Source: Psilocybe cubensis
Lineage: Eukaryota
Length of the DNA: 64,000 nt
Assembly: GCA_017499595.2 (NCBI GenBank)
Contig: CM039007.1
Location: 930,001 to 994,000 of the forward strand
Direction of reading: 5' to 3'
Of this stretch, positions 1-64,000 are shown one piece after another. Every line of letters starts with the position of its first letter. Within the stretch, counting starts at the first letter, position 1. The position numbers and the translations under genes are program-made. Below the pieces are notes generated by a model. The model was not told the DNA's origin. It made no database searches and was given only the letters and a program-made list of their open reading frames with translations.

Positions 1-396
1 GAAACGCTGTGAGACGTCGCAATACTCATGGTCCCATAGGCGTCAAATCAAATGCCCATCACAGAGGAAGTCAAACTGGATTTTTGAATGATGAGTCTAT
101 TCTTGTAAATGAATCAACTGCTATAGGGACAAGAGCACAGACGTACCATTAAGAGCCGTTAAACCCATAAACTCAGTTTCATGCCTGCTAGTAGACGACT
201 TCGTTAAAAGGCGAGTCGAGTCGGGCCCAAGATAATGCAAGAGATGGAGGCGGAAGGCAAGTTCGGACTTTGTCGGCGTGTGTATTTCATTAAGGTCGCT
301 CTGGTGCTTGTATTTGTTTGGTTCCGAGGGCAATACATGTTCCAAGTGAAGTCGTTCTGTTTTCTTTGTTTTTCACTTTCTTGACTATCGCTACAC

Positions 397-3300
397 ATGA
401 CTTCTAAAGCTAGATTGAAGTCGTTGGCCGACGACGTCGAGGACGCTGAGGTTGCATCTCTATTGGAAGCGCAACACAGCTCAGGCGACAATGGCCAATG
501 GTCAAAGGACAAGTCTGGCGACCTCGATTGGAGTTATACGGCTCGAACCGTTCGTACATTGAGCCATGACCAGTTGCTCAACGAACTTTGGGAGAAAGGA
601 TTTTCAATCCCCCCAAGGGAATACAATCCTTCAGCGCCATTTGTCTACGTCAAAATGTTTAATGGCGAAGTCGTCACCCTTCCACACGGTTACCGCCTGC
701 CTCTTATGTTCGTCGCAAGATATTATTGGGGAATCGCTCTGAGCAAGCTTAACGACGTAAATCTATGGAAGAAGGAGCGGGCAAATGTGTACCACCTCTC
801 GCGTTTATGCGAAAATTTGTTCCAACGAGCACGCGCCAAGGCTTTTGCTGGTGGCATGGAGAAGGGGTGGCGATGTGTTATGTTCGATCGATTGTTGGCG
901 AGATTTTATAAATCATGGTATCGCAATGACCCTCCAGCCGGGAAGGAGTTTGAGCAAAAATTCAGTGTAAAGGAATACGATAGGGACGTTCTCAAGCATG
1001 GTGCGTGTAATCTGCCATTCAACCAATTTCCCACTCATATCAATGTTGCTCAGACTGGAAAAGATGGTGCACAAGAGGTCTCAATGGCGTCAGAATGAAG
1101 GAGCAAGAAGTCTCCGATGGTATCACAATTGCTGAGTTCCGGGCAGGCTTAGAAAGACTGGGAGATGGAGAGTGGTCTCTTTTTGGCGAACGTCTAACTT
1201 GGATTGGCGATGATGAGGATTTATCATGGAGCTCTGAGTCAGAGCTTACAGAATTTGAGATGGACGATGAAGCCGAACAGGGGGCACAAGAAGAAGAGGA
1301 AGAGGAAGAAAATGCGGACAGCGATCTCGATGCTGAAGGCGATGAAGTAGGGGACGATGACGACGATCCTACAACTCACCAATCAGGGCATACTGATTTA
1401 GAGGATGCCCCATCGAAAAGGGTTCGAGACCTCCCTATCGACGAAGACGAAAATGAGCGTGCTACGAAACGCGCTCGAATCGAGATGATCAGTGATACCT
1501 CACATCGTCGCCACAAGGTCAACAATATCGTCGCCCTGACCCGTACGCTGGCGGCCATGGAAAAGAATCCTATATGGGCCAGAAATAATTTTTCAGGAGC
1601 TTCAGGATCTGGGAATGGGAATGAATCTCAGGAACCTAGACAATCAATCGGCCCCACACCACCTGCAAATCCTTTAGATCCAGAGGCTGAGGAGACCATT
1701 GTCTCACGCCCGCGGCCTGTATCTCAACCGCCCATAGGTTCTGGTGTAGATTCTTCGTCTGTGACAAACAATGGCACTCTCGCCAATAGGGGAGAGCGTC
1801 CGAGTAGCCCAAATTCAATGCCTCTGCAAACTTCAGTTCCTCGCCGTTTCTCCTCCGTCACCCTTAGTCAATTAAGGAGCCCTTCTGCCAATGTATCCTC
1901 GAGCAAGCTGTCTTCCGCTTCCAACCCCTCCACAAATAAACCCCGTCGATCTGGGAAAAAGGCTCCACATCCATCGCTTCTTCATCCATCCGGTTCGAAA
2001 CCCCGTCAAACTCGCGCTTCACAGATTGCTGGTGTGGCCACCGTGAATGTCTATGTTAGTGACGGAAAGCCTCGGGGTGGTGCGGTAGCTCACGCTGCCG
2101 CGCGTGCTGCGAGGAAGGCTGCCGAGCAGAGCCGGGCTTCGTCAGTTTCTTCATCTTCGTCTTCATCAGGCTCATCTCGGTCACCTTCACCAACTCCATC
2201 CGCGTCACAATCTAACCTGCCTTTCCGCTCACCGGCTCCTCAGCAATCGACATTAACCCATACGGGACCCACCTCTACTGAACAGGCGGACACTGAAAAC
2301 ACGCTGCATGCGCAAACGGGTAAATGGGCAGCGATTGCACCCCCGCCTCCGCCACCTGGACGATCTGCAGCGGCCAGGAACAAGCGTGCTGCTCAGGCTT
2401 CTGTAGGAGCCGAATCCCATCGTCCAGAAAACTCGCGGGAATTTATCACTAGCGAAGCTTTGAAACTCTTGGTGAACCTGGTCACCTCTAGCCGGAACGA
2501 GGGTGAGAAGTTGATTAATGCCGGTAGTGCATCCTCCTCTTCCACCGCTGTGCCGTCGATAGGTACTGCCCCTGCCTCTGGTTCTGCGATTGACCAACAG
2601 GCGTTGGAAGGTCGATTCCAGCATTTCGAGGGGCGTTTCTTATCCGTGAAAGAAGAACTTGTTGGGATTGTTGATAGGTTGCAAGCTTTGGAGAAAGAGG
2701 CACGGGAACAGAGGGAAGCACGGAAGGCGTTAAGTGATAAGGAGTTTTGCGATCGAAATATAGGGTGTGCTCCTGAGGGGACATCTCAGAGCACGCAGAC
2801 GGAGCGTAATTCTGTCGACAAGAATCAAGGTGGAGATGAGGATGTAGAGATGATGAGTGTAGAGAAGGAGAGTGGCGAAAAAGAGAGGAGTATGGATCTA
2901 CGTCGGGGTGTGCAATCCGTTCCACGGGCAATGGGCGAAATTGCAATCCAGACTGACCAGGTGGAGGACGACTCAGCGGCTAAATCGCACGCCTCTTCTT
3001 CCAGCCAGTCGGGCACTCAGCGGGACACCGACATTGGTTCTGGTGCGAATCGGAATGGGCCTGACACTCACTCCTCAGGTCATTGCGGGGGTTCCGAGAC
3101 GGATACCGATTCTACGCTCAATGCTGCAAAGGACGAGACCATCGATCCATGTGCGGCTGAGATGTCATCGAACCTATCTCTTTTGGTGAACAACCTCGTG
3201 TCTGTTAAGATGCTGTCGCTCGTCGGGGACATGGTTAAAGGAAAGTCTAAGGACACCTCAGCTGCTGACCCAGACATATCTATCCGGTCGATGTCCCCTG

Positions 3301-3878
3301 CAATCCCATCATCGGACTCGTTCGCCATCAACAATATCATGGACGAGGTCAAGGCTTTAAAAGACGAGGCCCGCGCAAGGGAGCAGAGGGACAAAGAGGA
3401 AATGATGGCATTGCGACAACTACACTCCGCCGAAGTGGATGCACTTAGGAGACGACTGTCCTACCTTGAATCACAGAGCCGATATCTAGATTCAGACCGC
3501 TATCGTTCTTCGTCTCGCCACGAAGAATACCATATTTCAGCCCCTGTCGGCAATGATCACCATTACCATAACGAGGGAGGACGACACAGCCGAAGCCGAC
3601 AACCCGCATTCCACAGCGCCAGTGCTCGCGTTCACCGCTCGCCAGTGGTCGGGGATGGTGATCAACCACAGTCGCAGTCGCATACACCTGTGCCAGATAG
3701 GGACAGGAATGGCACCGGGCCCTCCTCGAGCTCCAGTTCGAATCCCATGCCGACCCCATTGAATTCCGAGCGTAGTTTCTCGTTTACACGACCGGGTACT
3801 GATCGCGAGGACGATATTCCTTTACCCATCAAGTCCCAGCGGAAACATATGTTTGCCACTCGTGCAACGTTTGGCTGA
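397..3878 (+). CDS. Large hypothetical protein (~1140 aa): globular N-terminus, acidic stretch, Ser/Pro-rich disordered middle, two coiled-coil-like segments
   Basis: ORFs 397..1098 and 1095..3878 join in frame across a GT-AG intron 1001..1053 (gtgcgt...ctcag), giving ...VLKH-DWKRWCTRGLNGVRMKEQ. No family recognised. Confidence 0.85.
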
Positions 3879-4560
3879 TTTGATTTGACCTGTTTTTTCA
3901 GGATATTAAACACTTCTGCGCCGTTTACGCATACTATTAGTAATTATTCTCTATTTCTCGTTGTGACTTTCCCATCTCGCACGCTTTCCCTATCGTTTTA
4001 TCATATGCGTTGTAAAATTCACTCTTAACCCACTTTTGTGATAATGAAGCCTTGATGTCAATCCGACGCTCACTCCATGCTTTCTTCAGCTTATACATCC
4101 TTTCCTATTTGTCGAGACGTGTATGGTCACTTGTCATCTAAACTTGCAAGCTCCCGTAGTCAGTGTCTCATCTGTATTCTCTAGCTGCTATTCTGTCTTC
4201 AACCAGTGTACTCGTCCTTAACTTTACCTTTGAACAAAATTTAGGCACTGTCTTAACCCCGGATAATCGAATTAAAGCCACAAGAATGGGAAGACAGGCA
4301 TTCGTAAATCAACTTCAAGTTTCAAATCACCGCATTGCCAGCTCCTGGCACCCCCGTTGCATAACCTTTGTTTGACTACTACAGCTGTTGATGGACATCA
4401 CTTGGGCATCCGACACCGTAATCTAAACAATCTCAAACGCCGGAGGAAACGGTCCATAGAATCAGCCTATTAATCATCACTGATCAGCAGTCGGGCTTCT
4501 TTATCACGACGAGGATCATCTACAACCTTCGGTCTTTTCTTGAACTCAGGACATCCCTCT

Positions 4561-5738
4561 ATGGGCAGTATTAATTCAACCACTCCTCAGGATCAGCAAA
4601 TTGGTCTGGCTGTTTTGAATGCATACATCTCAGGAATCAAATCACAGCTCTACGTATTGATGATTTGTGCGGTCTGGCTAGGTGTTTCTCTGCCACTGAT
4701 GGTGATCCTGTTCTACACGTCGTCCAAATCGCTACGCCGATCAGGTATCTTCATTAGCAACTTGGTGGGAATCTGCTTGAGCGTCACAATGGGTCTCTTG
4801 TATCTCTCAATCCAGGCAAGTTTCGTTCACCTGTACAAGACCAAGAACGTGAATTATATATTTTCCATTTCGAAATTTTTGACGACAGATGACGGCCATT
4901 TTAAAGCCTTTTGATCTGCTTAACCGCGCAGAAGTGCTGGCCTATACATTTATTGCAGCATCGCTCGGCATCTACGTCGATTGTATCCTATTCTTTCGTG
5001 TGTTGGTCGTTTATCCTCGCCATGCGACACCCGAACGTTTGTGGAGCTGTATCATTACCCTCCTAGTCACTGTCAAAATTGCTCGGCTCATCAATTTTTG
5101 TATCCTCTTTACCCATATTTTTCAAGGAAGCAAAGCAATATCCAGCAATGCGGATTACATTCCAATGGTCAAAAGCTTGCCGGGAGAAATTATTGAATGG
5201 TCTCTCCAGCTAGTAGATAACGCGTATGATACCTCTTCCAGACTGAAAATCGTTTCATTAACTTAACTTTTACATCTTTTTAGACTTTGTTCTGCCCTTT
5301 TTCTGTGGAAAATCAACGAAGGGAGTGTGTATTCCCTACAGCTTTTTCGTGGAAGATTCAAAAGTAAGAGATGCCCATTGCCTATCGCATACTTCCCGTT
5401 ACTCGCATCATTCTGATACTGGACGTAATTCAGATAATCAATATCGAAATCCACTTGGCACATTATTCTGGATTGCCACCACCAACTTCGTTTTTCCGTG
5501 TCTGTTCGACATTATTGTGATTGTGCTCTTCTTCAAAGATCCACATCCCAGTCATTATTTCATCATGATGATATCCAACGTCAACGTTCAGATAATTGGG
5601 GTACTTTTTGCCACGATTTGGAAGGCAACAAAAAATGGAAGCTGCATCACGGATATCACATTCGAGGCTCCCAAATCGAATATTCGTTTTGCTCACTCGG
5701 AAACAGCGATAAGCAAGGATCAAGCAAGACCTCAATAA
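4561..5738 (+). CDS. Multi-pass (6-7 TM) membrane protein of unknown function, receptor-like topology
   Basis: Four exons splice in frame: introns 4816..4888 (GC-AG, gcaagt donor), 5224..5283 and 5364..5433. Successive hydrophobic helices (LYVLMICAVWLGVSLPLMVILF; LFWIATTNFVFPCLFDIIVIVLF). Confidence 0.8.
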
Positions 5739-6316
5739 GGACCATGGCGTATTTTATTTTGCAAAAAACCTCGTTTATTCTCATATTGTGGTGAACGATA
5801 TGGTTACCTTTGTACAGATAAATCCAATCAATCTACTATGCACTGTAGCTTCAAATCCACTCCCCTAAAATTGTCCTGACTATCTTCCATAATTGGGGTG
5901 TATGCCTGAGCGCTTCTTGTGTTGAAGCGTAGTCAAAACCATGGCCACCTGCTCTTGTACCTGCATGTGGTACACTTGACATCCGATTTTTCAATAGGTA
6001 GGAGTCAAGAAGTTTAGCTGCGGTTTTGAATCGGGAATTAGCAGGGTGGTGACTTAAATATTAGCAGTGTCGGGAACTCACGTAAGACAAACGGATTGGT
6101 ACGATTCAGTGCTCGTGCATTAAGTGCCTGATAGTCTAGCTTTCTTTCATAGGAGCGGCCGACTATCATCGTAGACGCATAAGGAACTGCATATTTCGGC
6201 GTACATATGGCCTAATTTGTCAAGATTTCTACTGCTGTGTACCTTGGTGTACAAATTGTAATGTGCGTTATTGTCATGTCGTTCAGGTATAAGTTGTACA
6301 ATTAGTGTTAAATAAG

Positions 6317-8233
6317 CTATGTTTTAGCAGACCAAAACTCAATCCCTGCAGAAGTCATAAATAGTAACCATGTCCCAGCAATTAGAAGGGCCGATGTAAC
6401 GAAGAACACCTTCCCTCTCGCCCTCTCGGCAGGAGACACGATCATATCGTGAGAACGCTTTGGGCGTCGTGAATCTAGAGGCTGCAGCTCCTGCGAGACT
6501 TCCAATGAGTTTGGCTCCACGTTGTCGTCCTCAGGTAATGCCTCGTACTGCTCGTACTGGGGAAGCTGCTCCACCAGCAGCTGTTGGCGGAATTGATCGA
6601 ATTTCATCATTGAGAAGACGCCGATCATCTGGATGATATTAAGAGTGAGGAATGCGTTGATCACCTTCTGGATACTGGCCGACGATGTGCGGGACTTGGA
6701 ATCTAAGGCAAGGCCAGCAAGCGTTTGCATGATCGTTGACCCAGAAGACTCGATCTGTGTGTTGATGTGTTAGCTGTTGTGTGTGGTTTCTCAATGAAAG
6801 TTTCCGTGCTCACACTCTTATGGGCACCAAGAGCAGTTGATACATATTGAAGGGGGACCAAATGAGGGACGATGATGACGAGAAGAACTAGAAAGTTACT
6901 TCAGTTATGTGCTGGATGAAGTTACGCAAGTCATGAACTAACGCGGTGAGAAGCCAATTCCAAGTCCGAATGACAGCATAGCAGGAAGAGGCGTACCCGT
7001 GGAAGTTGGAGGGAGTGCAAGCCAGGCATAACACGCCAGTGTAAGGACAGAGGAGAGAAGCAGGAGGCGGTGGACGATAGAGCGCTTTTTTACCCGGTCT
7101 GTTATGTATCCACACTTTCAGAAGTCCCGGGAGGAGTTCAAGTAAGGATATGATTGTTGATTAAGAGAAGGTGATGCTCACGATAGGATATAAGAATGCA
7201 CTTCCCGCCAGTAGAAATGATGATTGCTCGGCTGCCTTGCCCTCAGATAGGCCGTAACGGTGTTCAATAATGTTTCTTGATCGTTATGTCTTCAGTTTTT
7301 ATAACCTTTCTGGGACACGGGCAGCGACACTCACGGAGCAAGATGGGGAAACGGGGTCCAGATGAATCCGCAGAATATGTTGATACCAATATATAGCCAG
7401 AATATATCCCCCATGCTTAGCAGATCTCTGAGTTGTACCTTCCTCTTTGAGGTCACGTCATGCAATGCCTCTTGCTCTGAGAGTCGTCCCGAATTGTCTG
7501 CTTCAGCGCCGATTTCCCCAGCAATCCACTTTTCATACCACAAGTACAATAGGTTAACGGTGAAAGAGAACCCTGCCAAGAATGTTGAGGCAAAGAATGG
7601 TGCGTGTGGGCTCCATTGGGAAAGAGGAAAAGAGACGCGTGCCGATATGAATGATGCACTTTTGCCTGCTACCAGCCCAAGTGCAAGGGATAGCCCTAGC
7701 CCATGATCTTTAAAATAACGTACAATGATGGTTTCTTGCACGACAGCGAGCGGGGAGATTCCCAATCCAAAGATAAACATCCCGAATACCATGGTCTTCA
7801 CGGACCCGGAGAGTTCACCAAGCAACAGAATAAGCTGACCGGTGAGGATGATGGACGTTGCTATAATGCTACTAAGGGAAGTCCCAAGTCTTGCTGCGAA
7901 CAGACCGCCAACTTTGGAAGCAAAAGCTGGTGGTGAGCGGGTAATCTTCTATATAAGCCGCCAACGAACCTAAGGGTGTCCATGTGCTGTTGAGCGCGAA
8001 TGCTGCAATCAATAGCCCAAATTGGCCATTAGTAGTTCCCTTCTCCCTAGAGAGCTGTGATTTCAGAGGACCAAGTGTATTCTGCCCACTGAAAGGAATA
8101 AGAACAGTTAGCTCCATGAAGTCCTTACTGAATCAGTAGACACTTACAAATGACTTCCAATACTCAACGAACACGCACACACCAATGCCAAACCTCTCAG
8201 CAGAGCAACTCTTCTAGAGCTGGGGGAAACCAT
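6317..8233 (-). CDS. Major facilitator superfamily transporter (MFSD1-like)
   Basis: Multi-exon hydrophobic ORFs with MFS-like segments (LACACSLSIGSHF-like start, GPLKSQLSRE, QFGLLIAAFALNSTWTPL, FGLGISPLAVVQETIIVRYF, QTLAGLALD). Start codon and some junctions are approximate. Confidence 0.8.
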
Positions 8234-9593
8234 AGCCTCAACGTGTAGTTAAGCCCTACGGTTCCTCCCTTGATGTATCGGTGGCCAGTGGTACGTTGCC
8301 CCAGACAGCAAAATCTGTCATGAAGGGGCGAAGAAACGAACAGGAGACTAATTTGATCGTGGTCGGAACTTCCGCCCATCCTGTGCTCATGCCGGGGCTC
8401 GAGGCTTCCCGCAACATGCATGCCGTGATAGATTAAACCCTGAAAGGACCAAATGTAAGTAACATGGTGGGAAAGGACTTGAAAAAGGTACTACCTCTAG
8501 CGTAAGTCTGCTGGCTGATCGTGGGAAGGTTTTTATGACCCGATTCCGGCATCTCGCCTTGATGATTGACCAAGATTGGGTATTTCTGCGTACATTGATA
8601 CGTTCCACTCAGGTGAATGGTACTACTAAGATTAGCTGAAGGTAAAACTTAAGAAGACTCTCCAGTATCACAACGACTATATGCAGGCATATTCAGTTAA
8701 AAACCGTCCTCCCACGTCAGTGACTCCACCATACTACCTGTTATCTGTTTTGGTACTTTAGAAGCTGAGGCCCGATCTCTAAGTAGATTAGTTTGACCAA
8801 TAGTGATCTATTCCTATCACCTTTTGACCAGAAGCAATGGGAGTAAACCATTATTTGCATGGCGCAATATTGGAGCATCAGGTCTTTTGCCAAACATAGA
8901 TCCACGTTGAACACGGTATTTTCACCCAATACTTCTAAAAAAACACATTTTCTCCTAATCTAATGCCACCTGTCTCCAGATAGAATATAAATAATCATTG
9001 AATTCTGACAAGTTTGGATCTGCCTGAACTTGAAACAACGTCAAAACCCCTTCGCGGGAGTCCGGTATAGCTAGTATATCCTGCCGAGAAAATCATACTA
9101 CACTGAGTAGCTTCTGTAGAAAAAAGTCTCTGTATGAGGTTGCATCTTTTAAGCCACTTCTCTACCAAATCATCAGTCATCTTGTTGTCAATGTAATATA
9201 TAATTAATTATTGGGAATTGAATCTCTTAAGCGCCCGATCTATAATACTCATATGCAAATGAACGCATTGCATTTGAAGAGCTTCATCCGATCATTTCGT
9301 CGATGGTCTGTGTCAAGATGGTTTTAACCAACCATTGCGGTTGCATGTATCATTTAATCCAGGCTCAGTAAAATTTATTTCGAGACCCAATTCATCCTTT
9401 GACTATTAGTGTTCGATCGTGTATACAAGTTCCACTTTTTCAGGCAGTTATCTGATTTTCTCTGACTGTTGTGATCGTTGATAACGTCGTTTGAGATTGA
9501 CAGGATTTTGTGCTAAAATAGTTCCCGAAGTATTAAAATAGGTTCAGGCTATTCTTACCTGTGCTGCATTGCCTTGCGGAGGGAATAAAACCA

Positions 9594-9600
9594 TATAAAA
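9594..9600 (+). promoter_or_regulatory. Candidate TATA box
   Basis: TATAAAA about 70 nt upstream of the ATG at 9669. Confidence 0.45.
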
Positions 9601-9668
9601 TATACAGTGTAAGGTTGCTCTGTCACCTCAAATCAGACGCCCCGTTATCAAGTTGAGGAGGGTACATT

Positions 9669-10877
9669 ATGGCTCACATTCTGGTCAGCAATTCCACTTC
9701 TGTCAACACAGCGAATCTTCCAGTTCCCGACCAAAAAATAGCGTTCTTAATGGTCACAGCTATGTGCTCTGGCATGAGCATCATTACATGCGGGTTCGTT
9801 ATCATAACGTAGGTTGCTCATATTATCTGTATGGCATTTAAGGTGGCTCATTTCTGTCATTCATTTAGTCAAGGACCATCTCTAAAACTTACGTTTGACC
9901 GTGAGCGACAACGTTTCCTAGCTTTCGTCAGTTTATTGGCGGCTATTTTCGGCCTATTTGGGAATGGATTTCAACTTAGCGACCACCCAAAGTCTGCCGG
10001 GGAGTCAACTGCTTCTTTCTTTTTCAATTGGCTGGTCCAGGTAATAAACTTCCAAAGGTCGTTAAAGCATATTTTAATCTTCTTTATCTAGCTTGGGTTT
10101 GCTGGGATTGCACATAACAGCATCATCAGGCTTCTTACTGCCCGCGCAAAGTCCCCTGCTCCCGAATTGATAAAGCGCACTTCCACGCTATGTTGTATCT
10201 TCTATCTCCTCACTTTGCCGGTGATGGCGCCTACCTTTATATCCCTAATTCATCCTGCGCGCTCATCTGTCAAGGTCGTTGCACGGGATATGAACATTAC
10301 TTACGTCTGCGTCGTCGAAGCTCTGGCAACAGTTGCTGATGTCACCTTGCTGTGGAGATTCACAAATAACAAGGAGCATGGACACGAGACTCGAAAGAAA
10401 ATGATTCAAGACATGTGGATCGTTTACGCCTTTATTTGGTTTACCATCGGTGCTGATATCTTTGCAAAGGCCAGTGAATTTTTTACAACGTATAATTCAT
10501 GCCTTTGATCAGACGTCCGTACGCATGTGCAGATTTTTCGCAATAAGACCGGTGACCTTGTATCGGATCTAGCAATCACGAACTTGACCCTGACGTTGCG
10601 TGCAGTGGCTGCACTAATGTATGGATCGACGCTGAGAAATGCCCAAGAAATATATTCCTACCATTCGGGAGCTTTCGGTCATTCCCTTTCAAGAGCTCTG
10701 CCTACCGGTAATCCCTCAAGGAAGCATGTCATGGATCATTCGCAAACTTTTATTGCTGATGGGTCAGAGAGAAATAGAGGAATCAACATGAATCATATCA
10801 CCATAAGCAAAGAAACACACTCGGATCATGACGGTGAGGTTTTCAACGCCACTGCCAAGGTATATGATGGAGCGTGA
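9669..10877 (+). CDS. Multi-pass (about 7 TM) membrane protein of unknown function
   Basis: ATG 9669; in-frame introns 9809..9868, 10041..10091 and ~10470..10532 link ORFs 9831, 10167 and 10527. About seven hydrophobic segments followed by a polar C-terminal tail. Confidence 0.8.
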
Positions 10878-11274
10878 TGTATGATGTATATAAAACCAGA
10901 ATTACCTATTTCTTATCTTGTATTACAAAGAGTGCTTTAGTAGCAGTATAATCGAGAAAATCAAGAATACTTAAATTTGTTTATAACGACTGGGCGTAGG
11001 CCTTGGCGGAGTCATGAAGAAGTTTTCACTCAAAGCGTAGTGTGTGCCAATGGGTCGTGGGAGATGTCACGAGCGTTGTGGGAGTGCGTCTTCCTGAGTC
11101 GGGGGTAAATCATATTAGATAGTGTGTCCAACACAGTCAGGATGCAATATACAATGTATGATGCTCGGAAACCATGACACGTTGGACTCTCAAAAACGAC
11201 TTCGAGATATATCTTAAACGTTCAATCCCACGACATCCCATGAAGAGTGCTACTAGTACTACTAACGCATAACT

Positions 11275-11792
11275 TTACAAGTTGAGGTTAATGGGAGTGC
11301 ACCCAAGAGAAACAAGTCCGTCTATATCAACTAGGTCAGCACCTGTATTTCAGATAATTGGATATCTGAACTCACTGAAGCTGTTGTCGGTGCAGCAGAC
11401 AGGCTGAGTATTGCTGAGAAATGAATGATAATGAATTAGATACAATATTAACACATGAATTAAAAACCAAGATTACCAGGAGTTTCCAACAACACCAACA
11501 ACGGAGATGGGGCTGCAGTTGATGCCAACAAGGGCCGTAACATCACCGAGGACAATTCCGAGAGGGCCCAGGAGGGAAGTGGCACCACTACTATTAGCAG
11601 CTTGAACGCTGTTGCCTGCATTCATTGCGAGAGATTTTAATGGGGTACACAATTAAAAGACCCTGAATACGTACAGCATTGTAGCTCTCCTGTATTGCAT
11701 TGACCGGTAGGTTCGTTTCTGGGAACCGGGTTGGCAGCTGCAAGGCTGGCCAACGACAGAGCAGAGATGATGACTCGGACGTTGATTTGCAT
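11275..11792 (-). CDS. Class I hydrophobin
   Basis: Signal peptide [20 protein letters not shown]; spliced product has the 8-Cys pattern CNTGELQCC...[43 protein letters not shown]; three short introns. Confidence 0.95.
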
Positions 11793-11871
11793 GATGAGTA
11801 TTATGCTTAAACGCTGTAAAGTGCTCAATGCAAGGAGTTTGAGTGAAGAAAAGTCGCTTCAAATGCCAACC

Positions 11872-11878
11872 TTTTATA
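11872..11878 (-). promoter_or_regulatory. Candidate TATA box of hydrophobin gene
   Basis: TATAAAA on the minus strand, 80 nt upstream of the hydrophobin ATG. Confidence 0.55.
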
Positions 11879-13642
11879 CGGTTTCTGAGGTCACTCACGT
11901 AGGAAGATTCGATGGACGGGATACGACCGACCACATCGCCATCAAAATCTTATACAACATGCACGCATCGTATAGTGCATTGAAGAAGGTGGGGCGTCAG
12001 TCAATGAAAGTGGAGTTCGGGTGATCGAAAAACGGCAAAAATTGGACCTGTCGGGTAAAGAGCCAAAATTTATATCTCAGATCAGGCGGCTGCACTCATG
12101 AAAGAGTATCGTAGCTCATTGAGGGGGGAACCTCTCCAAATTAAAATGTCCATGATTATCATGGCTGTTAGGCAATAGTCATCACCGTTTGATAAAACAC
12201 CATTAGACAACATACGCTGGCTGTATGGTCTTAATTCCCAAGGCAATCTTGACCTCAGCTAAAATTTTTTTGTCCCAGGTCTGTCGATAATGAAATCATG
12301 TTCAATGATGGTGTTCATATCTATGACGCACCATGGTTGCACACAACAAACTGGCACTGGAAGCGGCTATAACGAGGGATATTATTTCCCAGTACAATGC
12401 GTCAGGTTATCGATTCGTCGTTATAAAAACAAGTTCCGTCATGCATTCGACCATTATTTAGGATGCGGGGTTGCCTGATTTAAATGAAATACCTCATAAT
12501 TACTGGATAGGCATCCACAAATCTCTATACGTCCATATTACTTGTACTAGCCTTTTCGGTACTGAGAGATTATGCATGAAGAGCGGTGATTGGAAGGAGA
12601 TGACCTACTAGAAGCACTTTGTAAGAGGGGGATGAACACTACTATAGCAAGTGCAGCGGTGGCAAATATGAAGCGAATACTTGTTACCTTCCTCATTCCT
12701 CAAGGCTCACGGCTACATGTTCTTCCTGGTGTGATACAAAGCATGGGCAACTCCAACGTCTTCATTGACGGCCGAGCCTCATCGACATAGAGTTTAATCA
12801 ATCACCCATGCCTAATAGTCAGTTAAAAACGAGGATGGACCTATTTTTGTCACATTTATTTTTAGACAACTAACCTCAGTCGCTGGTTACAAGTATCTGT
12901 CTAGATTTTGAGATATTATCAATTCAGGTTTAAAGAGACATAAAGTCGAACTAGTGATTTTTGCTTCATCATATGTCGGTGTGTTGGGTTTCTTCATCAC
13001 GAAGGATGTGTTTTAAGCGGAGCGGACATCTCTCGCTACCGCGGCGACTGGGTCGAAAGTCCACTAACACTTACCTTCGTTAACTATGATGTATAAAATT
13101 TTCATGATAAGCTATCGTTTGATCATGCAAGATGACGGAAGGATTGTGTTGATAATGCGGGTCGATGGTAAGAAGCGAATTACGGGTTGTTAAGCTTTAA
13201 GTCCCGTTGAAAAGAAACATTCGCCTTGCCATCTATTAATTTAAAGGATAATACTATTAATCAATCAAGCCCAAGTAGCTTGTTTTCATATCCAATAGAG
13301 GGAGAGTTACATGCACATGGTACGAACGGGGTGGCCACCCGTCTACCATTGTAAGGTAGAAGATATCAGCCTGCATAATAGATATGGAATCGTTGTACTT
13401 TTTACCAAATCGCTTGCCGAGAACCAAAGACCGTGGAAGAACATCGATAAAATAGAAGTGCCGCAATTAATGTAATCTGCAAAAAATACACCTTAAATAA
13501 ATAAAAGTCTATGATCATGCGATATCAGAAATGCAGCAACAACCTGCTGCCACGAGGAGAGCGACCAGGGTAAGTCCTCATGGAGCTTTGACAGACTCAA
13601 AAATGATGTTATATGGATGCCCAAAAACCATCCAGTGCAGTT

Positions 13643-15235
13643 TTAAATGTATGGAGGGCCAAGTGCTAGAATACAGATGGTAAGATCACTGAATGTGAGA
13701 GGTAAAAAATTTCACTCTACCGGTCCTAAAGATACCCAACGTAAACTCTACAACAAGGAGTAGAACACCGCCTCCTGGGGCGAGCCGAAGAACTTTGGGT
13801 ATAAATCCTTTGTACAAAGCTCCCAATCCTTCCTCGCGAGCGATTGTAGCTAAAGCAGGGTATGTCCAGTTATATTTTGGCACAACGCCGGGTATCTTTT
13901 CAGTTCCTTGAATGCGAGATTTGACGACCTAAAGGCTTAGGATAAGTATATGTCAGTGTACAATTGTATGACATTGTCCTACATCGAAACTATTTAATGT
14001 GATTAGTGGATATAAATAGGAAAACGGTTGAATGGACATACGGGGTATTGAGCACGGTTCCGGCGAAGCCACCAATTGCACCGGAGATGAAGTTGTTGAG
14101 GAGTTCAGCCTTTTGAGTCTGTAGGAACAAGTTACAGTCTAGGTCACGAGTTTGGATGGCACTAGGCCTACCTGAGGCTTAGGAAGGAGTGATTTGATTT
14201 GATAGATAGATCCGAAGTATCCTCCGTTCCAGTAGACGTGCCTTCGATTAAGCACTTAACGGGGGCTGCATGGGTTTTGATGATCTGACGTCATACCTCC
14301 AGAAAGTTGATTCCATTCCAACATATAGGCCAAGTAATCCGTTCTTCTGGACGACTTGCTTCACAACATCAATAGGTCCTTTGTAGGTGCTTTTCTTGTC
14401 CTGAAGTCTGCAGATATCATCATCAGAAAGACCTCAGTAAATCGAGAAGTCGAGATACACACTTGATTTTTACGAGTTCGAAAGGTACGACGACGAAACT
14501 TTCCTGTGAAGGTATGCTTTAGTAAAAAGTGAGTGACATAGGTTTTCTTCTTACAGTAGCTCCCGCGCTGCAACCAGTCAGGATAGATATGCTTTGGGTC
14601 ATCTTAGATTCGCCAGACAGACCCAGGAAGGTCTTTCCCCAGAAATCATTGGCAGCGCTATAATTAGGGGGTCAGATCGCCGTGACTTCATAATAGTTCA
14701 GGACTCACAATTTCACAGCACGCTTGGGTGCCTCCAACATCAAGGGAGGCACGAGTCCTAGGGGGCTTGAGGTTTCGTCGTGGCTTGAGAGGAAGAATTC
14801 TCACCTCGGTAAAGGCGACCTGCACTGTGGGGATGGATGAGCGTAGAAAGACGAAACTGTGTGGAGGAAAACGCACCCTTCTTCCCTGATGATATTCCTG
14901 AATGTCCCTACAAGACCAGCTGAGGTTTTCCCAGTATCAAGCTGCATTCGGGTTTTGACCTAGCACACAGTACACGGTTCATGCCTGGGAAGAATTCGAT
15001 GCATTTCGTTGGACATACGACATCTATCACGAACTTCAGATGCGGAAATGGGGCCAGATTCAACTTTAGAGCTCACCAAGAGGATAGAAAGTCAAAATTT
15101 CTGAAATTCCAGCAATCGCTCCTGCCGCAAAGTTGGCAGCGAAGGGTAGAGCTATAACCACGATGTTATCGCGCGACGCGCCTCTTCAGCAGATATGTCG
15201 GGGAGCTTACGTTTGGGTTTGCGTTCAGTGGTCAT
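13643..15235 (-). CDS. ODC: Mitochondrial carrier, 2-oxodicarboxylate carrier (ODC1/ODC2, SLC25A21-like)
   Basis: Spliced MTTERKPKPLPFAANFAAGAIAGISEILTFYPLDVVKTRMQL; carrier signature PX[DE]XX[KR] three times (PLDVVK, PFELVK, PFDVVK); EAPKRAVKF and PKVLRLAPGGGVLL motifs typical of ODC; many introns. Confidence 0.9.
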
Positions 15236-15457
15236 TACAGCAAGTTTTACAAGAGAAATAGACCCAAAAGCGAGCAGAAGGAGGAACAATGCAAGGGAGA
15301 GTGAAGGTGAGGAAATACACGGGCGGTGGTAAGTACTCGAACGGAACGCGGACGGAGCTATAGACGGCTTTATCGGCCAGTCACAGTACCGTGACGAATT
15401 CTAAACTGTGTGCCGCATGCGTGACGACAATGAGCTCGACGTCAACGTCGATGAGCT

Positions 15458-15966
15458 ATGGTGTACATCCACTCCTGGCAAGAGTTCCAGGATGCTGCGG
15501 AATCCCTGTACCTGAAGGCTCCTAATACTGTGAGTCTGCCTTTTGGTTGTGCTGTTCTTCCGTTAACGGGATGCCCTCCCACCCGCTGCAGACTCGCTAC
15601 TCTGTAAAGTGGAAATCGTCTGAAGGCAAACTGGTGCTGAAGATCACAGACAACACGACAGTACGTCGACATCTAACCAATAGATTGTTTCTTTGGCTGA
15701 TCCATATCGATCAGTGTATTAAGTTCAAGACCAATTCGTCCATTTTCCTCAATCGATTCGAGTCGCTCAATCTATCCATCATGCAGAAAATGCAGAATCA
15801 ACAGCGTCGCGAGGAAACGCCAGCTGCTGCTCCCACCAGCGACGTGCATCCAGCAGCCGAAAATGATCGTGCTAGCCCTGTTCCTGCTCAAATATCAAAT
15901 GCGATTCCTGTCCAGGTCCCGGCGACTGGTGGGGTAAAAAAGAAAAAGCCCAAAAAGAAGAAATAG
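15458..15966 (+). CDS. SRP21: Signal recognition particle Alu-domain subunit SRP9/SRP21
   Basis: MVYIHSWQEFQDAAESLYLKAPNT|TRYSVKWKSSEGKLVLKITDNTT|CIKFKTNSSIFLNRFE...KKKKPKKKK; introns 15530..15590 and 15661..15714. Confidence 0.92.
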
Positions 15967-17222
15967 AGCTGATACGTGGGATTTATTGCCATGATGTGTT
16001 GATAATTGGTGAAGGTTGTGCTGAGTTGGACTTTGGACATCCAATGGTGCGTCTGCTACTCTTTCTTGCCAGCATTATCGCTCACCTCACTCGTTTTACT
16101 CAGGCACCTTGCTCTAAATATACAGTATTATCTGCTTCAATGGTATTTCCTCGTTCACGTACGTGTGTACTCAAAACCAAAAACACAAAAAAGCGCATAT
16201 ATGAAGTTGGATCAACTCTGAATTTATCTTCCCCTGGGGTAGGAATACCTACCGCTCGTCAATCCGTCTCAGACTTATTTACACGCTGTCAAACGACACG
16301 CATCTTGTTCTGTCAATGGAGTCCACGGAGTTGTGCGGCAGTCTACCTTGAAAGCTACATAAAAATAATGCTGCTGGTCATGATACGCAATATAATTGAC
16401 ACTTAGCCTTCACTCGGCCTCACACTCACCAACCGACTTTTCTAGCCTTGAAAACCCTTCGGTGAGAACCCCCAAGGTCAAGTGTGTTAAAAATTATTGA
16501 TTGAATTCCTCCAAGGCTTGTACAAACTCATCCGGATACGCCGACGTGATTTAACAGTTCCAGTAAGAGGATGCTATAGTACGACCCATGGGGTATGACC
16601 AAATGCAAGTCTAGAGCTTACGTCGAAGAATTTCTACCCAAATTCGTACGACTCATGTGCATGGGAGGTATCAATAAGCAACGAAATCTTCAAAGTATTC
16701 CCTCCTTATTCCTCTTTCGCTAAATATGTAACCCAGGCCCGAACCCGCGTGAACTCATGGAACTCAAATCAAGGCATGTTTTATCGCTCATGCCATAGAA
16801 TGTTGTTTCCGCATGGAATAGATGGCGTGCAATGTTTATACGCAGTTAAGCTTGCTGTGTACGTTCTTCGTTTAGATCTTTCTGCCAAGAAACCTCCCAG
16901 AACAACCATATGTTTTTTGAACGTCGCCGGCGGAAAGCATTCAAAAAGTTCTCAATTCAAAACTTTATCGAATTTACCAAACGAAACGTCTCACATTTAC
17001 TCATCTGCTCCATACGAACTTTGGGAACCCACGGTTAAGGCTCACAATGATTTGTGCCCTGTTTGCACGTTCCGATCACTTTCTTTCTTTCTTTTTTCAC
17101 TTAACCGCTTCCCATGGAACTACCTTTAGGACACGCCGAAACTGTTGCGTTTTTCTTGGCGTTCACCGATGTTGAGGCCATAAATATCTCTACGACATTG
17201 ACACTCAGTCTGCCTCGGCATT

Positions 17223-20081
17223 TACGATGCCGACAGGTTCCTTCATGCTCAGTTGACGTATGGTCATCTCATGGATGAAAACATTATGATGGCTATGAGA
17301 GTCGAGCTGCGGATGCTTGATAGCGCCACGAGAATGAATTGAACTTTCTTTGAAAAATCCATTATTGATTATCTCAATACACCAGCGCTGATATCTTTGT
17401 TTCTCAATGTCGGATATTGATGTGAGTGCCCACAAGAACCAAACATATCATGTCTATTTTGCAGAACCTAACTCAAGCTTTCTTTATCAAAGACAGCAGG
17501 GCATTTTAAGAGATCAGGTGGAGATTCCATCGTACTACCTCAGGAACCAGGATCGACTGCCTGTAGGAATTCTTTGAGAAGTGACTTGGCAAGATAGACT
17601 ACTGTGTCAATATCCTGTCTTTTTTGCTCGGCGTACAGGCTCAGCAACTGATCTGCAGAGGCCGGCTATGATTTCAGAAGCGCTCACACTTTGGACGCCG
17701 AAAAAAATTGAAAATCCATAAAATTTATGGTGCAGAATTGTCTCGCTCAATTCCCTTCCGCTTGGTCGTTGTTCTGCTCCGAATCTATATCTCGTCCCAT
17801 GTCATGTCATTAAGCTTCATCCAGACGTCGGAAGCATACAGCATTACTCAGGATAAATGGAACCTTGATGAAACGATAGATCAGTTCAGATATCTGATAA
17901 TCACCACATATCTGTGTACTTTGAGGTCCATTCGGATCCAAACTAACCGCATAGAGAAGATCCAACATACTAACATTGCAGCTTCTAGGAGACTATAACT
18001 TTTTGAAGAGCTGGTGTAACGGGTGCTCGAGCAGTTGGATCCCGTACAGGATGGAATCCGAACGGTTCCATCCATCATTTCTACGGGCATCATCTCCAAA
18101 AGTCACGGCTTGTCAATAACCACAAATATCTGACAGTTTCTCTGGTCCCGGGACAAGGATGGAAAGCAATATTTTGCCATCCATCCTTTCCGAAATTCTC
18201 AACTCATTCAGTAGCCAAGTTACTACAATGTTGAGTGTACGAATTTTATTTCTCGGCCAATTGATCCTTAAAAGTATGAGTCAGTCATGGATACTGACGA
18301 AGCTATAGCAGCTTCAACGTGCCATTTATCTTTTAGACCGAGCACATGTTTTCGTAGGAACTGTAGAAGATCTCAAGGTGGAGCCTACAAATAACTGTTG
18401 GCAATGATTATCACTGCCCCGCATGTCTGGCTGTCATGATCTTTCAACATTGCTGTATGCAAAATATGCTAATCCCTTTACTCTTCTGATGGTACACATT
18501 GCAATGCATGCGCGTTGTTCTCTTCTCTGCTCATATGCAACTTTTCGCGTTTCACGTGGAATAAAAGACAGCGTTGTGAACGCGAATGTTCGAAGGTTCG
18601 ATCCGTTCTATTTTTAGCATCAACCGACGTCGAAAAACAAAAATAAATGCCGCTTCGCCGACTTCCCAACCTTCCGACTGCGCTCTTCCGGTAATAACAA
18701 TGCCGGGGTACTACTTGTGCAACGACGTAACGTACACTTCGACGATGGAAAAGTTGAAGATTTTTCTGTGATCGAGGCAAGCTGCGGATGCCTCGACAGG
18801 ACAACATTTTCTCGATACCCCCATTGATTATTTACGCAACGTTGTGACCTCGTTCGAAACAGGCGTTGATTTTTCCTGAGATGGAAGTGCATCAATCTCG
18901 TCCTCGATAACCGGATTGGTGAGCACTCACAAGAATATACATTTCAAGCTTATTTCTCAAAGCGCAGCTCAGGAACAGTTTTTTTGCCTTTATCCTCCTG
19001 CCTTTATGGCATAGCTGCGGACTGCATCTGATTCTGGGCATTTCGCTCCTTCTTACGTATTGTGGACGACTACACCCGGACGATCTGCCACTTGGCAAAA
19101 GCAGTGATGTGTTGAGCGTACTGAAAATTCTAACACGTCCGTCGTCTTTCTCTTCAAGGCGCAGTCGTCGGAATGGACTTCAAGCGTCCGACATAGCAAT
19201 GGCCCTAATAATAAAGGCGCCAAGTGTGTTGGCAGGGGATGACGGGTACGTTCATCGTTAATCGGCAGGAGCGTTACTGGCAATAGTGTTGGGCTCTCAT
19301 CCCCCTGCTGAAAGACAGCTTTCAAGGTAAAATTCTTGGAAAATTTGTCCCAGCCTCCCAGATGGCTCGTCAGGCACACACGCACAAGCGTCGCGCGAGC
19401 TCGGTATTTCTCTTGGAATGCGGGGTAAATTCAACGTTAAATATCGTGGATGGCTCCACTCTCCAACAACTAGGTACTTTCATTATACTGATTCGCGCGA
19501 GTTTGCAAGGCACAGATACTGTAATTAGAGTTGAGAAAATGGTGGTTTTGTTCAGATGGGGACGGAAAGCTGGTAGATATGTATTACAATTTACATTGTA
19601 ATCAAGCAGAACAACGACACTTGGTCTTGACACTCCCATGGCCATGGTCAAAACAGGAGCGCAAAGCAAGAAATTCACGCGCAGGTTCCGGTGCTTTGCA
19701 AAGTTAAACAGTCCGCTCAATTGGATTTTGGGAGGTCAAAGTACAAACAGAGTCATTGATTCCCATAATTCTGTAAATTTAGGAAATTATCATTCCCATT
19801 CGCTTTTGAGGTATTACTATTGCGGTGCGCGTATTGGGGTAAGAATAGGTTTTTTGTTGGTTAAATGGGTGTATGTGCTGCCGAACGCCGCGCAATTGCT
19901 TTGTGACGATATCCATTTGCGGCAGAAGAGATCATGCGCTTTTTCCTGTGGGTTTTTACTGACTTTTGAGGACAACTTTGACCCCGCAGTGCGGAACTTA
20001 CTGTACAGCATGGGAGATACTTGCAAGTTTGTGAGACTCTGGAGTGTGGATGCTTGTCAAGTGTTTCTGACCATATCATGA
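17223..20081 (+). pseudogene. Possible decayed coding relic(s)
   Basis: Protein-like + strand frames broken by stops (YDADRFLHAQLTYGHLMDENIMMAMRVELRMLDSATRMN*TFFEKSIIDYLNTPALISLF; ...IAASRRL*LFEELV*RVLEQLDPVQDG). No coherent gene model or family recognised. Confidence 0.3.
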
Positions 20082-20329
20082 TGTTGACTGTGTAATGTAC
20101 GTAGCGTGCAGTAATAGTAATACATAATACTTAGCAGTATCAATCTAGAGATGACATGAAGTACATGATCCTCGAGGGCCCAATGCGTTATGCATTTCAT
20201 TTTGAAAGAGTTCCGACTTGAAACGGCTGAATGATCGAAAGAGCAGAGTTTAGTATCATGGACAATTTTTGAATTTTTATGGAATAAAATTACATGAAGT
20301 ACGGGCATTAGGCGAAAGAACCCGTGAAG

Positions 20330-22129
20330 TTAATCTGAATCACTGTCCACGGGGTTACCATCCAAGTCATAAGCGGATCTACTCGACGCCCGTGATATTG
20401 GTCTAGGAATAATAGCTGGTGTAGACTGGAGCAAAGGCACACGTTCAGGCGGTGGAGCAGAATTAGAACGGGTGGTACCCACGGCATCCAAGGGATGAGA
20501 AGGTGGTGCAACACCAAATATTGGAGGCGGCATAGCGCCAGGGGGCAGGTTCGGGGGTGGAGAGGATACGGCAACGGGGAAAGGTGGAGGCGGAGGCATT
20601 AGCACCACTTCCTCTTCTGGAGGCGGCGGTATTGATGGTGGGATGTCCGCATATGAGCGTGTAGTGCGGGTGCCATTTAGATACGGACTTGACGTGAGCG
20701 ACGAAAGCAATGTCGAGTTGTTGGCGTCGGTCGCTAGTGCAACAGTGTACGTTGGAGGCTCTGAAGGAATGACGGTGTCTGGGAAGAATCTCGGTACAAA
20801 CGGAGCGGGCCCCGCCATGGGAGGTGAATCGTCGGATCCATTGGTGTGGAGTGACTCGCTATCCAGACGATCCCTGGCTGCAGCAAGGCGCCTTCTTCGA
20901 ATGATACTTATGGCCAAGCCGAGGGAGAAGATGGCAAGGATTCCAACACTTCCTCCTACAGCACCGGCGAAGGTAGCAACGTTTCGGTTCTTCTCACTTC
21001 TACAAAGGTGAAGAAGAAGTGATCAGAGTTCTGTGATAGAAAATGCCGCAAGAAGGCGCGCAAATCGCCGACAACGGTACGAATTCGATACTTACCGATC
21101 AACGGTCGGGCTTGGCGTAGTCTCAGCTAATGGTGTCGGTGACCCGGTATCAGTGGGGGTACTACTTGAGGCTTCGGTAGTGTATACGAGATAGTCAAAA
21201 ATGAATGTTGAGTTCTCGCCGACATGCACAACAAGTTGATGAGGCGAATCCTCTAGGCCCGTTTTTGAAAACACAGTAGCGTTCGCAAACGAACCAGAAG
21301 AACCGTCAGCGTCTGCGGAACCAGCATGTCGGAAGTCCCCAGCTGCCTCCCCGTCTAGCACAAACGAAAGATTCATGTTAGTGGGAGCGCCGTTGGGCAT
21401 CTGCGAGACGAATCCTCTCGGTTGAAGGGCGAAGAGAGAAATTGCAGATCCTGGAAGATCGTTAGAATGAAGCACACAGAGCAGAGAAGTACTTACCAGT
21501 GAAATTGAATGAAAGTGTAATATTCATTCCATCGTCGTCAGGATCGCTTCTGGAAATGAAACGAAGACGAGGAACTCCACGACGAGTATTCCCAGATTTT
21601 TTCTTCTCTGTTGAGGATTTCTTGGACTTGTTTGTTGAATCGTTATCGTCATCATCATCATCGTTCTCCTGATCATCATCGTCGTCATCGCCATCGTTTC
21701 CTGGGTCTCCTTTGCCGTCAGTGGGAGGGTGTGTTGATGCTGGTTGGGCGGCCAATTGGGGGTCAGAGGGTTGAGGTAATGTAGGAGATGAGTGTGCCGT
21801 TGCTGACGGTGAAAGGGAAGTACTTGATTGGACGTCATCGGCGTCGAATACATGAACAGCTTCGTGGTACGACAACATCCCTCCTGGATTCAGACATGTT
21901 GAACATGATTGTGAATTGGAAAACCAGAACTTTTGAGGCTGGTAAACTATGGAGGGATCTGTATCCTGTACCACCACGTCTGCCGCCGTTACAGAGTAGT
22001 GTGTTTGCAACCAGCAAGACAATATGATAGTGAGGCGTAAAAGGGTCGTGCGCAGGCTAACATGATGATTTCTAATCCGACTTCAGCGTCAACAACTACT
22101 GCCACAGAATTCTTCATGACTCACGACAT
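20330..22129 (-). CDS. Type I single-pass membrane protein with beta-sandwich-like ectodomain, acidic insert and Pro-rich PPxY tail
   Basis: 5-nt first exon ATGTC (22125..22129), intron 22124..22072, then a signal-like stretch and VVVQDTDPSIVYQP..W, FNFTGSAISLF, HQLVVHVGENSTFIFDYLVYT (common agaricomycete ectodomain pattern); TM VATFAGAVGGSVGILAIFSLGLAISII followed by RRRR; PPTY motif. Confidence 0.8.
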
Positions 22130-22723
22130 AACGACGAGCAACTGAATTGTCGTAAACCTCAGTCACAAACCAGTAAAGTCCAGGGGATGAATAGACAAAA
22201 GGTAGGAGGGGAGGAGGGGCGTGAGAGGGGCTCAACATTTGGACCTAGCAGTTAATCTAGTTAAAGGGAGATCGCCCGAAATGCATTTGCCCACGAGTTA
22301 GATTTATCCGGTCCAGGTATCGCAGTAGTCTCGGGAAACAGATGAGAACTAGAGCCCGGATGTTCGTGGAAGTTTGCACCTAAACGGCCATCGCAGATTG
22401 CCGGACACCACACCTTGGCCTTGGTATCCAACAGGATTCCCAGCTCTATGTTATATTCCTCCAGAGGCGGCGCAGCCAATCTGGATGACAGTAACTAGTT
22501 GGGATCAAGGAGGTTGGAACATTCAACTTGAAGGATGACTGTAAGTGCCAAGGCAAGATTTGTTTTCAGAATTACAACACAGTCCGCGTGACTTGTTTGT
22601 AACAGAATCTTATCGTCACCAGGCTATCTAATCAATGACTCTCTTGAACGCAGTGGTCAATGTCGTCCTGCGTTTGTCTCTTCGATAACAACCATCACCA
22701 CTACGCCAGGTACCGCCGAAACA

Positions 22724-24746
22724 ATGGCTCTTCGACGGTACACAAAACAGGTGGATGGTACTATCCCCGTGCAAGCACTTCTCTATAATGACGAAGAGCT
22801 GTTGGCAAGTCAAGATGGTGTTGGGATATACGATGGGTAAGTAATATGCGAATCGGTGGGTCTGTCACAGGGTCTCTTCCATACTAAAGTATTTCCACCT
22901 TTATTCATTGCATAAGTTCCCAGAAAGCACCGGATCATCAGCTTGGGACGGTACATGTAACCAGCCACCGACTGTTCTTTCTAAATGCACACAAAGCACG
23001 GGCAAAGTCGTTTGAAATGCCTCTGTCGTCCATTGTGCAGACAGAGTACTATGCAGGACTTTTCAAGTCATCAGCCAAGATCACCTGTCATCTTTCTGGA
23101 AATCCCGTTGGTTTGGGTTCAAATGAAGACGGAGCACATGCAGCCCAGTTTGACAGTTGGGAATGTGAAGTGTGCGCATATCGTAATCCACCTGGCTTCA
23201 GTCCAACTGCTGCACGCATTTGTGATCTATGTGGTGTTCCTCGCACGACGGTTCCGACTCCCATTACTTCGGTGTCGTCACATCACCATTCTACTTCTCT
23301 CCCGACGTCCGCTTTATCCTCGTCTACATCCTTACCTTCGGGGTCGCGTTCAGCTTCCTCGCATGGAACAAAGCTAGCATCCATTGCATGCCCCGCATGC
23401 ACCTTCCTCAACCACCCATCCTTACTTTCATGTGAAATATGCGACACTGATCTTCCTCGACTCAGCACGGAACTTAAGTCGGCGCCTTCTTCTCGACCTC
23501 TCACACCCGACTCAGATGATGATGACGCTACACCATCAAAGTCGATCAAGATTAGTTTTCGCAAAGGAGGAGACAAACCCCTTTACGCAGTGCTAAAGCG
23601 TGCCTTGAAAACCAAATCCTGGGAGGTGGGTCCATTTATTTATGAACCATGACAGGAAAAGGGCGTACTTATTCCATGTTCTCGCCTTATACATCAGCAG
23701 AACGGCACGGAGTCCCTGATAAACGCGAACGGTACTGATGCCGACCATCGAAATGCTACTGGAAGGTCAGGAATATGTGAGTGGTGCCTTGTTCTTTTTA
23801 TATAACAGAGCATTCCTGTGAACGTTAAACTTTTTTTGATTTCATCGTTTCGAAAAGCTGGTATTCTCAGGACGGTGGAAACTTCTGCTAAAGGACGAGA
23901 AACGCACATGAAGGATGCCTTACAGGATCTGGAAGCTTTCATGGTGAAAGCGAAAGACATGGTAAAACTGGCTGCGGAGCTCAATGAAAAACTTACAGCA
24001 ATTTCGGCCACGAACGGAAAGGACACTGGTGTGATGTCAACGTCCGGGGTAGCAGAGCCTGAGGAGGCGACGTTCATTCGGTCTTCGCTTTCTCAGCTGG
24101 GACTCAAAATGGAAAATACTCCTGTGACGCTCGATATGATGAAAGACGAGCGAAGATGGATTGACGAGCTTGCCCGCGAGCTTGCACGAGTTTTACAGGG
24201 CTCATCATCTAGTACAGACCAAGCACGCGGTATGATGAAAGACCGCGGAATCATTGCTCTCGACGAGGTATGGGGAGGCTGGAATCGTGCGAGAGGCGTA
24301 GGTGAGCGACTCGCTCATCGTATATTTATAGGCTATTCGCTAAGATATGACGGGTTCCCCTAATTCACTAAGCTCTCATCCCACCCTCGACACTCCTCCA
24401 AGTGGTGCCTCACCTTCCCGCGAATACCAACCCCACCATTTGCCACCGTACATTTTCCTCGGGACTCAATGTTCTGCACACCCCGCCGTACTCGCAAGCT
24501 GCCTTTGGGGCGAGGCTCTCGAGTTTCCTTATGATGGCCGGGCCGAAGACTACAGTGGAAATAGCCACGGCCGAAGACCTGACCGTTGCTCTGGTTTCTG
24601 AGATGATAGACGACGTGGAGAAAGATGGAGGTGTTGTACGAGATGACAGCACTGCTGCTATTACGGGCGGCGGAAGTGGGACTGGTGCAGAGGTGAGATG
24701 GTGGGGAAATGTATTCCAAGGGTATATTTGGGACGGTCAAGAATAA
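22724..24746 (+). CDS. VPS36: ESCRT-II subunit Vps36 (GLUE domain with two NZF zinc fingers, EAP30 winged-helix C-terminus)
   Basis: GLUE elements (QDGVGIYDG, GTVHVTSHRLFF, IKISFRKGG); NZF fingers WECEVCAYRN...CDLC and ACPACTFLNHPSLLSCEIC; DALQDLEAFMVKAKDMVKLA and WNRARGV motifs; several GT-AG introns. Confidence 0.95.
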
Positions 24747-25393
24747 TAGAGTTTACATGGGTATTCACACCCCGCATTTGTGTTTTGTGGAGAGCTATGA
24801 TTTTTTTGACCAGCGCAATCGATCCCAGGACCTACAAAACAAGTTCTTAGGCAGATACTGGTTTCCTCTTGGTAGTATCTGCAACCGCTTCATATTTTCC
24901 AAAGTTTTTGGTCTGGGATAGAGACGGAACATACCTCACCGAATTTATCGGGTGAATAGACATTTGAAAAGAAGCTATGGTTTCTATTGGTTGCGATCGA
25001 TTAGCTTCTCACTCACTTCTTTTTCCTATAGAGACATTTCCCCAAAGTTTGATTCTGACATGAGTGGTCGGCAATAATACTGACTTTAACGCGCATCTTC
25101 AATTGGCTGCAATGGTATGTCGGAAAACCTATCAGCGGAGACTTGTTTGTGCGGTAACGGTAATACGAAATCCACTTTGATGCGAATTCATTCCTCAATA
25201 GCCGTATGACATCGAAAACCGGTTACTGTCATATGGAGCCTGTTTAACTACCAATTAGAATTGATCAATAGATCGACAAATGGCCACTGGTGACTTGGGA
25301 TGGAGTCCACATGTCCAATCAGGCCTTCCGCGCCCCAATTCGATGGATAAATCTCGCGTTTTGTGATTGGATATTCATGGAATTTTGAGTGGA

Positions 25394-26519
25394 CTACGCG
25401 ACTGAGCCACGAGGGGATAAAAGAGACCTTGATTCACGTCTATCGAGATCGATAGGAAGTCCTGCATTCTTCCATGCTTCATATCCTCCAATGATATCGG
25501 TCGCGTTCAGCATCCCCAATTGCTGGAGAGAATAGGCTGCAAGGCTGATGACATTATGAGCCATTGCATCATGCTTCATACATTCAATCGTTAATTACCT
25601 CGAAGTATACCCTTCCTGGCAGAACACGATGATTCGAAGGTCGTATCTGTCCGCAATGGCGAGGTGGGATGCACACCTCGGATCAAATCTCCATTCCAAA
25701 ACGTTTCTCTCGATGATGAGGGAGCCGTGGATACCCCCTTCGAGCTCGCGTTGCGCCTGGGGTCGAATGTCAACCAGAAACGTGGGGGCTCCCACCTGCG
25801 TTTCTCGCAACTCATCATACGCCTGTGCAGCACTGACGCGTTGGAGCTTTGCACGTGCTAGGGAGAGGGTTTCGTCGATCCCGCGCGAGCCTGGGGGCGG
25901 GGTCAGCGGGTCCATCGGGCTTCGCGCGGCTTTGCGCACGACGTCCCACAAGGCTTCTTCATCGTAAGGAGACACGCCGAGGTCCATGACGTTAGCAATC
26001 CATCGGTCGTCCTCGTCGTTCGCGGCTACTATCCTGCCGATGAACTTGGAGCTCGCGAGGAGGACTGCGCGTTGAACGTATTCCTGAGAAGAGCCTGAGA
26101 TGATCAACGTGCTGGGAACGGACACTGCAGACTGCGCAATGGTCGCGACGACAAACAGATGGTTGCTTAGAGTTAGTTGGTGTTTTACATGGTCTGCAAC
26201 CATTCTTAGGAAGTTCTCGTCTCCGCTTTTCGACATGACCATCCTAACACCGATTCTCACGCCTGGAACGAGGAAGATTAGTATCTCGTTCATTGAATGC
26301 TGATATCTCACCATCGAAAACTTGGAATTTGGTGACTGTTTGGACGGCTATCTCTCGGGATACCTGCTCGCGGACATCAGCCAATGTACGACGTGGTAAT
26401 GGACCACTGGGAACGAGAGCAGCCTGGTCGATTACAGACGCGGGAGTTGTAGAGTCGCTTTTGTTACTGTAATGTGCCACAGAGTCTCGTGGAGAGATCT
26501 CTGGCTCAAAGCCTATCAT
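25394..26519 (-). CDS. Rhodanese-domain protein (putative sulfurtransferase) with extra N-terminal alpha/beta domain
   Basis: Introns 26311..26263 and 25598..25545 give LVDIRPQAQR..EGGIHGSLIIERNVLEWRFDP...IIVFCQEGYTSSLAA...ATDIIGGYEAWKNAGLP, a rhodanese fold with a candidate catalytic Cys. Confidence 0.9.
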
Positions 26520-27055
26520 GACTCTTTATGATGGATTCAGTTTAACACTTGTTTATAGAACAAGCTCTTTTGGAATTCAACGAAATATTGAAAGGGAGGG
26601 TTAGATATTGGAATTTTGTACCGCGCACCTAAACCGGCTGACTTGATGCGCTTACATAAAATTTGGCTGTCCGTTAATTGCCATGTGACCGGTAGTATTA
26701 CGTAAGTAAATACCTCCTCACTGTACATGGCATCACGGCATCACGGCGATAAGCGAACCCCAGACGAACTTCGTGCATGGACACGCGTCTAAGAAAAAGT
26801 ACGAAGCAAAAAGGACTACACACTCGATCCAGGATAATAGTTACAAGCAACAACGCTCAATTCTACTCACACAAATCTTGTGCTTATTTTCCTCATGCAC
26901 AGCTGACGGCCTGGGCATCGTTGAGATTTTGAGCGCCACAGAGGCAAACCATGCACGCAAACCGACGCAGACATCAGAAGCCCTTACCTAATCCCACACT
27001 GATCTCTGGTGTAGTTAAGAGTCAATAGTGTTAGACTAAGCGTAGCAACTGATTC

Positions 27056-27690
27056 ATAGCCTACTACCTTTGAACGTCACTGGGTCCTGAGGTTTGATTT
27101 CCTGATCCAAGAATTATAGTGAGCATATTTGGACTCTCTGAGGAAGGAAAGCTAATCAAAATATAACAGTAAAAGAAGCATGGGGGTCCGGTATGGTGTC
27201 AACCCACTATTTTGAGCCATTTAACCCTCGCCTCATGGCTAATCCCTGCAATTATGACGATACAGAAGCGGGCCAACATGTTAACAGGTTGTCACGGTCA
27301 AATTAATAGCCTACTACTTGTGAACGTCAGCTGGTCCTGCAGGTTGGATATCTGAATCGAAATAAAAATACTTGCATTCCGAAAATGCGGATCTTGGAAT
27401 GACTTGTGTATCCTCTATATTCCGGGAAAGGCAAATCAAACAGACTGTAACAGGAAAAGAAGCCATGGCTTCGGTCTGCGATTTACTCCCTACTCTGAGT
27501 CATTTAACTCCCACCTCCCGGTTAACTCCCGAAATCATGACACCACGGAAGCGGGCCATGTACACAAACATAAACCCAGTATACATCACCTAACCATCCG
27601 ATATTACCGACGACCGTCGAACTCATGGCTTACTGAACTTGACCACTGCTACGTGTCACACCAGCTGGTCCTGTGAACCGAATAAAAAAA
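27056..27690 (+). repeat. Degenerate tandem repeat, ~250-330 bp unit, two copies plus a partial third
   Basis: atagcctactac.t.tgaacgtca....gtcctg at 27056 and 27306, partial cagctggtcctg at ~27662; internal aaagaagc..ttaac..gaagcgggcca blocks shared. Confidence 0.75.
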
Positions 27691-27739
27691 CGTGTATCTT
27701 CGGGAAGTGCGAGCCTACGTATTCAAAGCGCGGCCTTGT

Positions 27740-28604
27740 CATCTTCAGCTTGTGGTACGGCCACTGTCTGTGAGCTGGATTCCGGGGGTGCTTGTTCAGT
27801 ATTTTCATTCTCCTGAGGTTTGGCCTTCGTTTCGTCATCTTTCTGAGATCCACCTGCTGTATTCTGAGCAGCTCCGTCTTTCAACCATTGTACAAGTTTT
27901 ACGTTATCACGCTAAACATACGAAAAGATGTTTAGAATAGGTTATCGAAGATGATACTAGTGCATTCTTCTCACCATCCGTTGACGGTGGAACAACCAGA
28001 CAGGCGGCCGCGGAAGTCCTAAATACGTCTGGATGAAATAAATGCGCTTCGCCTCCTCGGGATGCTTCAAATATTTCATTTTGGAGTTATCCGCGACCAG
28101 GAATACCGGAACTTCCACGTCCCCAATGGCAATATCTGCATACTCACACTTGTAGTAGAACAGACAATCCATCATGTCCGAACATGCGGTAGACGCTTTA
28201 TCCCAGTCCGACTTACCGACCTCCAGTTCGTTTTTCTCTGCAAAACGTATGAAGTCGGACCACCGAAGTGGGAATCCAAGCACCCTGTAGGACACTTTGC
28301 CATTGGGAACCCATCGAGGTGGAAACGGTGGGAGGGTCCATCCCTCTGGAGGTTCTTTGAACTCTGCAGGATGCACAGGCCATTCTTCCATATCTGTGGC
28401 GCCTTCATACCATCTTCTCCGTCGTTAGTTAGCTTAATGAGAGAATTTGAAGAAAGAGAATGACTAACGGGACAGTTTTCTTTACCATTTGTCACAACCT
28501 GTAGCGTGTTGGGTAAGGGCAAGTGTACTCGCTGTCAAGGTCATTCAATTCAATTCAACTTAAATAGTGGCACGTGAAATATTTCACACGACACTGACTC
28601 ATTG
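27740..28604 (-). repeat. Left arm of ~0.85-kb inverted duplication (partner 35175..36040)
   Basis: Reverse complement aligns with 35175..36040 across upstream region, ORF and 3' flank (e.g. caatgag..agtgtcgtgtgaaatatt.cacgtg; gcatcttttcgtatgtttagcgtgataac). Confidence 0.9.
27957..28391 (-). CDS. Small hypothetical protein, copy A (Trp/Pro-rich N-terminus, unknown family)
   Basis: 144-aa open ORF MEEWPVHPAEFKEPPEGWTLPPFPPRWVPNGKVSYRVLGFPLRWSDF...YLGLPRPPVWLF; closely paralogous to 35400..35849. A further 5' exon is possible. Confidence 0.7.
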   Translation of the reverse strand: MEEWPVHPAEFKEPPEGWTLPPFPPRWVPNGKVSYRVLGFPLRWSDFIRFAEKNELEVGKSDWDKASTACSDMMDCLFYYKCEYADIAIGDVEVPVFLVADNSKMKYLKHPEEAKRIYFIQTYLGLPRPPVWLFHRQRMVRRMH

Positions 28605-28608
28605 TTAA

Positions 28609-29070
28609 TTGAATCACGATGAAGATGAGGAAGAGGAAGACAACAAAGGCGCTGATCAGGGTAAGGAGAAGGAGCAGGGAGAGGCAGAGCAGGGAGAGGA
28701 GGCGAAGCAAGGAAAGGAAGGAGAGGGGAAGGACGGAGAGGAGGACAAGGACGAGGAGTGAGAGGTCGAAGACGAGGGTGAGGAGAGAGAGGAGGATCAC
28801 CAAAATGGCGCAAACAATATGCAAGAAGCCTTACGACTATTCTACAGCAGTCCTGGAGATGAGTTAGTTGGCCCCATTACCGGTAACATATCCAACGCCA
28901 TACCACGCAAAGAATGGACAAAACCACTGTTGCTAGGTTATCTCGATGGCATTGTCCCCGAAAATGCAGCCAGACAAGCAGCTCCAAAGGCAAAGAAAAA
29001 AGACGTTGGGGCAAATACGGCGTCTCACGAAATGCCTGACTCGCAAGAAAGTGTTGCAACGCATGATTAG
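28609..29070 (+). pseudogene. 5'-truncated fragment of an acidic (D/E-rich) protein gene with in-frame stop
   Basis: Frame reads DEDEEEEDNKGADQG...EEDKDEE*(TGA 28759)EVEDEGEEREEDHQNGANNMQEALRLFYSS...ATHD*; it starts abruptly at the inverted-repeat boundary. Confidence 0.55.
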
Positions 29071-29399
29071 CATCATGTATGGCGTCAAGTAAATTTCATT
29101 TCATCTACCCAAGAACACCGTTCAAGCATCCTCAGATCATGAGGTGTAGCTTTCTCCAATTTGAAGAAGATCACTATCACGAAATAGACAAAGTTAGTTA
29201 TGCGATATGGAATAGGTAGCGTACATACCACGTTGGCTACCGAATCAGAAACTGTATTATTACATGAACCAATTACAAAGAAATGTGTGCACCCATATTT
29301 GAGTCCTTTGCAAAAAGTCTCCGTGGAGGCATCGTGTAATTTTGGTTTGGGCAGGGCGGGTGGACTTGCCCATGACGGTAGGAAGACGACAATGCGGAG

Positions 29400-29510
29400 C
29401 TCTTCGCCTTACTTAGTGCGCCAGAACGGAGGCAGGCGTTACGAGCTCGCGATTGGGAACTCAGCGTCGTGGTCGCGGTCGCGGTCAGCGCGTGGGGCGA
29501 CGGACAGGTG
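29400..29510 (-). pseudogene. Degenerate fragment paralogous to the gene at ~62 kb
   Basis: Minus strand reads DRDRDHDAEFPIASS*RLPPFWRTK*G versus HDHDHDAELPMASSQRLVVTSQLPAFWRTKWG at 62190..62280. Confidence 0.75.
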
Positions 29511-30371
29511 GGATGTACCCATGCATCAGCTCTCGCTGCGGTCCGTGCGCATTATCGCACTCACTGAGAGGCGTAACATCATCGTCGACTTCAAGCGCTA
29601 CGCGCTGCGCACCAAGAAGATTAATGGCGCGTTGGTCAACTACAACGTCTGGTGAGCAGAATCCGCACTCCGCATTGAAATGAGCACTGAGGACGTGTGT
29701 TCAACAGGAATGGAGCACCATCCCACAAAGCACGCACACGCCCACGCCCACCCGTCCACCTATGCGACCACACCCGCACCACCAGGCCGCGACGAGCCAT
29801 TTCCATTTCCCCGGCGTGCATGGCACGAAAAATACTCCTATACTTACCCAGCGGTTCGAATTCCTGTCAATATTGCAGGCGCTCAAATGCACCTTCCCAT
29901 CCCTTCAGCTTCAGCTCCGGCTTTCCATGTATCAGGCACGTCAAGTCATCCAAATTCCAAATTTCAGATTCGAGTCAAAGTCCAAAGATGAGAATTCCAT
30001 TGGGGACTGGGAAGGGGAGTTAGCTGGCAAAGAGTACGTCCCGATATAATCCAGATACACAGAGAAAATGCCCAGGTTCTTTAAACTTAAGGTCAAGGAG
30101 GTGAACACAAACCCAGCGGGGAGCCGTAGCCATATTAAAACGGTTGTGGAATGGACGAGACGGGTGATGTGAGCTGAGTTAGATCGGATGAGGGGTTGAG
30201 CTAATAGTAAGAGTGAATTTGTCTTTGTTTGCATCTGACGCTGCCATGCGCATCATCAAATACGTGTTCAGACATCAACTTGCTGATCACTGCGACGAAC
30301 GACGAGCACCAAGGTTTTCTTTGTCCAATTCAGCTTGATCCACAAGATTCTTTACCACTATCACAGCTGCG

Positions 30372-30996
30372 ATGTTCAATTCCTTCAAGAGGAAACTCGT
30401 AGGCAACGATCTCTTCATTGTTGGACTGCGAGAGCTGAAATGAATGTGGTTCGCAATGCCACTTTGTTCTCGCATCTAGCCCGAGATATCAATCTTGTGC
30501 GTTCTGGGACATGAGATGCGGTATTGAAAGCAAATTAATATTTCTTCGATGGAATCGTAGCCATAAACCCTCCTCACCGCCTTCGCAAAAAGCGCTGGAG
30601 CTTTTGAAAGCGTCGCTATCTGCACCATACCCACCAGTGACCTCTTCATCATCCTCTTCGACCGAGAACGCAGGGAAACCACTTGACTTCAATCTCGAAG
30701 TCGTCGAGTCTCCACCAACGTCTGACCAGCTCCAGGTCATCCTCTCGTATCTACCTTCGCCTGCAGCAAACCCGTCTTTGGTGTTCCTCTCTGCACACCC
30801 GTCCAATGCACTGAGCGCGGCGGAGCAGCCGACGACGGTGAAGGGTATCGCAGAGCTGGCGCAGAAGAATCCAAATGCAATCAAGTGGCCGATTGTGGTT
30901 GATTGGCTGGATGGCAAGGCGAGTATCGGGAGTGTGGACGGTGTCAAGGGAATTTTGGAGCATTTGCGGAAGAAGAGGGATGGGGAGGTCGAGTGA
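30372..30996 (+). CDS. FMP46: FMP46/DUF1687-like mitochondrial thioredoxin-fold (ArsC-like) protein
   Basis: Exons 30372..30398, 30480..30496 and 30561..30996 give MFNSFKRKLPEISIFHKPSSPPSQKALELL...FNLEVVESPPTSDQLQVILSYL...IKWPIVVDWLDGKASIG. Confidence 0.8.
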
Positions 30997-31849
30997 GCGG
31001 GGTGAGGGACAGAAAAGAGAGATAAAGGGTGTATGGCGGGACGTCGACTCAACTCTGAATGCAAACGCGCATATATTTATGCGAAGAGGTTGCCTGTGCA
31101 TTTTTTATTGTATTTTCCTTATTTCATTGATATCCGGGGTTTTCCACAGACCAATTGATGGCCAGCGCCCATATAATTAACCACGAATACTCCGATATAC
31201 TAAGTGAGTATAGAGGCTAAAGCTGTTATTGACCTCAACAGGATTCGATCATTTCTTCGTGAGATTTCTTCCGAACTTTGGACTTTTATCACTTGATCTG
31301 TGGTGATCGCAAAGACTTACTTTTGCATGACAAAGGACCACAAGAAATTATGCATGCTTCACGCGTATAGGTGTGTTTTTTTCTTACTTTTTACTCACCT
31401 TGTAGTTGGCGACGGCGCCATACCATACGCGCAGGGCGTTTTGGGCGCCTGTATCTTCCGATAATATACTTTGCGAGTCTTAGAGTCCTTGTGCTTCATG
31501 CAGAATCCCGTATCGGCGTCTATGCAGCGCTTGAAGTATAGATGCTTGGAATCTCTATGACGGTCCTTAGTGGAGTCAAGGCGTGTGTGATTCGGCATCA
31601 TTACCTGACTTTTATGACGGGATCTGCTGGTCGTTTCCAGTAGACTGTCCAATTTCTTTTGCGCGTTTGACTTGAAAAATTTAGCTGATGAATTGTATCG
31701 CGATGGGTGTATATTTGAATCTGGCAGTACCTTCGTCGCCTCACTGTGCCTGCCAGGGGTGCTAGGCGTTGGATTCACGTGCCCCGCACCGATAACGAAT
31801 CGCAATTGCAATTTTCGGGGCCATACCAACCTTCCCTCGCAACCTCATA

Positions 31850-32645
31850 ATGACCACACCCGGGCCAGGTTTTGCTGACTTTCGACAGGTCAGAAAGGCT
31901 TTGGTGCAATGTCAGACATGCTTCAAGTCCAGTAACACGGATGGTGTAACCCTATTCAAGTGCGCTGGCTGCAGAATGGCACTTTACTGCGTAAGTAATC
32001 CAATTCCCATGAAATGAAAAGCTAAAGTGCTGTCATTGCCAATAGAGTAAAGAGTGCCAAAAGGGAAACTGGAGAAACCATAAAGGAACTTGCTACAACC
32101 TTCAATTGCTGATCGCAGACTCCTCTTCGGCAGAGGACAAAATGGTGTGGGCGCTGGACCGGTACTGCAGCAAGAACCAACCACTACTCGCACAATACGG
32201 GGTGCGCGTTATGGATCTCGCTTCAGATATTACGCGCGGGAAACGTGATGTCTGTACTATTTTTCTGAAGTACGTGCCGGAGCTAGCAACGCGAGGAAAG
32301 CCGGAACACGCGAAGTTCGTGGCAGTAGGAGTTGAAGTCAGGCCCATTGAAAAATTTGGTGTACGACACAGGTTGCAGAGGTCTATCGACGCGTTCCATG
32401 GATATATAACGACCCGGCTCAGCAACGAGGGATTTATTGGTGGTTTTCTTGTCTTTCTCATGGTGGCAGGGACAAATGTAGCCAAATTATGCCCTATATC
32501 CTTCAAGGACGATATCTATCGGTTGGAGACTGGCCACGACTGGACCAACACGATGCTCAGTGCGCTGAATGATGGAAAAAATGTAGCTGTAGTACCTCCA
32601 GAGTTGTACAGCTTGTGCACTCATATGCTACAATATTTAACATGA
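31850..32645 (+). CDS. zf-MYND domain protein, paralog 1 (intact)
   Basis: CQTC...KCAGCRMALYC|SKECQKGNWRNHKGTC; phase-0 intron 31991..32045; ~170-aa C-terminal domain ending DWTNTMLSALNDG. Confidence 0.88.
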
Positions 32646-32787
32646 TTGCTTCTGTCCGATTTGTGGGAAAGCCATCAAATCAGAGATTGCACACGATCAT
32701 TTAAGCTTCAAGCCTCGGGTTTCTACTATTTCTAACACCATCCAACGCCTCGCTCCTTTGTTACCTCAATATTTTGGGCCTGAATCC

Positions 32788-33522
32788 ATGCCTTTGGAGG
32801 AAAAAAGACTTCGAAAAGATCTTGTGCAATGTCAAGGTTGTTGGAAATCAGCAAATGATGGGGTCGCTCTCTTTAAGTGCGGAGGCTGTCAGGCATCATA
32901 TTACTGTGTACGCCGTTATTAGTTTGATTATCTTAGGGGCACTATGGACTGGGCATTTTTCTCACTTCTGAACGCAGAGCAAAGAGTGCCAAAAGGCTGT
33001 ATGGCCACGTCATAAACCAATATGTCAAGGCATCCGCAGCTTCAAAGGCGTGGGCAACCCTTCCATAAACGATCGACACAACTTGCTACGTGCGTACTGC
33101 ATAAAGAAGCGCCCACTCATGATGTCATATGGCTTGATGGCTCTCGATCTGCATCGAAACATGGCAAGATGGGAGAACGAGGTGTTTCACGTCATAGTCC
33201 ATCCGTGGCCCGGAGAATCGAATCCCCGCCTAGATCAGACATTCCTTGCGATTGACGCGAAGCCGCGACGTATCGACGAGTTACACGAAGTACATGAACT
33301 GGGAATTCGTCAGGAGTTAGAGAAGCTTAAGGCTGAAGTGAAGGGAGACAAGCAACTGTGCGGTATGGTGGTCATAACGACAGACATCGAGAGCATGATA
33401 TCCATAACGTGGCCAATTGCATTCACCGACGTGTTGCCCGCAATCCCTCCGGGAGTTGATGCGGACGATGGAAAGAACCTCTACTTATCAAGTTAAATTT
33501 TGGTATGATACCCAAGGTTTGA
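32788..33522 (+). pseudogene. zf-MYND domain protein, paralog 2 (frameshifted near C-terminus)
   Basis: CQGC...KCGGCQASYYC|SKECQKAVWPRHKPIC; intron 32908..32977; main frame stops at 33496 while the conserved WKEPLLIKLNFG lies in another frame (33469..33522). Could be a functional truncated gene or an assembly indel. Confidence 0.7.
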
Positions 33523-33766
33523 TTTGGAATCGGATGGGAAATCAAATTATATTTATATCCGTCAAAATCACTTCTCTACCTTAGTATGCGTTCGCCTCCG
33601 GGCCTTTCTACTGAGCTTCCAACTTTAGCGCCCAACGTCAGTGTTACCAACCCATAAGATGTGGCTAGCTGGCCGGATCAATGATGTCTTATGCCGATCA
33701 AATTTCTGATCTGTACTAATTCTCCTTTGACAAGAACCACCATCATCCCAAAACCAGCATAGGGAA

Positions 33767-34552
33767 ATGGACTTAGCCCCGGCGTCCACTGGACCGCTTC
33801 CTTATGGATGGCTCAGAAAAAGTATGATGCAGTGTATAAAATATCGCAAGCAACCGCTCTGGGACGGCGTAACCCTCTCCAAGTGCGCCAGCTGCCAAAC
33901 CACACATTATTGTGTACGTTAATTCTGCTCGAAGCCTTTGATCTGTATTCAGCTAACATCAGTTTACCTTTTGTGCACATCTAAATCTAGAGTAAAAGCT
34001 GCCAGAAAGCGGACTGGCCAGTGCATAAAACCACATGTTCGAAATTTCGTGATATACTGCAAGCCGACGCCTCTGCGCCTGAAGACGCTAGGATACAGAA
34101 AGCACTGCATTTATTCGCCAATAAACACAAATCCGTTCTAGGGACGTATGGGGTGATTGCTATGGATTTCCGATTCGATGTCACGCGAGGACTGCGTGAT
34201 GCTGTGGCCGTTTTCTTAAAGTACGTGCCGAACGAAAAGCGGACCGACCAGGCGTTTAAAGCGATACACGCAGCGGTTGTACCCTTTGAACTCTTTGGGG
34301 TGGAAAGGGAAGAATATCTGCGCGAGGAGTCGCGCAAACTTCACGACGAGGTGAAGGGAACACGGACAATTGGATGCGTTTTGGTCGTTTGTTTCACTGT
34401 TGACTCAGGGTTGATTCATGTGTCTCCTATGTCATTCGGGAATCGGGAGGGACATGTTGACAACGGGAACGACCAGCGATTGGAGAACTTGCTTGATTAA
34501 TGCTTTGAATACTGGTATCTCCGATGGCTTACATCCATTCTTATACGGATAG
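33767..34552 (+). pseudogene. zf-MYND domain protein, paralog 3 (lost Cys ligand and frameshifted)
   Basis: CIKY (second Cys replaced by Tyr)...KCASCQTTHYC|SKSCQKADWPVHKTTC; intron 33914..33990; main frame stops at 34500, conserved DWRTCLINALNTG lies in the +1 frame (34478..34552). Confidence 0.75.
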
Positions 34553-34834
34553 ATTATGGGTCAAAATATGTGTGGTGCATAACATCTGGATGTTATCCTC
34601 TCTACTTCAGATCGCCAGGTGGCTCATTTTGAAGGCTTCATTCTCAGGTCAAAATTTCCCACTGCCCTCTAACACATCGCCATGAATCATCTCGAGGTTG
34701 AAAAATACCGTACTCAAACCAACAAACCATCATCTGCACGCCCAACGAGCAACCATATCACAATTTCTTCACGTCACTTGGAAGGACCCCGATGGGGTTC
34801 CCGGAGAATATTGTTGAATAAGACAGAGCTAAAA

Positions 34835-35105
34835 GTTTTGACAAATGAACCAGAAAACCGTTTTGTTTGTCATTCTTTATCTCCAAGTACAACTCTGACG
34901 GAGCTAACTAAAAGTAAAAGATGGTATGAAAACGAGGAAGATGTAGCAGACTGGCCTGTGCATCCTTCAGAGTTCAAAGAACCTCCTCAGGGTTGGTCCC
35001 TCCCACTGCTTCCACCTCGATGGGTTCTCGATGGCAATGTGTCTTACAGGGTGCTTGGATTCCCACTTCGGTACTCCGACTTCATACGATTCGCAGAGAA
35101 AAAGT
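34835..35105 (+). pseudogene. Truncated third copy (C) of the Trp/Pro-rich small protein gene
   Basis: RWYENEEDVADWPVHPSEFKEPPQGWSLPLLPPRWVLDGNVSYRVLGFPLRYSDFIRFAEK then homology stops; lies directly upstream of copy B. Confidence 0.8.
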
Positions 35106-35174
35106 GAGTATTTGGTTGTAGCTACTCGTTATCAAAGAAGCCAAGAAAGCAAGAGAAAGTTGATCAACGTGGTT

Positions 35175-36040
35175 CAATGAGCTAGTGTCGTGTGAAATAT
35201 TACACGTGTATTGTCACTATTTAAGTTGAATTGAGTTAAATGACCGTGGCAGCAAGTGCCCATTGATTTCCCTAACACCGAACACGCTACAGGTTTTGAC
35301 AAATGGCAAAGAAAACTGTTTCGTTAGTCATTCTCATTCTTCAAATCCTCTCATTAAGCTAACTAACGATGGTGAAGATGGCATGAAGACGCGAAAGATG
35401 TGGAAGACTCGCCTGTGCATCCTACGGCAGAGTTCAAAGAACCTCCAGAGGGATGGACTCTCCCACCGTTCCCACCTCGATGGGTGCCTCGTGGCAATGT
35501 GTCCTACAGGGTGCTTGGATTCCCACTTCGGTGGTCCGACTTCATACGATTTGCAGAGCAACACGAACTGGAGGTCGGTGAGTCGGAATGGGATAAAGCG
35601 TCCGCTGCATTTTCGGACATGATGGATTATCTCGTCGACTACAAGTGTCAGTTTGCAGAGATTGCCATTGGGGACGCGGAAGTTCCGGTAATCTTGGTTG
35701 CGGATAACTCCAAAATGAAACATTTGAAGCATCCCAAGGAGGCGAAGCGCATTTATTTCGTCCAGACGTATTTGGGACTTAAGCGGCCGCCTGTCTGGTT
35801 GTTCCACCGTCAACGGATGGTGAGAAGAACGCATTATTATCATCTTTGATAACCAATTCTAAGCATCTTTTCGTATGTTTAGCGTGATAACATAAAACTT
35901 GAGAAATGGTTTGATGAAGAAGACGTCGAAAATGAAGAACAATCTCAACAAGATGGCAAAACTGACCACGCACTAGAGAAAATTGAAAACTCTGAGCAAG
36001 CCCCCCTTGGAATCAGCTCGCAGATTGACGATGACAAATC
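35175..36040 (+). repeat. Right arm of ~0.85-kb inverted duplication (partner 27740..28604)
   Basis: Aligns to the reverse complement of 27740..28604 in coding and non-coding flanks. Confidence 0.9.
35400..35849 (+). CDS. Small hypothetical protein, copy B (Trp/Pro-rich N-terminus, unknown family)
   Basis: 149-codon open frame highly similar to copy A (EFKEPPEGWTLPPFPPRWVP.G.VSYRVLGFPLRWSDFIRFAE...VADNSKMK.LKHP.EAKRIYF.QTYLGL.RPPVWLFHRQRMVRR). The Met of copy A is GTG here, so the start is unresolved. Confidence 0.6.
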   Translation: MEDSPVHPTAEFKEPPEGWTLPPFPPRWVPRGNVSYRVLGFPLRWSDFIRFAEQHELEVGESEWDKASAAFSDMMDYLVDYKCQFAEIAIGDAEVPVILVADNSKMKHLKHPKEAKRIYFVQTYLGLKRPPVWLFHRQRMVRRTHYYHL

Positions 36041-37822
36041 CAAGTGATTACGCTTCACGACCAAGACGTATATATAGAGAACTGTGAACGTATGTGTTGC
36101 CAAAGTTAACTTTCAAGAGACTATTCGGTTATCAGTAAACGTGTTTTGGTGAACTGGGCCAACGGTGAGGCTGTTTGCGTCCCCGTTTCCTCGAAAAAGA
36201 AATAAAACGCAAAGAGCACAAAGTTACACAGAGCATAGATAACAAAGCCAAGAAGAGAATAAAGCAAAAAAAAAAAATCCGCTTTTTATTCGATGGCTCT
36301 TTGGCGCCTCTATATGCATGATGTGAGTGTAATACGTCGCTTGATGAACGTTAAAGGGTCGGCTGTCAATACGTTGGAGATCTGGGTTGGCATTGTGATT
36401 TTTATCGGTATGTTCGTCGTCCGGAAAAGCTGCCTCTGTATCTGTGGGCTCCACTGCGCTGCGCTTTTTTTGTGTGGCTGTATCCCTGTGTATCTGGCGT
36501 CTATCGAGTGTCTGCCTGCTAGGATTTGGGGACTTGGCGACGTGGTCTTTCTTGTATTTCCTCTCCTATTGCGCTTCGTAATCTGGATGGCCTGACGCAG
36601 ATGAAGGGGAAGGTAGGAACGCAAAGATGGAAGGTGAATTTAGGACTGCGCCTTGGCAACTTCCGGGCGCATATATTCACACATTTTCCACTACTTCGTC
36701 TGGGTGTGTGGGTGTGGGTGCTTCCAGGGCCAATCCAGGACATTAGCATCGGACACACGTCCAGTGGCGTACCTGGTTGAATGAAGGGCCAGAGCTAGAG
36801 CTGCGGATGCGGAACTCTCAATCTGTACGTCCTCGTTTTTCTCTTTGTCGAGGTAAGTGCCTGAAGTGAGTGCGTGGAGTATTCATGATCTCACCGCTCT
36901 CTCTGGGTTGTCTGAATCCTGCATCTTTTCGAGAAGGATCATTGATTGTATTCTGCGAACGGCGACGCTATGCCTATTTCTTTCTAGATGTGTGATCGTG
37001 TTTGATGTCTTTTTTTGAGTGGAAATTTTTCCGGGGTCAGAAGGGAATAAGCGCGGCTATAACGCGTTGATTACTATTTGTATATGTCTGGACTTGGCGC
37101 AGCTTACCGCACGCATGTGGCCTGGCTGCAGCTCAGGACAAGGTGTCTAATGATCTACGCTCGCTGATTAATCTTTTCTGATAATTGATAGCTTGAGATG
37201 TGACTGAGATTTTTTTACATCTTGGTCATCGATGTTGAGTACTGAAAGCAGTGAGTTGAACAATGAGGCGTTTAGGTGGTGCAGGTCCTGGGATAGGCTG
37301 GCCTACTGTCCTCAACTATCTCCATCATTGCCACTTGACTATCACCAATTTATGCGAGCTGATTATGACTGATCATGACACAGATAAAGACAGAAGACAA
37401 CATGGACTGCGAGTTTACCCCCACATCCATGTCCATATCAACATGTCCCGTCCATCTTCCAGTGTCGAAACTTCGTCGAACTTGAAATTTTTGAAAAATT
37501 GGGATGTTGAGTGACACTGACAGTGAAAAGTTTTGGTTCTCTGACGAGGCGCGTTGATTTTGGAAGGCAATCAAGGTGTCTGCTGGATAATAAACAGATA
37601 CAAGAAAGAAAGTTGAACAACTTGAAAAAAAAAATAAGCGGCAGAGACCTCAGGCAATATAAATCGCATAATTTGCCACGATAATTTATGTCTAAGCGAC
37701 GGTAACCGGTTGGCTAATAACCGGAACTTCAACCAGTCACCCCACTCTGACGTACCTTTGCTCTTGAATATAGCTCACGTTCATCACACATTCTTTGATC
37801 GACTATATAAAACGAGGAGGAC

Positions 37823-38577
37823 ATGGTCAAATCTACGAGCGGCACGGTCAAAGAACCTTTACGAAAAGAGCTCACAACATGCCAAAATTGTGGGAAATCA
37901 CGTCTTGAAGAGGGGATAGTTCTTTCGAAGTGTGCTGCCTGCAAAATAGCATTATACTGCGTGCGTAACGATATATATAACACTCAACGACACTGCATAT
38001 CTGATGGACAAGCATGAATTGTTAGAGTAAAGATTGTCAAAAGGCGGCATGGCCTGCGCATAAGACGACCTGCAAACTCAACCAAAACACACAGGCGATG
38101 ATAGCTGCCTTGGCGTCTCAGAGTCCAGCAGTGGCAGCTAAGGGGGATGTACTCAAGTCACTCCGTGCGTTCTGTAGCAAGCATCGACCCTCATTGGCGG
38201 AGTATGGGATTCGGTCAATGGATCTGTCTCTCGATCCTACTCGGAGCTTGCGCGATGTCGTCCTTATCAAAGTCAAGAGCGTGCCGAATGCGAGGCGTGC
38301 AGAGACATCATTCAAGGCGGTGGACGCAGAAGTAGTTTCAACAGACACATTCGGGTTCGCACAAGGGGAAGAACTTCGTGGTCAGCTCAAGGACTTCCAT
38401 AATCAACAAAAACGAATCGGGAAGCTTGGTGGAATAATGGTGATGGTTCTTGACGTAGACACGAATACGTCCAATGTTTGTCCAGTGGGATTCGGGAAGG
38501 ATGTCCTTAGATTGAAAGCAGGTCTGCCTTGGAAGGAGCCATTGATACGCACACTGAATAAGGGCATCGTTTACTGA
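37823..38577 (+). CDS. zf-MYND domain protein, paralog 4 (intact)
   Basis: CQNC...KCAACKIALYC|SKDCQKAAWPAHKTTC; intron 37961..38025 at the same YC|SK position as paralogs 1-3; ends WKEPLIRTLNKGIVY*. Confidence 0.9.
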
Positions 38578-39186
38578 TTGGTTTGGTTCGATCTAGCAGC
38601 ACATATGTATGACTGACGTTATGACTTTACGCCCAGTACTGATTCTGTACGAAATTTATTGTATCCATCAAACGAACAAATCCAATTGCTAACACCCATT
38701 GCATTATTTGAGATAGTCTGCGCGTATTCTCAGTCCTCAACATCATTGGAATCCACAACGGAAAATTCTTACAATACCGGCCTAATAAAGCTGAATAAAA
38801 ACAAAACTTGCATTGAGAAAAACATAATGAAGCAAGTACAAAGCTGAATGTATAATCGAACGACAAAGGTATGAGGTAGACTGAAGGTATCAAGTGGATA
38901 GAGTGAATAAAAAGCATACATTCCAATGATATGAAGCACAGATCCGGGAGTAGAACAAAGATAGATAACAGCACAGGGGGGTTCGTTACAAGTCGTGAAG
39001 GTCGTCAAAAAGAAAGAGCGGAAGTAAGACAAATTCGTGAAGTAAAATGTGGAAAGGCATAAAGGTAAGAATAAATGTTGGTAGGGTAAACTGAAAGCAA
39101 GTCCTTGTACTAGAAACACTAGGCGGAGGTGTTAGTCCGTCGTAACAATCGGAATGCTGAAGTTATCACACCAATAGATGTCAGAT

Positions 39187-42100
39187 TTAGACTTCAGTGG
39201 AGGTAGACGAAGCAACAATCAGGTCGGTGGCCTCAGCAGCATCTGCATGACCTTCTAAAAAGGTTAGTTAATAAGTTCAAAATGTTGTCCAGGACGAAAC
39301 TACATACCTTTGGGTTCATGTTGAGCGGACAGATCGACTTTCTCTGCATGTTGTTCGCCATCAATCACAACCACAGTGGTTTCGGGTCCAGCAGAAGGAA
39401 CTGGAAAAGAGTCGCACAGTTAAAACGTAAGTTGTTGAATAAAATAGTGTGGTTTGACGGACCTTCGATAATTGATGGTTGAGCATCAACATGGACTTTG
39501 CCATTACCAGATTCATCTGCCTCAGCAGCATTCTCAACAGGCGAGAGATCATCATGATCTATGAAAAAGGAGATCAGAGGCGGAATATCAAGATGAACAG
39601 ATATACACACCTTCTACAAGGTCTGAAACACTGGATCGCAACTCCAAATGGTGGCCATTACCATTGCCGTTGAGTACCTCCTCTTCTGCTTCCGATACCT
39701 TCGAGTCAACTTCCAGCGCAAGATCCTCTTCGTCTTCTCCAATGGATGAAATGACAGACTCGAGAGCGAACGGACCACTCGTGGCGAAAGACGCGTCGGG
39801 ATCCATTGTCGAAACATCTGTGATGGGGCTAACAAGATCTTCGAGTTCCTCTGGAGAAGTGGGATCAAGTGAATCTTCGTCGAAGAAGGCAGGCTCTGCA
39901 GCTATGATCGAAATCGCAGGCACTTGTTCAGTTTCGATAGCCGCCGGGTCTTCAGCTGGTGTGGAGTTGATGGTAATGTCAGCTTCTTCGACATCATCCT
40001 CAACCTTCAAGGCTTCAGGCACCTCAATGCTGGTTTCGACGAGAGACTCAGCAGCGGCAGGTTCGACAACGGCAGGTTCGACAGAGGCAGATTTGACAGC
40101 GGGTTCGACAGCGGCAGGTTCTACGGCGCTTTCGGGCGTTGATAAAATGGCATCAACATCAGCGGGTTCCTCTTTAGCTGGTTCTCCAGCTGAGGAAGAT
40201 GCTACCACCTCAGATGAAGAGGCCTCGCTGGCGACGGGAAGAGACATAGTTGGCTCTGGGACAGACTCAGAGGGTACTGATGCTTCGACAACAACTTGCT
40301 CAGTTTCGGGAGACGGTTCCGAAGACTCAGAGACAATGGCAGGGGATCCAGTGGTAACTGGCTCAGACGCCGAGCTTTCAGAAACAAGCGTTTCGGGTTC
40401 AACAGCGGGTGTCAAATTCTCTGTTTCAATATTTTCCTGGTCGTGCTGGTTGTCAGAAGCAACGGTGAGGGCCTCTGTCGAAAGAACTTCTTGTGCTGCA
40501 GGTTCTTCGGGTGCTACAGCATCGATGTTAACGGGAGCTGAATCTACAGTGCTGAGTGTGGGAACTTCAGTCGACTGAACGGGTTCCGCGACAGCAATCA
40601 AATGCGTAGAAGATTCAGCACTGGCTTCAGGTTCAGAGGACACATTCTCAACACGATCAAGGGAATGATGTTCCTCGGTTTCGGTCATTGCTGATTCCTG
40701 GGTGGCGGGTGGAGTAAGCTCGTCAGCTGCTAATTCAGACGATGAAGGTTCTTGCACAGAAACTAAAGGTTCGGTGCCAAGATCGGATGTTGCTGATTCC
40801 TCAACAGTGGGAATGATTTCGGCAATGTCATTCTGAGGCAGGGATGATTCGGATATGGGCTCCGAGATTACTGGAGGGACATCGATAGTTGAAACGCCCG
40901 TGTCAGTGTTAGATGTAGCATCCGTCGATTGAACAGTTGATTCATTAAGTTCATCGAGCGTGGAGGGCTGAGGGAGAGTTTCAGCGAAAGATGGAGTCTC
41001 TGGTTGAACAGCAGGCGAGGTGTCGTCAGATTCTTCAAGGACAACAGGAACGGGTTCCTCAGCAACAGTTTCTTCCGCCACAGGGTCAGGAACGGCTGGT
41101 TCGACAGCAGGAGCAGGAGGCTCAGGAGTGTGTTCAATAGTTCTTTCCACTGAATGTGATATCACCACGTCTGAAACCTCTGCGGGAGAATTAGCAACGT
41201 CGATGTCGGCAGTTGATACAACCTGGTCAACTTCAGATATGAGTGACACTTCTTCAATCACGGGAGGAGCTGATGTTTGGACTTCGAAGGCTTGAGCAGC
41301 CGGATTCGACTCGCTATCGACGACCGTATCATCTAGCGCATTTGCGTGCGCAGGCTTGACCTCATGACTGGATTCGACTGTGGCGGGAGCTTCGACAACA
41401 ATTTCAGCGCTTGGAGGCGTAACGTCGGTTGTCGACGTGTCAGTAGCTACAAGAGATTCGTCTGCTTTCTCAAGGGGTGTTTCTGCAGCGGCGGGGGAAC
41501 TTCCTTCCTCGTTCAAGGTATTGTCGCCTACAGATTTTTCTTCTATCCATAGATATTCAGTATTACACGTTAAGAAAGCGTCAATAAACCATACCACCAA
41601 TATTAACCACCTCAGCTGTTGATACGGCCTGCTCATCTTCACGTACTGAAACCATAGTTAGAATAATCACTTTAACGAGTTAATTTGGGATATATCAAAA
41701 AGTTTCTGCTCACCATCATCGATACGCTCTCTAGAGTTCTCCACAGCATCCTTCAAGTCCGGCTCAGATATACTCAAGGCGACATGTGGGGCAGGAGTTG
41801 ACCCAGAAAGAATGGTAGGATCTTGGACTAGATGACTCTCGTGATCATAAAGGGACGAACTTTCTTCGTGTACTATCGGGAGCTCATTGATAGGAGCATC
41901 CTCGATGAGGATGGTAGTGTGAGTTGAGTCGTCGGGGACGACTGGGACCACGTTCACATCAACGAGTGGTACAGGGGGGAGATCGACCAATGCTTCTGTG
42001 CGTGAATCTTCCGGAACAATGATGGATTCTGTTGTGGGCACACTGGACACAATATTGAGAATTTCTGCTTGTCCTTCAGAGGGCTGAGCATCTCGAGCAA

Positions 42101-45100
42101 TTGCTTCTGTAGGAGGATTATCTGAGTCTGTGAGATTTTGTTCAACAAAAAGAGAAGCATCTTGTGTGGCTTCTACTGGATCCACGGGCAGCAGGTTGAG
42201 AGTAGGGTCATTCACGACATCATCGCTTTGTTCTTGTTCTTGGTGAGCAGGGAGCTCGGCTGTTTCCGGGGTGTTCTGTAACGACACTTCATGAATATCA
42301 GACGAATAACAGAAAATACTGAGCTGACCTCTACAGGACCTTTCGACTCCTCAATCTGTTCAACGACAGGCGTGCCTTCACTGGCTTCTGTGATGACTGG
42401 TGTCTCCAACACTGGTTTGCACTCGACGATACCAATCTCCTCAATGACAGGAGTTTCCTCGACGGCTAGGGTCTCCTCATTGGCTTCATCGATGCCAGAT
42501 GTTTCTTCGACGGCAGACTTTTCTTCGATAGCGGGAGTGACCTCAAGAACATTTCCTTCACCAATAGGCGTATTATCAACAGCTTGCTCGATGACATGCT
42601 GCTCACCGACAGCAGGAGTATCCTCAAAAACAGGAGTTTTGTCAACAGTTTTGTGGACGGCAGAGGTATCTTCAGCGACAGTGGAATCTTCATTGGCAGG
42701 AGGCTCCTCGATGGGTGGCGTCTCCTCATTGGCTAGAGTTTCAGCACCTGGCGCCTCCTCAACAACTAACAGTTCTCCAATGGCAGGAGTTTCCTTGGCT
42801 AGCGTCCCAACCAATGGTGTCTCCCCGATAACTGTTGTCTCCTCGGTAGCAGGCGTCTCCTCAATGGCAGGAGTGTACTCAACCGCAGACATATCCGAGA
42901 CGACAGGAGTCTCTTCGACGGCAGCAGGCATGTCCTCAATAGTAGAGCTCTCATCAACAGCTATCGTTTGTGCGATGACGGGAGTCTCTTCAACAGCAGG
43001 AGGATCCGAGACTACAGCAGTGTCCTCAACAGCAGGCATATCCGAGGTGACAAATACCTCTTTCACGGCAGAGGCCTCCTCAACAACATGCGTATCTGAG
43101 ACGGTAGGAGTGTCCTCAACAGTAGGTGGCATATCCAAGACGGCAGGTGTCTCCTGAACGGTAAGTGTCTTCTCAATGGCGGGCGTCTCCTCAACAGCAG
43201 CGGTGTCCTCAACAGCAGGCATCTCCAGAACAGCAGGCATCTCTAGAACAACAGGCGTCTCCTCAACAGTAGGTGTTTCCTCCACAACAGACGTCTCCTC
43301 AGCAGCAGGCGTATCCGAGGCGGCAGATGTCTCCTCAACGTCAAGTGTCTCTTCAACTACAGGAATGTCCTCTGCAGGTGTTTCCTCAACGGCAGGTCTC
43401 TCATGGACTGCAGAGGTTTCTTCAACAGCAATTGTCTTTGTCTCCTCAACAGCAGGAGTCGGTGCGTCCTCAACAGCAGGCGTCTCCTCAGTAACAAGAG
43501 TCTCCTCGACGGTAGATATCTCCTCAACAGGAGGGGTCCCCTCGACAGTAAATGACTCCTCAGCAAGATGCGTATCGGACGCGGCAGATGTCTCTTCCAC
43601 GGCAGGTGTCTCCTGGACTACAGGCGTTTCCTCAACGGCAATTGTCTCCTCGACTGCAGGCATCTCCTCGACTGCAGACTTCTCCTCAACTGTAGGTGTC
43701 TCCTCGATAGCAGGCTCCTCCTCAATGGCAGATGTCTCCTCAACAGCGGTTGTCTCCTCCACGGCGGGTGTCTCCTCCACTGCGGGTATCTCCTCGACTG
43801 CAGACTTCTCCTCAACTGCAGGTGTCTCCTCGATAACAGGCTTCTCCTCCACGGCAGGTGTCTCCTGGACTGCAGGCGTTTCCTCAACGGCATTTGTCTC
43901 CTCGACAGCAGGCATCTCCTCGACTGCAGACTTCTCCTCAACTGCAGGCATCTCCTCGACTGCAGACTTCTCCTCAACTGCAGGTGTCTCCTCGATAGCA
44001 GGCTCCTCCTCAATGGCAGATGTCTCCTCAACGGCGGGTGTCTCCTCAACGGCGGGTGTCTCCTCAACGGCGGGTGTCTCCTCAACGGCGGGTGTATCCT
44101 CAATGGCAGATGTCTCCTCCACTGTGGGTGTCTCCTCAACTGCAGGTGTCTCCTCAATGGCGGATGTCTCCTCCACTGTGGGTGTCTCCTCAACTGCAGG
44201 TGTCTCCTCAATGGCGGATGTCTCCTCCACTGTGGGTGTCTCCTCAACTGCAGGTGTCTCCTCAATGGCGGATGTCTCCTCCACTGTGGGTGTCTCCTCA
44301 ACTGCAGGTGTCTCCTCAACCGACTTCTCCTCAACTGCAGGTGTCTCCTCGATAACAGGCTCCTCCTCAATGACAGATGTCTCCTCAACGGCGGGTGTCT
44401 CCTCAACGGCGGGTGTCTCCTCAACGGCAGGTGTCTCCTGGACTGCAGGCGTTTCCTCAACGACATTTGTCTCCTCGACAGCAGGCATCTCCTCGACTGC
44501 AGACTTCTCCTCAACTGCAGGAGTTTGCTCGACAGCAGGCTTCTCCTCAATGGCAAATGTCTCTTCGACGGCAGAGGTCTCCTCGATGGTAAAGGTCTCC
44601 TCGACTGCAGGCGTTTCCTCGATTACGGGCGTATCGGTGGCGGCAGATATCTCCTCGACGGTAGAAGTCTCCTCAACGGCAAGAATTTCCTTAACTGCAG
44701 GTGTCTCTTCAAGTGCAGGCGTATCCTCAACTCCATGCCTATCATCAACAGCAGGTGTATCGTCAACAACAGGTGGCGTATCCGAGGCGGCAGTTGTTTC
44801 CTCAATAGCAAGCCCAGAAACAGGAGTCTCCTCAACGGTAGATACATCCTTAACAGCAGGAGTCTCCTCAATTGCAAGGGTCTCCTCAACAACATGAGTC
44901 TCCTCAACAGTAGGTGTCTCCTCAACAACATGAGTCTCCTCAACAGTAGGTGTCTCCTCAACAGCAAGTGTCTCCTCAACTGCAGGTGTCTCAATAGCAT
45001 GAATCTCCTCGAGGGTAGCTCTCTCCTTAACATCAGAAGTCTCCTCGACTGTAGAGGCCTCCTCAATGGCAGGGATGTCCTCAACCACAGGTGTCTCCTT

Positions 45101-48100
45101 AACTCCAGGCGTATCCTCAACTCCAGGCGTATCCAGAGCAGCAGATGTCTCCTCAACTACAGGTATCTCCTCAACAGCAGGCGTATTGGCAGGGGTGTCT
45201 TCAATAGCAGGTGCGTCCTCAACAGTAGGCGTCTCCTCAGCAACAAGAATCTCCTCGACGGTAGACGCCTCCTCAACTGCAGGTGTTTCTTCAACAGCGG
45301 GTGCATCCTCAACAATATGCGTCTCCTCCACAGCAGGCGGAATGCCCTCAACAGAAGGTGTATCAGCGACGGTAGGTGTCTCCACAATGGCAGCTGTCTC
45401 CTTTTCCGCAGGTGTCTCCTCTTCAGCAGGCGTATCCTCAACAACAGCAGTTTCCGCAACAGAGGGCGTATCCACGACGGTAGGAATGTCCTCAACAACA
45501 GGAGCGAAAGGCGTTTCTGCAATAGTAGGAGTGTCTTCAACAGGAGGCGTATCCGAGACAACCGGGCAGTCCTCAACAGCTGGCGTATCAGCATGGGAAG
45601 ATAACTCATCAACTGCAGGACTGCCCTCAACAGCAGGTGTATCCAAGACGGCAGGATTTTCTTCAAGGATGGGAGTCTCCTCGAAGGCAGGTGCCTTCTC
45701 GATAGCTGGCGTCTCTTTAATGGCTATTGTCGTATCCAATGGCATCTCCTCCAAGTCAACGGCCGGTGCCTCCTCGATGGCAAATGTTTCCTCAACAGCT
45801 GGTGCCTTTTCAATGGCTTCCTCAACAGCAGGTATCTCCTCAATGACATGTGTATCATTAACGGCGGGAGTTTCTTCAGTGACCAGAGTCTCCTCCACGC
45901 CAGAACTCTCCTCGATGGCTGGCATGCCCTCGATAACAGGATTTTCCTGCTCAATCGGCGAAGTCTTTTCAATCAACAAGGTCTCTTCGATGGGTGACGT
46001 CTCTATGACTGTTGGAAAGTCTTCTGTAGGACCTGAAGCCTCCTTCGATATATATTCCGCTGACGGCCCAGGGAATGGAGTGACTTTCGCAACAGGAGTT
46101 GCAAGTTCTTCTGACTGGACGACATCGACAACCAGGTCGGACTCCGCGATCGGAGCAACATGAGCTTCAGTTACATTGCCTTTGGAATGGACATTTTGGA
46201 CAACCTCCGAAACCTGTGAATCCTCCACAGGAGACACTTTAGCGATAGTTGGAAGCTATGCGCGGTGTTAGCTATGCGCAAAACACCATGAACAGAGAAA
46301 ACTCACGTCGACATTTGATTCAGTAATTTCAGCAGAATCACTTCCTAAAATGTCTTCAACATTTGGAGTATCAGCAATGGCCTCCACAGCATTATCCTGA
46401 GGAACAATGAGATCAGAAGTAGCAGGTTCCTCGGCAGCGGCACCACTATCAGCCGCTATGCCTTGAGGCGGGAATTCTTCACTAGCTGTAGCATTGTTTA
46501 CTGGTGCCTCCAAAGTTGGCGCTGAAACCTCCACGGCTGATAGCTGATCGTCATGAGTGGCGTCTTTGAATTGACTATCAGCAACTGGCTCTGAGACATC
46601 AGTAGTAAGTGCTTCATTATCCTGTATATAGTCGTCAATAATTGATATCGAAGATAATTCCACGACGACAGGTACCTCGTCTTCCACTGCAGCCTCTTTC
46701 TTATCAACCACAATCGTCGCTTGCTCGGTGGCCAGGCTTTTCTCCTCGACAACAACATTTTCATCCTCAGCAACAGATATTTTCCCTTCGACAATAGGTG
46801 TTTCCTCCTCGACAACTGGCTCGCCCTTTTCGAAATGCAAAGTGTGGTCCAATTGTTCCTCCACACGAGCTGGCTCGATATCTTCCTGCTCGACAGCAGC
46901 AACGTCCTCCTCGGCGCTCAGTTCATCCACATCAACAGCTGGCGTTTCCTCCACGAATGGTGATTCGTCTTTGGCAATTTGTTGCTCCTTCTCAGTAACC
47001 TGTGATACCTCAATATGTGTCTGCGATGACTCGATGACAGCGGGGGATGTTTCGATAACGGAAGTTGGCGCTTCGAGAATACCTGCAGACACAAATGGTG
47101 TTGCATCTTCGGTATTCAAGGTTGCTTCGTCATTGGCCGCGGGTACTTCAACATGTGGTGTTTCGACCTCATCTTGTCCCTCCACAACGTCTGTAAGATG
47201 TTCTTGTGCAACTGCCTCGTCGACAGGCTCTTTGGGCACTGCAGCAACAGATTCGTGTAGTGCTACGATAGGGGGTATCACGGCTTCAGGGATTGGTTCT
47301 TGATCTTCGACATCGCCGACAGGTTCTTCAGAGACTTGCTCGTGCACCTCGACAGCTGGTGATTCAACTTCCGCAATGAGTGTTTGGGGTTCGGCGACCG
47401 CAGAGGTATCTTGTGATTTAGTCTCCTCAACGGCACTAACATTCTGAAGTTCGCCATTAACGATAGGTGTTATTTCGGTAGCCGGAGGTTCAATCTGCTG
47501 TATAGAAACACTGGCTTCAGTAACTGACACTCGCACTGAAGCTTTTGTGACTGATACCTCAGGTTCCGCGGCAGGAGCCTCAACGATAGGAGCCTGATAA
47601 TCCGCTTTGAAGGGTTGTAATTCAACCCCATCGTCCTGGTGTTCAGCAACAGGGGGTTGGTCTGATTCAGGGATATATTCAGTAGCTAGAGATCTATCCA
47701 CTTGATCATCAAGTTCAGCTGTAACTGGAATATCAGAAATTGGAACCTGGGACAGGTTTTCAGGTTTAGAAGCATCCGAAACTTCGGCAACTGGGGTTAG
47801 GATATCTGTAGCTGGCACTTCGGGTTCGACAGCTTCCGAGACTGGAGAAGACGCCTCGACAGCAGGAGGAATTTCTGCATTTGAAGGGAGGTCGCCAACC
47901 TCAGCAACAGGAGCAGGGGTTGGAGCATCAGCATCTAAAGCTTGAGGTTCGGAAACTAAAATATCAGCAACAACGGTCGACTCCTTGGCCACCGTTACTG
48001 GTGTCTCAGCGGAGTACATAGACTGGCTGTCGACTGGAAGTGGGGGCACCTACGTGCAGAATTAATACTATGAAAAATAATGTAATCGTGTAAACACTCA

Positions 48101-51100
48101 CATCGTCAACATTTGGTTTAATATTTTCAGCAATCTCGGCATCCGATACCTCTTGTTGTTTATCTTCAACGTCGGGGACAACAGCATCCACTTGTACAGG
48201 CTCGGAAACAACATCCTCCCTGGTTTGGTCAAGTTGAATTGAAGTCGGTTCCTCCAGGGAGGGCGTTTCATCGGTCACATCGACTGCAACTTCCGACGGT
48301 ACAGGGGCTGGTTCAGCCAAGAGATTGTGTTCTGCGACGTGATCAGGCTGAACTTCATCTCCAGAGTGATCAGCGGGATTGACTTCGAAGGATGATTCCT
48401 CCAGAATATCGGAGGATGCATGCTCCAGTACCTCCGCCTCTTCTGCATTGAGTTCGTCGTCGAGCGGAGGAATGGCATTCAAAACCTGAGAAGGAACAAT
48501 CTCCTCAACCGGAATGATGACTTCTGTCGGCTCGGAATCTGCAGAAGCTTCGGGTTCGGTATCAGAGGCGATCTTGTCGATGGTGACCCACGAATCAGGC
48601 TCCGCAGATGGGGTCTCAGAAAGAGCTTGAGTAGCCTCGGGTTCATTTTGCTGAGCTATAGCTTGCTCAACGATGGGTGCGGCTTGAGCCTCGGCGATGG
48701 CTTCTTCCAACGTGACTGATTGAGATTCCTGTTCATGTTCAGAAACAGTTGAGGTGCCGATTTCGACAGGAACCGAAGACGGGTCAGCGAGGGTTACAGA
48801 ATCTTCCTCAGCAGTTTGAATAACGGTTGACAGTGTTGGAACATCCACCGTTTGAACAACCTCTGGTACCTCTACATCAGTGCCTGAAACTGAATGCTCC
48901 GCAACAGGCTCCTCAGCATGGGTTGCAAGAGGCTCGGCATCCTGGATGTGGTCCTCAATCACTGGTGTTGGTGGCGCCTCCACGATAGGAATATTCTCGA
49001 TGACGGGCGCCGTTTCTTCAACCACAGGGGTTTCTCTTTCCACAACGGCCGGTGTTTCCTCCAGAACAACTGGTGATTCCTCAATCACTGGTACTTTCTC
49101 TCCGGCAGCCGGAGTTTCCTCAACAACAGGTGATTCCTCGATTACTGGTGCAACCTCGTCAAGAGCTGATTTCTCCTCCACTGCAACAGAAATGACGGGC
49201 GCTTCTTCGACGACCGGTGCCTCCTCGACCAGTTGTGCTTCCTCGACCACTGATGCTTCCTCAACCACTGATGCTTCCTCGACTACTGCGGCTTCCTCGA
49301 TTATTGGTGCTTTCTCAACAGCAGCCGGTGTTTCCTCAACGTCAACTACAGGTGTTTCTTCCTCCTTAACGTCTGGTTCCTTCTCAACTGCTGGCGCCTC
49401 CTCCACGACTACTGGTGCTTCCTCCTTGACCACTGGTGATTCCTCGACCACTGGTACTTCCTCGACCGCCAGTGCTTTCTCCTCGACGGCTGGTGTTCCC
49501 TCAACAACTGGCGCTTCCTCCTCGACGACAGGTGTGTCCTCCACAATGGCAGATTTCTCCTCTACTGCACCGGAACTTGCCTCGTCAACAATCGCTTCTT
49601 CCTCTACACGAGCTTCCCCATGTTCCTCGACAATCTTTTGCTCAGCAACCGGTTCTTCTTCCACCACAACTTCCTCCTCAACGACTGGCTGTGCATCCTC
49701 GACAGCTGGGGGTTCTGGCGATGCTAGTTCGGTGGTTTCTTGCTCCTTATCCGTAACCCGTGGTTCTTCCTCAATGCTCTCCTGCGCGGCGTCAACATCA
49801 ACTGAGGGAGTTTCGGTAATCGAGGTTGGCGCCTCGGTAAGATCTGCTGCCTCAACAGGCGCAAATTCTTCAACATTCGACGTGGCGACTTCGTCAACGA
49901 CGGCAGCGGTTTCAGTTGTCGTAGATGGCAATTCGTCAACAGCGACGGGCGCTCCAACAACGGGCGATTCGAGTTCGTTTGATTCAACCACTACCTCTGC
50001 AACCTCGGCAGGGTCTTCTTCCACAGGTTCCTCAACGGCAGGTTCGTCCACAACGGCAGGAGCTGTGGCAACAGGTTCTTCGGCCGCAGTAGCAGGCGGC
50101 ACAGACTCGATGACTGGCTCTTGAACTTCCAATACTACTGCACTTACACGCTCTTCAGAGATTTGCTCAAGTGCTGGAACTTCTGTTTCCACGTCTGTGG
50201 CGACTGGAACAACGAAGTCATCTCGAGCTTCGGGCACGACAAGGTCAGCGTCTACAGCAGGAGCAACAGCCTCAGCTGTTGGAACTTCAGGTTCCGGTGC
50301 AGATTCGTCCGCTTCAGCAACAACCACCGCAGATGGCGCATCAGCAACTGCAACTTGAGATTCATAGATCGGAACTTCAGATACAGTTGCATTATCGTCA
50401 GTCGATGCATCTTGTGTAAGCACTTCTTCGACAACGGGGGCTTGAGGTTCCGTAGAAGTGAGTTCTGGTTCCACAGTTGTTTCCTGAGCCTCGGACACAG
50501 AGGACACATCCGTCGAGGGTTGCTGTTCGGAGACGGGGGCTTGGATCTCTTCAACTGCAGCTTCATGTTTAGCTTCAACGGGTGCTTCAAGAACAGGGGC
50601 CTCGACTTCCGTTGCAAGAACTTCGGGTTCAGAGATAGCAGGAGCCTCAGTGACAGGAGGAGAGACTTCTGCAGCTGGTGCTTCGGATTCTGCAACTGCA
50701 GCAGGAGTCTCGCTGACTGGTGCAGGCTCCTCAACAGCTGGTGCTGGTGCTTCGGATTCTGCAACTGCAGCAGGAGTCTCGCTGACGGTGGCAGGTTCCT
50801 CAACAGCTGGCGCTGGTGCCTCTGCCTGAGTTTCGACAGCTGGCTCCGGAACCTCAGCGGCAGGGGCAGCAGCTTTAGCAGTAGCAGCTCCAGCGATTGC
50901 AGCTGTAATCGCTGCTCCAGCCGCAATAGCAGCCGTCTCGAGGTCTGGCGTGTCGGTCGTATCAGCAGGCTGCTTCGCGGCCTCGACAGGTTTCTCGATA
51001 GGCTTCTGCGCCTTCTCCGCTTTGGACGACTTGGACTTGGACGGCGCAGCCTTCAGCTGCACAACCTCCTGCTTAGCCTGCTCGGCAGGCTCCTCGATAA

Positions 51101-53478
51101 GCTCGCCCATCTCGCCAACATTCAGCGCTCTCTCCTTCTTCTTGCCTTTCTGCGACGACTGTGACGAGCTCGACGCAGTGCGCGACATGCTCCAGAAGCT
51201 GAAGCGGTTTCTGCCCGACGTCGAGAGCGCAGGGGAGACAGGGCGCGCAGATTCCGGGCGCGGGACAGCTGACGGCGATGGTGGTGGCGCGGGCCGCACA
51301 GTGAATGCCTGTTCAAGAACAAGCCACTTGAGCGTCTTCTGCTTGCCGCCCTCTTGAACGGGGCCGTACAGAAGCTGCGGAACGAGGGTCGACTTGAACT
51401 TGCAGATGATAAAGGTCGGCCATGTCGCTGTGATAGGATCGAGCAGCGAGTCGCTCCAGAAATCGATGAACGCTTCGTCGAGCTCGATGACTTCGAGCTT
51501 GGTAGCGCGGACAATGGCGGTCGCCTCCTTCTTGACAGGGTCTGCAGGCGGAGGGGGCGAGACGGGTGGCACAGGTTCAGCCGAAAAGTCGACGCTCTTC
51601 CTCGAAACGGCTTTGCCGCGCTTGCTCGACTTCCTCGAAAGCGTCGTTGTAACTGGAGTAGTCTTCTCCAGATCCGTGTCGAATAGCGTCGACACGAGCG
51701 GGGCCATTGCAGGCGTCGAGTCGAGGAAACCAGACGCTGAGAACTGCACCCAGTCACTGCCAATAGCAGACGTGGCTGGGGGCTCCGTGGCGGACTTGCT
51801 ATGCTGATGCGACGGCCTGCTCTGCTCGCCAACAGAGAAGGAGTAGCCGCGAGACGGGGACGACACAGGTCTGTCGGTCTCGCCTACAGACGCGGAATGT
51901 CCGCGCGCAAGAGACGGCGAGAGCAGATTAAACACGGGCGATTTCGCCTCCTGTGCTTTCTCCGAGCCTTTGTCTGGGACGATGGAGAGGAACCGGATCG
52001 TCTCGTCGGCGAAGATGTTGCTGAGAGGCGATGGGTTGCTGCCTGTCTTCGATGCAGCTGTAATCTTCGCCCATAGCTCGGCGTATTCTCCACCTTCGAC
52101 TTTAGTGGAAAACGCGTCGGCGAGAATGTTGAGAGGGTGGACCTTCAACTTAGGCTTGCGCCTCTCAGATGATAGTTCGACTTCAATGCGAACGTAAAGA
52201 GCGTCGTAGAGTCGGGTAGTGAAGTGTGGTGGGGATAAAAACTGTACATCCGTAGTAGGTGGTGAGAGTCCTTGGGTATATGGGTATCTTCGTACAAGTT
52301 CGAGTAGACGAACGGGCATGCGTTGGTCGGTAGATTCATCGCTGAGGAATCATGAGATAGGGGTCGTGCTGATAATAATAAAAAATGCAAACTCACCGAA
52401 TTCGAGATAAGAACAAATGTTCGAGCATTCGACCCATGCGTTCCCATCTGGCGTAGAAAGACTTCCAGTCATCTTTGTCCTCCACGCGTCTGGAGGTTAA
52501 CAACCACAGACCGAAAATCTTCGAGAGCTTGCTGCCAGACGTGCTGTTGGCCTCGGAGTGTGCAGCGAGCGAGGAGAATATCTCCAAAGTAGCAACAAGG
52601 AGATCGAGATGCGCTTTTGGCAGGGCCGGAGCCAACTTCTCTGAAAAGGCTTTAGGGGGGTACTCCGCGGCTGCTTCCGCATCAAGGAAAGCCTTGTACC
52701 AGCCGTCGTCGGTCCCAAAGCTGTCGCCCTCCAGCTGGAGGTGACGGAGACCCCATCTGAGGACGGCCGCGACGTCATGGGGTGAACGGGTAGACTCGAT
52801 CTCGGATTCGAAAGGTGACGAGACTAGCGCGGGAGTAAGTGAGATAGCGGTTAGCGGTGTTTTCGGTTCCATAGAATGTATGAATTGGGATAGTAGTCTG
52901 CGTTGGACTTCCGGGGATGCGGAATACCAATGAGGGTGCATTACACCCAGTGTTTCGAGGCCTACATCGATAGTTAGAGACAAATCTAAACTGATAATGA
53001 AAAAAACGTTACCTCTAGCTACAATAGCTTGAGAACAAGCCCTTATCAATACAAGAGCCTCAAGAGGGTTTAAGCGACGTCGTCCAATAATTGCATCGCT
53101 CAGAAGGATGTTGGCGTCGGGGTCAACCGATAAGAAAGATTCGAGTGTGCGCGACGAAGGCTCTCCATTCGACGTCGAAAAGTCGAGCGAAAGTTGGGGG
53201 AGAGGTATCGGGGCCTTGTACGAGACTTGCGGGGGGGACGGACGCGATTTGACTTTGAAAAGGGAGAATCGATTATCCCTCTCCTTTTCCTTTTCCTTCC
53301 CATTCTCTCCCTCGGTCTTGGATCCCTCTAACTCAAGAAAATTGGCAGCACTGGGTGATACATTGGGTGAGATGGCTTCAAATTTACCATCGAGCAGTTC
53401 TCCGGGGCGTAAAGTCGTAGGCGAAGTTTCCGCGTCCTTTTCCTTCCGTCCGAAGACTTTGGACAAAAACGAGTGCAT
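39187..53478 (-). CDS. Giant (~4,600 aa) protein: N-terminal Msb1/Mug8 (DUF1708, RhoGAP-like) domain plus very long acidic E/V/A/P/T-rich repetitive tail
   Basis: ATG 53478 (MHSFLSKVFGRK). In-frame GT-AG introns 53012..52962, 52396..52342, 48101..48050, 46306..46256, 42328..42276, 41713..41646, ~41594..41543, 39610..39559 plus two more 3' introns join the large minus-strand ORFs; stop at 39187. Head motifs SPHDVAAVLRWGLRHL, WYKAFLDAE...YPPKAF, LAAHSEANSTSGSKLSKIFGLWLL, MLEHLFLSRIR resemble the Msb1/Mug8 domain. Confidence 0.85.
42700..45900 (-). repeat. Coding minisatellite: 18-bp unit encoding (V/I)EETP(A/T) hexapeptides, with 54-bp higher-order repeats
   Basis: gtctcctcaacggcgggt-type units; near-perfect 54-bp block (EETPAVEETPTVEETSAI) about four times at ~44105..44320; most homogeneous core 43590..44530. 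Confidence 0.95.
48960..49700 (-). repeat. Second, more degenerate EE(T/A/S)P(V/A)V repeat block
   Basis: VEEAPVVEEAPVI, VEEASVVEEASVVEEA, IEESPVVEETPA units inside the 48102..52341 exon. Confidence 0.75.
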
Positions 53479-55267
53479 CGCGTGTGCCTGCACATACAAA
53501 AAAAAACAGATTGAGTAAGTGGAATTTCGCTTGGAAAAAAGGTGCGTGAACGTGTATCAGTGCACTTACAACCGTAATCCAAGGTCCTTGAGGCCTAGGA
53601 CTGTACCAATGGCTGGCCGGTAGGAGTCGTGGAGGAAAGGAAGGTTGCCTGCAGGCTGCCACGTGCCGTAACCGTGACTGACGGCGGACCTTGAAATCCC
53701 GGAGAAATCGGTGCGACCTTGCTCGCTTAGCAGCTCCTTGGTTCGACCACTTCCAGGCCCAAGGGAACTTCCAGTGACACTAACAGCTCTCAAGGGTTTT
53801 TTCTCAGCACCGTATTGTCCATTTTCTCTCAATATCCTCTCTGGAATATCCACTGTCAATATCTATCCAACAAAACATGCTTTGATTCTCGAACCATTTG
53901 TAATTTGGAACTTGTGCGTCCGAAAGGCACGACATCCCCTCGCAAACAATAAACCAATCATGCTGGGCTCTGGGTCCCATCTGCTTCCATAGCGCCGTTC
54001 TCTAGCCGTTCAAATCACTTCATGATCGAAGCATATGCCACTGTCAGACCTAATCCTGATAATGAACTCTGTGCGAAATGCTCTATTCGGGGGCCTGCAT
54101 CACCGATCCGGGCCAGGCGAGCAGGCATTGGGGCTCGCGAGATAGCTATCAAGCAGTCCGAGTCGATGTCCGCTAACGGGACTGTGTTCAATAAAGCTAG
54201 GCTCCAAAGTTTCATTGACCGTTTTCGAGTTTGTGTGACATGGCGCTTACCCTTGTTATATCCCGGGTCTACTACAGATCATTATAAGTAGCTGAATGAC
54301 AATGTACGTCATTCTGTCCCCTGTAGAACAAACATTAACTTGATCTCTTCATAGACTTGTGTTGCTACCATTATATAATAGATTTCAACCTTTCCAGAGC
54401 AATAAATTAATCATACCACCCACCGGGTATTGGCCATTCACCGAAATCATCCAATCTGCCACCATTCCTATCATATGTACGCTCAGCGATGATATATTTT
54501 AACACAAAGCACCTCTAACTCCCCCTCGTCTGTCTACCATGACCCATTCCAACGGTGCACGTCCCTCCAATCCCAATCTTGGAACCAGACCTCTCCCTCA
54601 AACCCACACAAAGCTTATTCTTCCACTACTTCAAACAAATTCAAACGTACCAGACATCGGCATACAACATATACATAGCTCAGACGTCACAGTAAATAAG
54701 AACGGTCATCACCCAACCGAACACAACCCCGCTGATATCGACCTTATATCAGACGCTCACAGCCCAGAATTACCCTTCCCAGCATCAACGACACCTGCCA
54801 TACATAGACCTTCCCCGCCCACGCACGTCCTTTTCATCGATTTTTACCTTTCATCTATATTTTTCTCTGGGAATATCCTCTCCGCAACAAAATTCCGTCC
54901 CCTCTCCTGATTAACAGCCTGATATCTCATCGAACAGCTCTCCTATCGATCCAACAAATACGGTGCAGTGCTCGATTATCATCACTCATCAACACGGCAG
55001 CATACCTCGCAGCAAAGCACGCCAATCCCGTCTACGAATATAGCAACTTCCTCTCTCGCAAATGCCTATAAAAAGCCCTCGTGCCGTCCACATCTATTTG
55101 CAGCATTTCTGACTTGATCTTGATGCCCTCCCGAAGCAGTCTGTCCAAATACCCTTTGGGTGGTGGGGAGGGAATGTAAACGTCTATAATACCAGGATAC
55201 CCACCGTAAGCCTGAACCCCCCCCCTCCTTGACAAGACACCATTTTCATGCACCCTCCCCCTGCAGA

Positions 55268-57076
55268 ATGGCCTTCCCGCAGTTCCCGCCGCTGACGCTC
55301 GTTCTCGCCGCCACCGCCGCCTTGCACGGTGCGCTCCTCGTCACCGCGCAGACCACTCACACGGTAAGCACAATACCCACGAAAATGACTCCTGCTGCAC
55401 GGTGATTCGACGCTAAGCTCTGTTTGGTATTGGTATCGGGATTGGAACTGTTTAGGTGAAAGTCGGCCTCCAGGGAAGCTTCTTCGATCCCGCAACCATA
55501 TCCGCTGGGTTAAATGACACAATCACATTCATTTTCGCGGGATTGTAAGTGTGTACCTGATCCACGTCTCCCAGCCTCAGTTTAACTTTCCTATTCCTAT
55601 TCCTTTTTCTTTACCGCAGCTTTCATACTGTTACACAATCGAGCTTTGCCAACCCTTGCTCGCCCCTTCCGGGCGGCTTCAGCAGTGGTCCTGCTGGGAC
55701 GCAGAATAATGACACGCAGCATCCTATGACATGGGATCTGCACATCACAAATGTCAGCGAACGTAAGTCCCACAGCAACCAAATTTCAGAATTCGCGAAC
55801 CAGGACGACTAATGATTACCCTCTGGATGTCTTTCTGTCGGTCTTACATAGCCATATGGTTCTTCTGCGAGATGACACAGCCAACATCTCATTGCGCGGT
55901 TTCCGGCATGGTTGGGTAAGAAATGTCCACAGTATCTTGGTGAATGCAAAGGAATTCATAGACGGTATATCAGCGTTATCAACCCCCCGAGCATTGCTGC
56001 GTACACAAGTTTCAGAGCAGCAGCACAGCAGGTGACAGGAACACCCCAAGTAAGCGCAGACCCCTCCCAACCCTAACCACCCAACCACAACCACAACTAC
56101 TAACAAACCAAAACCTCCCCAGCCTAACTTCCAAATAGCGCTCACAGGCATAGGCGCCTTTGCCACCCAAACACCCGCAATCCCATCCACGCCCGTCTCC
56201 ATCCCTCCATCCACCCCAACCCCCTCCGACTCCTCCACCACCTCCTCAACAACAAGCTCCTCCACCACCTCTCCCTCCGACACATCCACCGCCGCCGCCG
56301 CCCACTCCTCCTCCTCCTCGCACCTCGGCGCAATCGTCGGAGGCGCCGTAGGCGGCGCCGCCGTCCTCATCCTCGGCCTCATCCTCATCCTCTGGCTCCT
56401 GCGCGTCCAAAAATCGCGACGCACGCGTACACCCGGCGCACCGGACTCGCCCACCTCCGACGACGCCAACTTCTTCCGGTACAACCCCGCGCCAGTACGC
56501 CGCAGGCCCAGCGAGGCGTTCGCCGAGGCGAAGCAGCTCGAAGCCGCGCGCAGCCTCAGCGCCACGCGCCAGGCAACACCCACGCCCGCCCCCGCGTCCG
56601 CCCCGTCGATGTCGATGTCGATGTCGATGTCGCCTAATAGACGCGGCGAGGTCGTGCAGCAGCCGCAGTTCCCCCCGGGTGTGCCGAGGACGTTGATGGT
56701 CGAACCGCACATGCTGGACAGGCAGACGTCGTTCGGGTCCACTGCGATGTCCTTCACCGGTAACTCCAGCGCCGGAGCAGCGTCCGTGGACCAGCACCCG
56801 CACCCGCACCAGCAGATGCAGCAAACTGCGAACCTGAACATCCATGCGCTTGCGAGCGAGGTCGCTGGGATCCTGCGGCAGCCCGCGAACACAGCACCAG
56901 TAGCTGCGCACCCGAACCAGGAGGGCACCCCGCGGAGCATCCGCAAGCTCGCGTCTGACAGTAGCAGATTCGGCGCGGAGAGTATCCATCGCACCGAGAG
57001 CCCGCTCAGCCCGCCTGCGTATCGCACCACCGTCGTATCCCAACAAACGCTCCCTGACACACGTCCACATACCTGA
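55268..57076 (+). CDS. Type I membrane protein with extracellular cupredoxin (blue-copper-like) domain, Ser/Thr stalk, TM helix and PPxY tail
   Basis: Signal peptide MAFPQFPPLTLVLAATAALHGALLVTA; spliced QTTHTVKVGLQGSFFDPATISAGLNDTITFIF..FHTVTQSSFANPCSPLPGGFSSG...PIWFFCEMTQPTSHCAVSGMVGVINPP; TM LGAIVGGAVGGAAVLILGLILILWLL; SPPAY near the end. Confidence 0.88.
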
Positions 57077-57184
57077 AAAACACATCCGGATTTTTTTATT
57101 TTTTGATATATATTATACATACATACAGCAATTGCCCTCTTTTTCTGTTTTTTTGACTTTTCCAGTCAGTCGCGCTCACGCTTT

Positions 57185-57205
57185 TGTGTGTGTGTGTGTG
57201 TGTGT
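57185..57205. repeat. (TG)n microsatellite
   Basis: About ten TG units in the 3' flank of the cupredoxin gene. Confidence 0.9.
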
Positions 57206-58428
57206 TGCTTTTTTCGTTGCGTCTCTCATCTGATCTTGCGCTCATTTACTCTCATTATATTTCTTTATATTCACATCACTTCCCCCTCACGATCCACTCA
57301 CACTATGTAGTAGTACCACCTCACCTCTCTCTACCCCTCACAAAACAACAGGTAGCAAGTAAGTAACGCCGGCTCAAGTCGCTCGACACAAATATATCAC
57401 TCCGCAGACGGACATACTTATAGACATGACGGCTGTAATGCAAAACACATTGACCACTATACAGTTCATCAATGTTTGACCCAGTAATAGATGCGAACTC
57501 TCCCATACACACAGGTAAAACCTGGTAGAGCCCCAAGGATTTCACAGCGCGCCGACGGAACAGATGCAGGTCTAGACTTCGAGGAAGATGTCAGAAGGCC
57601 GGGTATAGCGCTTTTCTATTGCGACATACAGTCCAAGTACCACGGTACTGACGACAGATGCTGTGAGACGTTCTAGCAACAATTACAAGTCAGCGCGAAT
57701 ATGACTTGTGTCCGAGTAATTAAGAGGATCTGCATCGATACCGCCGACGAGATCTTCAGGGGGGTGTTGCGTTGCCGTCGATTAATCCATACCCAGTCAT
57801 CCACCCAACCACAGCAGCTGAATTTAGAATATCAGCGCACAAGGCAAAGGTCCATATATACCACACTGGGAACATCAATGCCAATTTTAAAAAAATAAAC
57901 TCCCACCCAAAATTGAAACCACCCCAGCGGCGCTCCTTCAAGCTGAGGCGCAGTCTTTAGCCTGAGGTTCGCCTTATGATCTTCCACGACAAAAGATAAG
58001 TGAGATAGACCATAAGTCAAATATACATTACACGATTTGAAGAAACAAGATACAAAAACAACAGATAGCGTTCCAACGGTAGCATGCAGCAGGTGTTTTG
58101 GCGGAGTTGCTAGACGAGCCTTCCATCCCATCCAGTCCAGTCCAAAGTAGCAGGTAGAGAAAAGAGAAAATAAAAAAGAAATCTAGCTGTATAGATGTAT
58201 AATCAGCTATCAAATTAACCATTCGACTTGGAAGGGCACAGAAAATGATAATGACAAGTCGACCAAAAAATCAAGCAAAACACATACCATAGTTCATGAT
58301 CATCACACCAACGCCCGCTGTCCGCCCTTTCAACGTCCATCCGTCCATCTTTCACCGTCACCATCACCATCACCGTCACCATCACCAGTCACCGTCACCG
58401 TTCACCAGTCACACCCCAGCGCCCACGC

Positions 58429-59222
58429 TCACGTCGACCCGCCAACGAGCTGTCCCACCGCATTCGCATCGGTCCCCGTCCCCACCGCCCCCGCCACAGC
58501 CGTCGCCGCCGACTCCGTAGGCCTCCCAATCACACCCCCCTGCGTCGGCGTCGCGCCCTGCGACGGCCCCGGCTGCGGCTGCGGCGCGTTCGGGTCACCC
58601 ACACCCTGCGACGCGCCCGTCCCCGCACTCGTGCTCGTGCTCGTCCCCGTTGTGCTGGAACTCGAGCCGTCCGAGGAAACCTGCGGCGGCGCCCCACTCC
58701 CATTTCCATTCCCACCATCATCCGGCCCAGTCGGCGCAACGACCGCATCGCTCCCATGCTTCTTCTTCGACCCGCCCACGCCCCCGCCCACCGCCGCCGC
58801 TATCACCACGACGAGTGCAATGGCGATGATAACGATGCCCTTGCGTGTGCGGTAGAACGGCTGTCGCTGCTGCTGCATTCTGTGGGCGTTGGCGGTTGTG
58901 TGCGTGGGGTTGGCGGTGGGTGGAAGGGCGGCTTCGAGGTCGGTCCCTTGCGGTGTGGGCGTGCTCGGTTTTTCGACGAGGAGGTCCGGGTTGTATCCGC
59001 TCTGTGTAGAAATTCCATATGGTTCGTGTGTTCAGCTTTCACGACGTAGAAAAGGAAACAGGAGCAAAAAAAAAAACCGAAAGCAAACCAGAAACCAAAA
59101 CTAAAGAAAAAGCAAAGTAGAAAGAAAGAAAGGCTCACCTGAAGCTGCGCCTTGGTCGCCGCAGGCGCAGACGCCAACAGCGCCGCGTCATATTCCTGCT
59201 GATGTCCTCCATTAGACGCCAT
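58429..59222 (-). CDS. Single-pass (type II-like) membrane protein, Gly/Thr/Pro-rich C-terminus
   Basis: Exon 1 MASNGGHQQEYDAALLASAPAATKAQLQ, intron ~59138..59003, then SGYNPDLLVEK...QPFYRTRKGIVIIAIALVVVIAAAVGGGVGGSKKK. Confidence 0.8.
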
Positions 59223-61830
59223 CGTATGCTTTTCTTTTCTTTCCTTCTCTTCTTTCTATCCCTTTATCACTTTATCTCTGCCCCGTCAAATATCAAGTCT
59301 GGTGTGCGATATCAGAACCGGCTCCTGGTCGGATCTAAAAGCCAAAGGTGAGAGCTGAGCGCTGAGCTGCTGAAGAACAGACAACGGACGAGGAGGTAGA
59401 GGAAGAGGAAGAGGAAGAAAACACGAAACGCCAGTCAAAGCCCAATCCAATCCAATACGGAGTGGGATCAAAAAGCGAAGCGAATCAAAGGTACGTACAG
59501 CCTCACAGGATCAATTCCAAATTCAATTATGTCGCGGGAGGAGCGGGCGGCCACCGCACGCCTGTCCTGTCCATCTGTCCGACCTGCTCGGCGGTATGTA
59601 TAGTATAGTATAGTATGCGTGGGTGCAGTAAGTAAGTGCACCTTGACAAATTTACAAAACCTATAATTGTATGTCGCGAATCGTGATCATAAATATAAGC
59701 TATCGTATCATTCGCATTGGCGTTTCCCGTGTGTTTGATGCAGTACAATATATCACTGTAAGAAGCTTCGTAAGCATCCATCCAGATTCCATGATTCCAT
59801 CCCAGATGCCCGAAGACAGAATCCGCAAATTAAGCACGACGCACGAAGCACGCGCAGAGCGCTGAGAGTTGAGCGCTTGAATTTCTATAGCGCTAAAGCT
59901 TGAAAGCGACCCCGGTATTTATTTCTCTTTAGGAAATCCGTCTCATTCAGCATGTCGTGTAGGTCCTTCTTTTTTGGCCTTGTCACATTCTTTATCATAA
60001 TTCCCTCCGTCCCGAAATCAGCATTACGCTTCTGAACTAACGGAAACGTATCTCTGCGCTGCTTTCTTATGCGTATTGGTAGTTTTCCATTTTATTCCTC
60101 TCGTTCATTCTGCAATCACCATCGTTCATCGCCGTAATGATATCAGAAGCGGGCGCATCCATACAGCCTAACAGCTCTGAACCGAGTATCATACTTTCAC
60201 CTTCCTCCCTTGTTCCATCCGCACTTAGTACTAGCATGTAGACAATACTATATACAAAACATGCATATATGTATATCTAGCGCCGATAGCCTTTTTCATA
60301 TAAGCACCAAAAAATCGATATCAATATAACGACCATGATGAAGTTGAACAACGACAAAGGTTAACCCTAAACATATACAACCCCCAAAAACCAAATACGA
60401 AGGGAAAAAAAAAAAAGACACTCAAAAAGCCCAACAAAAGACCCAAAAAAAAAAAAGAATTCCCAAGAACCCAAACCCAAAGACCGAAAGCCCCCCAAAG
60501 AAACAAAACGAATCGCATAAAACAAAGTCAAATGCCCAAAAGCCCAAAAGCCCCAAAAAGTGTATCTATGTAGAAATAGCAAATACTCCAAATGAAGACA
60601 AAAAAAAAGAGACGTATATAAGCACCCAAGCACCCAAAAGAGAAACATCTAAGCCCGTGTAAACCAAAGTGAAAGTGAGAAGTGAAGCCGCAGTAAATCA
60701 GTACAACCCATACAAAAGCACAAGACCCAAACGCCAGGTGCTAGCGATCCCCGCATCGCACCGCCCTAGACCCTAATACCGCAATACTCGTCCAAATCAA
60801 AATAAAAAAGGGGAAGAACAGTCCTCCTCCCGGTACCGGTACCAGCCCCAGCCCCAGCCCAATCCTGCTCCTAGTCGCTCGCATAAGGTACAGATATAGA
60901 CATAGATCATGGAAACGGATGTGGAGACAAATATGGATGCGGACAGGGATGCAGATGCGAATGTGGTAGGCAGGTACAAAAGCACTGCACCAGCGAAGTG
61001 AATGATCATCGTTATTTGCCGGTCGACACGAAGGCGATGAGGCAGCGAAGTGGATACTCATCATTATCTGCGTCGTGACACCAAAAATTTTCTGAATATC
61101 TTGTGTAAGTCCCGTGGATAATGGTCAATGGATATGGATATAGACCGTCGGTTCTCGCAATCTCGCAGGCTCGCAGGCTCGCACCATTCAAAAAGCAGCA
61201 TCAAGCATCGAAACGCAATAGGGGAGGGGGAGGGGGAGGGAAACAGGGAAGGCGAATGGACGAGGCACTGGTATCAAAAAACACTGGAGAGGGGTAGCAT
61301 GGAAAACTGGCAAGGGGTGGGGGACACTGCAGAGGGCGGGAAGCGCACCAGGGAGTGGGGACAACGAGAGGGATAGTATATCAAGCATAGGAAGCAGTGA
61401 TAGGGAGAAGAGTAGCGTAGCGGGTAGAAAATTCGTGTGTGTGCATGTCAGAGTGACGATGGAAGAGGCAAGACTTATCCCGAGACTGGGAGTGAAAGGG
61501 AGGAGAGGGAGGGTGGATTCGTGTTTTCGAGAGGATGGATATGTGTGTGATTTGTGTTTTATGATTTATGGATTGTAATTTTGATTTGTGATTTGTAGTT
61601 TTTGGTTTTTGACGCCGTGTGAGGGCGTCGGTGTGGGTGCGTGATGGATGGTGACGGTGAACAATGCAATGAAGGCGAAGAAGGGTTGATGTGGCATTAA
61701 CGGTGAAGGCAAAGGTGACGGTAAAAGTTGGCGTGAAAGGCGGCGTGGGCGTGGCTTGGCACAACAAAACACACGTAGTATAGTATCCGTAGCGTGCAGT
61801 GCAGCGTGCGTTAACTAACCTTGTGAGCAC

Positions 61831-62603
61831 CTACGACACAAGCGGCGCCGCATACGCATACCGCAACAGATTCCGTCCCGGGGGATTGGGTATGGACGAT
61901 GCCAGCAGCACCGTCGTCGCCGTCACAACGGCGTTCAGGCCCTTGATCGGGTTCGCAGTCACAGCGGCCATAACGACCGTATGCGGGATCTCAGGGTTCT
62001 CCATCACATCCGTCGTCGACTGCGCTGGCATCATCCCTGAGCTCACACCCGACGACGACGAAGACATAGTCGTATGCACACTCCCCGGATTCCTCGCCGG
62101 CTCATCATTACTCTTATTCCCCAGCACCCCGCCCACAATCCCGCCCACAACAGCAAGAAGCGCGACGACACCAAGCACATAGCCCCATTTCGTGCGCCAG
62201 AACGCGGGGAGCTGCGAAGTCACGACGAGGCGCTGGGAACTCGCCATCGGGAGCTCGGCGTCGTGGTCGTGGTCATGGTTGGGGGAAGAGCCTGCCCGTG
62301 GGGCGCCAGAGGCGATGGATCGTCGGGTGCGCGCGGGTGCTAGCGCGGGGGTGGGCGGGGACGTGGACGGGGGGTCCCGGTCTGTGCGCGCGTGCGCATT
62401 CGCATTCGAATCGCGATCGCTCAAGTCTGCCTGGGATAGACGCGTGATGAGTATACTGTCACCCAAATATAAAGCACACAAAATCCCTCCTCCGCACAGC
62501 GACAATGAGAGAAAAGCGAGCGAAGAACGGTGCGTACCTCGATATCTATGTACTCCGACGAGACCCCGTTGGCCTGGTGGGCCTGGGGCGCGGGGAGGGG
62601 CAT
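61831..62603 (-). CDS. Single-pass membrane protein, similar architecture to the 58.4-59.2 kb gene
   Basis: MPLPAPQAHQANGVSSEYIDIE, intron ~62537..62431, ADLSDRD...LPAFWRTKWGYVLGVVALLAVVGGIVGGVLGNKS. 5' and 3' ends uncertain. Confidence 0.6.
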
Positions 62604-64000
62604 CTCTCGCCCTTCCTTGATCCTTCCTTCCTCAGGCGGAGGGGATTTCAGATCCCAGACGATGACGGTGGTAGCAGACAAAGGGCTGAAGCAAGTTGAA
62701 ACGGGCACACTGCGGCGTTGTCAGCTGCTTGGACCAGTTGTCTCTGAATCTAGACCCCTTGATTGCTCGTCGTCTCTCTTTCAACAGCAATGCTAGCACC
62801 GTCAAAGGTCAACAAGCAGCACAGGACAACACAAACGGACAGAACACAGCTCACCTCGACCCTACACACCCAACGCGTTAGTCTTCGTCGCCGTCGCAGG
62901 AAACCAGAACCAATTGCAAGAACCAACAAACCCGAATCGAGCCAACGCAACCCTGTCGAATTAAATTGACACTCAGCAAAAAACTCAGAACATGTCTAGC
63001 AGTCTTCCCGGTCCATGCTCGGTCCCTGTTCTGTCCTCTTCAGTCGTTCCATCTACCCCCCTGCTTCTTCTTAGTGAACCCGAAACAGGTCCAGGGCAGA
63101 TATGTACCTATATACATACGTGCGAGTGTAGGCGAGCGTGTCCTTTGATTGGTAACCCGTTAACCCCCTTCAACCTACGCACCGTCGAATTACAGACGAC
63201 ACCTACGGCATTTGAATTTTCAAGTCTCCAATTGCAGCAATAAAAATAATAAATATCCTAAGAACATTCGCAAACGGACGTGATCATGATGTCTCTTCAT
63301 GATGAAGAAGGGAGAAGGGATGAAGTCTGAGAGGCCCGACAGGAGGACTAAGTTGAGATTCTAGGAACAGAATGACAACATCAACATCAACATCAACCTC
63401 AACTTAACATATCACATCACCACATCTCGACTCGACCTATAACAACCATGATCTATACAATCGACCATACGATCCCTCCCTCCCGCTACAGCTTCAACAC
63501 CTCGCAGTCAAAATATTAATAACAATACAGCTTACCTTACATTCCCTATCATATCTATACCACAAGTTCACAGCATCCTATCATCACCTAGAAATGGTAT
63601 CAAAAACGCCTCAAAGCCCTCAAAGCCACAAGCCTTCCTCGTCTTTACCTGTCGTCAATGCAGCTCGAGGATTTCTTCAAATATCATACCTTACCTCGAT
63701 CGATCTAGAATTTGGATCCCACATTGATCACGAAAATGATAAATGAACAACTTACGAAAGGTTCGAAGTCCTTCAAAGTTTAGTCACCAAATTTCAAGCT
63801 TCGCCACGCCGTTCACAGCTCATGATCACATCTCACTTACCCAGATAATCATAACTTGCATCGTCTATCACCTTATTTATTTATTACTATCAACGCGCCT
63901 CATGGGGAGAACAAGAACGAGCTGCAAAGGCCACTTTTGAGCTTTCAAGTTTTTCGATTTTCAATTTTCAGCTTTCAGTTTGAAGGCTAGACTGGCATTC

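Follow-up and report, generated by a model that had tools for sequence, protein, structure and literature searches.

A single spliced gene of Psilocybe cubensis encodes a 4,541-residue Msb1/Mug8-family protein with a polyanionic tail

Gene structure and expression

The window analysed here is a 64,000-nt stretch of the Psilocybe cubensis genome (assembly GCA_017499595.2, contig CM039007.1, positions 930,001 to 994,000), and its open reading frame list shows six long minus-strand ORFs at 39588-53556. A preliminary description had joined these into one CDS of ~4,600 aa through about ten introns. The joining is borne out by contigs assembled from runs X1 and X2 (taken as RNA by guess, not by record), which bridge every ORF-to-ORF junction in spliced form, and by the open frame; the counts become 12 introns in the coding region plus one in the 3' UTR, and 4,541 aa (~480 kDa). 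Thirteen segments of 51-68 nt are absent from the X1 and X2 contigs (15 of the 19 joints between contig pieces are listed), with ends that read CT..AC on the plus strand, that is GT..AG on the minus strand, and the same 13 are retained in the contigs of X3 and X4, which are DNA-like runs. Removal of the 12 coding introns, all of them in frame, leaves a single uninterrupted reading frame, and the splice model agrees at the junctions with the annotated ortholog of Psilocybe cyanescens. The locus (Table 1) is a single spliced, expressed gene encoding a protein of the Msb1/Mug8 family.

It is extremely unlikely that an internal promoter yields more than one product, with head-bearing and tail-only proteins made apart. 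Neurospora leashin, predicted at 10,821 aa, is described in PMC2690989 as two transcription units, and no contig here spans the whole gene, gaps being left at 43682-44935 and 49572-51262. These gaps, however, coincide with the most regular repeats, where assembly from short reads breaks off, and X1 depth is present in 30 of 30 bins. The frame, moreover, contains no stop codon and no intergenic-like stretch, its short introns are spliced in frame, and the gene models of 11 orthologs each give one protein, of 2,533-4,363 aa.

Table 1. Features of the gene, in window coordinates
Feature	Position	Strand	Residues and description	Evidence
Whole coding region, ATG to TAA	39187..53478	-	13 coding exons	X1/X2 contig joints, GT..AG ends, open frame and stop
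Exons 1-7	53013-53478, 52397-52961, 48102-52341, 47558-48049, 46676-47497, 46307-46621, 42329-46255	-		
Exons 8-13	41714-42275, 41595-41645, 39611-41542, 39463-39558, 39308-39400, 39187-39251	-		
Conserved head	51138..53478	-	aa 1-745, pI 8.9	Alignment of 37 heads, PF08101 matches
PF08101 match in exon 2	52405..52701	-	Profile positions 96-193 of 423; overlaps borderline PF00620 match	
VGEMGEL motif	51099..51119	-	aa 752-758, head/tail border; nearly invariant in family, Lys-rich linker next	
Charge-free Ala/Gly/Ile/Thr segment	50877..50936	-	aa 813-832, 20 residues	Position conserved across orthologs
Polyanionic tail	39190..50876	-	aa 833-4541, 3,709 aa, net charge -863	
Second, weaker periodic stretch	48873..49772	-	aa ~1201-1500, period 6-7; Tandem Repeats Finder arrays 49201-49562	
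Hexapeptide array	42356..45955	-	aa ~2401-3600, consensus TPAVEE	
Central module	41772..41978 (approx.)	-	DLPPVPLVD (aa 3708), ~60 aa on LSGSTPAPHVALSISEP (aa 3769)	
C-terminal module	39648..39788	-	FATSGPFALES aa 4399-4409, LEVDSKV aa 4423-4429, NGNGNGHH aa 4438-4445	
Further NGKVH	39491-39505	-		
3'-UTR intron	39119..39171	-	53 nt, begins 15 nt past stop codon	Contig joints, GT..AG ends

The Msb1/Mug8 head

The head is covered by 72 of the 192 stored proteins, and invariant columns in an alignment of 37 heads mark out its blocks: an N-terminal MxSFLSKVFGRK motif, the Msb1/Mug8 (RhoGAP-like) domain, DWxxFSxSGF and LDEAFIDFWSD. A search with PF08101, proposed earlier as a check on the Msb1/Mug8 assignment, confirms it at 46.1 bits with exon 2 alone (cut-off 23.6); for an 89%-identical ortholog the intact head gives 64.1 bits (residues 144-366), a Tricholomella ortholog (50% identical) matches over residues 137-666 (profile positions 9-422 of 423), and all 37 aligned orthologs match the family. 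Searched alone, the initial 500 aa of exon 3 give no Pfam match. The RhoGAP-like character that had also been claimed is borderline: PF00620 scores 24.8 bits with exon 2 against a cut-off of 24.5 (22.6 and 21.7 bits with other cuts of the sequence), reaches E<=1e-3 in seven of 37 orthologs, and begins its match at profile position 48, beyond the arginine-finger region. The invariant GLETLGVMHPHW may occupy the arginine-finger place with His for Arg, an equivalence which we presume by eye. Searching PDB by sequence with the head found no relative and no RhoGAP structure.

The head shares the PF08101 domain, above its cut-off, with Saccharomyces cerevisiae Msb1 and Schizosaccharomyces pombe Mug8, and has a weak, borderline RhoGAP-like signal. 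Yeast Msb1 is a protein of about 1,100 aa. PMC3681933 places it where growth is polarised, gives Cdc42, Rho1 and Boi1/2 as its binding partners, and regards its N-terminal RhoGAP domain as a likely binding surface. The P. cubensis protein differs from it by its 3,700-aa tail of charge -863 and its family-specific motifs, no polyanionic tail being described for yeast in the portion of PMC3681933 drawn on here. One comparative study scores Msb1 as mainly ascomycete in the part bearing on it (PMC6054225), which suggests that the basidiomycete branch has diverged. A literature search for basidiomycete members found nothing on their localisation, binding or phenotypes.

Charge-free segment after the head

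The preliminary description had seen no evident transmembrane segment. This stands in that a true transmembrane helix is unlikely, and needs amending in that a charge-free segment, conserved in position, lies between the head and the tail (Table 1). Its Kyte-Doolittle 19-mer mean is 1.73.

A possible reading of this segment, which we hold to be highly improbable, is that it spans a membrane once in type II orientation, the head being cytosolic and the polyanionic, Ser/Thr/Pro-containing tail extracellular or lumenal. The segment is position-specific (42 such segments lie within 180 aa past the VGEMGEL motif, vs none elsewhere in the tails, over 53,901 aa), it reaches at least 18 aa in 44 of 73 orthologs, with 19-mer means of up to 2.3, and it is preceded by a Lys/Arg-rich stretch and followed by acidic sequence. 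Against this, the segment consists mostly of Ala, Gly, Thr and Val, and its insertion free-energy sums, computed in a simple way, run from 0.3 to 4 kcal/mol, none being <=0. Both of its immediate 25-aa flanks are negatively charged (means -1.9 and -4.75); in 29 of 73 orthologs the segment does not reach 18 aa, in the P. cyanescens gene model it is missing, and in several Suillus orthologs it contains Asp or Glu. The protein has no signal peptide, and yeast Msb1 is treated as a peripheral cytosolic protein in PMC3681933. For a single-pass span one would look for at least ~19 hydrophobic residues, charge-free in all members and favourable to insertion, and the segment does not combine these properties. 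It may instead serve as a hinge, a self-association helix or a membrane contact. (A type II protein of this kind would be an inverted analogue of the wall-stress sensors and signalling mucins that are coupled to Rho GTPases.)

Composition and repeats of the tail

The tail had been described as extremely acidic, of low complexity and probably disordered, and its composition agrees: the charge per residue is ~-0.17 to -0.31 in every 150-aa block (-0.23 overall), Pro makes up 11% and Lys 2%, aromatic residues are nearly absent, and the sequence falls on the disordered side of the charge-hydropathy line. It had also been described as mainly an EETPAV repeat, which is not the case. The TPAVEE array is confined to aa ~2400-3600, about one third of the tail; it has 116 units ending in EE, and Tandem Repeats Finder places its core at 43182-45442 with a period of 18 nt and a 54-nt higher order. 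Outside this array and the weaker stretch listed in Table 1 the tail is non-periodic acidic sequence. Among 12 long orthologs compared, the array is seen only in P. cubensis.

In its short degenerate repeats dominated by Glu, Val, Pro and Thr/Ala, and in its lack of folded domains, the tail is similar to the PEVK region of titin. Related spring segments of nematodes, rich in Pro, Glu, Val and Thr, have a similar composition. PEVK is presented in PMC2690989 as a random-coil elastic element. The tail differs from it in not lying between Ig/Fn domains, and with so little Lys it is a pure polyanion, unlike the polyampholyte PEVK.

Orthologs and tail length

An acidic tail of ~200-3,700 aa is present in every Agaricomycete ortholog examined, a 15-fold range in which truncation or repeat collapse may affect gene models from other species, and the tail is rich in E, P, A, V and T in 60 of 60 stored orthologs checked. 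All hits that carry a species name are Agaricomycete (some are nameless), and relatives are already annotated as hypothetical proteins. Orthologs longer than 3,000 aa all fall in one clade of Agaricales (13 sequences, SH-aLRT 100) that comprises Psilocybe, Hypholoma, Pholiota, Galerina, Agrocybe, Cyclocybe and Panaeolus, with tails of 2,300-3,700 aa. These long tails are non-periodic, which argues that they are old and not the product of recent microsatellite growth.

Between P. cubensis and P. cyanescens the head is 86% identical, while in the tail only three islands can be aligned, the last ~220 aa being the best conserved (52% identity). Polymorphism gives a similar picture. Among the best-supported 40 of 302 polymorphisms, 12 of 12 in the head are synonymous, and from aa 813 onward six are synonymous and 20 non-synonymous, vs 25% synonymous expected for random changes; the head is strongly constrained and the residues of the tail evolve near-neutrally. 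The indels listed in coding sequence are of 9, 9 and 93 nt, and one contig piece omits 36 nt. Indels of 1-4 nt are confined to introns and the 5' UTR, apart from a coding 1-nt deletion at 50618 in X3/X4 contigs, in a repeat-rich stretch of raised depth.

These observations bear on the possibility that the extreme length as such is without function, the ancestral and functional tail being short and acidic and the extra 2,000-3,000 aa a tolerated, slowly drifting expansion of low complexity. We consider this rather unlikely. The near-neutral residues would fit it, as would the species-specific array of ~1,200 aa built of 18-nt units, internal duplications of up to 300 nt in the array region, the in-frame length polymorphisms between strains and the 15-fold range of tail length. 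Yet no stop interrupts the frame over 11 kb, even though a single change can turn a Glu codon into one; nine complete gene models of the long-tailed clade each exceed 3,000 aa in non-periodic, and so old, sequence; and the whole tail is followed by a conserved C-terminal module, so that truncations would be selected against.

Conserved modules in the tail

A central module (LPPVP...TPxPxVALSxSEP; LPPVP/TPGPxVAL) is common to Agaricomycete orthologs and stands at very different distances from the head; its P. cubensis coordinates are approximate and were worked out manually from the exon map, in which exon 41714-42275 carries aa ~3610-3796. The C-terminal module contains FATSGPFALES, a degenerate second copy of the TPGP-type motif, and an NG-His motif ~100 aa before the protein end. 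Of 72 tails, 34 contain the TPGP-type motif vs a shuffle mean of 0.34, and 33 contain NG.{0,2}H vs 1.4 by shuffle; exact NGH occurs in 24 of 73 orthologs vs a summed expectation of 0.48. About half of the orthologs give no match to the regular expressions used for these motifs.

The central module lies 2,955 aa past the head in P. cubensis vs 723 aa in P. cyanescens (~2,200 residues apart), and the total lengths, 4,541 vs 4,250 aa, differ by 6%. That two congeners grew opposite spacers and kept their totals so close also speaks against length without function, an apparent compensation seen in one species pair only; a single internal transposition of the central module would also preserve total length, without selection. 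As its position is not conserved, the central module speaks against a ruler of exact span between fixed points and favours a role of bulk or total length.

The acidic tail between conserved ends had earlier been compared with Leashin (LAH-1/LAH-2, Lah) of Pezizomycotina. Leashin as described in PMC2690989 has conserved ends joined by a poorly conserved, acidic P/E-rich repeat linker (consensus PEEVELPASP, charge -1088) that is proposed to be elastic, and LAH-2 is placed there at the hyphal apex and septal pore. The P. cubensis protein has the same design, with both ends conserved and the acidic, Pro/Glu-rich linker between them poorly so. The comparison is apt as design only, a resemblance for which no sequence kinship is claimed. 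The N-terminus of Leashin binds the Woronin-body protein WSC, whereas the head here is Msb1/Mug8 (PF08101), and the charge per residue of the tail is about twice that of predicted Neurospora Leashin (-1088 over 10,821 aa). Basidiomycota are not known to have Woronin bodies.

A two-ended tether of Leashin type, with the head at the cortex or septum, tail modules binding cargo and an elastic leash between them, is one explanation to be weighed, and to us a doubtful one. Motif frequencies far above chance favour it, as do the conservation of the last ~220 aa, a C-terminal block that can be aligned across the long-tailed clade, and the shared logic of conserved ends around an acidic P/E-rich repeat linker as given for Leashin in PMC2690989. 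It is opposed by the spacing of head, central module and C-terminal module, which varies from tens to thousands of residues among relatives, so that no fixed span is kept, and by the motifs missing from about half of the orthologs. (Candidate cargoes for such a tether are the vesicle cloud, the nucleus and the septal pore cap.)

Proposed function

The explanation that we tentatively favour is a polyanionic projection or spacer at polarity sites that acts by bulk and total length. By analogy with yeast Msb1, the head would use Rho-type GTPases and Boi-type scaffolds to dock where growth is polarised, at the hyphal tip, septum or clamp. The tail would then act by its physical bulk, as a self-repelling, extended polyanion which, by our own polymer arithmetic, may reach ~80-170 nm at equilibrium for a contour of ~1.4 um. 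Such a projection could occupy or exclude space below the cortex and show its short motifs to distant partners. Charge, disorder, the uninterrupted frame and total length would be selected, leaving residue sequence and spacer placement free. A specific tether would account for the conserved short motifs of the tail no less well than a passive bristle would.

The tail could also act as a cation sink, ~1,050 carboxylates per molecule at the tip buffering Ca2+, polyamines or basic proteins. Glu and Asp make up 23% of the protein, the family of the head would predict a polarity-site location, and metal could be bound by the His-containing NG motif; neither a known Ca2+-binding motif nor a Ca2+-binding Pfam family is detected in the protein, however, and we consider a sink very unlikely as the explanation. 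The data do not separate a sink from a bristle, and the two are compatible.

For the polyanionic projection or spacer tentatively proposed here, evolution appears to keep the bulk and length of the tail, not its sequence.

A single spliced gene on the minus strand

Six stop-to-stop open reading frames lie in series on the minus strand from 53556 to 39588 (387, 1,447, 593, 1,347, 227 and 689 aa). Contigs from four public sequencing runs, X1 to X4, were placed over 39000-53800; none of the runs is recorded as RNA, and X1 and X2 are taken as RNA by guess. Contigs of these two putative RNA runs skip 13 segments of 51-68 nt, every one with CT..AC ends on the plus strand, that is, GT..AG on the minus strand (ends checked), and the X3 and X4 contigs are unskipped at the same 13 places. 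Removal of the first twelve segments leaves a single open frame of 4,541 aa (~480 kDa). It opens at 53478, the first ATG past an upstream stop, and its TAA codon ends at 39187. The proposal of the preliminary description that the six frames form one spliced gene is thus upheld. The splice junctions also match P0001, the protein annotated in Psilocybe cyanescens, whose alignment starts at residue 1 and shows 86% identity over 812 head columns.

No single contig holds the whole gene. The X1 pieces cover 39639-43682, 44935-49572 and 51262-52341, with holes that coincide with the most regular repeats, and X1 depth is present in 30 of 30 bins across the gene region. An internal promoter, giving separate products from the long frame, is a rival reading to which the contigs are blind, as they do not register transcript starts and ends. 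It matters here because a predicted 10,821-aa Neurospora leashin is reported to have turned out to be two transcription units (PMC2690989).

Introns of the gene and tail segments (islands) alignable to the P. cyanescens ortholog
Feature	Window position	Strand	P. cyanescens position	Source
Coding intron 1	52962-53012	-		X1/X2 contigs
Coding intron 2	52342-52396	-		X1/X2 contigs
Coding intron 3	48050-48101	-		X1/X2 contigs
Coding intron 4	47498-47557	-		X1/X2 contigs
Coding intron 5	46622-46675	-		X1/X2 contigs
Coding intron 6	46256-46306	-		X1/X2 contigs
Coding intron 7	42276-42328	-		X1/X2 contigs
Coding intron 8	41646-41713	-		X1/X2 contigs
Coding intron 9	41543-41594	-		X1/X2 contigs
Coding intron 10	39559-39610	-		X1/X2 contigs
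Coding intron 11	39401-39462	-		X1/X2 contigs
Coding intron 12	39252-39307	-		X1/X2 contigs
3' UTR intron (53 nt, GT..AG, begins 15 nt past stop)	39119-39171	-		X1/X2 contigs
Tail island 1	aa 1639-1754		aa 1222-1343	
Tail island 2	aa 3682-3780		aa 1456-1556	
Tail island 3	aa 4315-4530		aa 4007-4239	

Elsewhere in the window, ordinary fungal genes occur at 22888-24363 (+), 7331-7948 (-) and 30439-30996 (+); the ordinary genes seen are Vps36/EAP30 (ESCRT-II) exons, an MFS transporter fragment and a DUF1687 protein. Neither the ORFs neighbouring the gene (no informative match) nor a 955-aa open frame at 1011-3878 (+) was assigned by Pfam, and the 64 kb hold no tRNA gene.

The head is an Msb1/Mug8 family domain

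Exon 2 alone scores 46.1 bits against the Pfam Msb1/Mug8 domain PF08101 (cut-off 23.6), and only borderline against RhoGAP, PF00620 (24.8 bits, cut-off 24.5). When residues 1-780 of P0001 were aligned with 36 orthologs, PF08101 was matched by 37 of 37 members and RhoGAP by 7. These profile results bear out the Msb1/Mug8 head suggested from the unaided sequence. In the Tricholomella ortholog the match spans residues 137-666 and profile positions 9-422 of 423, so the entire head, as judged by profile, is the family domain with insertions, and the protein is by family an Msb1/Mug8-domain protein. Columns that are invariant or nearly so include the first dozen residues (MxSFLSKVFGRK), GLETLGxMHPHW, DWxxFSxSGF, LDEAFIDFWSD and the motif VGEMGE(I/L)L, which closes the head. 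A sequence search of the PDB gave no relative of the head among solved structures (one chance match), and PDB matches to the tail were of TolA type and compositional only. No Pfam family was found at E<=1 in the first 500 aa of exon 3 or in the last large exon.

Relatives and the distribution of tail length

A word-indexed search limited to proteins of 2,474-5,000 aa (4,866 candidates) yielded 11 long orthologs: Psilocybe cf. subviscida (4,363 aa), P. cyanescens (4,250 aa), Hypholoma sublateritium (3,864 aa), Pholiota conissans (3,501 aa), Galerina marginata (3,460 aa), Agrocybe pediades (3,400 and 2,689 aa), Agrocybe chaxingu (3,129 aa), Cyclocybe aegerita (3,083 aa), Panaeolus cyanescens (3,033 aa) and one whose record lacks a species name (2,533 aa). 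All 11 are annotated as hypothetical, Msb1/Mug8-domain or Rho-GAP-domain proteins. The same query found 49 orthologs among proteins of 777-2,473 aa. A profile search returned 207 matches; the best 120 of them span 711-2,277 aa, and every species-named row among those 120 is from the Agaricomycetes. A HMMER scan of 1.84 billion representatives gave 232 matches at E<=1e-3, many of them exon-sized fragments.

The sequence beyond residue 800 is rich in E, P, A, V and T and net negative in 60 of 60 orthologs, and is alike in Polyporales, Hymenochaetales, Boletales and Agaricales; hence, on these comparisons, an acidic tail characterises the family and is not special to this gene. What is restricted is extreme length. 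A quick maximum-likelihood tree of 42 heads (support by SH-aLRT only) groups every protein longer than 3,000 aa into a single 13-row clade with support 100, in which Crepidotus (2,406 aa) branches first; this clade has no short members apart from a partial Flammula model and a Gymnopilus model. The latter, from Gymnopilus junonius, has a basic C-terminus unlike any other tail that resembles a read-through artefact, and may be a gene-model error.

Composition and repeats of the tail

The whole protein contains 17.4% E, 12.7% V, 12.2% A, 10.2% P, 8.7% T, 8.6% S and 5.7% D, with K+R at 4.2%. The 3,709 residues from aa 833 onward have a net charge of -863; divided into 150-aa blocks, the sequence from aa 901 on shows -0.17 to -0.31 charge per residue and no more than 4 aromatic residues in every block. 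Mean tail hydropathy (0.469) falls below the charge-hydropathy boundary, which is 0.497 at this charge.

The EETPAV-repeat tail of the preliminary description applies to about a third of this length. A strong six-residue period is confined to aa ~2400-3600 (116 EE-ending units, consensus T-P-A-V-E-E), a weaker period of 6-7 occurs at aa ~1200-1500, and the other ~2,200 tail residues are acidic and non-periodic. Tandem Repeats Finder reports 120 copies of an 18-nt unit at 43182-45339, with a 54-nt higher order; the hexapeptide array also contains internal duplications as long as 300 nt. Among the 12 long sequences compared, only the window protein has a periodic array, although short-read assemblies may have collapsed arrays; the other long tails are degenerate, and hence appear from their sequences to be old. 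Pfam matches of the array to LED_rpt (PF20854, 145 bits) and to the Spt5 CTD (PF12815) were taken as compositional, reflecting a Glu/Pro/Thr repeat. Long frames (334-682 aa) also cross the array at 43158-44897 and 43556-45604 (+) and at 43618-44622 (-, other frame); these opposite or out-of-frame ORFs, with Ser/Thr/Ala/Gly-rich or Leu/Arg/Cys-rich translations, are a by-product of the repeat, and no gene evidence was found for them.

Conserved elements inside the tail

Three kinds of short element recur within this sequence. The first is a charge-free, proline-free segment rich in Ala, Val, Gly and Thr, 40-90 residues past VGEMGEL, which reaches at least 18 aa in 44 of 73 orthologs. When positions were counted in 72 sequences (one, P0044, excluded), 42 such segments fell within 180 aa past VGEMGEL (12,673 aa), whereas the remaining 53,901 aa of tail sequence had none. 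In the window protein it occupies aa 813-832, with a Kyte-Doolittle 19-mer mean of 1.73. A membrane span is one conceivable reading of such a segment, but an unlikely one: summed insertion energies are 0.3-4 and never 0 or below, negative sequence flanks the segment on both sides, Asp or Glu occurs within it in several Suillus orthologs, and the P. cyanescens model lacks it. That model has a 24-column gap exactly at this place, which may be a gene-model error. At 50923, X1 and X4 carry a G>A difference that replaces Ala817 with Val; the segment stays uncharged and becomes more hydrophobic. Two further interpretations were dropped. A ribosomal P-protein hinge fails on position, since the PF00428 matches lie elsewhere, at residues 29-76 of two orthologs. 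As for a tail-anchored ancestor, complete short orthologs all keep at least ~50 aa of acidic sequence past the segment; two orthologs with only 11 and 15 aa past it look truncated.

The second element, a central module, reads [D/E]LP[P/A]VP[L/V][V/I] and, ~60 residues on, L[S/T]GxTP[G/A]PxVALSxSEP. Its second half is present in 34 of 72 tails, where 200 shuffles gave 0.34 on average, and relaxed patterns find the module in 67 of the 163 proteins examined. The third, close to the C-terminus, is a motif centred on NG and containing His: 33 of 72 tails have NG.{0,2}H (1.4 in shuffles) and 24 of 73 have exact NGH (summed expectation 0.48). In the long-tail clade it takes the form LNGNGHH, preceded by LEVDSK and a degenerate second TPGP-type motif; in the window protein these elements lie at aa 4399-4445, ~100 residues before the end.

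How the tail evolves

Between the window protein and P. cyanescens the tail aligns in three islands only. The distance from head motif to central module is 2,955 residues in the former and 723 in the latter, and that from central module to C-terminus is 834 and 2,769, yet total lengths are 4,541 and 4,250 aa. Other groups partition the tail in their own ways, Polyporales with ~90-100 residues before the module and 450-650 after it, many Agaricales with 560-850 before and 50-140 after.

Polymorphism among the four runs was counted for the 40 best-supported of 302 single-base differences. Within these 40, all 12 in the head and both in the linker are synonymous, whereas from aa 813 onward 6 are synonymous and 20 non-synonymous, against a random expectation of 25% synonymous in these codons. 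Coding indels among those listed measure 9, 9 and 93 nt, plus a 36-nt skip in one contig piece; these run-to-run length differences (93 nt at 47626-47718, 36 nt at 49228-49263, 9 nt at 39957 and 9 nt at 50874) are in-frame polymorphisms of tail length between strains. Listed indels of 1, 3 and 4 nt lie in introns or before the ATG, with one exception: a 1-nt deletion at 50618 in X3 and X4 contigs, in a repeat-rich stretch of coding exon 3 with raised depth, which, unless an artefact of assembly or offset by a neighbouring change, would shift the frame. In the X3 and X4 contigs 47798 is also followed by 49750, so that 1,951 nt are missing; a single other letter stands at the joint, and the short side measures 34-41 nt. 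This out-of-frame join probably reflects mis-joining at repeats; a structural variant is less likely.

The pattern argues that the head is under strong purifying selection and tail residues are nearly free, with the tail's frame, charge and terminal motifs kept, as is, in the long-tail clade, a length of thousands of residues. Neutral over-expansion is a rival account of such a tail.

Possible function

Yeast Msb1 localises at sites of polarised growth and binds Cdc42, Rho1, Boi1 and Boi2, and its N-terminal RhoGAP domain is regarded by the authors as a binding surface rather than an active GAP (PMC3681933). By analogy, the head would sit where Rho-type GTPases mark polarised growth, and the tail would be a long, self-repelling, disordered polyanion. 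Such a tail may work by bulk and overall length, serving as a projection, spacer or brush and presenting short motifs as well. We favour this over a ruler between fixed sites because the spacing of head, central module and C-terminal motif is not conserved; a true tether, an extracellular tail and a cation sink are further rivals to a function in bulk and length. Generic polymer scaling (prefactor 0.55 nm, exponents 0.6-0.7) gives a reach of ~76-173 nm at rest and 1.4 um fully stretched, against ~23 nm for the 500-aa tail of a typical ortholog by our own arithmetic.

The design resembles that of Leashin and of titin spring segments, without homology to either. Basidiomycota are not known to have a Woronin-body/Leashin system. 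A more ambitious reading, offered as speculation that we consider improbable, is that Agaricomycete Msb1-type proteins form a natural length series (tails of ~200-3,700 aa) of one device, a Rho-site anchor with a polyanionic disordered chain, in which total length is selected and not sequence or motif placement. The Psilocybe/Hypholoma/Agrocybe chain would then reach beyond 100 nm as a cortical spacer, or as a leash for a partner that recognises its LPPVP/TPGP and NG-His modules. It would be the equivalent of Leashin in basidiomycetes, with an independent origin on a polarity protein.

Relatives are already annotated as hypothetical proteins, so the gene as such is not new. A search of literature mostly outside subscription journals turned up no paper on the acidic tail or on what any basidiomycete member does, nor one describing the architecture shared across the family, the giant tail of the clade, the motifs in the tail or the constraint pattern. 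What the search did give is a mention of MSB1 in Ganoderma proteomics (PMC6941157), a domain enrichment in a Lentinula phosphoproteome (PMC7751435) and a survey in which Msb1 is scored as mainly ascomycete (PMC6054225).

A general question is whether very long disordered regions act via polymer physics (length, charge, excluded volume) rather than sequence, and here nature supplies tails that vary ~15-fold in length behind a conserved head. Tail residues that look near-neutral, an intact frame and, in one congener pair, opposite spacer expansion to nearly the same total length make selection on length directly testable. The gene also draws attention, in Basidiomycota, to a component of hyphal polarity or of septal organisation that has gone unstudied.
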